Of a stretch of DNA of 64,000 nucleotides, positions 1-64,000 are shown in pieces. The translations under genes were made by a program, and so were the position numbers. Origin of the DNA: Pelomyxa schiedti (taxonomy: Eukaryota > Protista > Evosea); assembly GCA_020536535.1 (NCBI GenBank), contig JAHLWZ010000849.1:11311-75310 (forward strand), in the 5' to 3' direction. Numbering within the stretch: position 1 is the first letter of the stretch; each line of letters begins with the position of its first letter. The notes under the pieces were generated by a model. It searched no databases. It was not told the DNA's origin and saw only the letters and a list, made by a program, of their open reading frames with translations.

Positions 1-2506
1 AATTATTCTTATTTCCCTTCTCTAACAAAAAAGCAAGGTTTCCTTTGGGAGAGCTGAGCAATTCCAAACGTTCACCATACCAGGAAATTCTACAGGCCTA
101 ATCACTGTACCGGTATACGTTTTCCCTCAGTTCTGGGTTTTTCACACTTTTTTTTTAGGTCTACAACGTTTCACAACAACAGTGGTCATGGCAAATCACT
201 ACTTGTAATTTGGAAGGCAAATGTATAAGTAGTATGAAAAGTGTATGTGCAACTAAGTAATTTCTCTTCTAACCAACAACAAGTTTTTCAAAGTATGCCA
301 GCGACCTGCTGCAACAACGTTGCTTTACCCTCTAGATAACACATCTGCGCTATTAAATACAGGTACTAAAAAATGTAATGCCATACCTCCTCTCTTAACT
401 TCGAGACAGGTGTGAAACTTCAGTGGGCTCCTTTTACAAGTGAAATGGTTGGCTCCCCCTGTGCGGACACCCTCACTCCTCCAACGATATTTGTTTACAT
501 GGAATCTATTGATTCTCTGGGGCAGGATGGGATACCCTACAGCGTCGTATTTTCTGCACAATCAACAGCTGCAACAGAAACTGCCGAAATGGGTACATCT
601 CATGTCTTTATCAAGGAGTGTCTAAAGGCTTTACAAACAAATAGATCTCCCACTAAATACCACGTTCTGTTGGCGGGTTGCCCTACTCTCAGGATATGAC
701 ACGGCCAGTTCTGACACTTTCTTCTTCACTACTAGAGCCCGAGATTGCACTTCCGTGGACTGCAACGGCCACGGCACTTGCATTGATTCTACCCTAGAAT
801 GCAGTTGCTATTATGGGTGGAATGGTCCTTTCTGCACCGATCACTCAAGTTCTGAAGGAACCCACGGTGAGTAAGGGCAATCTTCTTTCATTCAGTGAAA
901 AATATGAAGGCAAGTCTGTGAATGCCATTGCTGTGGGCGTTGGCGTTTCAGGTGGCGCTGTTTGTCTCATCGCACTTCTGGTTGGTATGGCCTTATTGGC
1001 AGGACGCAGGCGTCGAGAAAAGCTCCCTGACTTCACTTCTCTCAAATTTACAAAAGGTTATTTCTCTCTGGGAGTAAATTTAGTTACCCAACACACCCCA
1101 AAGTTGACGTACCTCCATTAAATGAAGCTGAACAAGTGTTATTGGCTGAGAAGACTAATGAAGTTTTGGCGGTATGAAGCACAGGCCGAGATTTTACTTT
1201 TTCTCACATACAGTTTCAGTTCCTTTCGGATGCTGGAACCAGTCCTTTTGCTCCTGCAGATGCCTTATTACAACAAATTGAGATAACAGAATCGGAAAAT
1301 ATATGCAAGTCCCTTGTTTATGCTTATACACAGGCTGGCAAAGGTTTTTGTATTTTTTTTTTGAAACACAAGTTGCTTACTGTGTAACTTCAGGACTTGA
1401 TTTTGTATGCCACCTAGTAATGAAAGAGGTCGAATCATGTGATAAAGATATTGGTCTTTTCCGAAACAACAGCAATGCCACAAAGGTTTTCCTTTCGTCG
1501 AGTCTTCTACCATTGACATGGTCAGGCGTTTAAATTCTATTCCAAAATTGTTGGTATTGAGTATATGTACCGAACTCTAGCTGTTTTGTTTTATGGTATC
1601 CTCACCCCCCTCCGTTGGGTTCTGACTTTTATCACAGAGCTTAAAAAGAAACAAGCAGAAGAAACTGACAAGGTACGTTCCACATTTCTAAGCAATCATT
1701 AATCCTTGAAGGCTGGCTCAATTGAGTTATTTGAAACTCACCTGGAACTCGACCCTGAGAAGCTTGGTGATACAAGTGACGAAAACTTGAATACCCTACT
1801 GTTGCAATTGATGTGCCAGAAATTTGTTACACAAATCTCTAAATCGGCTCCGCATCTCCCAGAGTAATTTACTATTAATTAATATCTTTTTCCTCTAATT
1901 TTTACCTAGTGACCTGAAAGCCATATGCCGTGTGATACACAGTTCTGTTGCCGAGAAATTCCCAGGCCGTGAGAACGTGGCACTCGGTGCCTTTTTGTTT
2001 CTCAGGTTGGTACTGAAAGTATGAAAATAATAACGTAACCAACAACGTCTCAGGTTTTTCAATACGGCCATTGCAATGCCGGAAGTGTTCGGGCTCCTTC
2101 CTGGTCAAAATTTATTTACATTTCAACATATACACTTATTTAGACTAGAATCCCCATCATCAGAATTCCGACATGAACTCACCATGGTTTGCAAAGTCTT
2201 GCAAGGCCTTGCAAACCAAGTTTTGTTTGGTAATAAGGAGGAGTTCATGGTTCCCCTCAACGGGTTCCTGGAGGATAACTTTGGCGTAATCAACCGCTTC
2301 TATGCCAATATTCTCAAGGTTTGCCCTGTTTATGTACTTTGCACCGTTACTCACCTCCTCTTCTTCAGGACACACCCAGTACTGCCGCTCCCACACCTGT
2401 TGTGATCCCCTCACAATACTACGAATCAGCCATCGCATGCATAGCGACGCAACTGATCATCCAAGAAGGACTTCAGAAGCAGAAGCAGAAGAAACACAAG
2501 CAGTGA
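1..2506 (+). CDS. Single-pass receptor-like RasGAP (FN3-like repeats, EGF-like, TM, cytoplasmic RasGAP); multi-exon, 5' end outside the window
   Basis: Exons encode FN3-like 'VKLQWAP...FCWRVALL...FFFTT' and EGF-like 'CTSVDCNGHGTCIDSTLECSCYYGWNGPFC' (~745-835). A TM 'AIAVGVGVSGGAVCLIALLVGMALLAG' is followed by RRRR. RasGAP motifs follow: arginine finger 'LFRNNSNATK', 'VFLR/FFNTAIAMPEVFGL', 'KVLQGLANQVLFGNKEEFMVPLNGFL'. TGA at 2504-2506. Confidence 0.85.
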
Positions 2507-2624
2507 GCTGGAAGTTAGGTTGTATTCAATCACCCCTGTGTCAATTAGAATAGAAAAATTACTTTATCGGGCCGAATTTTCCTCTTTCTTGTCTTTTTTT
2601 TTTTTTTCTCATTTACTACAAAAC

Positions 2625-4781
2625 ATGACGGGGGAGCCACAGCCACTCACGTTAGCGGAGGAGTTCTTGTGCGATCTAGATGACGAGGAAGATGACGATG
2701 AGGGAGCGGGAGATCTTGGGCAGCCCCGGGAGGGATCAACCCGATTGGCTGACGACTCGGCGTCTATGGATGAGAAGTCCACCACCACCACCACCACCGC
2801 CACCACTACTACGACGACAACGAGCAGCACTGTAAAGACCGAAGAGGGCGAAGGCGAAAGCGGGGCGGCCGAGGACGCGGCGGAAGAAATGTTGGCTCAG
2901 AGGGATGCCAAGTCGATTGCCAAAATCTTGCATAGCGAAAAACTAACGGCACTGATGAAGGTGTGCCTGACTTATGTCACTTTCTCCTCTAACAAATACC
3001 TGCAAGCAAGTGGAGCATTATTCTATGATTGGGAGAGCTCCCACTTCTGGGCCTATTGTTGGCTCTATCGAGGACGACAAAGAATACCAACTTATGCAAC
3101 AAGCTAACAATATGGCAGTGGAGATATCAAACGAAATGGAGGTCTGTGACGTCATTATTCATCAATTTATGCGTGAATTTAATTTGTTAGACAGGCTCTA
3201 CACAAGTACGTGCGAGACCTCTATTCAGCCAGATTCCCTGAGCTAGAATCTCTCATTCCGCTACCTATTGACTATGCTCGCACAATCATACGAATAGGAA
3301 ATGAAATGGTATCCCAACTCGTTTCTTCACCTAATTTTTTTCTTAGTTTCTTGTAGGATATAACTCGTGTTGACCTGACGGACATCCTTCCCCCTCCTTT
3401 AATCATGGGTGTTGCTGTCAGTGGTAGTAGTACAAACACACAATCAAAGGTACTAGACCCAGAGACCCTCCAGCGAGTACTGGATGGGTGTCAGATGATA
3501 ATTCGACTGGATGCCATCAAGCAGAGGGTAAGATTGCTTTGCAGAGCTACTGACTCAATATTTTGCAGATCTTGGACTATGTCGAAAGTAGAATGCTGTT
3601 TATTGCCCCAAATGTAACTGCTATTGTGGGTAGTACTATAGCAGCCAAGATTATGGGTGCTGCTGGTGGACTTAATGCTCTTGCCAGACTCCCTGCAAGC
3701 ACAATACAGGTTTCATTTGGCTTCTTAGATATTCCTGCTAATAGGAGCAAAGATTCTTGGGCAAAAGAGGTCCAATCTCACTGGTTTTGCTGCATCCCAT
3801 TTCAGGTTGCACACCGGCTATATATATGATTGTGACATCATCAAGAAGACACCAATTGATCTGAGAATGAGAGCATGTCGGCTTATTGCTGGAAGGCATG
3901 TACACTTCCACTTCTATTTCTCATCTAATCATTCAAAGGCTAACGCTTGCTGTTCGAGTAGATAACACCAATGACGCGGCTGCAGGTAAGCAACCGAAAT
4001 ATATTACTCTTACCTTCTTTTGAAAGTCACTGGTGAAATTGGTCGCAAGTTGCACGACTTTATTGTGAAGCGAATTGAAGTATGGCAAGAACCCCCACCA
4101 ACAAAACAGGTCAAGCCCTTGGCGGCTCCAGATGATAAACCAAAGAAGAGACGTGGAGGAAAAAGGTATTTCTTGTGTCTTTTCTTTTCCTTGTGTTTGT
4201 AGGGATGGGGGGGACGGCTGCTGTACTCGGTAAACAATCCACTAATAGAGACTGGCTCCAGAGTTCGCAAATTGAAAGAGAGATTTGCTGTCACTGAAGT
4301 AAGAAAGCAAGCTAATAGGATTCCTTTTGGTGGTGTGGAAGAGACATTCAGGGAGAGCGGCAAAGGATTCGGAATGCTGGGGCTCTCTGGTAGTGGCAAG
4401 GTATCATGCAACTCTAATTTCCTGGATACCAACTGTCACTTACTAGTTACGCATCTCTGCAACCGACAAAGGCATAATAAAGAAGAACCGCAAGGATCGT
4501 ACGTCAGGAGGCTCTGCGTCCACTGCCGGTGGAATTCGATCTGTAGTCAGTGGCTTCCGGTCGTCTGCCAGTGGATTCTCCAGCAGTCTTTCATTCACTC
4601 CAGTACAGGGAATAGAATTAGTGAACCCCAGTCTTGCTAGAGGCCCCATGCCCCCTCCATCGACAATCCCATCCTCTAAAGAGTGTGTACATTTTCCCTT
4701 CTAAAATCCAGTCTCACCTCCATTTTCTACAGCTACTTTGCCGACACAGCCTCCTTCGTTGCCCCCAAGAAGAACACTTGA
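2625..4781 (+). CDS. PRPF31: U4/U6.U5 snRNP protein Prp31 (multi-exon)
   Basis: 'LTLAEEFLCDL', 'YSARFPELESLIP', Nop domain 'YVESRMLFIAPNVTAIVGSTIAAKIMGAAGGL', 'KPKKRRGGKR/VRKLKERFAVTEVRKQANRIPFG', 'SGFSSSLSFTPVQGIELVNP'. Confidence 0.95.
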
Positions 4782-4985
4782 CACATCATACCTCGGCTCG
4801 TCGTCTTTTTTTTTCTACCTAAAAAATAATAGATTGTTCTATAGGTTCTTCGTCTAACCGGCTCGTCCATCGAATCTTTTTTCATGCAACAAACAAAACT
4901 GAAAAATAAAAAAAAAATAAAAAAAAGGGTGGTAGAGACACCAACACACACCATCGACACCGAACAGTTACGCCCATAATTCAAT

Positions 4986-6963
4986 ATGGAGGTCGAGGCG
5001 AGGGGCATAAATATGTGGCTTTTGGGGATGCCGATCAAGGGCTTTGTCATCACATACTTCGTGGCCGCCCTGTTGTTTGCTGGTTCAATTTTGATCGGCG
5101 GTGCCTTGGGTACTTTTCCTGCTTTTTTCCTTTTTTCCCATTGGCTTGTAGTCGTGACACCTCCCCCCCTTTTTTTTCCTTTTTCCTTCTTTCTTTTTCC
5201 CCTCCTTTGTGTTGGGTGCATATATTTAGGACCTGATGTATGGACACGATATGTTGACACGGCTTGGAAGTGCGGTACAAGCTCACCGATTGTCTTTGAT
5301 CCCTCGAATTGCACTGGTGTTGATCTCAGTGTTCCTGGCTCTGTGTATCAGTATACTCTGAGTGACATGGGCCAATTGAATCAAGAGATAGACCTATATA
5401 TTAAACTTGTAATTTCCTATCGTGTGTGTTTGAGTGAACCAACGGATGGTTACCAGAGTAATTTGAGAGCTGACACTGGAATTGAGCGCGATGTGTACTT
5501 TAATATCAGCATTATTGGAGCCAATGAACCAGGGAATTGGGAATCTGTGACCAAAGATACTCTTACTCACCGAGTGATCAGCTGTGACCGGGTACCTATA
5601 ATTAAGACCAAACTTTATTTCCCAATGACCCATTAGGGATCCTACTGGTGCGATCGTGTCATTTTGGCCAGTGTACCCTTTGTGCACTTCACCAGATACC
5701 AGTATTATATATCAGCATATCTTACTGAGGAGTACTTTGGTGATGCCGAATTCACTGTACTCTCTATCTCCAGTGAGAGCCCACTAACTTTCAACCCCAG
5801 TTCGAATTTGTAAATGCCTCAAACACTGAGTTTGAATTGTGGTGGAGATTCACATTTTTGGGTCTGACCTTTTTTGCTATATGCCTATTTTCTTGGTTTA
5901 TTCGCAAGCTCAAATTGCCAAATTGGGCTATTGAACAAAAGTACATTTTCACTCATTTCAGCGGCCAAGTATTCACTAAATGAAGGTGGACATCAATACT
6001 CCTCTTCGCCCTTGTTGGCTATAATAGTATGCCATTTCCCATTGAAAAACTAAACTCACCAATTCGGCTCAGATCCTGCTTTTCCACTTTTCTTGCTTTT
6101 TGATGGCTGGTTCCCTATCTTCATAAATCAAGTTTTGACGACGATATTTTACGCCGTCCTACTGCTTTACTGGCTGGTTACATTTGATGGAATTCGTAAG
6201 GTTAAAAGAGTCCTGCATCCATCAAAGCTCATCATCCAAAGGAGTCACAAAAAATGTCGGCTCTTAAGTTCTATCTCCCGAAGTTTATATATGTTGGTGT
6301 ATGCTGGGCACTCATCGTTTTAGTTCTCACTTGGAATCAAATGCACAAAATCGATGACCCAACCCACTCTTACACAACTGACATTGGAGGATATATGGTG
6401 AAACCACAGTAACTTCGCAGCTTCTTCTAACCTGTTTTGAAAGTTCTTTGCTATTGGGGCTCTCATACTCATCCTGATTTATGTTGCCTGGGTGGGCTAT
6501 GTAATATTCCGTGCGTTTGTGGAAAGCAGCGGCGCACTATTCCTAAGAACACGAATCCGGTTCTTTGGAGGATTTACCATTTTTGTCATGATCCTGTTCT
6601 CGTTCCTGCTTGTCATAACATTCTACTCGCACCCCAGCATTGAGAACAATGCTGCGAAATTTTTGACTACCATAGCTCTTGCCAACATCTATGTATGGGT
6701 GCTGGTTGTAATGTTCCTCCCGGTTAAAGATGCCAGTTACGATTCCCTTCCTTCACATTCCAACAACAAAAACAAACCAACCAACACAAATACCGGTGCT
6801 CATTCCAACAACAGTTGAAAACCAAGACGTGAGGAAGGATATCGCCATGACACACATTGAGGGAGAGACACACAGTGAATTCCCAAATGAAGAGTTCCCT
6901 GCCGCCAACACAGGCGATGAAGAGAGCCAGAAGAAGAAAGTTCAACTCAACCTCAAATCATAA
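4986..6963 (+). CDS. TMEM181: TMEM181-family multipass membrane protein (multi-exon; last exon uncertain, alternative stop at 6818)
   Basis: N-terminal 'MWLLGMPIKGFVITYF' TM, a luminal loop, then 'WAIEQK/WTSILLFALVGYN..P.FP', which matches the TMEM181 WxIEQKW...YNDPFFP motif. Several further TMs follow, ending in 'NNAAKFLTTIALANIYVWVLVVMFLP'. Confidence 0.8.
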
Positions 6964-7086
6964 CCCCAGACCAACCACCCTTGTTAGTTAGACGTTTTTT
7001 TGAAATAAAAAATCTTTTTTTTTCATAAATTATGCTATTAGTATACGGCTGGTGTTGTTAAGGGGGAGACAAAAAGATAAAGTGTA

Positions 7087-10014
7087 TCAAGTAAAGTCCA
7101 CAACTGGGGGAGGGGATGTGGCTGCGGTTGTTGTTCGTGAGGATGCGGAGGTGGATGAGCGGAGGTCAGTTGAAAGGGACAATTTGTCTGCAGAAGCTAT
7201 GTTCCGCCGTCCTCTAGTCGTGAATGAATCATCCACTTTGAGAAAGTCTTGCTGGATGCAGTGCTCGTCGAGGATGGCGAGTGCTGCCCCGTACTGCTCC
7301 ATGCAGGCTTCGGTTTCATGCTGGGAAATGCTCTCGGTTGCTGCTGCATAGTCCCTTTTCTTTAAGGAAGCTTTGAGTCCGGCCATTATCTCTTCCGCCC
7401 TGCTCTCGTCTGGGGTAGCCTCTCCTTTTTTTGCAACAAGGTGGTACACGTGCGTGATCCTGGTACGATAGCCCCGCAGTACAACAGCATCCAGCCAAAC
7501 ACAGACAAAAGAGGATTTCACTGCCTTGTAGATTTGCCCACTAATCAGTGGTGAAACTCCGTATACCTTACCTGCCTGTTCCAGTCTTGCCGAAAGGTTA
7601 GCCACATTTCCACATACTGAATGTATTTTTTGTGGTGTTAGTGGTCTCGATCTAGTCAGTGCGGAAGGTTTACCAGTGTAGTTAATTCTTTGCTCGTACC
7701 CAATATTGCCAACTAGCAGGTTTCCGGAGTGTATACCAACTCTGGTTTTCAACTGGGAGTAGTGTTGAGCAGGAAGCTTAATTGAGATGAAATTTACTTG
7801 GGGATATTTCGAAGGGAATGATGCATTAAGGGAAGCAAGGGCAGAACCAAATTCAATTGCGCTCATGCATGCTTCTATTTCAGAGGTTTCTAAGGGTTCC
7901 GGCGCTCCCCAAATTGCCATGATGCAGTCCCTTGATGAACATTATATTACCTCTTGAATGTTTAAAACTTTACCCTATGTATTTATCAATACACCCAGAG
8001 TGTTTCATTATAACATCGGAGAAGCAGCCAAACCAACTCTTCAAAATTTCTGCAACCACCCCTTTCGAGTAGCTCTCTGAAATTCCAGAGAAGCCCTGAG
8101 CACTGTAAGTTGATATACATACTAACCACACTGCAAACCTGAATGTCGCAAAACATAATCGTGAGGTGGGCCGGTTTCATTGTAAGTAGATCAGTAACAT
8201 TGCTGGTGAGAATTTCCTTAACAAGAGGCTTTGGCACGTATTTCGTCATCATGGCAACTCCTGCGACAGTTTAGTACGAAGCTTGCCAGAGCACATTTGA
8301 TACCAGTTCTTAAGCTCGAAAATGTATTGATGATGCCATTAATCTCGGATACCCTTGATAATTGTGGAGCCAAAGAAAAATCCAGCCCAACAACTGCCTT
8401 CATGGCTTGGTTCACTGAACTCAGTGGCTTGCTCACTTGATAATTGACCAGCACCACTGTGAGAGCCACAAACACTATTGTCATGATTATACTGACGACT
8501 GGAAATTTCCAGTCAGCGTTGTCAAAGACAGGTTGATCAATGACTATTATCACCCAGTCTAAGCCGGGTCGCGATAGGGGCACAGCAGTAGCAAAAACTT
8601 GAGAAATTTAAAGGTAAGAATCAAAGCAGGAAAGTGAACCGGTGGGCGTCATCCATTGTGCAAAGCCGTTCTTTGATGCGTTAAGCCAGGTGCCATAACG
8701 ACGCACTACTATTTCATTAGCCTCCTTAACTTTGGGAAGTTCAATGTCGGAAATGTCGATTGGAATTTCAAATCCCTCCGTTGTTAGCTTGCTAAGGGCT
8801 ATGGAGCTATCTGTCGTGCCGTACACGCTCTGGTCTGAGTCGGCGAGAAGAACTATTGCCGTTTCCATACTGAAAGACTGGGGAAAACTTGTCAGTGATA
8901 TTAGTGAAGTACTGTTCACACACATGGAGAACTCGATCTGTCATGCTCAAAGAAAAATCCACTCCAACAACGCCGATGAATTCGTTGTCTTGAAACGCTG
9001 CATGAGAAAAAGAAACTAAGGTCCCATCTTGATATATGTAAGGTTCTGTCCAGCTCTTAGAGTCCTCTTGGGAAAATTTAGTGAATAATTGAGTGAGTGG
9101 ATTGTCTTACTCTCTGGACTTAGTATTGTGTACCACTCCCCCTCAGTGTTGTTGACTGGGGTGACGGTATCAATAAGTGATATTACATGACCAAGTCCAT
9201 CAATTTTGTAGCGGTACTGAGTACCATCTTTCCACCACCAACTACCAAAGCCCACCTGGACAAACCATCAGGATAAAAACTGAAGCACAGTGTGGCATAC
9301 ACTATCGACCCAGGTACCATACAATCCCTGTGGGTGGTAAGGAAATTAGGAAAACTTTATTTCAAACTTACCCCCTGTTTTGTTGTCAGCCACACAGATG
9401 TTGAAATATTGAACCCCCTCAAAAAATCGAGGCTTACACCTATTGTGTAGTTCAAGTTGTCCATGTTCAGGGTCTTTTTCCCACTTGTGAGTTAGTTCTA
9501 GAAAATGTAACTTACACTAAAACCTTTGACTCAAACATCTGTGCAAAACTTCGAGTCATTGTCTCTGCTTCCATGAAGGTATTGAGAACTCCGGTGTAAA
9601 CACCCGTGATGCTTGACTTAGACAATTCGCCAGATGATTGCCGGACTTGTTGGTTGTATGTTACAGCTTGCTGTACAACAATTATTACTTCTGGAGTGGA
9701 ACGAACGTTACCATGACAATTGCCACACAGGTAGGTGCCCAAACAGCAACACAGATCTACCATAATCAGTAAAGAAAAAAAAGATGTGCCAACAAACCAC
9801 AAATATTAGTATACAACTCAGAGGCACACTCCTCCTCTTGGGATCTAGATTCACAATAGCGTTATTGCATATTCTACCGCCCCAACACAACAATACTAAT
9901 ACTGTATAAAAACCTACCAACACCAAAAAAACTCAGAGACCAACCGGGAATTGATGCCTCCTCTTTGTCATTTTCGTCCACTGGGCGCACAGCCGAACTC
10001 CTTCTCGTTGGCAT
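7087..10014 (-). CDS. Membrane-bound class III nucleotidyl (probably adenylyl) cyclase: TM, Cache-like sensor, TM, HAMP, cyclase; start approximate
   Basis: Catalytic motifs 'TIMFCDIQ', 'IDKYIG/DCIMAIWGAP', 'RVGIHSGNLLVGNIG..RINYT', 'GNVANLSARLEQ'. HAMP 'VSKPLSSVNQAMKAV...SEINGIINTF' follows the second TM. Confidence 0.85.
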
Positions 10015-10297
10015 TGCGATTATTGGCCGTAGTAAATCCTAGGATTTTCGTTGGGTACAATTTGGATTGTTTTTTCCTTGGTCTTTGTCGGTAAGGCGTT
10101 TTGGCACATTGATCTAAGGTCCGTTTTATTCGGCGTTGTTGATCATGGGGCTTTCTCGGAGAAGAGATTATGCACCTTAAGAGGAGAAAAATGCCTTCCG
10201 TTACTGGCAACATTCGAATGTCTTGTATGGCATGGTGCGAAAGATTGATCATTTTGTACACTTTGTACATTTCATTTTGGCTGTTATGGAATGGAGT

Positions 10298-11696
10298 TCA
10301 GCTGAGGACCATTCTTCCTCTTTGAATCACAAGGCAATCTGAGGAACTACAGCGCACTATCTTGGTGCCCTTGTTCTCTGGTGATGTGCTTCTTGTTCTT
10401 TCAGTTTCTGCGGCATGAGCTGCTAAAACAGCTCCACGGCAAAAAGTTTGTTCCTGTGGTGTATTGTTGGGGTTTTTTAATAGTTTATTTACTCATCTAG
10501 GGGTTTCGGATGTGTGATAACTGCATGAACATACAAGTTTGTTTTCCCCGGCTGTTGACAATGGCTTCAGGGGGAAATATTCACTGGAATACTTGCGAAT
10601 TCTTGTATACAACTCAACATATCTTGTTTTATGTCTAGAAGTTTAGACGAGAAGATTGTGTGGACCTGGAGCGACTGACCCCCACGGAAAAGTGCATTAA
10701 GTTGAGAAATTCCATCTCGAGGAGATTTAACCCTTCAACTGTGAGCAGGTCAAATGCGGGTAGGTAATCAGCCTTGAAATTTTTGTTCAGGGTTACAAAA
10801 GTATTTTGGAAAACGCACATTCCAGATGGCATGGTCTTCCCAAACCTACAGTTTCAATCAACGAGGATTTCATAGAATGAAATTATTACTTTGGATGCCA
10901 CCATAATACAAGAAAGGGTCAGTCTACTCCACGTTTCAGCACACAAGGCGCATCCACCATTAAAAAGGGATTCAACATAACTCTGCATCAGTTAACAACA
11001 TTGTACATATATTTACGCAATACCAGTGACATTATGGCCACTTCTGGGTCCAGCTGAGGTTTAGGTTAAGGTTGTTGGCATAAAGAGTAGTAACTGCATA
11101 CAGTCATTGCCCGGAACACAGTTTTGTAGAAGCTGTGGATTTCTTCTGCAGTTGGTTCCCTTGTAGGCTCTCCGCAACTCTGATTACTTTTTACATTTAA
11201 TTTCTTAAATAAGAGTGTTCAGCATACGATAATGGTCAGGGGGTGTTCAATTTCTGAGAATATTGGGTGTACAATTTTTTCTGGGGTATTTATTTTCAAC
11301 AGGGAGAGGAGCTCCATAGAAACACTGCATAAAATGTCAGGCAATCGAGTAAAATCCAAAATTACCAGCGCAAAAGTTCGTCCAAATCAGGAGTCGTGAG
11401 AACTGTTTTACAGTACAAAGAACTTGTTGAGTTGGACAACGACGTCCTTCTTACTCTTGTAATAGTCCTAGTTGCCTCAGCTCCAGCAGATAAAAAAAAA
11501 AAAAAATACGTGGTTTCCGTAGTAGTCGTGGGAGACGAATGAGCACTACCACTACAAGGTGGAACATGGTCTATAATGTAATTTTCAGCCTGTGAGAAGT
11601 AGAGGAATCCAAAAGGGAATAACTACTTTCCAAGGGGGTTTCTTCCACAATTGGTACTGTCTCCGCCAATGCTGTTCGCCTCGTTGTTGATGCCAT
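10298..11696 (-). CDS. Cyclin-Y-like cyclin (multi-exon)
   Basis: Exons read 'HPIFSEIEHPL', 'PTAEEIHSFYKTVF', 'PEVAIMSLV..YVESL', 'ETWSRLTLSCIMVASK/VWEDHAIWN', 'NLLEMEFLNLMHFSVGV', which follow the cyclin Y box pattern. Confidence 0.8.
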
Positions 11697-12537
11697 TCCC
11701 CTGATTTTGCTTTTTTTTTTTTTTTCTGAATCTTTTTCCTCCGAACTTATTCCTTATGGGAAGATTCGTCTGGCTTGAAATACGCCGAAATGCAGTGGGT
11801 GATAATATCGACTTCAGCCCTGGGGGGAAAGTTGTAGTTTGCAGGAGGTTTTTCAACACGTCCAGCCCTGTTTTTCTATGGTCGTTTACTTGCTTGAATT
11901 TTGGTGAACGAACAATTGTTGTGGCCGGACCAGCACAATGAGTATGGCGGGTATCACTTTGGGCACCACAGCAACACGAAAATCAAAGGAAGCGAGATAT
12001 TAAAAAACGGTTTTTTTTTTTTTTTCAATGCTCACTGAAAAGTGAGGCTACAAAAATTGGGACTGGCCAGTGGCCTGAGTCCACGAGGCATTGGAGTTAG
12101 TTTGCAATCAGCAAAAAATCTACGCCATCCCTTACGGTCATCAGCTGTAGAAATACCCCAAGCGCAAGAACTGAGATTTTCTCTTAAAGACCCCTCGCAT
12201 TTTGTCCGGCTCCCGCGGTCCCAATTGTGGGTATAGGATGTCCCACAATGACGCAGTTCCGGGTCAGCGACGTTATTCGCAGAGTCCGTGGAGTATTTTC
12301 TTCAACAATGAAAACAAAAAAACCAGGGTGAGCACCTAGCTACCTTCCGGGCCTTTACTGGTCCGGTTCATCGGTGCTCCCCTTACTTTTTTCTTGGAGT
12401 CTCTGCCTCATTGCAGTTCTCCTTTTTATTAAAAAAACAAACAACAACTACATACCGTTTCCTTGGAGCTCGTTTCGCTAAACTTTAATTGTTCCCTTCA
12501 GTTCCACATCATTCAATCAATTTAAAAAGATGGGGTT

Positions 12538-13466
12538 TCAGGTTCTTTTCTTCTTTGCCGCTGCAGATTGCTTCCCTTTTGTTTGTGGTGTCTTGAAAAC
12601 GTATGGGTCAACCAATGCCAACAGAGAGAAGAGGTTTGCCCACAGGCACCAGTTACTTCCATTGCTGTCTGTCAACAGTCCGTATGTCCAGGAACCCCAC
12701 AGAATCCCAGAATATAGCACTCCAGCAAGGAATGGCCTCATGCCAAGCAGAAAAGGGTATGTCATGACAATAATAAAGAGGAAATACGAGCTCAGAGGAA
12801 GCTTGGTGGTTGTGAGAACTTGAACACTATACTCTAGAAGGAAGCACACCATTCGGCCCCACCATAGTAAATGGCCGCTAGGGGAAATAGTGGTGCAAGC
12901 CCATCTCCATTTCAAAAAGATTCCCCTCACCATAATTGCAGCGGTGTTGAACCAGGTAACACCAACTAGAATTCTAGTCCACCTGTATATGCATAGTGAC
13001 TAACAACGTATAAAATCTCCCAACTAATTCGATAAATTATAACAGCATGGAGAATGACCGAGGAAGATGGTACATACTTTCCCTTCATCAACGGACTAGT
13101 GAGTTTTTTCCCACCACCGTACAAGGCAGCCAATGGCTCCAGAACTAAAGTAAGGGGAACCGCTATCTGAGTAACAGCAAAATTGAAGTCTGTGCAACCA
13201 CATTCATTCACAACTGGACATCGCCCAAAGTCCCACCACAGTAAAGCCTCCACAAGCTGCATCCTGAAAGACACACCTGAGACATAAAAACCCAAAGGCG
13301 GAGGAAAACAAAGAGACTTTGGGGGGAACTGAACTTACGAGGAGAAGGCAGCAAGAGTGATGGCGTTCCATCTGTCTCGATGCGTGGAATTGCGCCAGAA
13401 ACAGAGGGCAGATACGGACCATGACCACACCAATGTGCCCAGAGATACCTCGAAGGACCAGCACAT
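12538..13466 (-). CDS. Multipass membrane protein with MCWS N-terminus (DUF5765-like family)
   Basis: ATG at 13466 gives 'MCWSFEVSLGTLVW...FSS/VQLVEALLWW..C..N..T..LEP..CTTISPSGHLLWW...NGSNWC'. About six hydrophobic segments. The family call is from motif recall only. Confidence 0.6.
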
Positions 13467-13743
13467 CCTTTTTGCTTTTTTTATTTGTTTTTTTTTTTGT
13501 TTTGTTTGTTTCCGTACCTGGCGAGTTTTAATCTGGAGGACAGAAAAACTTTCGTATCATTCAAATAAGGAAGTAAAACTTGATCTTTACACTTTCCCTT
13601 GAATCTCTCTTCCTCCAAGCACCCATTGCTCCCAACATCGAATGTGGATTCGCCCCCAGTAGCAAAGACGGAACTTCCTCCAATCCAAGCAATCCAATCG
13701 CACCACTTTTTATTCTGAGCGAGCGCCTTTTGCCAAGGAGGAC

Positions 13744-14384
13744 ATGTCCAGCCCAACTGACCAAGGTCGCACTGCATCCAGTTGTGGTGCTGTCGTGGCG
13801 CCATCATCAACAGCCAACGATAGTGCTGCGACCACCGCGACGGCGTCGTCGTCGGTGAAGCGTCGCAGGACATCGTCGAGCGGGTGCTTCGAGACTACTG
13901 CCCAGCAAGAACCCCCTCCCCATCTTGAAAGTTCCAATGCGCCCATAACTTCTTCTTCGTCATCGTGCAGCGCTGCTTGTACTGCAACCGCAACTGCAAG
14001 TACGACGAAGGATACAGGCACTCAAAATGCGAATGCAACTGCAAATACAACTTCTACTCCGTCGTGCTCGTGTACGGTTGATGTATGGTTATTTTTCCCC
14101 TATTGCCATTTATTCACTATTACTTGTGTATTGTTTAATAGGGACTGGAACATTATATGGGATTTCGCACAGCCAAAGGAAATGTTCTGGTTCCAAGCGA
14201 GCCACCCCGTGACATATTTCACTACGACGACGATGACGAAGTTCTGGACCCAAACAAGATCACAACCAACGTTCACTTCAAGACTGGCCTCAATGGTCGT
14301 GATCTGCCTCCTCCAGCTACGCAAACGGTGGAAAGGGTCATTAAGCTTTTTGAGGATCCAAAACCAACGGGTATGATAGGATAG
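13744..14384 (+). CDS. Small hypothetical protein: S/T-rich first exon plus a second exon 'GLEHYMGFRTAKGNVLVP...FEDPKPTGMIG'
   Basis: ATG 13744, a GT..AG intron at about 14072-14140, and a protein-like second exon ending in TAG at 14384. Confidence 0.55.
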
Positions 14385-14645
14385 GATGTAGTACTTAGGA
14401 TGTAGTACTATTTTTAGTATATGTAGTGGACCTTTTATTGTACAAGTAAAAAGGGTTGTTTATTAACCCTCACGCTTATTTTTGCTTCAGATTCTGCCCC
14501 ATTTTCCAGGACATCCTCTGGTAAAGCAATGAAACCTTCCACTGTATCATAAATGTGTTGCGTGTTTTAATGTCAATAGATGCGTTTTTTTTATTTAAAA
14601 AAAGACTTTCTGGTTTTCTTGCTACTGTACAACAACAGAGACTGA

Positions 14646-17600
14646 TCAAAGATCAAGTTCCATAAGTGCTTGCAAGTGTGCTTGAATTGACGTGTATAGG
14701 GCATTGGTTTTCACAGAAGTGTCATAGCCTCCCTCCAAGACAGTGATCAGCCTCCCTTCACAGTGCTTCGCTGCCAATTTCTATGAAAGGGTGAGGGGGC
14801 GTTTTTAAGGAAAACAAAAATAGTACCATTAAGTGACATGTCACTGTGTGGTAGTCAGCGGGGCTCAATTTCATTCCACGTGTGGGGTCATCTTTATGTC
14901 CATCAAATCCAAGGCTTACAATAATCAAATCTAAATCCAGTGTTGAATGGTTTTTCGCTGTGATGGAGACTAGAGGGCATACTTGGGGCAAAGTTTTCCA
15001 GTGCCGGCAGCACTATTCCGCAGAAAGCGTCGAGGAATGTTGTTGAAGCACAGAATCTCTTGAGGGGTACGTTGAGTACGTTTGGTGCATCAACGACTGG
15101 TCCGTCGTCATTCGCATCGAAGTTTGTGGAGCCTGACCCTCCACCGGTTCCAGGATAGAACCACTTCTTATTGTCATAAACATGAACTGAACAAAAGAAG
15201 AAGTGGTTGTCATTTTGAAGAAGCTCTTCCGTTCCATTGCCGTGATGCTAGGGAATATATTAGTATGGAGGAGAGTCTGCGGGGAAACTTACAACATCCA
15301 AGTCAATTACAGCAACTTTTGCTAGGCCAGCCTCATCCACTGCATACCGTGCTCCAATAGCCACATTATTTAAAATGCAAAATCCCTGTGATGTAACTGC
15401 ACTTGTGCGTCCACACCTCCCGACATGATGTCCTGGAGGACGCACGGCACAAAATGCCCTCTTGTATTTCTTTTGAGTAACAACGAGGTTGACTGCTTCG
15501 CAAACAGCACCAGCTGCTCGTAGAGCTGCCCTCGCAGTACCTGCTGAGACAAAGGTGTCAATGGAACCCTCTAAACCAGCATCATCCTCGCCGCCACCAT
15601 TGGAATTGGTAGGTGGAGAAGAGGCTGTGGACGTGGAAGTGGCACTTGTAGTTCCAGTAGGAGAGGCAGCATTTGTGGTAGGATTCGAATTTGCTGCTGC
15701 AGCTGAGGCACTATTTTGTGCTATCCTGAGCTCAGCATGCTTTGCAGTTCCCAGAACCGCACTAGGTTCATCCAATTCGTGTTTGGGAAGTGTGGCCATA
15801 AGTTCGTCTATGTAACTTATGTCATGAACTGCATGCAGACACTTGGTGGGGACCTCAGGAGGGTTGGATACAATTTCGAGCAGATGGGGATACTGCATGT
15901 GGAGGCGGTTGACGGCCGATATGGCGGACTCTAGTCTAGCAGGTTGCTCAAAGTGGTGGAGTGGAACCTTGTATGTATGAATGAAAGGGAAACCAATTGA
16001 AGAAAGAAAACGAATACTTTGTGATGCAAACAATGGAGATGATACAAAGCTACTGTGGGAGGAACGGAATTTTCCAAGGAGTTCTTCGGAACTGCTCTAC
16101 TTCTAGTTAACAACTGAGGATGTGAAGAAAGAATACTCACCCAGAAGTTTTTAAGTCCGCTTCAATTGCAGCCAAGTTCAGTTGATAGCTCTGTAGTACC
16201 TCCAAGTCCCCAATGAATTTGTATAGCAAAGCAAATGCGTCCAATGTGGACTTGTTTTCCTCTTTTTGGTCCATTTTTTTTTTTAGCATGTGCATCTCCT
16301 TACTCTATCAAATAGGTAAGCCTGGCTGGAGTAGTAGACAGAATTCTTTCACCTTAGCCTTTTCTTCTGCAATTTTTTCACGTATAACACCTAAATTTCG
16401 ACTGATGATTTGTTCTCTCTCACGCAAAGTGGAAATGGCGGTTTCCTCTTTTGAGTCATCAAAAGGTGCTGATGGTGAGACTATGTTTTCTTTCTCAATT
16501 GCTTGAAGTTCGGCTATACTTTGCCGTATCTGTATTTTTCTGTAAGGAGTGGATCTAGTCCTTAAATTACCTTGTGATTTTCGGTAATCCGATGGTCCAA
16601 CAGCCTGTCAATGATGAAGTATTTAATTTTTAGAGCTTGAATTGTTCCTGCTGATTGTGTATCCTCAGGAGACCTCATCTAAAAGATAATGTGAGAACTT
16701 TTATATCTCCTTGGTAATGTGAGATACAGCAGTGATACTGCGACTGATTAACTGAGCTAGCTGCTTCATCTCAACACATAGCTCAGGATCACCACTGAGG
16801 ATATTTTCAATGTCCGAGAGAGTGAGAAAAGAAGTTAATTCTCCAAGTAATTGCCTTTCTTGCGGAGGTATTTCGACAGTACTACAGACTTTTCTTAGTA
16901 AAGGGATAGAATAGACGAAGTGCACCTTAAAGCCTCGGACTCTGCTGTAACAAGGTCATTGATTGAGTTTACATCTGGAACCTCGAGCGGCTGAGATGGA
17001 GGTAATGGCAAACCAATGATGGACTGAGATGTGTTAGGAACTGTGGTGACGCCTTGTGGCGCCTCCTGTAGTGGGAAGTTGTCTGGCTTGATGGGATGGA
17101 AACTGGAATTTTGGCTCTTGTGAAGATGGTGTTTCGAGGACTTTTTATCAGTTTTGCTTGACGATCCTGCCGGAAATGGACCCTCTGTGTCTTCTTTCTT
17201 GTTCCTTTTTTTTGTGGGCACATTGTCGCTGTCAGAAGCCGAGAGGATACTGTGTTGCACTCCACCTTTACTGCGAGTCTTCTTGTTATTGCCGCGAGTG
17301 GATTTATATTTGATCTTCAGTTCTTTCACTCCTGCGGCAAGTTTCTGATTGACAGCTTCAATAACGGTCTCTCTATCTCGGAGCTTTCCCGATCGTTCAC
17401 ATTCCAAACATACCCAACAACGCCATCCCTGGGAGATGCGCAATTGGTCGAAGTTTTGCACATCAAAAATGGGTTGAGCCACATTTGGTCGTGTGAGGTT
17501 GTCAATACAGTAGTGGCAAAAAACAAATGGGCACTGTGGATTTGTGCAGGCTATAAGCTCTTGTGCAGCTCCTGTATGAATTGCAGAGTAGCCAAGGCAT

Positions 17601-19322
17601 ATCGCGCACACAGTGTCCTTGTAATGAGGTACCTTGGAATTGGTAACAGCTCCAGATACTGGGCGCGTGGTTCTGCAGTCATCCAAAGTTGTAGCTCCGC
17701 TCATGGCTTCGGCGCCATTCGGAGGAGGGACAACTGATGCCGCGGAACCAGAGATGTTCTGGGAGGGAGCATCAAGACTTGAAGTCAAAGAGGAAGTGTT
17801 TGGAGTGGCACTAGTATCATTGCTCACAGTGGATATACAGTTTTCAGTGCAAAGTTTTCTGGACTGAACACATTGAAACAGTAGCCCTTCCACGTGACTC
17901 AAGTGATCATGGCACACATGTACAAAAAAGGGACGAGTGAGGTGAAGATTCCTATCGGCACTGACACAATTGCCAAAAAGGCAGCTGCGCACAGTGCGGG
18001 GTCTCTTTGGAAGTGGAGGGGTAGGAGCAAGATTGCAAAGAGGGGATTGCACAGAGGCACTTGAATGCGATGATGAATCAAGGGCGAGATCTTCAGGAAG
18101 AGGTAATCCACGTTCCTCCCAGTCATCAGCAGTCACATCAGGTGGTTGTGGGGAAAGCTGTGTCCGCATAAATTTTTGGTTGAAAAGAAAAAAAAAAGCT
18201 AAACCTGTGCTTGAGTTGGCGGAATGGAAGTGTAACACACTCCGGGTCTGTTACTACTTGGTTGTGTATTGGAAGGTGTTGAAGTATCGTTTCCAGGGAG
18301 GATGCTTGTAATAGAAGTTTGCTTCTTTTTTGTGAAAGACGCATAATGCTCGGCACACAATTGTCGGTGTATTACGTCAGTTCTGAAACGGGTTCCAGGG
18401 GCTGTCCACCTCTTTCTTGGTTTGTGTGCAGTGGCTTTATGAGAACAGCCGACCAAACAACACACCAAATGGCTTACTCCCTCCATGAAATGGCGTTGGC
18501 ATATAGACCTGCCCAAATTTGTGACTCTACGTGGCTACTTTTCATCAAGTATAACATTTAGCTCATATCTCTCTATTTTATTTTTTCCGGTTTTAACTCA
18601 CTGCAGAACAGTGGGATTTTAGGAATATACAATGATAATCACCACACAAGTCCAAAAAGTACAAACCAAGTTTGGGGAAGCTCACGCCTCATGCAACCCT
18701 TGATCATAAAAGTACCATCAATAGTAGACAGTGGGTAAGCAGCCTTATCGAAACACCTCTGGATGCAGCACGTTCCAGCACTGGCACCAGCCCTGCTCCT
18801 CCCCCCCTTACCACCGCTACTTGTACTTATGGGTGCAACTGTAGTAGATGTGTGCGGTTGAGCGTGTGTGGGTGCGATTGGTGGTGCCATTGCCACTGAA
18901 TTTGACGCAGCAGGCACATCAACACCAACACCAACGGGAACAGGTTCTGATGTTGATGTTTGTGTTGGCGTGGATCCGGCATTAGTGTTTGTGGCAATAC
19001 CCCCCATGGTCACGCTCCCTCCATCCACCACCATCCCCGTGTTGGTGCTGGGGCTGGTGCTGGTGTGATTGGTGATTATGGGACTGGCCACGTTGGGGTC
19101 GGACGTTGCAGTGGGATCGTGGGGGACTGGTGACTGTTGCTGTTGCTGTTGCTGGGGGTGCGACGTCGTTGCTGGCGTGGCCGGGGCAGCATTCCCCGGC
19201 GCAAGGGTTGGGGGCGAGCACGAGGACATGGACGGGGACGGGGACGCAGTTATGGGAGGCGGGGTGGGGTTGGTGGTGCTGTCTGAGACCAACAGGGGCG
19301 GTGCTGCCGCCGTTGTTGACAT
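14646..19322 (-). CDS. Class II-type histone deacetylase fused to THAP-like C2CH fingers and an ADD (ATRX/DNMT3) domain; multi-exon
   Basis: HDAC motifs are intact: 'HHFEQPARL', 'RPPGHH', 'GFCILNNVAIGA', 'DLDV/HHGNGTEE', 'GFDGHKDDP', 'LEGGY'. Upstream same-strand exons separated by intron-sized gaps carry 'CAIC..ELIACTNPQCPFVFCHYCIDNL..WRCWVC' and C-x4-C..C-x2-H fingers. A single transcript is inferred. Confidence 0.75.
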
Positions 19323-19668
19323 TTCGTCGTAGTCGCTGGGGTTGGCGCAGATGGTGGGTTGTTTTTGGTATGTGGCGGCCGTCGTCGTTGTTGGCCTCAC
19401 TTTGAGGGTATGAAATTTTTTTGTTTGTGTTGCGTGGTTTTCTTGGGTTGCTTTTTTGCTTTTTTTGTTTTTTTCCTCTTTGCGGCCTTTTTGTTGGTTT
19501 TTTGTCCAGGAAAACAGGAATTGTGATGAAGTGTTAATGAGATCCACCTTCTCCGAAATGAACAAGGTTCGGTCTTTATATGTACGTGTTGTGCAATTGC
19601 TTGTTGCTTTACAGGCGACCCCAATTGCTTGTCTTTTGGTTATCTTTTCGTTGTTTGTGTGAGGGCAT

Positions 19669-22600
19669 TTACATGCAGGGTGAGTGTTCCCCTTGGTTGT
19701 TTATTTGTGTTGTGAGGCCTATGTGAGGGGGTGGTGGGTTTGATGATACTGCCAGGATCCAGAATGTGGCACATGCATGGTGGCACACTGTGTCCTCGTA
19801 CATACACAGGGAAGCCAGTGGAGTGCTGGGGAGTGGTAGCATGCACACTGGGCATGTGGGAGGCTGCGGTGGTGTCAGTGTTGTTGCCGCCGGTGTGGGT
19901 GTGGGTGTTTCCGTTGGCGTTGCGGCCGATTCCGGTGGTGGGAAGTTGTGGTGGCACAAGCACTCTGTGTCGGCATCTTCGCTCGTACCAGCGCCACAAA
20001 TCCGGTCCTACAAACCACGTGAAATGAGGAATAATAGGAGACAACGAAGCTAACCATGATTTCGACGAGATCATATTTGCTGCATAGTAGTATAAACTCG
20101 TCCCACAGATCAGTACATGAGACTAGAGTAGCAGCCAAAGCACCGTCATTGTACATGTTTGCTTCAGGCCAGCGAGCTACACAACAATCAACTCTCTGGT
20201 GGACACTGTGAACAATGTGTACCCCTGCATTTCAAGTCAAGTATTATTGGGGTGTAAAGAAATTACATGTAAAAACTTGAATCCAGAGCTGTTCTGGGAG
20301 TGCCTTTACAATGTCAAGCTTCCTCTTCTTGAACACTTTGCATGTTTCCTCGAGCTTAGCTAGGCATTGTTCTAGCTGTTCTTTGCAACTGGAGAAAAAA
20401 ATTAGTAAAGGAGGACCTAAGAATTATGGCCTACCTTTTTGCAGTCATTTCAAGTTGGTATAGAGTACTTTTGTCAGGAATGCTGTTTGTTTCAGGTTTT
20501 TCGGGTTCTACATCTTGGTCGCACTGATTCTGGTCAACTTCAATTCCGCTCTGAGATAATCCCTCAGGTGTAGATACGACCAGAGAAGCAAAAATGGCTT
20601 CAAGTTTAGAAACAGCACATAAGAACTGACTTCCAAACTCTTCTGGACTATAGTTTTTAACATGGCTGGAGAGGGGTACACTGGAGCTATAATGAATGGT
20701 TAAGAAGGTATTACCACAGAAGCTTGGATGGTACAATAGTTCTTGTCTTATATAATTGCAGGAAATTGTGTGCAACAACGAGGTACATTGTAAGCAGTAA
20801 TCTGAAAGCTGCTCCAACACTTGGTGAGACTGCTCCACAGATTTCTCGATGTCCTTCGAATGCGAATGACTGTTGGTAGGAAGGTTGATTGGAGTATATG
20901 TACCTGGGTGCCAAAAAATTTGGAAGAAAGGAGAGTTGACAATGACGCTGGTTCTAAAGTAATTTGATCAATATCCAATTGACTCCATTCTTTTATTTTA
21001 GAAACTGGGCTTTCGAGTGCTTGCCTCAAAGCCCTGGTGTAGTTAGAAATCAATGTAAAGGTTTTGAAGAAATACTGTATTTCAGGTCTTAGAGACAAGG
21101 CGTCTTCCAGTCTATCTTCGAGTTTTGCCGATTTATATTCTGACTCTTTCTCCGACAGACTGATTTCATCCTGTTCAGGCTCAAAGTTAGACCTAATCAC
21201 TTCCGCTACAAAATGAAACCTGGATGTACTTCATGCACACAATAGCATCTTCAAACCTTTCCAGTTTGATTAAGGTTATCAATGTGTCCTTTGCAGTTGA
21301 CTTCCAATTAGACAGTTTGACAGACTGGTGTGGAGTGGTGTGGTGACAACTCAGCTCAGGCAAATTAGTACCTGAAGCTTCAGGGGTGGTACTGCAACAA
21401 AACTTGGGTTGTGTGGAATCAAACTCTTGCTGGCTTTCTTTCGTGTCACATTCCACTTCACCCGCTCCATGAACAACTACTTCAGCACCAGGGAGTGGTG
21501 TTTGGGAAATGTCCGAAGATGTACTTTCCTGCGGGTGAACGGCTACTTCAGAATCCACTTCAATTTCCGATTGCTGCGAGGAACAGGCAGATTGATGGGG
21601 CTGCTCAAGGGATGGAGATTTCAATTGTTCCTGAGGGGCATTATCGGTGGGTTTTTCATTTGCACCAACTTCAGTATCAACTTCATGGTCACTCACTGGT
21701 GCTGTCGAGTCTGGATTTGAGGAGGCTGTGGTATGGTGGGCAGATATTTCTGGAGGTGACTTCGCCACTGTTTTTGATGTTTTTGGCTGGTCGGTGGAAG
21801 GTGGTGTCTCTGGTGTTAGTTTCTGAGGTGACACAATGGATGAAGCAGGGGTGATTATGTATCTTTCCAAGTTTAATTTTGGTTTTGGTGGGGCAATTCT
21901 GATTACTTTAGGTTTTTGCCTTGGAGGAGGCCGTTCTGGGGGATGAGCGCGAGACTTAACAGTAGATGAATTGTTGGAGACGCTACTGACGTTCTCAGTT
22001 GATGACTGAGCATCTTGAAAATCTCCAAAATCGGCAACCCAATCTTGAGCCGATGGTACAACGAAAACCTCCTTTGGTTTCACCACTTCAACCACCACTG
22101 GCGTATTAGAACTGTTCAGCACACCTGAGGAGGGGAAGTCTACAGTGTTTGGAAGTGCAAGACCTGCTTGGTCGTGATACTCTGCATGGGGAGAGGGAAA
22201 GTAGGCAAGAGGTAGGTTACTGTCAGTATCCTCAAGTTCTGGTGTTTGGACCGCAGCTGTAGTTTTTACTGTAGTCTCCGTAGCTGTAGTTGTAGCTGGC
22301 TCTGCTGATGACGACCCCCATCCAAACCATGCTGCAAGTCGACTGGTGGTACTTTTTGGGGCTGTAGAGGGCTGGACACTGGCAGTAGTTGCCGGAGGTT
22401 GTGCAGGCTGCATGATATGTGTGGATGTGGAATGTGCGTCTGGTGATAAAGGATTCCTAGCTGGCATCGTTTGACTTAAATTTCTTTGACTTGGTGTGGG
22501 ACGTGGTTTAGATAGTGTGCTGTTTCGCATGGCTGTTTTCAAAGCCTCAACTTTTTTGTCAGGTTGCTTCATTTCAGCTGATGGGGGTTCCTTTTTAGGT

Positions 22601-24843
22601 TTGGGAACTGAAACCGGAAAGGAAGCGTCGAATTTGGCATCTCTGAGTTCCTGCCCTGTAGTCTCCTTGGTTTCTTCAGTATCACAGTAGTCCAAATATC
22701 CTTCAGGGGCGTTTTTGGCAAGCTCATATTCCAATTGCTTTTCTGCTGTACTAACTGAAGCAGGCGTCGTCGTATCAGGTCTAGGTTCACTGGTCCTTCC
22801 ACTTACAGCATCCAAGAGGGGTTTTGGAATTTTTAGTTTTGAGTTGGCCAATGGGTCAACAAATTTCTTGGAGGTTGTTGCTGGTACAGCACCAATAAAG
22901 CGACGGTACTTCTCTGGAGCACACATTTGAACGTATTTGTCTTGCATTGCTGTCAAAACTTCCTCAGGGACCTCTTCTCTGTCTCTGGATTCCTCCCCTG
23001 AGTCACACTCTTCACCTGCCTGTTGATGCTGATTGGATTGCGGCTGGAGATCATTGTCATCAAGAAATAGTGCTAAATTCTGCTCATCTGGGTCAACAGT
23101 CGGCAGATCTTGATAAGAAGCATGAGGCATTTCTTTGGCTTTGGAAGGTTGGTTGGGGGTGGATGTCGTGGAACCACCCCAGCCAAAAATCCCTGAAACT
23201 GAACCAGAAAGAAGAGACCAAGTAGAGGTGGTAACTGACGCGGCGGCGGAGCCTACAGTTGCTGCTGCAGAGTAGATATAAGATGGGGATGGAGTTGGTG
23301 TATTTGTTGCATGGGCAAGTGAATTGACTGAAGGGCGACTTGATGGGGTGCTGACTGTACTAAGAGGTGTGAGAGATGGGGTTGTGAGAAAGTGAATCAT
23401 TTGGTTATTTTGTATGGCCCTCTCAGCACCAAGTTCATATAAATCTTCAACTGTGGTCACTCTAGAGTGGTTGGCTGGTTAGGGAACACCGAGTTAGATA
23501 ACATTCAATATTTGTTGATAAACAAAGAAGAGGGAAAAATTGAAAGCACATAACAGAATTGATCAAACGTACGATTTGTCAGATCTCTTGGAAGATTTCT
23601 TTGGTGGTCTTTGTTCTCCAGCACCAGTTCTCTCCCATTGGATTGTGTTGCCATCATCCAATTCCTCAGTTTCTTTTGCAACTGTGGTAGCTTCTACCTC
23701 TCGATTTTGTGTTGGGATTTGACTTGAACTGGTCTCTGGCTTGTCTGCCTCGTAGTTTTGCTTTGATTTCCCAGATTTCTTCTTACGAGGCTGGGAAGGA
23801 AGTTCCTCCTCGCGTTTCCGCGAAGTGCTGTGCCTGGAATGCTTCTTCTTCCTCCCCTCGCTCGCAGCAGGTACATCATCCCAGTAAGACCGTGGAGGGT
23901 GCCTCTCATACCTGTCGTAGTAGCTCGGAAGCCTCCTGGGGGCAGGCGGGGGCCCGACCCTCAGCTCCGCGATGATGCGCTCCTGCTCGCGCAGTGCCCT
24001 GTCGTACTGTGACATAGTGCCCCCGCGTACAGCCTCCTCGCTACTGCTGCTCGTGCTCGAGTCTGGCCCGCCACTGTCGTTTTCGTCATCGTCACTATCA
24101 CTCTTGGCTGCCGCCGCCTTGGCGGGCTTAACCTGCTGCTGCTGATGCTGCCTCTTTGGTACAGGTGCTGGGCGTGTGAACCGCGGCTTGTCGCTGTCGG
24201 ACCCCCCGTCACCCTCGTTTTCTCCTTCACCTGCCCCACTTGCGGAGTCGTTCCCGTCATCCTCCTCTGTTTGTTGTTGTTGTTGCTGCTGCTGCTGTTG
24301 TATTCGCTGCTGCTTGGGGATTGTCCGCTGAGCCGGGCCGCGAGAATCTCCCTGCTGCCTGGGCGGCTCCGCTCTCGGCCTCACGCCCCCTTGCTGCACC
24401 TGTTGGCTGTGCTGCTGCTGGTGGATCTCCTGTTGTTCCTCGTACTGTAGCCGTTGTTGCCTCTGCTGAGGGGGGCGCTGCTGTTGGGGGGGCTGGCGGG
24501 ACGATGACAGGGAGTGAGGAGCGCGAGGAGGCGGTTGTTGTTGGTGGTGGTGCTGCTGCTGTTGCGGTTGTGTCTGGGATGGGGATGGGGAGATCAAAGA
24601 GTCCAAGATTGAGAACACATCTTCAGTGCTGCGGTCCTAAGGGGGAAAAAAGAGGTAATTAAGCGCAACCATTTGGGCCGGGGGTGCGGTGTTAACCTGT
24701 GCCGATCGGCTGGGCGCGGCTACGGCCGAATCGTGGGTTGCGCGCGGGGCCTCCTGTGGTTGGGCGGGGGCCTGGGGTTGGGGCAGGGGAGTAGTGCCAA
24801 ACAACAGGTCGTCCAACACGTTGCGCTGCGTGGCACCCCGCAT
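19669..24843 (-). CDS. Synergin-gamma-like AP-1 accessory protein (large, mostly disordered; multi-exon)
   Basis: Gamma-adaptin-ear-binding motif 'DFGDF' at ~22018-22032. C-terminal 'CPVCMLP...CHHACATFWILAVSSNPPP' resembles the synergin gamma tail (C..C...YHASCANFWINCV..PP). Joining the 5' exons into one gene is inferred. Confidence 0.6.
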
Positions 24844-24904
24844 CGTGGTGATGACGAGGCGTAATTAATTTCTTGATGAACATCTGGTATCTACCGAATC
24901 CCAA

Positions 24905-27900
24905 TCACCCCCAAACAGAGTGTGACCCGGTACTTGTGCCATAATGGAGCTCGGGAAGTGGAGTAGTTGCAGAAAAGCAATCTTCAGTATCTTTCTCATT
25001 GCTTCTGAGTTCGCATGGCTTTACCTGTTGGTGGGTTGCGGCAGGTGTGGAACCAGAGGAGCTCAAATCCTTTGGAATTAAGGGTACCCTTTCTTTTATT
25101 ACATATAAATAACCCCTTGACACAAAAAACGGGTTGTTTTTTTTGTTCTCTTGCTTCATTCTACAGTTTACATTTCAAAATGGTGTTACCTCTTATAAGG
25201 AGGGGGTTCTAGACTTCAGGGGTTCTCTCCCTGAAAGAAATGGATGAAGGTATGGAACAATCAGTGATGATGGTGTCTGCCTGGCGATCATGGGGGTCCT
25301 TTCTTTGGTGCCTTGGGTTTTTTGAGTGTGATGTGGGTCACCTTTTGTGAGATTGGTTTAGTTTAGTACCACGGAGATTAGGAATACAAGAATAGAGGAA
25401 AGATTCCAACCTTTTTTATAGCCCGTGAAATTGCTTGGGTATCGTTGTGGTGGCCTGGTTCAGAGTTTTCATCGTTATCATTACAATCTTTTGCTGGTTC
25501 CTGTCTTCGTTGGTTTAGTGGCATTGCATTTCTAAGCAAAGAAGGGCTGGTGCGGTCCCGAAGTGCAACTGCTTTCTGAAGAATAGTGCTTAACTCTGTT
25601 GGTGGATAGTTCTATGTTTGGAAGTGAGTAGTAGATATGAAGGTATTTTTGATATAACCTGAAGAAGAAACATATTTGAGGAAAAATCCCCTTCCAGGAG
25701 TTGGGCCTTCAAGTTTCTATACTTAGTAAGTGACTTTTGTACTGGGATGTGTAAGCTGTACATGATCATGGCACAACAAAAATGCAACATAAATTCAAAT
25801 CGATGGGGATCGGCAAATAGTGAGTCCCAGAGTCGCAGCACATCTGGAAGATCAAATTCCTGAGAAACAAGTAAAAGAATCCATCTCAATGAATATAACT
25901 GTGCAGAGGAGTAAGATAATGTTAAATAAGTGGAGGATAACTTCAATGGTGAGTCCTTTGCTCTCCAAATCAGACCATAACTGTTGGTATCTTACTTGAG
26001 GGGAAGCTATTATGTCTCTTCATACCTCGGGGTCATGGAATTCGAGCAGGGTGTCAAGTTGACCCAGAGTCTTGTGTACACCAACAGTTGAAGAGTCCAT
26101 TCTGTTAATCATCAAAAAGGAAAGGGACCACTTCCGCATACGATTTGATGAAATGATCCATGACCTCACCCATAAGCCCACTGAAGCAGAAGAATGTGTC
26201 TGCCTCGGCATTCAACATAGCCTCTATCCAGTTTAAGAAAAACCTTGTCACGCAGGAAACACTTTACCTGGATCATCTTTTCCCACATCCGACGTGCACA
26301 CATAATACAACGGGGCCAGAATGGCATTCATTCCTGTGTATGATGAGGAAGGATACAAGTAAAAACCTTGAACATAGCGTATTCCAGGATTTAGTTTTGC
26401 AAATAAGAATAGAATGTGTTTTAATGCATGGTAGTGTATTGTTTCACCTGACTAAATTTATGATTACTCAGAGCTTGCAACTCATGTTGTGTTACCGAAA
26501 AGTTGAATATGTGGAGATGAGGAGAAGTTCTTGTTATATCCTTATTGATTTCATTCAGTGCCACTTTATCGGGTGGTAAAGGAGAAAAAGTAGGAGGCTG
26601 GAAAACTTTAGAGAAACTAGCCAATAAGCTGTTTTGAATACAATCTGGCTGAGCCGAATCATTTCCTGATCAAATTCTGTTCTCCAGTCAGAGTAGCACC
26701 GTCTTTTTTCTTGTATTGTGGATTCCCACTGACTTCTATCCAATGGCAAGAAATCGAGAAGGATCTATGTTGCAGTCAGTCAAAAGGTAATCAGTACGTT
26801 TGCACCTTCCAGTAAGCAGGTCTTAACCTCTCGGGAATTCCTTGGAAAGCCAGTTCCCGGATGTAAGAAATCGATAGAGTGCCTGCGTTAGGCGAAATTG
26901 CTTCCCCATATAATGCAACTCTGCATTATGACTAAGAGAAGAAATGAAAGGTTGGGCACCTCTGGGATGACTTGCTAGGTTGCTTTGAGCATGCCTGAGA
27001 TATTAGAGTGGATGGCAGCGTTGTAGATGGAATCGAATCCCCATCAATAGACGGAGAGCGGCTGCTACACGGGAGGGGGAATGGAGTTGAAGGAGAAGAG
27101 CTATACTGTGCATCAGAGCTCAGGTCAGGTGAGGAAGAGTTTGAGGTGTGCTCAATGCTCTGAGGTACGGAAGGAAGGGGATATGCGGGAATAGCGTGGC
27201 GCATATGGGTTACTCCAGATCCATGTGACACCTGCCAGTTTCTGGGAGATTCGGGTGGTTGTGATTGATCAGAAGTGAGGCATGATGCGAAGTTTGAAAT
27301 TACACTCTTTGGCAGATTTTGTGGAACAGGAGTTGACGCAAATGCCCAAGCTGAAGGTTGAGTTCCTTTTTTGGTTTCAGAGGCAGCACCCATGGGAAGT
27401 GGCGTGGTTGAGGCAGGTTGCTCAGGTTCCTCAATTGGGTTCTGTGGTTTATCCAACAATATAGAGACAGGGAGTATCTGTTCTGTTGATTTTGCGCCAT
27501 TTTGATATGAAGACAAAGGCAAACATGGAGACGAAACCGGTGTTGGTGTAGACAAAGAATATGAAGTTAGCGGAGGTGGAGATATTGAAGATGCAGATGA
27601 AAAGGAAGAATCAAGGTTAGGGGATGGCTGTGGCTGTGGGGGGGTGGCCTGGTCAGAGACAGGAGGGGCAACCACATGCGCTTTTCTGGGCCCACATTCA
27701 GCAGAATCACCTGAACTACTTTCACCAACACACCCAAGTGAATCAACAGCCACCCCACTACCTGGCTCCGTGGTCCCATTAACGGCGGTAGTATTGTTGT
27801 GTATATTTCCGTTATCTTCAAGAATCGCCGTTTGGGACTGGGACTGGGACTGAGACTGAGACTGAGACTGGGCAGTTGGCCGCGGTGAATTTGTTGGGCT

Positions 27901-28500
27901 GGGCTGGTGTTGCCTGACAACGACGGGGCTTGATGAGTTCGCATCACCCAATGCCCCGAGAGAGAAGCCAGGCTTCGTCACGCCCATAGTACCCCCGTGG
28001 CCCAGTGACGCCTGAGAGGGAGGCCCAGTCCCACACGGCGCCTTTGGTTGCTGTTGCTGTTGTTGTTGTTGTTGTTGTTGTTGGCTGTGGTGGTGGCGGC
28101 ACTCACCCACGGCGTCGTTCTTGTCCCGGCCCCCGCCGCCCCCGGCCCCGTCGCCGCTGCCCCCACTGAGGCAGCCATAGGTCGTTATCATCAGCGGGCT
28201 GCTGGTCGCCGCCCCCGTCGGCGGGGGTGGCGGGCAGCGGGCAGCGGGGCACCCACCGCGGGTCGCCGGTACGTACTTGGGCAGGATGGGAGGGGGGATG
28301 CGGGACAGGGAGGTGCAGGGAAGCGGTGCCCTGCGGCGACAATAACCGCGTGGTGCTGGCTGAGGCGACGACGATGTCGGGGCAATCCGGGGTTGTGGAT
28401 TGGGCTGCTGCGATTGTTGGTGGTGTTGCTGCTCGCTGGTCTCGTGCGTGAACGCGGGCAGCAACTTGGGGTTTTCACACGGGGCTGAACCGTCGCTCAT
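24905..28500 (-). CDS. TBC-domain Rab GAP, TBC1D13-like, with a long low-complexity N-terminus
   Basis: R-finger 'INKDITRT', Q-finger exon 'YVQ/GMNE', 'EADTFFCFSGLMGE', 'YSLRWILLLVSQEFDLPDVLRLWDSLFADPHRFEF'. Confidence 0.85.
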
Positions 28501-28908
28501 TGGCCGAAAAAGAAGAAAAAAAAAAGGGGATTCCCCGAACGACAAAAAAAGAAAAAACAAGATGTTGGGGAAGCTGAGCAAACCGGGCGAAGAGTACTCC
28601 CTTGGTTAGCAGTTAACTGGGGCTCCAACCCAGTTAAACAAGCTGCTTGAGAAGAAAACAATTAATTTTTCCAAGAGACCAGTTTTAGATTTTAGTCACT
28701 GGAAAGTGATTTTTTGGGGAGTCCCACAACGGGAGACAATTACCATATCATAAGACTCATTTATGCGGGGAAAAAGAAGGCCTCCTCTTTTCCTTCCATT
28801 AGAATTCTACAGTAGTGCATTGGGGTTTTGTTGGTTGGTTGTGCCTGAGTTGTAGTGACTGTGTGTTTGAGAGTTTATAGCGGGTAATGGGGTAGGTTAG
28901 GTACGGTT

Positions 28909-31900
28909 CTAATAGGGGTATGCAGGGCAAGGCTCCAATGTGCAGTTGGCAAAACACCCAGGGTTAGCATGAAGGAATGGGTCTCCAATGAGTCGGTCGT
29001 GGTGCAAAGTCCACACAAGGGAACTCACGGAGTGGGAGCGTTTTCCTATTGGGATATACTCATAACCACGGTCAGGTTCCCCATATATCCTGTGTTAGTT
29101 TTAGAGTTGGGTTGTGGTTTTTCTTTAGTTTAGCTTACTCCGCAAGTTTAAGATCACCATCAATCATTCTACATAGCTGGAAAACTTGGTTTGGCCCCCC
29201 GACCCTTTGTATGACAACGAAGGAACCTGGTGTGCTGTAAAGCAGTCTCCTCAGGTCCTTGTCTTCCACCATTCCAGCAAACCAGACCTGTGAGCAGAGT
29301 TTGGTCATCTGTTGTTGGTGAACTTGTTAGTACGACTGAATTGTGGGAAAACAATTTGGGGTACGCAACTGCGAGAAAGTGCTCCGTTTTCGCGTAGAAG
29401 CATCCAAATGAAGCAATGAATGAGTTGAACTGCTTTGGAGTAATGTCACAGCCAATGCCTAGTTGTAATGTTAGTGTGTTTGTGAAGTTGGGTGTTGGTT
29501 GTACCGAGCGGGGCCCTCTGCAGGACATTAATCAACTCTTGGGGCTGCTGCAAGTTCGCCGCTAAACAGTTTCCAAAGTCCTTCCAAGGCACCTTCAACT
29601 TAAGCCCAAAGCAAGATATCCACCAGTTGAGGTCTCTCACATGTGGAATGTCGACTCTGAGGGTGATCTCCTTGAGCTTCTCTATTACAACCATGATGGG
29701 TGGTCTCTCTGTGGGTTCTTGGTGCCACATACTTTCAATGAGAGCTTTCATGTGTCCGGCCTATGACATAGAGTGAGAAGGGTGTGAAGAAAACTGGAAT
29801 TGGCAAAACCACTCACCAGTGTTTGTGGTGCCCATGGCTTATTCGGTGCATTTAGTGGGTAAAATGAAGGCCTTTTGCCATCTTGCAGCGCAGTTATGAC
29901 TTGGTTGGTATTATACCCAGGAAAGACTGGCAGCCTTGTGAACATTTTAAAGAACGTTACACCCAATGCAAAGCTGTTGTAACCAAAAGAAAAAGAAAAC
30001 ACGTGAGCAATTTTTGTATTGAGAGTGGTGACTTCTTTCTCCCTTCACCCTTTATTTTACTTGACTACTCACAAACATACATATCAGTAGATGTAGACCC
30101 ACAACAGACAAGTTGAGGTGTAGCTGAAGAACGGGAAGAATTCTGCGGAGAAAACATCTCGGGTGGCATATAACCGACTAGGGAAAGTTTCAAGTAATTG
30201 ATTTATTCGAATTAAGGTTACGCCAAATAGTCAGCTGGACATACCAGTGCCTAATCCCGGATCAGTTTCGAGGTGGCTCTTCCCATTGGGCAGCTGCCGT
30301 GCGAATCCAAAATCAGCCAGCTAAGTTTACATGTTTAGGCCTTCTTGAAAGGGGAGGGACAATCTTACTTGTACTTTCAAACCTTGGAAGTCATCCCTAC
30401 GGAGCAATATGTTGCTCGGTTTGATGTCTCTAAACGGCTGGTTAGCTTTGACTAGGACTTGTGAAGCAGGGAGAGAGGGACCCGAACCGATGCAGAGTCT
30501 TCATAACAACATGGAGATGTGCCACAGCTTTTGACTGTTTAGGGTTGGGTGAGTTAGTGAAATAAAGAAAATCTCCTTGCGAAAAGAAAGGAAGGGATGT
30601 GGAGGAGTAAACTCACCATCTGAAGTGCTATTTGCAACATTCCTGTGAACCATTCATCAACGTTATCAGTAGTGAACTCCTTTGGTACTCCGGGAATACA
30701 CTTGGGGTTTTCGATCAATGTCTGCAGATCTCCAGCCATCTCCGGCATTACAAAAGTCGCCATATCACTAGTCTCGCATACATCTGTAGAACGAATCAAT
30801 GAATGAATTAAGAGAGGTGAAAAAACTCTTACAGTAAAGGGGTACAATGTACTCATGGCTGGCACTTCTCAACAACATGGCCTCGTACTTGACGCGCCTA
30901 ACGGGAGTGGGATTTGCGCCGATGAGTGGTACTTCCTTGATGGCATAACGACAGTCTAACATTGTGGCGCGGTACACTTGGCCATAGGTGCCGCCTGCGA
31001 TCCTTTCACCACGGGTGATTTTCCCTGTTACATCCAGCACGGACTTTGGCCAGTTTGGCTCCTCGAATTGTGAACCCCTTGGTTTGCTGCTTTCTCCTGT
31101 CTGTCCCACAACTATTGCTCCCCCTCCAACTCCTAGTCCTGAAACCAAAGCAATTCCCCCTAGAACTGGGGTAGCGGCAGCATTGGGTAGTATTGTGGGA
31201 ATAGGTGTAGTGGTGTTTGCTGGTACTGTTTTACTTGTTGTTGTGTAAGTGGTTGTGCAACAGTTCACATTATGGCTGTCATCCTCCGCCACAAGAACTG
31301 GCTTTGGTACTGGTTTTGGTATTGCAGGAGGCAAGGTGGCAGTGCGACTCTTGGAAATTGGTTCACTCACCGCGACGTCTTCATCATTATCTGGGGTCAG
31401 TACCTCGTCACCTTGCTCTTGTTCATAGTCGTGAGCCCCTGAGGTGTGATGATGGTGATTACTGTGACGCGGCAGGGTTGCAATGTTACTGTTGGTGTCG
31501 TCGTGGTAATCATCTTCCGTGCAAGTGATTTCTCCACTGTAAGGTTGGCGCGAACCAAGGCACACTACAGACTCCTCTCTGTCAGCAGACGCAGAGCCGT
31601 AGACATATGTGGAGGCTTGTTGATGGACAGAGGGGTTGCATCTCTGGGACCGCTCCGAGTTGGGAGCCATGGCCTGCCAAGCGCGGGCCGTATCGGCTGC
31701 AGAGGGGAGAACCAGCTTGAGGCAGTCTGCGTCGCTCAGCCATAGATCAGGGAGGGAAGTCCGTGCAAGCTGTGCATCCGCGGCAGAATCAAAAATAACG
31801 TAGGTGACGTGACACCCAATAGCCGGGAAAGAATCTTGAACCCTATTTTTTGATGGTTTGCCATACCAGTTTCTCGTTCGCAGTAACTGAAAAAAAAAAA

Positions 31901-32550
31901 ACTTCAAAACGCAAAATGCCGTGGATGACGAGACGAGGAGACGAGATGGCGGTTGGGGGGAACAAAAAAACCAAAAGAAATGGAACACGGACCCCCTTAT
32001 CAGTGTCGTAGTAGTCGCACGGCGGTACTCTTCCTTCAGCCTGTTCCACTTTCTTGCTGTGCAGACGAGGTAATACCGGTAGTTCGTCGCATAAGTCCGC
32101 AGCCATGTTGCTATTTCTTTTATTTGTTTGATTTTGGGGTTTTTTTTTTACCGCCTTTGTCTTTAATGCCCTGCGGTACAATTTAATTGGCATGCTCCGA
32201 AACTATCGGTTTGGCGAATCCTATAGTTTTACGCATCCTCCTTTATTTTTAATAAGTAATATTATCTGTCTTAGCCGAAAGCGCGAGGAAGATCTCCTCG
32301 CATTGAAGTCGAGATGTTTGTACTTCCTTTACTGCCTGCCACTTGACCCTTATTGTGTTGTAAAAAGCATAAATCCCTCTTTAACAGATGATCTCACCAT
32401 CACAAGACGAAACATGAAGTTTGGGGAAGCCACTCTTTTGGCAGTAATACAGAACAAAATGAATGTGTTTTAACAACGAACTTAAGGAAGAAACTCTTCT
32501 CCCACAAATGAAAGCGAGATAGCCTACAGTTTTGTTTGTACCTCCTCATG
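28909..32550 (-). CDS. Protein kinase with a C-terminal helical/SH2-like region (Dictyostelium Shk-like architecture); start uncertain
   Basis: 'IAGGTYGQVY', 'AIKEV', 'HR/DIKPSNILL', 'LADFGFAR', 'YMPPEMF', 'LIESMWHQEPTERP'. The post-kinase segment 'WWISCFGLKLKVPWKDF...QFNSFIASFG...WNG' resembles the Shk linker and the start of an SH2. Confidence 0.75.
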
Positions 32551-35354
32551 GTTACACTTGGCTCTCGTGAAGATAAAACAATAAAATTTTTTTGATTTTT
32601 CACTGAACGCCCAAAACAAGCAACCATTTCGTGGGTCTCTGGTCTCTCTCTGGGGGTGGTCTCTTGTGTGCTGTTTGTGCTTTGAGTGGGGGGTGTCATA
32701 TCTTCCCAAAGCCGGTATATGCCACTCAAGCTCTGGTAACGAAATGGTGAATCCCATCACCCACATGCACAAACAGAAGAGAACCACCCCCAGGGATTCA
32801 ATCCTGGTGGAAAATGTTAGGGTACTGTATAAAATTATAATTCAAACTACCTTTTGAAATGGGCCGAATTTCGTGGGTCTCTGATTGTGCTTAAAAAAGA
32901 AAGAAACGCCTACGAAGCATATTAAATTCACACACTCCTTTATTATGAATAAAAAACAAACCACGTATAGAAAAAATAAAAACACTTTTTACGTAAGCGT
33001 GAAAACAGAAAAGCAATAACCATACAAGAACGTAAGAGACTAAACACGTCAGAGGCTGCGCCGCCGATGTTGCCTAGTAAAAAAACTCCGGTGCTGCGAC
33101 CGAGAAGATGCGAGCGAAAAGAAAATTAAAAACGATCCGAAAGGAAAAAAACGAAAGTCTAAAAATTACGCACTTTGATCCAGGTTTTTTTTGGAGGTGG
33201 TGACGCGGTTGGGTATTGCTGCGGGTTGTTGTGGGAGGGGAACAACACACCCGTGCCCGAATGAGACGAGACGTCGGGGTCGGCGTCGCAATTGTGGGAT
33301 GCCGTGACGGGGCATTATTATCGTGGGGTTGCCGGCTACTACGAAGTCGGCTTGGCTCATCCATCGTGATTGCGATCGTGAACGTGATTGGGGGCTGGTT
33401 GGTGGCCAGCTTGGTGCTTTTTTTTTTTTGGTTGTGGCCTCCCCCCATCTTTCCTGGGTGGTGGACCGGACCAGCTGTATTGTTGTTGCCCCGGCATATG
33501 TTGGCAACACATATATTCGTGGTGAACAAGATGCCTGGAATATGCGCACAAATAGTTGATTGATGTTGGAGCATGCTTCATCAAGGCCGCTTTCAGCATT
33601 TTTTCCTGCAAGCTCCGCCGGCATCCATTGTTGTGCGGCGCTGATGATTATTGCCCAAGGAGGAAGGAAATCCCCATTGTGGTTTTTGGTTTTGGTGCAT
33701 TTTCCCCTCCCAACGCCAACTGGTCTCCGCGAGATGTGTCGTTGCACCCAACCGACACATCAAAAAAAACCGCCTCCCAGTATTCTCTGCATCACAGATT
33801 CACAGTTATTTTTTTCTATGACAGACCCCCTTAGGGGTCCTCATACTTCTTCTGTTGGAAGGCTATATACTCTGTATGTCAACAGGTGAAACACAGAGAC
33901 TTCTGCCTGGTACCCTCAGATTGATTTCCCCGTAGTAAGAAGCAACACACCGGGGACGTACTTGTTAACAACCACTGTAAGAGGATACGAGTATTGCCCC
34001 CACTCATATCATTCCCCCCATAGTTCTGTTGTTTTGCGAGAGCAACACAAGCTGTACGGAATGGTTGATAAGCATTCCACATGACACTGGATGAGGTGAA
34101 ATGATTCCCTTATTCAGACTCAAAACCAAATACAACACAGGTTTTGGAAATTTGGGTGTGTGAACCAGAGAACCTCTGCTAACACCAAGCTGTAAGTCTG
34201 GCAGATGCTGTGGAGAGTGTTCCAGAGATAATGCTTCCATAGCTAGAGAGAAGTTCGTTGCCACACCCAGGGTTTGTAAGGTAACTTTCAACACCCATCA
34301 GAATGTGGCCGTATGTGCGTGACACTGGCCAAGTCGCCACAAACAACAACACTGAGCTCACTCACACATTACACTTGGGCATTTAAGTCTGGGTGTGTAC
34401 ACAATTTGTATTTTCCCTGTTTGTTTTTTTAAAAACGGTAGGTTTTTTTGGAATACAGCCCAAATGTACATATTTACTGAAGCGAGACGGACCAGACCTT
34501 TAATTCCTTCCACAACAACTCCTGAAAGTACCCTCACAATGAGCTGAAAACGAGAATTAAACTGGATGAAGTGCACTTCTGTGGTGTGCAGTGGTCATTG
34601 ATCATACCTCCTCTCTTTCTCCACACAAGCACCGCACACAGGCTCACTCTGCTCGTCACCATCACCTTCTTCTTTTATAGACCTAACGTTATTATTGTCT
34701 CTCCCACAAGACAATAATAAACTCGGAAGTTGTGTGATGGAGTTTTTCAACTTGGGTCTGAAAATTGGGGAGTTGTTTGAAAAGATAAATTCCTGGTAAA
34801 AAGAAAAATTTTATTTTTACAACCCCGCGTTTGGAGTGCCGGGGACGATGTGGGAGCAGGAGAGTGCATTCATTTGCACTCATGGATGTTCTTGTGATAG
34901 CGTGTGTTGATGATGTTCATTGAGGTGTGTAGAGTGACTCCATTGCCTGGCTGTGTGTTCTCTGAGATCTCAATGGAGTGTCTGTCACATTGAAATGTCT
35001 GTCTACCACGGAGATTGAACAGTGTTCTCAGGAAATTATCACCAACGGCAATCCCAACTCAAACAGCCCCTGCCTCATTCTCAGTCCCAGGCCGAGCCTC
35101 CCCTCTGCGGAGCCCAATTCCATGAAAGGCTGGCCCTGCTGCTCGGCGCCCTGGGGGGTACGGGCGACGCTGGTGGCGTGAGCGTCGAGCTGAGAGTGAG
35201 ACTTAACAAAAAGAAAAATGGAAACGTACCTGCTTGGTCACCCACTGGGGCCACTTCTGTGGTTGTCTTCAACCTGTGTGAGGAGAGAATAAGTCCAAAA
35301 AGAAAACTAAACGAAAACGAAATAAACAGCCCACTGCAGCGTAGGTCAGTAACT

Positions 35355-35533
35355 GTTGGGAGCCATGGCCTGCCAATCACGGGGTATCGGTTGCATAGGG
35401 GAGAGCCAGCCTGACGCTCAACCAGAGGTCCCTAATCGTTCCACATGGCTGCGACGAGTACTACCGGTATTACCTCGTCTTGCTGTGCAAGAAAGTGGAA
35501 CAATTTGAAGGAAGAGTACCGTGCGACTACTAC
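35355..35533. pseudogene. Two rearranged fragments copied from the neighbouring kinase gene
   Basis: 35355-35414 matches 31659-31720 in the same orientation. 35443-35533 matches 32007-32108 in inverted orientation, with indels. Confidence 0.8.
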
Positions 35534-35669
35534 GGCCAAGCAAAAACACCGACGATTAGCTTTGAACAACGGCCCACCTTGTTTTGGTTTCTTTTGTAAA
35601 AAAAAACTTCAAATTGACATCAGCATTAACGTTTGACAGATTCTGGAAGTTGCACATAGCCAAACCTTG

Positions 35670-38600
35670 CTAGCCAGAACTATCCAAGGTGCTGGAAACG
35701 TCCTCGGGAGGAGCCTCATTGAGGCTGCTGTGGCTGTGACGGTGGTGATGGTGATGCCCGTGGTGGTGGTGATGGTGGCTGTGTGTTTTGTGTTTGTGTG
35801 GAAGGGAGATGATGCCTTGCTGTGGGTCTACCTGCAGGTCTACGGAACTGCTTTTGCTGGTGTCACTTTGTTGGTGGGAGTGTGCCTCTGATGATCCAGA
35901 AGAGCTGGGTTCCAGGTGGCTGGAAATGGTGAGGTCTGGTGTGTTCCCCACAATTGACTGCGACGTTGAGCCTATGACATCACTTAGCTGGATATTCGAG
36001 CCGGAGTGACTTCGCGATGAGGGCGGGGGTGAGAATCTCGGCAGAACGTTCGCTTCGCTGAAAGATGTATCCCCGGCAATGGAATTGAAGTCGAAGCTGT
36101 CAAATAAGTTATCGGAAGTGCCTCCTGGATTTGTGGTTGTGGGTTGTGAGGTGATGTCTGCTTCAAAGCTGTTGAAGGCACTCAATGTGGAAAAGCGAGA
36201 GCTGCTGTGGTCCTGGGCGGACCTAGACGGGGTGGCTATCTTTCTGTTCAAGCTTTCGAGGACTGTGCAATAGTTGCTACTGTTGGTAGGTTGTGAATCA
36301 GCTTTATCGCTTGTTTTGTGGCTACTTTCGGGTTCCACAAACGACGCAAAGGAATTCTCCTCATCGTTTCCGGTACGAAGAGCTTCAAAGCTTTCCTCAA
36401 AAAGTAACAGAGAGCTGTGTCCTCCCGATCCCTGTGATCTGGTTTTCCCTGTAGTTACCCCTTTATCAGACTCAACGAATGAGTTCCACAATTCACTATC
36501 CCCAGTTTGAACGGAAGCGACATCATTAGACTGCACAATAGAGTGCACACCAGTGTGACTTGGAGTGTTGCCCAATGAAGGAAATTTCTGTACACTGATT
36601 TGAAGTTCTTCTGACCTCCCAGATGATTGCTCGAGGGCATTTTCCATGCTACCCGAAATCAACAAACTGTCAGTTGATTTTCTGGAAGAACTCCTCGGGT
36701 CTGTAGAACCTGCACTTGTCAACTGCAATGAGCCAAAACTAGTTTCACATGTGCTGAGCTTTGCATTTAAGCTGGCTAAGACCGATTCATAAGAATCTCT
36801 TTTATCAACTGGTGCTAAACAGGGAGTTGGTGTTTGCATTTGAACCCTAGCACTTGGTTTAGCAGAGGAGGCATCCAAATCCAATGAATTAGAATAATAA
36901 TGGTCTTCGCTGTTTTCTTCCTCCTGTGCATTCAAAATATCATGTGCCAGTTCTGATAAGCAAATGCTATCAGAATCAACTTTGTAATTCTCTCTGTGAA
37001 GAACAGATGAGCCTTCCATTTGTATTGACCAAGTCCCACTGTTAGCAATAGACACTGATTGAGAGTCATTAAAAGAGGGAAAGTAGGTGTTCCACGAAAG
37101 TTCTCTACTCTCCAAGGAAGCTGGGTTCACAGACGACTTATGGCTTGAGTTACTCTTTCCAGATTTCAGCTTTGATGGCAATGGCTCACCACTTACGCTA
37201 GGGCTGGCAGTTGTTTTTTGTGTTCCTGTCACCAGGGAGTTGTGCTTTGACTGAGGTGTCTCACTTGACTTGCTGTTGCTTGTAAGGCAAAAGGAGTGAA
37301 CTTCGGACTTATCACAATGAGTAGTTCCAGAAGGAAGAGTACTTAGGGGCTCAATTAAATGAGTCCCAGAATTAGATGTAAGGTAATCTTGAATATCATT
37401 GCTCTGGACGATGGCGGAGTCAAGGCTGGCAAAACAACTAGTGTTGGGTTTGCTGATCACTGTGGAAGTCATCAGGTTATCATCGAGGTCTTCAGTACAG
37501 ATAGAGGACATTTGGGCACAGTGTTCAATATGAGATACAGGAGTTCTTGTCAGTCCTGCAGATAATGAGGGACTTTCCTTGTCAACGACAGGCTTTTCCA
37601 CAGTTAGCGAGGGGTAGTCTTTGTCAAGGGGATCATAAACTGCGGAATAATTGTCTGTATGAGACTGGGATGCATCACTGATATGAGACACTTCACCAAG
37701 AATCTCGTCCACAGTGTTAAAAATAGTGGACTGAAAGCTTAACTTTTTCGACTCAGAAGAGACGGGTAGTTGCGAGAAAGATGATAATATCGAGACAGAG
37801 GACCCTGACAAAGAGTTTTTGGATAGATCGACCTCGGGTGCCACCTCGGGAATAGGTGTGCTGGGAGGTGGTGGGATTTGGTTGGAGTCTTTTTCAGATT
37901 GGGAGTGATGAGCTGCAATAAGGGATCTGGTGGTAACATCAGAGAGAGGTTTGAAAGTATGTTCAGTGGAAGGTTTTTCTGAAGAATGACGGCTACTTTT
38001 TCTGCTCGTGGTTTCCCCAAGGGAATGATTTTTTGAAGACTGTATACTTTTTAACTTCGTTGTGGTTGATGAACTTGGTGGTTGCTGGTTACTTAAGAAG
38101 GAATGATGTGAATACACTGTCTCTGAATCCTCTGGATCACGTTCATCAGACACGATTTCAACAGTGCCAAATAAGTTACCACTACTATCACTTAAGAACA
38201 CTGAACTTACACCGTCTTCAGACGTGTTAATGCTTTCTACACCTGTAAACAAAGTCATATAACCGTCTGTACTATGAGAAGATTCTCCTGCTGTGGCAGT
38301 CCTGGTGCGGTCATTCCTTATACGTGGGTTGGAGAGTTGAATTTTTGAATCTTCTTGTACTGACTGTGGCCCGCGTGAAGACCTCTCTGACAAGGACTCG
38401 AAACTTGATGGCTTCATGGAGTCCACAGAGTCGGCACAGTAAGACGGAGGAAAATCGGTGGAATCTATTATTAGAGATTCGGAGGAAGCGTCAATGCGTT
38501 CTTGGGAAATTAGAACGTCAACACTTTTATCTCTATCAGAAGCGTGGAAGGAAGGAGATTCTCGCAAATACAACGTTGAAGAGGAGGGAAAGTAGGCTTC

Positions 38601-41600
38601 TGATAGGGATTTACAAGGCTGTGAGAAAATTTCCGCAGTAGACGAAATGGTGCCAACTGTCTTCTCAACTTCCGGTTCGAGTTCGCATTGTGATGACTGG
38701 ATAGAACTAGTCTGGTCATGTGCACTTGTGAAAAGAAAAACTCCACTATCCACAGAGACTTTTGATTGTGTACTATCAAGCAGACTACTTTCGTCAGTCG
38801 GGATTGATTTGAACTGTGAGAGTTTCAAGAAACCGCCAGAAGTAGTTTCCAAATTGACAGAACTTCCTGACGCCTCCACTTTTGTGTCCTCACCCACAGT
38901 GCTGCACTTTGTGGAGAGAGATTGGGAATGGAGTGTCATTTCATCTATTTTGTTTGTCTTTGAGTCTTCAGACCTTTCATTACTCACTTCCAGTTCATCA
39001 ACCCACCAGTCTTCATCCCCGTCCCCATTCTTACTATGAGTTTCTTCTGTGAGAGTATCTTCTGAACCAACAATCAGGGTTACTTCACTTTCACTTTCAT
39101 CTCCGATATCCATGGATGTGTTCAAACCCAATACAACACTTATGCCTTCAGTAGTGTCTGAATGCTCAGAGACTAGAACTGAATTGTGTTGGGTGGCAGA
39201 GGTACTATCTTTCTCTTTAAGACTTGCAATTGTCTTTATGCTCTCCTTTGTGCTTTGTCTACTGCTTTGCCTGGAAGGATTAGTGACTTGATGACTCGTT
39301 ATGCAATCGGAAAGACTCCCCGAGCTCGTTGTGATTGGAAAATAATGTGACATTGTGCCATTGGTTTCAAGTGTGTCGAGAGCTTCAATTTCTTCAGTTC
39401 CAAAAACACCATCCCATGCTCGAGAGCCAGGAAGAGGCTGGAAGGACTTGGAAGACAGGGTCGATTCAGGCAGAGAACTTGAATTTATGTGAAGAGATTC
39501 CGTTGTGAAGGTCATACTGCTACTTAAATTTTGATCTGAACAACCATCAATATCTTCACCCGAAAATCCCGATGCTGGCCTTTCACATGGGGCCGACATA
39601 CCAGAGGAAATTATTTCCTGTATTGATAGACCCTCGACTTGACGCGCACTGGGATCACCACCAGAGCTCAATGTCGGTAAGGGAAGGGTGCCGAATATAG
39701 AACTGTAGACTTTAGATTTAGAGGAATAGCTTGCATTATCAGCCTCGTAATACGAGAGGGTTCCAACATCGCTGAGTACTGATCCAACTGACACACCTTC
39801 TCCAGCACAATCGTCCTGAGTATCCAACTCCAACTGGTTTTGAACCGTCAATCGTGTTGCCTGGGAACTTGACTTGAAAGAACGGCTGCCATCCATTGAT
39901 TGCAATAAAGCTTCCACAATCGCTTTTACTTCAGAGTTCTTTTTGTCAGAAACACTTTCACTGCATACTGAACTGGTCTGACAGAGTTGATTTCTTTCTA
40001 CACTGGATTTTTCTGGACTATGATCCGCGTGAGTAACCTCTGAGAAAGTTTCATCCATCCCTGGAGTGGGAATAAAATCTGCCCCCTCACTCAACGGCTC
40101 CAAGCCTTCCAATAGGGAATATGTACTTGCAGTTTGGTGTATTGACGACTTGGGAGATGGGAAATTGATTCCTTCAAACGTGGTACCAGTTGCCATTATT
40201 GAACCGCTGGAGGTACTGCTGGAAAGGGAAAGAGGCATAGACAATCCCATGGTTGAGTTGCTTTCTTTACTCCTTTGTAAGGGAATAGAGTTGCTCGCGG
40301 TAGCAGGAATGGATTGTGGTTGATTTCCTGAAAGCCTTTCTGTTTCTAATGAACCGTGAAGAGATTCTCTCTGTTCAGCCACAAAGCTTTGAGAGTTGGA
40401 TTCCACAATATTTTTTGGTACATCAGCCATCTCACCTGCTACATAAGTTTCTTGAGGAATACTATGCTCCGCATTTGCCAAAACATGCACCCCTTCATAG
40501 TCACTCCCTTTGGCTTGCTTGTCATTAGAAATAGCATCAACTCTGCTCTTTGACAAACGGAGTGAAGAACTAACAAAGTAATTGCTTGTTGATGTATCAG
40601 ATTCAATTGAAACAGCACTCTCAAATAATTCTCCTGACTTGCAGACTGAATCTTGCATCGAATTCGAGGTTTTGCCAGTTGGACACAACTGATTTGAACT
40701 TTTTTCCATGGTGAAAAGCGAGTCACACTGAGAATCGCCACTGGGAGTATGTACGTTGCGATTTAAGCTTGAAAGCACGCCAGCGTAAGTGGATATGTCA
40801 GAGGGGGATAAACTGTGCTCAGAAATAACATGGTCACGTGCACTTTGCCTGGAATTTTCAAGTGCTTTTGATGAGTTTCCAGAGGAATGGTGGGACATAA
40901 TATCTTTAGAACTGAAACTGTTGCGAACGCCCGAAATGCTAAGCTTCTTGCTTCTGGGTGAGCATTGCTCTGTTCCCATAGAGTGAGTGAATTCTTCTTT
41001 ACTGGACTCTGCACTTGAATTTATTCCCTTTGGTTCTCTAAGTGCACCTGTCTGATTTAGTGTGCTAGAAGTCCCTAAGCCAGTAGCAGATGACACGGCT
41101 TGAATTGGTATATCAGAAGATACATCAGTGATGGAGATTACTGAAGGAGAGTCATCGGCCCAAATACTTTCTGAGCCACTCTGATCCTCAGTTTCATCAT
41201 CAATTGCCAATATAGCGCTGTCCAGCTCGTCATTCAGGAGATGTTTGTCCACGCTTAACCTCTCTTTTTCCAGTTGCTTCAGTGCCTCCCCAGTGCTGTA
41301 AGTACCACAGACCGATGTGGATTTGGAACCCCCTTCTAGCAGTCCACCCACCGCCCAGTCGGGATTCCACTTTAGGGTTTTTTCGGTTGAGCTTACTGCT
41401 TGGATTTCTCCCACTACAGTTTTCTCACTGGAGTAAGGCTGGTCTTGTTGATGGGAGGTAGACATATTGCTTTCAGTACGCCTGGTGTTGAATTCATCTG
41501 CAACGAACGGGTTGACTTCTATCTGTGGTCCTCCACTGATAGTCAAGGAGGAATCCTGAATGCAGCTCTCAAATTGAGGTTTTTGTGAAGTCTCATGTAT

Positions 41601-44600
41601 GCCTCTGTGTTTTCTGCTGGATTGTTTGCTGGAGAAACTGGCACCTTTGTGTGAACCTCTATTCTCATTTGCAGTGAAACTTGGGTGGGTTGAAAAAACT
41701 TGCTCTTCTGAAGAGTGAAAACTTGCATCAGAAACAGAGCAATTCAAGGAATTCATTGTAGTAGGAAATAGAGATGAGGATAAAGATGCCCCAGAAAAAG
41801 AAGAGTTTCCAATAGCACTCAACTCCACAGGAGACAGGGATTCAGTGTGTATAGACATGTGGTTCCCAGTGTAGGTCCTTACACTGGGATAGTTCGATTC
41901 ATCAGATTTTTCTTTATCCTCAGAGGGTAGTTCCCCATTGTGAATACCATTGATCACTGGGCTCTCACTGGCTGCTTCTACCTCGAGAGGCTTTGAAACA
42001 GAATGTGTATCTGTTCCGTAACTGCCAGTGAGAGACTGCACTAAAAAATGATTAGTTTCTTGGGTGTTTATGCTTGGATCTAAGCAACTGCTTTCATCAC
42101 CCGGGTACCCTGCAATAAAAAGTGGATCCATTGACTCATGGTAGTCATTGCTTTCAACCAACGTGCTACTTACCCAGTTACTCTGAGAAGAAACTTGCTC
42201 CTTTGATTCCAGTATGCCGGCTGTAAACGAAATGGTTGAATCTGGTTGTTTGTTTGTGCCTGAACTTCGAGTTTTCGACTTGCACTGAAAGGAGTCTCCG
42301 TGGCTCCCCAAAGGTAAAATACTTGTTGTGCCTGACTGGGGTATCTCTTGGCTTCCACTTTTATATGACTTGTAGCTAGCCTCATAGTCACTGAGGGGTA
42401 GCTGGGCTGTGACAACATCCTCTTCCTCTTCGAATTCCTCACTAGGCAATGTTCCAGAAGAATTACATGGTTCAGATAGAAAGGGAGATGCTGAACTGCG
42501 ACTGGAATTGTGCAGCATGGCATCAGTTCTTAGCATTTGTTCTACAATCTTAAGTATATTGCTTGCCTCGTTTTCTGTCCCCTGGGTTTTTTCCTTTTCC
42601 TGGTTTTCGCATGCACTTGATGCATTTTGTAACTTTATATCTTGCTGACAACCTAAATCTGCAGTGTCATTTTTATTCTTTGGTAAGGTGTCATCTACAT
42701 CCATTGCACTCAATGAACTCCTGGAGTTGCTGGCTTGTGAAGAACTGCCAGTTTGTGGAAGACAAACGGGTGTGGAAGGGAGACCTTTCAAGCTATTCTC
42801 AAGATAATTCTCACGAGATTTAGTGAAGAGGAGGGAACTTTGTTCTGCTAGATGGGACTCATTTCTTGAAGAGCAGTCAAGTTCTAAAGGAACCTGAGAA
42901 AACAGTGTCCCACTCGATGTTTTTGGCGTGAAGGAGCTCGGGGGATTGGAAAAACAAAGCTCGTTGGCGAGTGACGCAGTTCCAACATTGAAAATGGACT
43001 TTGAAACAACTGTGGAGGTGTTGTACGAGTTGAGTGCATCCTCTTCATCACCAGTATTACTGTGATCTGGAGATTCTACTTTCCCTCTAATACTGTCTTG
43101 TTTCTGTGTATTTCTAGAGGAGTCCAAGTTAGCTTCCACGGTGTTGATGCTTTCAAAAAAGGAAGTGGAGGAAGGTTCTAGACTCCCACAATGGGAAACT
43201 AAATCATCGGTATTGGTTGAATCCTCACAATCGGGAACACTAACAAGAGACTGATAATCACTTCTCTCAAGGCTGGCATAGCTGTTTGTCAACTGGACAT
43301 CAAGAAGGGCTCTTTGAACGTTGCTATCTGGATCGTTGGATGCTTTGGAAGAAACACCTCGTTCTTTTAGATTGGACTTTGTATAAGAGTGAGGTTTGGA
43401 ACTTTCATGTGTATTCATCTGCGATGTCTGATCAAATGGAGAGGAGGCCACAAGATAATTAGTGCTTGTACCCTCTCGTTGACCTTGCATAAATTTCTGT
43501 GTGGTACTCTGGCCAGAACGAATTTCATAAAGGGGTGCGTCCTTCGTTTTATCTGCAGAAGACATGCGGCCCAGTTTGTTTCCACTCCTCGAAGAGGTTT
43601 TACTATGAGTTGATCTATGCTTATGGTGTTTCGTGTTCACGGAGTTTGTAGGACTAAAGTCTTGTCCACTTATACTAGTTTGAAACAGTTCATCTGGGAC
43701 TTCAATAGAGGCTGTTTGAGAGTGCTCATCAAGTGGGTCAACAGTACCAATTAAGTCCCCACTTTCAGAAGGTTCGCTAGAAGCACTGCCACCAGGAGGA
43801 AGAATTGCTTTTGTCTCCATTGATGATGTACTAGAACCATCTGATGAAAGGGGACCAGCACTCCCACTTGTTTCTTTCAGAAGACTGTATGACCTCTCAA
43901 GAGCACTTTCTGCAGCAAGGTCGATAGAATTGTGTATGGTAGTAGAGAAAGTGCTCAGCCTTGCACTGGTACTCAAAACCGAGTTTTGTGCCCTCTCATT
44001 AGCTGTAAAATTACCTGATGCAAATTGGCTCCCATAATCACTTGGTGAGATATTGCTGCTGGAAGCAATATTTGATGTGACACTGGGCTCAAGGGTGCTG
44101 CCAGATCTATCAAAAAAATTAAATTCCCTGGGGGACAGTGATCCATATGATTTTGTCAAGTGCCCATAAGAGTGGCTTGGTTCCAGACTTTCATCTCTGA
44201 ATTGACGAACAGAATCAACGGTGGGTTCAATTTCTTCATCAGGAAAATTTTCCATTTCTGTAACTGAGCCGTGGTTCTTCCCTCCTCTCTCGTCACTAGA
44301 GCCTTTGGAACTAGTTGGTTGAGTGCCAAAACCTTGGTTTGGAGCATTGGGGGTTGGCCTTTTAGCACAGGCACCATTTCCAGCATCATCGTCGTCATCG
44401 TCGGAATGGAATTTGTCTGGTTTGGAATACTCTTCCTCTACGAATTCTATTTGGTCTTCTTCATTGTCTTCTTCATCAAGATCCTCACTCCTTGAGGATT
44501 TGCCTGGTTGTGGTCCCGTGTGTTTTGCACTACTTTTGGCACTACTCTCAATAAAAGATTCTTCAAGAAGAGAAATTTCAGTAACATCGTCCATTAGTCC

Positions 44601-47600
44601 CTTTTCTGCTTGTGAGTCCTCCTCAATACTTGCACAGAAACTGCCAAGAAGGTCTTCACTATCACTCTCATTCAGCTCGGTCATGCCACTACCAATAAGA
44701 TTTGCTGAGTTACCACTTGCACTCTTTGCAGAGGAGCCACGGGCTGAAGAACTGCCACCAATTGCAGCAGTACTATCCCCAGCACCAGGAACACCACAAA
44801 AAGCTTGTGCAGCAGATGCACTGCTTTGCTGTGATGCCCTAGAATTTCTTTTTGACTCCGTGGAGGGATATTTGTTGCCTTTCTTACTGGCTCCAGAACT
44901 GGACTGGCTGCCACTTGCTTTCGAATTTCGTGAAAATTCCTTACTGGAGATTGAATCCTTGTCCTCTGAAGGGGTATTTACGGCGCTATCTTCTTTTGGA
45001 ACGTTCTCAGAACCAGGTTGAAGTGGAGGGAGGTGGCTTTGCAATTTTTGTATCTGTTGCTGCAGTTGTTGCATTTGCTCTTGTAGTTGCTTGGGCGCTA
45101 CCGATTGACTAGGTTGCATGGTGTTCTCTTCATTTCGCTGCACAGGGCTAGGCTGTTCCTCAGTACAAGGAGGAGCTGCCACCTTTTTATAATTAATAAG
45201 AAACTGTGAATTTTCAATACCTTTGTCAAGTCAGACCGTACAGGAACTTGATTTTGTGGTGGGAATTGAATGGGTTTCTGTGAAGAAATTGGCCCATAAT
45301 TCTCCTGTCTGATGGGGGGCAGGGTTTCAGTTTGTGGAACAACAACTAATTGAAGAGTTGGCGATGGCGGTAAAGATGGCACTGTTTGGGGAACTGATTG
45401 AAGGGGAGGTAACTGAGAGAAGTCAGTCTGGGGAACAACCACGAGAAGATGATCGGGCTTCGCTTCATTCCCTTCTTGCAGAGGATATCCCAAAATATTG
45501 GGGTGAGGCTGAATGGCTTGGTCTGAGGGGGGTTGTGGCAAAGAAGATGGCTGCAAATTGTTGAACAAGGAATGAGAAGCTTGTGACTCAGATGATTGAT
45601 TGTCTGAAGCAAGCCTTGGAGTAACGTTATCTTCACTGCTTGAGCTAGAACGTTGTTGAGTTTTCTTATTAGTCTTGTGCTTGTGGTGTATGTGGCCGAA
45701 TCCAGCAGACTCTGTAGCATTCCCAATCTCTGGGTGCCTATCAGTTTCCATTGAATTTGTTTCATCCTGGGGAGTGACTGTATCAACACTACTATTGTGC
45801 TCACGAAGCCGTGTGACCGAGCTTGTCTCCGAATGTTGTGTTGCCTGAATATCATCTTCAACGTCAGTATGATCCATGCCTGCACTGCTGAAAGTTCTTG
45901 GTTTGAAATTAGTGGAAGGATGTGGACTTTTCTCTTGTGGAATCCGGCTATCAAGTCTTCCTTGATAGGCGTTGTTTGGATTCTTACTCGAGTATGATAA
46001 GCTGTCCAACAACTCATCCACCTCATCCCCTAAAGATTTTCCGGTTGCATCCTTTGGGTAATCTCCGTTTTTGTATAGAATGGAATCTGACTTGTCTGAG
46101 CCAAAGTGCGTAAGAGATGGCTCTATTTCGTCTGTACTGGATACAAGTATTTGTGATTGATGGAGCGGGTGAGACTTGTGCCGAGAACGATTTTTCCGCC
46201 GTTGGTTGGTCTTTGCATTTCGTGGCTGTGGCAAATCTTCACCGAAGGCAAGGTTTCCGCTGGGTGTTTCAATTAAATCGATAATTTTACTGACTTCAGC
46301 ACTGACATCGGATTCAATTGGTGAAAGCACTTTGCTCTGCTGGGTTTTAGGAGATTTGACGTTTCCTTGAGGTTGAGGGGGAGAGGCCTCTTGGGTTGGG
46401 CCAACCTTTTTCATGGTGAGTGCATAGGTAATAAGCTGAAAGATACTTGTTGAATTGCCTGAAGCTCTTTCAGAACTTTTACAGCTTCATGTAACCCAAA
46501 CTGAGAGTCGGGTTTGCTCACTATATGAATTAAGGAACAGGAATATTATTTTGAGTGAAACCTTCTTTGGAACACTCCATGTGAGCCACTCTATCTGTAA
46601 CCTGAGTCAAATCTTTTTGTAAAACGGAAAGAGTCTGGTGTATGTTGGTATTTGTGTCTGACATTTGCTGTGACAACTTCGTAATCTACTGAGAGTAAGA
46701 AATTTATTTGCCCATTTCAGAATTGGATTCACTTGTTCTGATCTGGAAGTATTGTACGCATTCTGCGCGGAAAGACCGGAGGCAATACTAGCATTGAGCT
46801 CGTGGATAGTGCTAATTACTACCATCACAAGAGAAGACAAAGAGGAAGAAACAAACTTTCTATGAGATTCAATACTTTTAGAGTGTGAAGAACAAAGCTC
46901 CCGCAGAACAGAAATATCGGCTCTTATTGCAGGTAGTTCTGCCTGTATTTTGGAGTGTATCTGTTGAGATACTACCTCCCTGTAAGAAGTTAGTTAGACT
47001 AAGAGTAACACAGGGCACAATTTACATGGCACTTCGCGATTTTTCTTCAGAAAAGGCACATTGTTGGTGGAGAGAATCCAAGTCCTTTTTCAGGGTACTT
47101 ATTTCATCAAGAATTTTGGTATGCAGCTTATTTATGGCCTTATTGCCCCTTGTTTGGTTAAGTTTAATGCATGATTGTCTCACCTACAAGTTCAGAGCAG
47201 TAAGCGCATCTTCATGCTGTTTAACTGCATAAGAGTGTTCAGCCACAGAATCTTGGAGAGACTTAATACAGCTGCATTGCGCTTTTAGAGACTCAACTTG
47301 TCTGAAATATATTAGAGTTGATACTGGGGTTTTTTCGTACAGTTCCAACGATTTAAGGTTATCTCGTTGAGATGCTAGAGAGTTGGCAGAAGAAAGCTGC
47401 GTTATGGCATCACTTAGGGCCTGTACTTGCTGATTGGCAACAGGTGGATTTGTTGAAAGTGGTGTCTGAAGGCTTCTCACTAAAGCGACTTCTCTGGAAC
47501 TATCATTAGCTAATATAAAACGGGAGACCTACCCTCGTAAGTCCTGTAGCTGTGAAGTGAGTGTCTGAATTAATGGTTGCTTGGCATCAAGTGATTGACA

Positions 47601-50600
47601 GCTTTTAGAAACATAATCTAGGGAGCTATTTACACTTAATACAAACAAAACTTATTGGGAAGCCACAACCTTGCTAAAGAGTCCACCTTTGTTTTGAGTT
47701 CATCATATTTACAGGTGAGCATAGTCACCTCCTGTTACATATTGTTTATACAGTTCCACGTTGTATAGACAGGGAACTACCTTGAGAGAGGAATCCTGGG
47801 GTTTTGGGTGAATTTTTAGCAGTGCCTCCTGCACTTCAGCAATTTGTGTTGAACTTTCTTCTGGGCGCTCACTTTCAAGCTTGGATACTTTTTTCCCCTG
47901 TTTCTTAACTTGTGAGGAAAGTTTTTCCAATTGAGTATTATGCTGATCAACAAGTTCTTTCAGACTATCATGAACCCGCACAACCTCAGTTAGTATTTTT
48001 TTCTCCAGTGATTTCATGGAGACTTCAGTTTCACTCAACTTATCACTGTGATAGTTCAATGCTTCTCCAATTTGTTTTCTCACGAACAACCGGAGTTCAT
48101 TGTCATGGGCAGATGACTGACTGGAAGCATCAGCAAGTTGTTTCTGGATTTCTGGAACACATTCCACTAATAGCTTTCTCTCCAAGCGTTTCACTGAATC
48201 ACTGAGTGCATCAAATTGAACTACTTGACGGGATATTGCGTCATCTATCTGTTGCTGAACCGTTTTTGCATTGAATACTTCTGCCTTTTGCTGAAGCAGT
48301 TTCAAGGTCGATCTCAACTCGTCGTATGGCTGAATGTTGGAACCAATTTCTTGAACTTTCCCCAGAAGTTCAGTAACTTGCCTGTGCACCTCTTGTTGGG
48401 AACTGTTCTGTTTCCCAATTCGTTGCTCAGCTTGTCTGACTTCGTCTTTCAGCTCACCCACATTGGAGTTCTGTTGTGTTATTGATTCCGTGAACTGTTT
48501 CCGTAGATCATTGATATTGTCTATCATTTGTTTGCGCAACTCTCCAACAGATTCAACAACACCCTTACGCAGCTCTCCGCCTTGAATGTTGGCGTTTGTT
48601 TGTAAGTCAGTTAATTGCCTACGGAAGTCGGCAGATTGTTCATTGTTGTGTGACTCCACCTCAAGAACTTGCCTGCGTATTTCATTCATGATTTGGGTGC
48701 TGCTTTGAGCTACATTATCCACAACTTGCTTTTTAATTTCTGCACCTACCCCTTGCATCACAGAGTCTCCAACCTGACGTTTGATATCAGGTGCAAGTGT
48801 TTGCACAGCACTATCAGTAATCTCTTTGGTGATCTCTGAGAAGTGAGAAGTCGCATCAGCAATTTGCTTTTTCAACTCAGGAATTATCGTTGCAGTGTTC
48901 TTTGTAAGGCTGGAAACGTTTTGAGTGACGTCTTCAATCTGCTTCTGGTGTTGTGTTATAACATCTGAGAGCCGCTTTGTCTCAGACACATTCGTGGCCA
49001 CTGCAGAAGCTGTTTTGCTCTCGAAGTTTCTCAGGTATTCTCCTTGCTGTTCATCAAGTTGAGTTATTCGACATATTGCTTCAGCAAGATTTTTTTGGAG
49101 ATCTGATAGAATCTGAAGGTGTATTGTGTAAGAAAAAATTCTTCTATTCTTCTGAACCTGAGCTTGATGGCTGGCCCGAGTTTTAGTGCCCTCAGCTATC
49201 TGTGAAATGCCAGATATGTCTGAGGAAATCTGTAGACAAAATTAGAGAGGTTGAGTTTATTGGAAACTCACAGAATCCATTTTCTCAGTGAAGCTGTCTT
49301 GAAATTGAGCAAGTTGCTTATTCAGACCATCCACTTTTGATTTTTGGTCATCTCTTCAGCCAAGATGAGAGAGGAAAATATTGTTTAAGCTACTTAAAGT
49401 GCACAAGGTTTTGAATGTCCCGCGTGAGTTTTTCGACATTATCCCCAATGGGGTGACAAGTCTCTTCAATCCGCCTATCAAAGTCATTTGTGGCTGCAAT
49501 GCAAGTAGCTATATTTTGTTTCAGTATTTGCATTTGCTGGTCAGAGGTCTGCCTTCGAAAAAGGTTATGAGAGTGAGAAGTGAGCATGTTAAAACCTTAT
49601 AGACGAGGCCTCCACTTTGGCCAGAGAATTCTTGATCTCAGAAATGTGGTCATTTGTAGAAATTTCATTTTTCTTTATGTCTTCCATTGCAGAAGAAAGC
49701 CTATTTTGTTTATTAAGAGAGCAACGAAATTGTGCGTTACCCTAGAAGCTCCTGAGTTACTTTTTGCTCAAGTAGCAACAGCCTTGTTTCCAAATCTGAA
49801 GGCGATGGAGTGGGTGGCAATGGTGTAGAGGGTAACAGTATGGTTGGCAATGGGGTGGGTGGCAATGTGATGGGTGGCAATGTGGTGGGTGGCACTGGAG
49901 CAGGTGCCAATACAGCTTCAGGTTCTTGGACAGGTAATTTGGTGTCTGGACTGGGTTGTGGTATGGGGGGCAGTGGCTTGCCTTCGGGATTGGAGTCTTC
50001 CAAGGGGATAATGGTTGTGGATTTCTTACTTCCAGATTCCATTTTCTGCATATGCCCAAGAACTCCCTCTATTTTTTTTCTGAAAAAAAGTTATCACTCT
50101 CATATTAAGCTATGGTTGGTACCTAAGTTTTGCATTCTCCTTCTCCAATTTTTTTTGAGATTGCACCATATCTGTGCGCCACTTTTCAACTTCAGTGGAG
50201 ATCTCCTTAACCCGCTGGTCAGTGGCACCAAGTTGTTCTTCGTTGACTCTGCCATCAATTTCACCTCTTAGTTCTGATATCTAATATGTTAAGGAGGGTT
50301 GTAATCAACGTAGAGTAAGATGAACATTGGCATTGGTGCTTTCAAGGGCAACAGCCACTTGGTGGTGGAGAACGTTTACTGCATCACTTATTTTTTTTTC
50401 AGTTATCATATCAGTTTCAGCACGCAAAGTACTCTCAGAGTTGTTGCTGCTTTTCGTATCAGAATATTAAGAGTAGTGGTTGATACTTGTTTGCTGTAGT
50501 GAAAAGAAATCTGTGTATTGAATCCGCAGCATCACATTGCAGAGGTGTAGGTGTACCTTGTGCAGCCATACCCTGTCTTGGAAGTATGACTCCAAGACGA

Positions 50601-51221
50601 GACAGATATGAATTTGTGGTATAAGCAACTATTTCTTCAATCATTCTTACTTGCTACAAAAAGATCAAAACAATACAGTAGCAGAAAATGCAAACCCTAG
50701 AAAATAGAGCATTTTGAAGATCTCTCAATTCACTCAATTCCAGCTTTAGTGACGATGTCTGGCGTGTGTTTGTGCTCAACCCAGTGTGAAGTAAACCAAT
50801 ACTAGATTTACATGCAGAGAGCTCCTTTTTAAGTTCCCTATGAGAGAATGTTATGATAGAGTAATTTTTGTGGGGCCTACTTTACACGTTCCTGAGTGGT
50901 TATACGCTAAAAAAAAATAGTGAGAATAAGGGAACGAACCAGGAAAAAGGGGAAAAAAATGCTCACAGTATTTAGCTCGTCTTCACTATTTGGAAACTGC
51001 GGTTGTTGTATATACATTTTTGCAGGTGGAGGTGCATTGGATGTTTTGTTTGCAGCAACAGGCGACAGTCCTTGGTTCGCCGTTGTTTGCTTGTTCTGCG
51101 ACCCCGGCGTCAGACGTGAGATCCCAATCAGCTGAGTCACTGACGGAGAAGACGACGGTGTTATAGACGGGGTACTCAGAGGCGACGTGAGATCCTCAAC
51201 GTGCACGTTACCCCCACTCAT
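35670..51221 (-). CDS. Giant protein (roughly 4,800 aa): intron-rich coiled-coil N-terminal third plus a 9.5-kb Ser-rich terminal exon
   Basis: Frame-restoring GT-AG introns at 46406-46446 (IQQ/VGP) and 45183-45220 (LTK/VAA) join the ORFs. Exons from 51221 to 46450 are heptad-rich. Exon 35670-45182 is a single 3170-codon ORF. Confidence 0.7.
49810..49898 (-). repeat. Degenerate 15-bp coding minisatellite (LPPTP/LPPIT/LPPTT)
   Basis: Repeated 'ggtggcaatg' units on the + strand, translating to PPTTLPPITLPPTPLPTILLPSTPLPPTP. Confidence 0.7.
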
Positions 51222-51548
51222 TGGTGGTTTTTTTTTTTGTTTTGTTTTTGTTGGTAAATAAGTTCACTCTAATGTCTGGTTTCGTGTAAAATATGTAATC
51301 ACCGAAAGGCATCAGCAGCATTCTGGAACTCACAGCAGAATCCCACTTGGAACAACACAAAACTCCCCACTGCCCTGAGGAACAAGAATGCTGTAAGAGA
51401 AATCTGCTCCTGACACCACAACCAGTTTGTTTACAGACTAACTTGGCAATTTTTTGACCGGCGAAAGCGCTTTGTTACGCACCCGTTGTAAACACAACCA
51501 ACACAAACAAACCGCAAAGAAAGGCTTTCGGCAGGCAACAATCCCATA

Positions 51549-53663
51549 ATGGCCGCGCAACCTCCGAGGCAGCCCCCCCTGCGCCCGCCGGTGAACAGCG
51601 GGGTGGTCGGCAGCGACCCCAGCTCGATGTCGCTGTTCCCGGCGGTGCCGCTGGACCGCGTCGCGAGCCCGCCCCCGCCGGGCCCCGCGCCCCCGCCCTC
51701 CCTCATGCAGCGAGAGAAGGAGCGCGAGAAGGAGAGGGAGAAGGAGAGGGAACGGGAGGAGAGAAGGGAGAGGGAGGCGGCCAAGGAGAGGGAGAGGGAG
51801 CGAGAAAGGGCGGACAAGGCGGAAAGGGAAAGGGAGAGGGAGGCGGCCAAGGAGAGGGAGAGGGAGCGAGAAAGGGCGGAGAAGGCCGAAAGGAGGCAGC
51901 ACCGCGACGGTAAGGACAGTGACAAGGACAAGACAGGAGTAAGTGACAACAAATCCAAGACCGACCACAAACACGGACATGGCGGCGGCAGCAGCGGCGG
52001 CGGCGGCGGCAGCACCAAACATAGTAGTAGTAGCAATAGCAGCAGCCAGAGGAACAGTGACAGCGGTTATTCCACCGCTGTTACTAATACATCCTCGTAT
52101 ACCTCGCATTCCCAGCCCCGCAGCAGCAGCAGTAGCAGTAGCAGCAGCAGTACCGCAGCGAGAATCCCCGGCGCCCAACCCGCCCACTCCCACCCACTAG
52201 AGCCTGATACTACTCACTCAGGCTCAAGCAGCAAGCGGGGTGCTTCTTCTTCATCATCAACCTCTGGAGGGGGCAGTAGAACTACGCAGGCGACGGGAAG
52301 CGGCGTGGGGCCACTGAACTTGGCATCGGCCCCTCCACAGGAGTTCCTGGAGTCTGTGCATAGGGAAGTTTGGCGTGATATTGCAACGATGTTGGCGGAA
52401 GAGGGAGGGGAGGAATTGGCAGTGAAGCTGCAGGACAAGATTAGGATTAAGCTGGATGCAATCAGGCAAGCCTACGTTTTGGCGCCAGAAGTGGTCCGTG
52501 AGGTGAGGTCAACTTCCGCGCCTTATTCGCGGAGAGCTGCTGGAAATGCTATCATTTATGATCTTCTAGACAGCGAAGCACAGAATGTCGACAAGGGAGT
52601 GGAGGATTTGAGAAATTGGGTGGCGAGGCACCAGCAGGAAGAGGAGAGGCACCTCCGACAGAAGGAATTAGAGGAGAAAACTATAAAAGACTTGGAGGAA
52701 AGGCTGGCACAGGCCAAGCTTCGACTAGCTGAAGAGAAAAAGCTTTGCGAGGACTTCAAGATGAAAAGAGTCGAAGCAGAGGCAATGGTACATGTACAAT
52801 CGGCAAAAGCTGCCCTCCTAAGAGCAGACCTAGCGCCTACCCTTACTGCACTGAAAACCGCACTTGACGAACGCGGTTCCATTGAGACCAAGGCTAGAGC
52901 CAAGTCTCTCACGGAATTCTCTGTACCTGATATCGGAATTCTTCTACGTGAACTGGGCTTGGTCAAGCATGTACAGGAGTTTTCCCGCACTGAGACTGAT
53001 GGGCACGTTTTAGACCTTATGGTCCGGGACGATATGTGCAGGGAGAACGGCGTTACTGAGCTTAATGAACGAAAGGCACTCTCCCATGCAGTTTTTCTTA
53101 TAAAATCTACAGGAAAAATTCGCGCACCACCTCCTATGGATGTAAGCGGAAGCGGATTTGGCGTGGACAACCCGGTTCTGCAGCTTCCTCACTTTTCTCC
53201 CCAGCAGCTCGTGGCTTGGCTGGAAAACCGTGATCAAGCTGATCAAACGAGAGCACACGCCAGCAAATTCCGCGATATACCGGGCTTTGCCTTCCTCCAC
53301 CTCAACATGAAGGACCTCGACGAGATCATCCCTGGTGTTCCCAGCGTCACAGTCAAAATTCACTTCCAGGACCTCATTGACAAATCCCGGCAGAGAATCA
53401 TGGATGCCTACCTGAATGTCCCCGATAACCTAGCCGCCGCCAATGTTTCCCCTCAGTGGCTGTGTTCCCTCACTGGTAACATAATGGAGGTACCGGAAGT
53501 AGCCAAGGATGGATTTGTCTATGAAAGAGGAGTCACTGCCACACTCACACAAAGTCCCATCACACTACAACCTTGGAAAGAGACCCCCTCCTGCCTGCCA
53601 TGGACCAGCACAATATTGAAAACCCTTCTCGAGAACTGGAAAGCCGAAAACTCCTACTCATGA
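51549..53663 (+). CDS. Intronless low-complexity/coiled-coil-SAM-SAM-U-box-like protein (paralogue 1)
   Basis: SAM1 'FSVPDIGILLRELGLVKHVQEFSRTETDGHVL'. SAM2 'FSPQQLVAWLE...IPGFAFLHLNMKDL'. U-box 'WLCSLTGNIMEVPEVAKDGFVYER..SPITLQP..LKTLLENW'. Confidence 0.8.
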   Translation: MAAQPPRQPPLRPPVNSGVVGSDPSSMSLFPAVPLDRVASPPPPGPAPPPSLMQREKEREKEREKEREREERREREAAKERERERERADKAEREREREAAKERERERERAEKAERRQHRDGKDSDKDKTGVSDNKSKTDHKHGHGGGSSGGGGGSTKHSSSSNSSSQRNSDSGYSTAVTNTSSYTSHSQPRSSSSSSSSSSTAARIPGAQPAHSHPLEPDTTHSGSSSKRGASSSSSTSGGGSRTTQATGSGVGPLNLASAPPQEFLESVHREVWRDIATMLAEEGGEELAVKLQDKIRIKLDAIRQAYVLAPEVVREVRSTSAPYSRRAAGNAIIYDLLDSEAQNVDKGVEDLRNWVARHQQEEERHLRQKELEEKTIKDLEERLAQAKLRLAEEKKLCEDFKMKRVEAEAMVHVQSAKAALLRADLAPTLTALKTALDERGSIETKARAKSLTEFSVPDIGILLRELGLVKHVQEFSRTETDGHVLDLMVRDDMCRENGVTELNERKALSHAVFLIKSTGKIRAPPPMDVSGSGFGVDNPVLQLPHFSPQQLVAWLENRDQADQTRAHASKFRDIPGFAFLHLNMKDLDEIIPGVPSVTVKIHFQDLIDKSRQRIMDAYLNVPDNLAAANVSPQWLCSLTGNIMEVPEVAKDGFVYERGVTATLTQSPITLQPWKETPSCLPWTSTILKTLLENWKAENSYS
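51764..51893 (+). repeat. 66-bp tandem duplication in an ER/EK-rich charged helix
   Basis: 'EREAAKERERERERA(D/E)KAER' occurs twice with a 66-nt period. Confidence 0.85.
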
Positions 53664-54059
53664 AAAATCCGGGGGTGCGTACTCCTCATTCTCCTTTCTT
53701 TGTTAAACAAACTTTTGTAGAAGAACCGTGCGAAGCTTCGATCTCATAGTGAATCTGGTTCGCGTGCACCCTTTTGGATGGAGCCAGAAAGTACCAGCGC
53801 ATGGTACTTTCCAATAGATGCACATCTGAACACCCTGAACCATTGTCTCTGTGCCAGCCATAAATCACTTGGTTGATACTTCGCCAAACGCTACCGGAAA
53901 ACCAAACAACTTTTTTTTATTGGACTTGTTTAGTTTCTGTTCCACATAGGTGGAATGTATTGTGTTTTATGCATAGCTAGTATCTCCATTGTTTCAGCCA
54001 CGTGATGTATTCCGGGCAACTGAGTTGTGTTAGAGAGATTTTGGAAAAGGAGAAACACA

Positions 54060-56449
54060 CTAAGTGGGAAATGGAGTTGGTGTTGCCCCAAGAGAAATCA
54101 ATAATTCTTTTGAAACATCGTCATTACGAACTGCAGCATAGTGGTATGCAGTGAACCCATTACCATCCTTAGCCTCTATATCCACATCCAGTGATGCCTC
54201 CTGGATAAATTTGAGACAAGAAACAAAAAGAGACCAACAAACCTGAATATCGGATAAATTGGATCTAAGTACCGCTGTGTGCAAATCTGTCCTTGGAAAT
54301 TGGCTGACATTGAAATGACGTTGTCCTAAAAGCTTAGCAGTGTCCCAAAGTGTTCGACCATAGCCTATTTAACAGTGAAAGGAAAGTGTAATATTTTGTG
54401 CTTCATACCATCCATTTGCATGCGTGAATACCTACAAGCCACCAAACTGTCAAAGGCTCTTTGGTGGTGTTTTGGCTCTTGGACAAGATAATCAACGCAG
54501 GCATAAAATAAACTCCGGATACATACTGCCAGAAGGTTATAGGGTATAAATGAGGAGTATACATATTGGAGGAGGTGCACAGCACGGAATGTTTAGGAAC
54601 TCTGATTGGTCTTCCTCAACAGGAATGTGCACGCATGTGGAGCACAAAGCTGTAGTTTCCACGTGGCTTAGATGTGTTGCTTCTTCTGAAGTTGAAATAT
54701 TGGAATACCTGATATGCAGACGAATATACTTGGCACCTGTAAACCTTGGTTTGTGGCAAAGGGCGCATTTGAAGCCAATATTTCTCCATGTGTCTAAAGA
54801 TGATTTGTCCAAAAAAACAGAACTCTCAAAGACCTGGTGGAGGCAGATAGAAAAAAGCACTGAGGTGATGGGTTGGTTCTAGAACCCACTGACATACACC
54901 AATGAATAAAGAACAAGGAAGGGCCTTGAAGACAGATAGTCTACCTAGATACTGTGGGTTAGGGGGTGGGGTACGTTTCACAAACCTAGCCGCTGGTGCT
55001 TTATTGAGCAAAAAATCCGAGCTTCTTTCACTGACTGCTCATAAGCTCTAATGACAGTGTTCCAAATATCAAGTGCCATTTCAGGTTGCCCGCTTCTAAG
55101 CGCTACTAATAAACTAGATGGATGGATAGCAGGTTTTAATGCGTCAAGCACTGCTTGGCATAAAGATCGTCTGTTATGAAGCAGCGCTTGCTGCAGACAT
55201 TCTGTGGCTTGGCTTGGAGACAAATTCAAAAATTGAAACATTTTTTTGTAATCATCCACTGAAACACAACCCGGAAATTGTAATAGTAATGTTGCTCTTG
55301 CATTTTCTGGAAGCTTGGCGCCCAAACTGAGTAAATCTAATACAACTTGAGGATTTGAAGCTGCAGAGATAAGTGGGTGTTCTCCTTTGGAATCTAGAGT
55401 GTTTATATCAACTCCATACTTTTGCACAAGGTGCAGTAAAATATCCCTTGAATCAGAGGTACAAGCAAGATGGAAAAGTTCATCCAGTTGTTGATGAGGT
55501 AAATCAGGGCAAGCGTTATAAAGAATATCAAATAACACAGTGCTCTTCTGCAAAACAGCGGAGGCAATTGGAGTTGTTCCCTTGTTTGTTGGAACCCACA
55601 AGGTGCTTGTTCCCTGTGAAGTTGATAGCAATCGTGTGATTACTGGGATATGCAAGCCCTGACAGGCAACAAAGAGTGGTGTTTTTCCGTCAATATTTTT
55701 TATTGTAATGTGATATGGATCCACATGATTCTGGGGTGCCACATTCCCATGTTGAAATGGATGAGGTACTGCAGAAAGAAGAATGTCAACAATTGAGAGG
55801 TTTCCATCTCTGCAAGCAATAAAAATAGCTGTACAACAACTGGAATCTTTCTGTGAAGTGTCCACAAGCAAGCCCATACACGAGTCAGGTTTGAGGTTTC
55901 CCCCACATCTGGTCCCAAAAAATACGTGATTTCAAACTCCATAATCACGCGGGTGTGCATGGATTGTTTAATTTCTGTAAGTAGTAACTACATGCTAGAA
56001 ACACACCCACAAGTTGCACCCCACGTAATCAAGTGCCTGACAATATTGTCTTTTCCTGTTCGGCAAGCAAGAAGCAGAGGCGTAAATCCGGGACCTGAGT
56101 CGTTTGCTACCTGACGAGCCACGCTAAGCGGAGAAGAGGAAGAACCAGACGAAGACGCGACCGCCGCGTCGAGAACAGCTGATACGACAGGAAGGCTTCC
56201 GGAAGAGATCGCAGCGTGTAGTGGAGTGTTGTGCGTATGCGGGTCACGGAAACTAGTCACGAGATCTGACAGTGAAACAGCACTACTAGTAGGAGGCGTA
56301 GCCGCAGATACACCGCCACCTTTCGACAGATTCGGTACCTGCTGCTGCAATGCCAACACCTCGTTGATTAACACTTTGACAGTGTCGATGTCGCCATTTG
56401 CGCACGCTTCGTAGAATCGTCCGGGCAACGAATCCTTCCTGTCACTCAT
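54060..56449 (-). CDS. Ankyrin-repeat protein with a degenerate ZZ-like zinc finger; multi-exon
   Basis: Ankyrin repeats 'NTPLHAAISSG', 'GFTPLLLACRTG', 'GKTPLFVACQG', 'GFTAYHYAAVR'. ZZ-like 'FKCALCHKPRFTGAKY...LCSTC'. Confidence 0.8.
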
Positions 56450-56709
56450 TTCGCTTTTTTTTGAAGGGAGATAACAGTGATGGCTCCTGATGGCTCGGTA
56501 ATTTCCTGATTCCGGAACCCCACAGAGGAGAGATGTCGGAGTAGAATGTTTGGAAGCCTGAATCCGTTTTCGGGGATTCAGTTCTGGGCTGGACTCACTT
56601 GGGACCCAAGTAATTTTAGGACAGGCCCAACTTGATTATCCGCAACAACGTGTCATTGCCTGTTGGTGTTTATCCACCCCAAAAAAGACAGCAGCCGCAC
56701 AAGGAACGA

Positions 56710-58674
56710 ATGACGTACCGGCCGTTCAAGCCCCTGATGGTGCATCCCGCCGCGGCCCCGATTTCCATCGTCCCCACCACCGCGGCTCTCCACCCCTCGC
56801 CCCACGTCGTCGTCGCCGCGCATCCAATTCCCTGCCCCGCGGCCTCCACATCGCCCCCGGGCGCCGCGCCTCTGTACGCCTCGCCGCACCCCTCCCCCGT
56901 CCCCTCTCCCTCGCCGTCCCCACCCCCTCCCCACGCCACCACGCCCCCGCCCAACATCGTCACGGCTCGCACCAACACCCCGTCGCCGTCGAACACTCCC
57001 GGCCTCAGCACGTCCGGCAGCGGGGGTGTTGTTGGCTGCGGCGGCGGCGGCGGCGGCGGGTGCGCGTACATCTCGGCCCCATCGGGCTCGGGCACGGGCA
57101 CGGGAACGGGGTCGGGGTCGGGATCGGCAACTGGATCGTCGGGATTCGGGTGCGGATCGGGCTCGGGCATCGGCTTGGGCTCGGGCGCAGCAGCTTCTGG
57201 CTCGGAACCGAGCTCCCCTTCCAGTTCCGGACACGGCTTTCCCTTTGGCCTTCCCTTGCATTCCTCTGGGGGGGGCGTCAATCATGGTTCCGGAACTGTT
57301 ACCATTACTGGGGGAACTGGGACTAGTACAGGGGCGGGGCGAAGCTGCTCTTCACCTCCCCCGACGGCGAAATTGGCAATTGCTAGACCGCTGTCACAAA
57401 TACTGCCGCTGGTGGAACAGGAAATTTCGGCTCTTTCTGAACCAACCAGCCCGCTGGATGAGCAAAGGCGCCAGGTGGAGTGTCGGAAACAATCGCTATC
57501 TGGCCACATTTTCGACCCTTTGCGCCACCCTTCGCTGTCTCCCTCCTTTAAGGCTGCAGGAAATGCCGCTGTGGTTGACATTTTGCAAGTGCACCACACG
57601 CAACTGCAGAGTGAACAATTAGTCCACGAGAAGAAGTCTGTACAGCTGGCCTCGGAAGAAGAAGAGCTTGAGAGAAGGGCCACGGCCACGGCAAACGAGA
57701 TGGAGAGGCTTAGGTTACTTCTTGCGCAAACTACGGCAGCGCATGAACAGCTCGTTTCTCAACGAGAACAAGCTGAGAAAATGAAAACGCAGGAAAAAGC
57801 ACTTGCGGCCTTAAAGAAGGAGAAGGCGATAGTATTGGAGCAAGCCAGAGTATCAGCAATGAAAGAGATGGAGGAGAACATTAAGCTACTTGATAGCCTT
57901 CACGCAAAAGCCAGGACCCACCTGCTACAGAACCTCACTTGTGAGGATGTATGCACTTTACTTCTCGAAATCAAACTGCACCATCACGTACAAAGCTTCG
58001 CCAGGAATGCGATAGATGGAATAATGCTCTACCACATAACAAGTTGTGTCACAGAACTCCCATTACTTGGGGTCAGTGATATTGTCGACCAAAAGATGCT
58101 TTGCCATGCGTGCTTTACGGTGATGGTGGCAGGGCGTGTTATTGCTCCACCTCTCCTAGAAGGTCGCGATTGTGCCACCACGAACAACGACCTCAATTTC
58201 GCCACCTTTTCTCAAAAGGAGGTTATTTCATGGCTTGGGAAACAGAGAGATATTGGTGTGCAAACCAAACAACTCGAAGGGTTACCGGGGTTTGTCATTT
58301 TGCACCTCAGTGCCACTGAGCTCCACAGCATGAAAGTTGGCAATCCCATCCAGTGTTCACTCCTAGCAGAAAGAATCGAGGCTATTAGGAGCCTCATCAT
58401 GGATGCATACACTGCGTCCGCAGCGACGTTGGAATTATCCGGCACCACCGAAATACCCCCGGGCTCTCTTACATGCTCCAAAACCGGCAAGCTTATGACA
58501 TCGCCTGTGATTGAGCGCGATGGATTTGTGTATGAACAAGGTGTAGTTACAAAGGAAACCAAAGTGTCTCCTCTCACAAATCAAGAATGGGGCACAAGTG
58601 ACAAGTTCCTTCCACACCAAAGTGAGACTTGGAAGGCAAGGATAGGGAAGTGGATGGAGAACAACAATTGCTAG
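56710..58674 (+). CDS. Intronless low-complexity/coiled-coil-SAM-SAM-U-box-like protein (paralogue 2)
   Basis: SAM1 'LTCEDVCTLLLEIKLHHHVQSFARNAIDGIML'. SAM2 'FSQKEVISWLG..LPGFVILHLSATEL'. U-box 'LTCSKTGKLMTSPVIERDGFVYEQ..SPLTNQE'. It is collinear with paralogue 1 (shared 'IMDAY', 'DGFVYE'). Confidence 0.8.
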   Translation: MTYRPFKPLMVHPAAAPISIVPTTAALHPSPHVVVAAHPIPCPAASTSPPGAAPLYASPHPSPVPSPSPSPPPPHATTPPPNIVTARTNTPSPSNTPGLSTSGSGGVVGCGGGGGGGCAYISAPSGSGTGTGTGSGSGSATGSSGFGCGSGSGIGLGSGAAASGSEPSSPSSSGHGFPFGLPLHSSGGGVNHGSGTVTITGGTGTSTGAGRSCSSPPPTAKLAIARPLSQILPLVEQEISALSEPTSPLDEQRRQVECRKQSLSGHIFDPLRHPSLSPSFKAAGNAAVVDILQVHHTQLQSEQLVHEKKSVQLASEEEELERRATATANEMERLRLLLAQTTAAHEQLVSQREQAEKMKTQEKALAALKKEKAIVLEQARVSAMKEMEENIKLLDSLHAKARTHLLQNLTCEDVCTLLLEIKLHHHVQSFARNAIDGIMLYHITSCVTELPLLGVSDIVDQKMLCHACFTVMVAGRVIAPPLLEGRDCATTNNDLNFATFSQKEVISWLGKQRDIGVQTKQLEGLPGFVILHLSATELHSMKVGNPIQCSLLAERIEAIRSLIMDAYTASAATLELSGTTEIPPGSLTCSKTGKLMTSPVIERDGFVYEQGVVTKETKVSPLTNQEWGTSDKFLPHQSETWKARIGKWMENNNC

Positions 58675-58829
58675 GTGGTAGTGCATGTACATTCTGTTGT
58701 TTACAACAAGAAGCTTGTTTTGTTTTGATTACCGAAAAGGTTCTCCAAAAATTAGGAGATAACAGATGTGGGGTGTTCAATGAACAATACGAAGAAAAGG
58801 ACAACGAACAAAAAAAAAAAAGTTGATAC

Positions 58830-60041
58830 ATGTCTGAGTACGATTTCTTGTTCAAGTTCATTGTGATTGGAGATGCAGCGACAGGCAAGTCGTGTCTATT
58901 GCACAGATTCATCGAGGTTAGCATGTGTTTAGATTGTTGAAAATTGTTTCTTTTTTTTTCTTTAACTGACTGACTCCTTGCCCTGCAGAACAAATGTATA
59001 GAGCTCTTTCTTTATTTCGTTATTATTTTTTTGGTTTGTGGGAGGTTATCGATCTCACATATGTTCTATTTGTGATTCGATTGATGTCAAGTCAACAGAG
59101 AGTCCCAGCATACCATTGGTACGGGAACTTATTATGTACTTTGGTTTCAAATTCTCACTCAGTGCTCTTAGGTGTTGAGTTCGGTGCTAAAGTTGTGGAT
59201 GTAGGAGGCAAAAAAATCAAACTACAAATTTGGGTAATTAGTACTGCATTCAATAAACAACGTCTCATTTCCTCACATAAAACAGGACACAGCAGGCCAG
59301 GAACGCTTTAGGCACCTTCTCATTCTACTTCTGGTTTCCTCTTATTTAGTCTGTACAGATCAGTCACCCGCAGTTACTATAAAGGGGCTGCTGGTGCATT
59401 GTTAGTGTGCATTCCATTCTCTTTTATCATCCTTAGGCAAACAACCTCTAGGTTTATGATGTCACGAGGTATTGATACAAACTCGTACTGTCTATTCTAA
59501 CGATGCTTCTTGGGAACCATATTTTTCCTCACTACATTAAATACACAGTCGGGACAGTTACAACAATATATCCAGCTGGCTTAATGACGCCCGGTCTTTA
59601 TCCAATACCGACATCGTCATCATGCTCGTTGGAAACAAAACGGACCGCGCTGATGTATCCCCTTCTAGCCATTTTATCTGGAATTTACTTGCTTCTAGAG
59701 AGATGTGCAATTTCTTGAAGCAAGCCGCTTTAGTGAAGAGCACGGTATTTGTTTCCGTGTTGAGCATAAGTATCTCATTTCTACAGGTCTGATTTTTGTG
59801 GAAACGAGTGCCCTTACCGGTGATGGTGTGGAAGAAGTATTTTTGAAATGCGGTAGAACTATCCTCAGTAAAATAAACGACGGTAAGCCATACCCGGCTC
59901 CTCTTTATTACCCGGTTCCTATCTATCGATTACCATTCAACAGGCAAAATTGATCCTCTGAAATTGTCTGGAGTCCAGAAGGGCACTGTAACACCACTTC
60001 CACCCACACCCCCACCTAAGAACAATTCGGACTGTTGTTAA
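58830..60041 (+). CDS. RAB4: Rab4 GTPase, 11 exons
   Basis: Spliced product '[32 protein letters not shown]...TIGVEFG...[30 protein letters not shown]...GNKTD...[16 protein letters not shown]...DCC'. It has Rab4-type N-terminal and alpha5 signatures and a CC prenylation motif. Confidence 0.92.
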
Positions 60042-60096
60042 TTTCTTTTCTTTTTTTTGTCCCATAGTTCGCTTCACCGTTGTACACTTTGTAGTT

Positions 60097-61887
60097 TCAA
60101 GCAAACAAGAGTCTTCTCAGCAAATCTGTGGGAGAATCGACCAATTCTGAGCAGAGCAACTGTTTGTCTATCAACCATTGCATTGCGTCGTAATCGCATC
60201 CCTTCTTTATCAACTCCACAAGTACACCATCAATTTTGACGTCCTCGCGATAAACCTTTGAGGACTTCTCACCAGGGGGGGTCTGGTCACTGATTTTTCG
60301 AGCTCCGAAAAATTGTAGCAGCCCAGTGGCAACTTCATAGGTTGGTTTTCGAAGTACACGGCGTCGCGAGACGTCGTCTGGCAGTGACGCAATTTCTTTT
60401 TGAGTGAGCCCAAAGAGGTCCTCGTATAACTTGTGAATGTGCTTGGAAGTTGGCATCAACGCAGCAGCAAGCAAGTCTGTCAAAAGTCGCTCAATCTCGG
60501 GGTTGAATTCAGCAGGATGGGCCACCAACAGCTGGAAGATGTGAGAATTGTTGTGCGAACACACATTTTTGAGGATCGTTTTCACAAAGTCGGAGGGCAG
60601 TTTGTCGCTGGTGAGCCCCTTCCATTCGTTGTACAACTCTTTGAAAACGGAAAGAGCTTCAGTCGTGTTGAACTTTGCAACGCTGCACAGCATACAGGGC
60701 AGGCACTTCAGGAATTTATCGTCTCTTTGCCACAACCCAGGGCTCAGCAGGGTTCTGAGAATGCCCCATTGCCCATGAGCTGCGGCAGACTCCGCGATCA
60801 CAGCTTGCGTGAACGGAACCCAATTGTATTTTTGAAATTCCACATCTGATGGAAGCAAAGTCCAAAGGGACGTCTTCACAAAAGCTTCGCGCAGCATATT
60901 GCAAATTTCAGTGAAGTATTGTTGATTTCTGCACGCAGCACTCAATAAAAGGGTGCTCAAGGACAAGTTGAACGGGAAGCTTCCTCTCACGGATGTCTTG
61001 AGCAATAAGAGTTGGCAAATTTCGTGATTGCCTCCTGCTGCAGCGTTATGCAGGCTATTCATGAAGGGCTCTCTTGGGTCGTAATCATCAAATATCAGGA
61101 ACTTTTTAGACTTCTCAAAGATGACCTCAACCAGAGGAAGGGCCCCTGCGTAGCTTGCTATTTCAAGAAGTTCTCTGCGATAGTTGTGGGTTGTCATCAG
61201 GAGGCCAGTGTTGATGAGCTGTAGCAACCGGGTCAGTTTAGATTCAAACCTTGCCTTGTCTGCTTGATCTGTTGCACGTGACGCAGACCTCCAGGCAAGT
61301 GCAATGCCCATGCAGATGGCAACGTACAGGTTTCTGTTGCGACCGTCCTGTAGAAGCCTGGTTGGAAGCAACTCGTTCTGGTCACTGCTGTTGAATAACA
61401 CTCTGAACGGTGAATCTGACACCCATTCTTGAAGGAAATCAAACTGGCAATGTGAAATAGCAAAGTACAAGGCACCTGAGGTGTGATAGATGACTTAGGG
61501 CGGACTCAAATCTCACTTTACAAAAAAAAAAAAGGGAAAAAGAAAACCTGGAACGACGGCAGGAAAGAAACCAAACTGCTTTATGTAATCGCGAAGCAGA
61601 TTTCGTGCAGTGACAATGGAACCATGGCTGGCACAAGCGTTCATTATGTTCACGTTGCACTCAAGCCTCTTCTTAAGCCAACTGAGTGACAGTTTGGTCC
61701 CAAATGGGTAGAAGATATCCGCCATGATGGTGGCAAACCATATGTCAGGCTCGTCGTAGTGTTGGAGGTGCAAGGCAAGTGCTTTTTTGTTCCAACACAC
61801 CGAATTTCTTTTCCTTTTGCAACAGCGCAATACCGGCGCTGGTGATGCGGCCAGAGTTGGTGGTAATAAGGGTAGAACACTTGCCAT
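60097..61887 (-). CDS. Degenerate ankyrin-repeat/alpha-helical protein
   Basis: 457-aa ORF with 'LEIASYAGALPLVEVI', 'LHNAAAGGNHEICQLLL', 'AAAHGQWGILRTLL'. The upstream exon has 'ACASHGSIVTARNLL'. Confidence 0.6.
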
Positions 61888-61984
61888 AGCGCACCAAGTC
61901 CCACTCTATTGTCCCCCGATTACTCTTTGCCAAGAACAACCGGCAAACACAAACGACGAGAATTTTCTGTTTTTTTGTTCTGAA

Positions 61985-62156
61985 ATCCCACAATTCGGCA
62001 CACCGAGAAAAAACTGGTTTCTTAAGAAAACGCTCGGGGAGGAAACTTTGGATCCACCACGGCGAAGGAGTGTGACTTGTAGCGGCAACGTTGGTCCTGG
62101 GTCGGGTTCTGACTTCGTGGTGGTGTTCCATTCAAAATCACCCCCCCTTTTTTTTT
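61985..62156 (+). repeat. Local repeat element, copy A (~170 bp, CpG-retaining)
   Basis: Shares sequence with 62427-62534 (inverted), 62547-62597 (direct, 5' part) and 63681-63850 (inverted). Confidence 0.9.
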
Positions 62157-62426
62157 GTGGGGTGGTGTTGAGGAACTTGTTGGCTCTGGTGTCCACACCA
62201 CCAGGAGGGCTGTAGTGCAGAGTGGAGGTTAAAGAAAGTAGACCCTTAATCTTTGTTGGTTGGTTGGTGTTAAAGGGTTGGGTCTTGATGGTTGTCACAT
62301 CAGGAGATGGTTGTTCTTCCAGAGATCTCTTATGCATAATTTTACTGTTATCAAAGACTGAAAAATATAAATTTATTGGGGGGCACCCCAATAACAAGGT
62401 TGTTGTAGCAAAAAATCGGGGGTTTT

Positions 62427-62597
62427 TTTTGAATGGAACACCACCACAAAGTCAGAACCTGACCCAGGACCAACATTGCCACTACATGTGGTGGATCCAA
62501 AGTTTCCTCCCCAAGTGTTTTCTTAATTGTGGGAGGCCTGCTTCTTATCCCACAATCCAGTGCACCGGGAAAAAACTGGTTTTTTAAGAAGAAGCTT
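62427..62597. repeat. Repeat copies B (inverted, internally deleted, CpG-erased) and B' (direct, 5' part), back to back
   Basis: The reverse complement of 62427-62526 aligns to 62022-62137 with a 16-nt gap. 62547-62597 aligns to 61985-62034. Confidence 0.9.
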
Positions 62598-63050
62598 GGA
62601 GTCTCTTTCCCGGAGCCAGCACAAAGGATCCCAGTCCTTGCCAGCTGCAGTCAACTTCTTTTCTTCTCCATTTTGCCCAGGAGGCAAAACATGGTGGCAA
62701 AATGACCAAAACAGAGATACCAGAAGGACCAAACTCAAATCGAAGAACTGTGCAAAGAAGAAGATCACAAATGTCCAGACTATCAAGAAAAGGTGAGACA
62801 ACTGAAGCTTCTGAGCCTTCAAAGAGCTCCACAAAGAAATCACAGAGAAGTAAACAAGATCCTTCCTACAAAGCTGCCAAGACAGCGAAGAAAGAACGGC
62901 AGAAACAAATACAAGAACAAGAGCAACGATGCGATCAGTTCCCAAGCTGAAATTGCCTCCTTGGCAAAATGGAGAAGAAAAGAAGTTGACTGCAGCTGGC
63001 AAGGACTGGGATCCTTTGTGCTAGCTCTGGGAAAGAGACTCCGAGCTTCT
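62590..63050. repeat. Long inverted repeat (fold-back): 98-bp arms, 265-bp spacer
   Basis: 62590-62687 is the reverse complement of 62953-63050 with 4 mismatches. Confidence 0.95.
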
Positions 63051-63680
63051 GTGGGCTCGAGAATAAGTCCCACAGAGGAAGAAAACGAGTGAGAGTGAAG
63101 AGAATAAAGGGTTCTCTTGTTTGTTTGGTTGTTGTAAGGGGATAAAAAGGGAGTGTGTAAAATCTTGCAGAGCCGTTGTGTGATTGGGTTAAAAGGCCAC
63201 GATGTTCAAATGGACAAGTGTGCATGTAATCAAAACCACCTGCCACGTTGTTGTTGCTGTATTTGTGCACCCAGCTGCACTGTGTGCTGATCATTACCTT
63301 TGCTGTCTCATTCTGGTAAAGAATGGTCCAGATTCGGCTCAGTCCTCAGTCTCTCCACGTGTACTTTGTGGAAGTACACACTGGTACTGGCCCTCATCAT
63401 CCAGTTTCAATGCCCAGTGGCACCAGCTTTAATACTGCCACACCAAATTCATAGTGTGAGCCAGCACCAAATACTCTACCACAGCTGCTGTACAAAGTTG
63501 TAGGCACTGAACTAGCACCACTCTTCCATTTCTGCTGCAAACTCACCTAGTGTAGGAACTAGCCAGACCTTCACCTGTGTGTAAAATATACTACCACACC
63601 CAGCACCCACAGAATCACTTTTCAGCACCAGCAAATGGACTGCACCACAATGCCGTAATGTGGGACTGCCACTTCAACCC

Positions 63681-63850
63681 AAAAAAAAGGGGGGTAATTT
63701 TGAATGGAACACCACAACGAAGTCAGAACCTGACCCAGGACTAATGTCGCCGCTACAAGTCACACTCCTTCCCAGTGATTGCTCCGGAAATTTAACAGCT
63801 AGCTTCGTCTTCAAAAACCAGTTTTTTCCCTGTGCGCCGGATTGTGGGAT
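63681..63850 (-). repeat. Repeat element copy C
   Basis: 'gaatggaacaccacaacgaagtcagaacctgacccaggac...ctacaagtcacactcctt' and 'aaaccagttttttccc...ttgtgggat' are inverted matches to copy A. Confidence 0.85.
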
Positions 63851-64000
63851 CTTGCCCTGGTCTTCTCTGAATTCTTTTCCGGAACAACAAGCAGTGGCAA
63901 CACTCACCAGGGCCAATAACACCCCGTCTGTGGTTGAGGAGGGCCTCTGTATGGGCTCGATGCTGGCTTCCATGAACATCGCAGCTCTAAAAGCACATAA

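Follow-up and report, generated by a model that had tools for sequence, protein, structure and literature searches.

The window, a stretch of 64,000 nucleotides of the Pelomyxa schiedti contig JAHLWZ010000849.1 (positions 11,311 to 75,310), holds toward its right end a low-copy element within a nest of dead transposons. The assembly, made from seven single cells (52.4 Mb in 5337 scaffolds; PMC8887013), comprises 52,367,397 bases in 5337 contigs and is about 82% complete; in a genome search we found 21 matches to the repeat, a unit of ~170 bp, on eight contigs. Each match is of type A or type C, with 82% similarity between the types. The features of the locus, in window coordinates, are as follows:

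60097..61470, minus strand: ORF with ankyrin repeats, duplicated along with the element (C901, C518); no CpG excess, used as internal control
61986..62154, plus strand: copy A, A-type terminal inverted repeat at the outer (left) end; all 7 ancestral CpGs kept
62155..62409, no strand: interior segment 1, nearly CpG-free; common to C901, C2670, C518 and C1181
62410..62534, minus strand: copy B, inner A-type repeat; 0 CpG left, deletions of 28 and 16 nt
62535..62547, no strand: 13-nt spacer between back-to-back repeat ends; near-identical junction on C901 and (inverted) C1181
62548..62622, plus strand: copy B', an inner repeat of C type, truncated; 3 of its 4 CpGs lost
62590..62687, plus strand: 98-nt inverted repeat, left arm; arms match at 96%, and CpG transitions account for 2 of the 4 mismatches
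62953..63050, minus strand: right arm of the 98-nt inverted repeat
63044..63357, plus strand: high-copy element of 314 bp that lies nested in the interior; 173 candidate copies at about 90% identity
63381..63680, no strand: interior segment 2; 6 of 12 CpG cytosine sites with transitions among 5 copies
63681..63849, minus strand: copy C, outer (right) terminal inverted repeat, C-type; 6 of 7 scorable CpGs kept

On three contigs (C2670, C3965 and C518), 0.2-0.7 kb of variable DNA lies between an A copy and a C copy in inverted orientation, while the window and C901 share the layout A...B|B'...C, with the 13-nt spacer between the back-to-back ends; the junction recurs, inverted, on C1181. From this anatomy, we conclude that the repeat forms the inverted termini of a DNA element that is non-autonomous, foldback/MITE-like, and variable and rearranged in its interior, and that the window and C901 carry this element in a rearranged tandem form. 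Like a MITE or TIR DNA transposon, the element has terminal inverted repeats without coding capacity; no target-site duplication was seen at the copies inspected. A DDE_3 remnant lies behind the copy on C413, and relatives of the remnant are on contigs without the ~170-bp repeat. We did not adopt a Tc1/mariner identity, for which the evidence was this weak remnant at a single locus, nor DIRS-type ends, Mutator or piggyBac, which were weighed from the anatomy and backed by no coding sequence or target duplication.

The ankyrin gene upstream of the element was duplicated together with it (98% identity on C849, C901 and C518), and thus serves as an internal control for substitution counts. The block of ankyrin gene and element sits at the ends of several long contigs (C849, C901, C518, C1181) that have downstream sequence in common, possibly as a segmental or subtelomeric duplication. 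Farther to the left, SAM(/U-box) and ankyrin ORFs stand in tandem pairs (51549-61470), and an uninterrupted ORF of 3170 aa (35670-45182) has no Pfam match and a CpG observed/expected ratio (o/e) of 0.45, lower than the window average. The nested 314-bp element, whose other copies start with TG, appears solo-LTR-like and is probably an LTR. Its copies are sometimes paired on one contig, 2.8-4.4 kb apart and in the same orientation; in the window copy, a short microhomology with the inverted-repeat arm marks the point at which the 5' end has been replaced, and a relative is present in an RNA run.

The original prediction was that, apart from one 16-nt gap, copy A (62022-62137) is distinguished from copy B (62427-62526, reverse complement) by changes at seven CpGs (four to TG, three to CA) and by nothing else. 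Our realignment reproduced each of these differences and found no other in 84 counted sites; about 27% of the aligned sites could give a CpG-type transition, so that 7 of 7 has P = 9e-5. The CpG variants described among B', C and A were likewise borne out, as was the claim that CpG transitions make up half of the four mismatches in the adjacent inverted repeat. The further claim that all seven CpGs of A had been changed in B is correct as a statement of difference, but not of loss: at 62103-62104, only A and its closest sister have CG, whereas 15 other copies have CA, and thus this CpG was probably gained in A. Another CpG, near 62031, occurs in the A lineage alone. The change at the edge of the deletion is supported, since CA is also present at this site in the orthologous copy of B on C901.

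Copy B reaches 62534, and its second deletion, of 28 nt, takes out two more CpGs. B also has a diagnostic base in common with A, beside the A-lineage CpG at 62031, a sign that one arm may recently have been copied from, or converted by, the other. Between B and its sister on C901 there are four non-CpG differences; thus, the background is low, but not zero. The concern that copy B might be an assembly artefact is unlikely to be justified, because C901 has the same A-B|B'-C layout and a read-derived contig from run X2 crosses the joint of the 28-nt deletion in B, although the read runs come from the source sample of the assembly and are not independent support for B.

Copies were compared by column-wise counts, with substitutions polarised by majority, in a sample of one repeat family on eight contigs (about 200 kb of sequence). 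Tabulated by sequence context, this family shows a CpG-transition excess that is restricted to the repeat and extends beyond the A/B pair. Transitions occurred at 21 of 47 CpG cytosine sites in the element, compared to 3/86 CHG, 9/254 CHH and 18/425 A/T sites (CG versus CHH, p = 7e-13), while the neighbouring ankyrin gene had transitions at only 1 of 128 CG and 5 of 491 CHH sites (CpG sites, element versus gene, p = 3e-13). Correspondingly, CpG o/e was 0.13-0.26 in element interiors, whereas the gene and the remainder of the window had 0.60-0.69. CAG/CTG was not depleted in the interiors, and there was no CHG footprint in the element at the few CHG sites available. All four 5' neighbours are represented among the changes in B, and thus these changes have no special 5' context. 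In the window copy of the 314-bp element, all four listed substitutions against the family majority are CpG losses. An unrelated duplicate pair (C968/C2077) had a milder CpG excess (12 of 21 transitions, p = 0.004), possibly due to low-level methylation or decay outside transposons.

Loss of CpGs depended upon position within the element. Inner copies had lost 22 of 40 ancestral CpGs and edge copies 8 of 88 (p = 5e-8; the copies are not fully independent), although one inner copy, on C1181, had lost none. Between the interiors of the window and C901, six CpGs were changed on opposite strands, seven on one side only and six in both, with nine other transitions in 724 sites. Each of the first six is TG in one interior and CA in the other; thus, these are independent events on opposite strands. 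From this comparison, the CpG rate is ~70x that of background transitions (range 23-237), and the likelihood for A versus B disfavours ratios of 12 or less.

A PF00145 profile search of the genome, with spliced genes searched exon by exon, yielded four genes, all of the DNMT1 family (C1048, C151, C829, C902): a DNMT1 and three others. The genome thus encodes C5 methyltransferases beyond Dnmt2, as the defence that had been proposed for this protist would lead one to expect. The gene on C1048 is an intact canonical DNMT1 (CXXC, BAH, and motifs I, IV, VI, VIII, IX and X), closest to the animal and Mastigamoeba enzymes. Its CXXC zinc finger lies at L036:4437-4874 (E 6e-15); a CXXC on DNMT1 is described as a holozoan addition (PMC12344493), and Pfam detected none in Mastigamoeba DNMT1. 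There are five SRA loci. No RID-like, DNMT2, DNMT3 or DNMT5 gene was among the PF00145 matches, and genome profile searches gave no match to APOBEC_N or, with two positive controls, to TDG/MUG; each of these blanks is weak in a genome 82% complete. DNMT2 is also not listed for Mastigamoeba, and is the only such enzyme of Entamoeba, in the table of PMC12344493. SET and SRA matches lay on different contigs, with no linkage found that would indicate a KYP-like SRA-SET gene; a Pre-SET search was blank, but its control also gave no signal.

Thus, the element has undergone a CpG-only, two-strand, stepwise decay that is concentrated in its interiors, in a genome with intact methyltransferase genes. 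We think it probable, judging from the substitution pattern, that this decay reflects gradual deamination of 5mC in methylated transposon interiors, with methylation maintained by DNMT1, T:G repair weak and the edges unmethylated. Methylation of CpGs in the interior would most likely be the work of the intact DNMT1, together with SRA-domain readers; 5mC would deaminate to T, the T:G mismatch would be poorly repaired, and CpGs would become TpG or CpA stepwise on either strand. Edge copies, including A beside the upstream region of the ankyrin gene, would remain largely unmethylated and keep their CpGs, which may be why B is stripped while A is intact; the effect of position is itself observed, and methylation is its presumed cause. 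The zero background between A and B could then come from a very high CpG:background ratio together with recent copying or conversion between the arms. In mammals, the CpG ratio is roughly 10x. Since the ratio of ~70x is well above this value, and the A-versus-B likelihood speaks against 12 or less, plain chemistry would need help, which missing repair, slow division or enzyme-promoted deamination might provide. Most likely, 5mC is lost here in the ordinary way but unusually fast, in a lineage whose set of enzymes is itself unusual.

We considered that a methyltransferase might instead promote mutation directly, such that a DNMT1 or CMT-like enzyme actively raises C-to-T change at repeat targets during mitotic growth. 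The very high CpG:background ratio and the four DNMT1-family genes agree with this idea, and Zymoseptoria Dim2, which raises C-to-T at CpA, is a precedent for mitotic mutagenesis (PMC8016269). However, sequence alone cannot separate this process from passive deamination, and the changes in B have no special 5' context; we regard direct promotion as unlikely, if the least unlikely of the alternatives weighed here. A true RIP-like process, in which duplicated DNA is sensed by homology and mutagenised in one round, would account for a copy B that is near-saturated with nothing else altered, in an inverted pair that is closely linked. This part of the original prediction is not supported: A keeps 7 of 7 CpGs at 250 bp from its twin, the sister of A on C901 is likewise untouched, the 1.8-kb ankyrin duplication is spared at 98% identity, and sister B copies are hit on different strands at the same CpGs, which argues for stepwise change. 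Moreover, RID is confined to fungi (PMC12344493), and we found neither a RID/DNMT4-like gene among the PF00145 matches nor an APOBEC gene. Because the partner and the gene duplication are spared and no RID gene turned up in the 82% complete genome, we consider RIP very improbable. What stands of the proposed repeat-targeted CpG methylation or mutagenesis defence is the CpG hypermutation restricted to repeats and the existence of the machinery genes, but not its RIP-like character.

A CpG-preferring cytosine deaminase that acts without methylation, on single-stranded or hairpin DNA, has, we think, marginally worse prospects than RIP. The region is rich in foldbacks, but both arms of a hairpin should then suffer, interiors without hairpins are CpG-poor as well, and the one deaminase family searched (APOBEC_N) had no match in this 82% complete genome. 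Least probable of all is an artefact of single-cell amplification or assembly, through deamination during lysis or a chimeric inversion. The assembly does derive from amplified DNA of seven single cells, the entire stretch is covered by no single read contig, and copy B is uncovered in run X1; nevertheless, C901 has the same layout, sister copies have changes in common, allele differences recur across three runs, and non-CpG cytosines and the ankyrin gene are unaffected. Thus, we retain the reading of gradual 5mC deamination in methylated interiors.

The other three methyltransferase genes (C151, C829, C902) are intron-bearing, with intact catalytic motifs, a single BAH and a chromodomain inserted between motifs I and IV (for C829, Chromo E 1.4e-4, below the curated cut-off). 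The C829 exon has its best match in maize ZMET2 (E 1e-35, compared to 1e-22 for the best DNMT1/MET1-type chain). In a structure model, residues 1-55 of this exon adopt a chromodomain fold, with an alignment that starts at ZMET2 residue 440, and the model of the Mastigamoeba orthologue also matches ZMET2 best (TM 0.56 versus 0.39), although both models are biased because they were built on CMT-rich alignments. The aromatic residues at both putative histone-reading cages are kept in Mastigamoeba and, among the three Pelomyxa genes, in C829 alone; C151 and C902 have a degenerate chromo cage. In a tree built on the insert-free catalytic domain, from which long-branch, short and redundant rows were excluded and in which no labelled haptophyte CMT or DIM-2 was present, the three genes form one clade with Mastigamoeba and two metagenomic proteins (support 100/98). 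This clade lies beside the green CMT (100/99), with joint support of 92/85, under the threshold used; grouping with Mastigamoeba DNMT1 was rejected (p-AU 0.0003), as was nesting within streptophyte CMT. The metagenomic members come from two eukaryotes (L065, L066). One metagenomic protein, P0005, has two chromodomains in the insert, and a neighbouring ARPC3 gene in L066 has named matches that are amoebozoan, at only 51-58% identity.

One Pelomyxa protein carries the automatic GenBank name 'CMT-type DNA-methyltransferase', but in a survey from 2025 the only lineages scored for CMT are green plants and algae, haptophytes and Telonema, with no amoebozoan among them and the four Mastigamoeba genes filed as DNMT1 (PMC12344493). 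We found no description of the amoebal clade in the literature searched. The chromomethylase-like clade is the newer and more surprising part of this analysis, and nothing ties it to the CpG footprint on the repeat; as a source of a CHG footprint there, these genes were set aside, given neither CHG excess nor CAG/CTG depletion at the few sites available. A more ambitious scenario, which we advance as a long shot, is that Archamoebae keep a chromomethylase lineage of common origin with plant CMT, either ancient or acquired by early transfer. In Pelomyxa, whose PF00145 matches included neither DNMT3 nor DNMT5, such enzymes would in this scenario recognise methylated H3K9 and initiate methylation in the interiors of transposons at CpG instead of CHG sites; the resulting mitotic loss of CpGs, at ~70x background, would act as a RID-free defence.

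Indirectly, these results suggest that Archamoebae, which are relatives of Entamoeba, may methylate transposons at CpG, in which case the Dnmt2-only state of Entamoeba would be a loss within the group; the rate of decay looks unusually high, and the chromomethylase-like genes are relevant to the time of origin and the first targets of enzymes with a chromodomain insert. The case for novelty had been made against the model amoebozoans, and Dictyostelium and Entamoeba indeed lack DNMT1 in the table of PMC12344493. That argument is nevertheless weak, since DNMT1 is widespread in Amoebozoa (listed for five, including Mastigamoeba with 4 copies), and Acanthamoeba is already known to have CpG methylation, with enrichment on young transposons (PMC12344493). 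With CpG decay also known in basidiomycetes, the footprint is a further case of a known phenomenon.

The resemblance to Acanthamoeba castellanii is close, in that both are amoebozoans with DNMT1, a CpG-only signal, enrichment on repeats and genes mostly spared. In contrast to Pelomyxa, where we found no DNMT3, Acanthamoeba has DNMT3 and no CMT is scored for it, and its methylation was measured and favours retroelements, whereas the evidence in Pelomyxa is mutational and concerns a DNA-type repeat (PMC12344493). Basidiomycete transposon copies likewise show CpG-biased C-to-T decay with a DNMT1-class gene (Masc2/DNMT1) and no RID, and the decay is read there as methylation followed by deamination (PMC4352252; PMC3318451). 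Pelomyxa differs by having no TpCpG preference in B, by belonging to a different supergroup and by its extra CMT-like genes.

Ascomycete RIP (RID, DIM-2) also produces C-to-T transitions in repeats, but RIP occurs mostly at CpA, requires RID and acts on both duplicates, whereas the change in Pelomyxa is at CpG only, spares the partner and is stepwise. Finally, the plant chromomethylases (ZMET2/CMT3, CMT2) are like the three Pelomyxa genes in having one BAH and a chromodomain between motifs I and IV, and ZMET2 is the best match in both sequence and fold. The Pelomyxa genes differ in forming a separate clade that is not nested in streptophyte CMT (AU p = 0.016) and in having degenerate chromo cages in two of three paralogues, with no CHG footprint on the repeat and no SRA-SET (KYP-like) linkage found in the genome.
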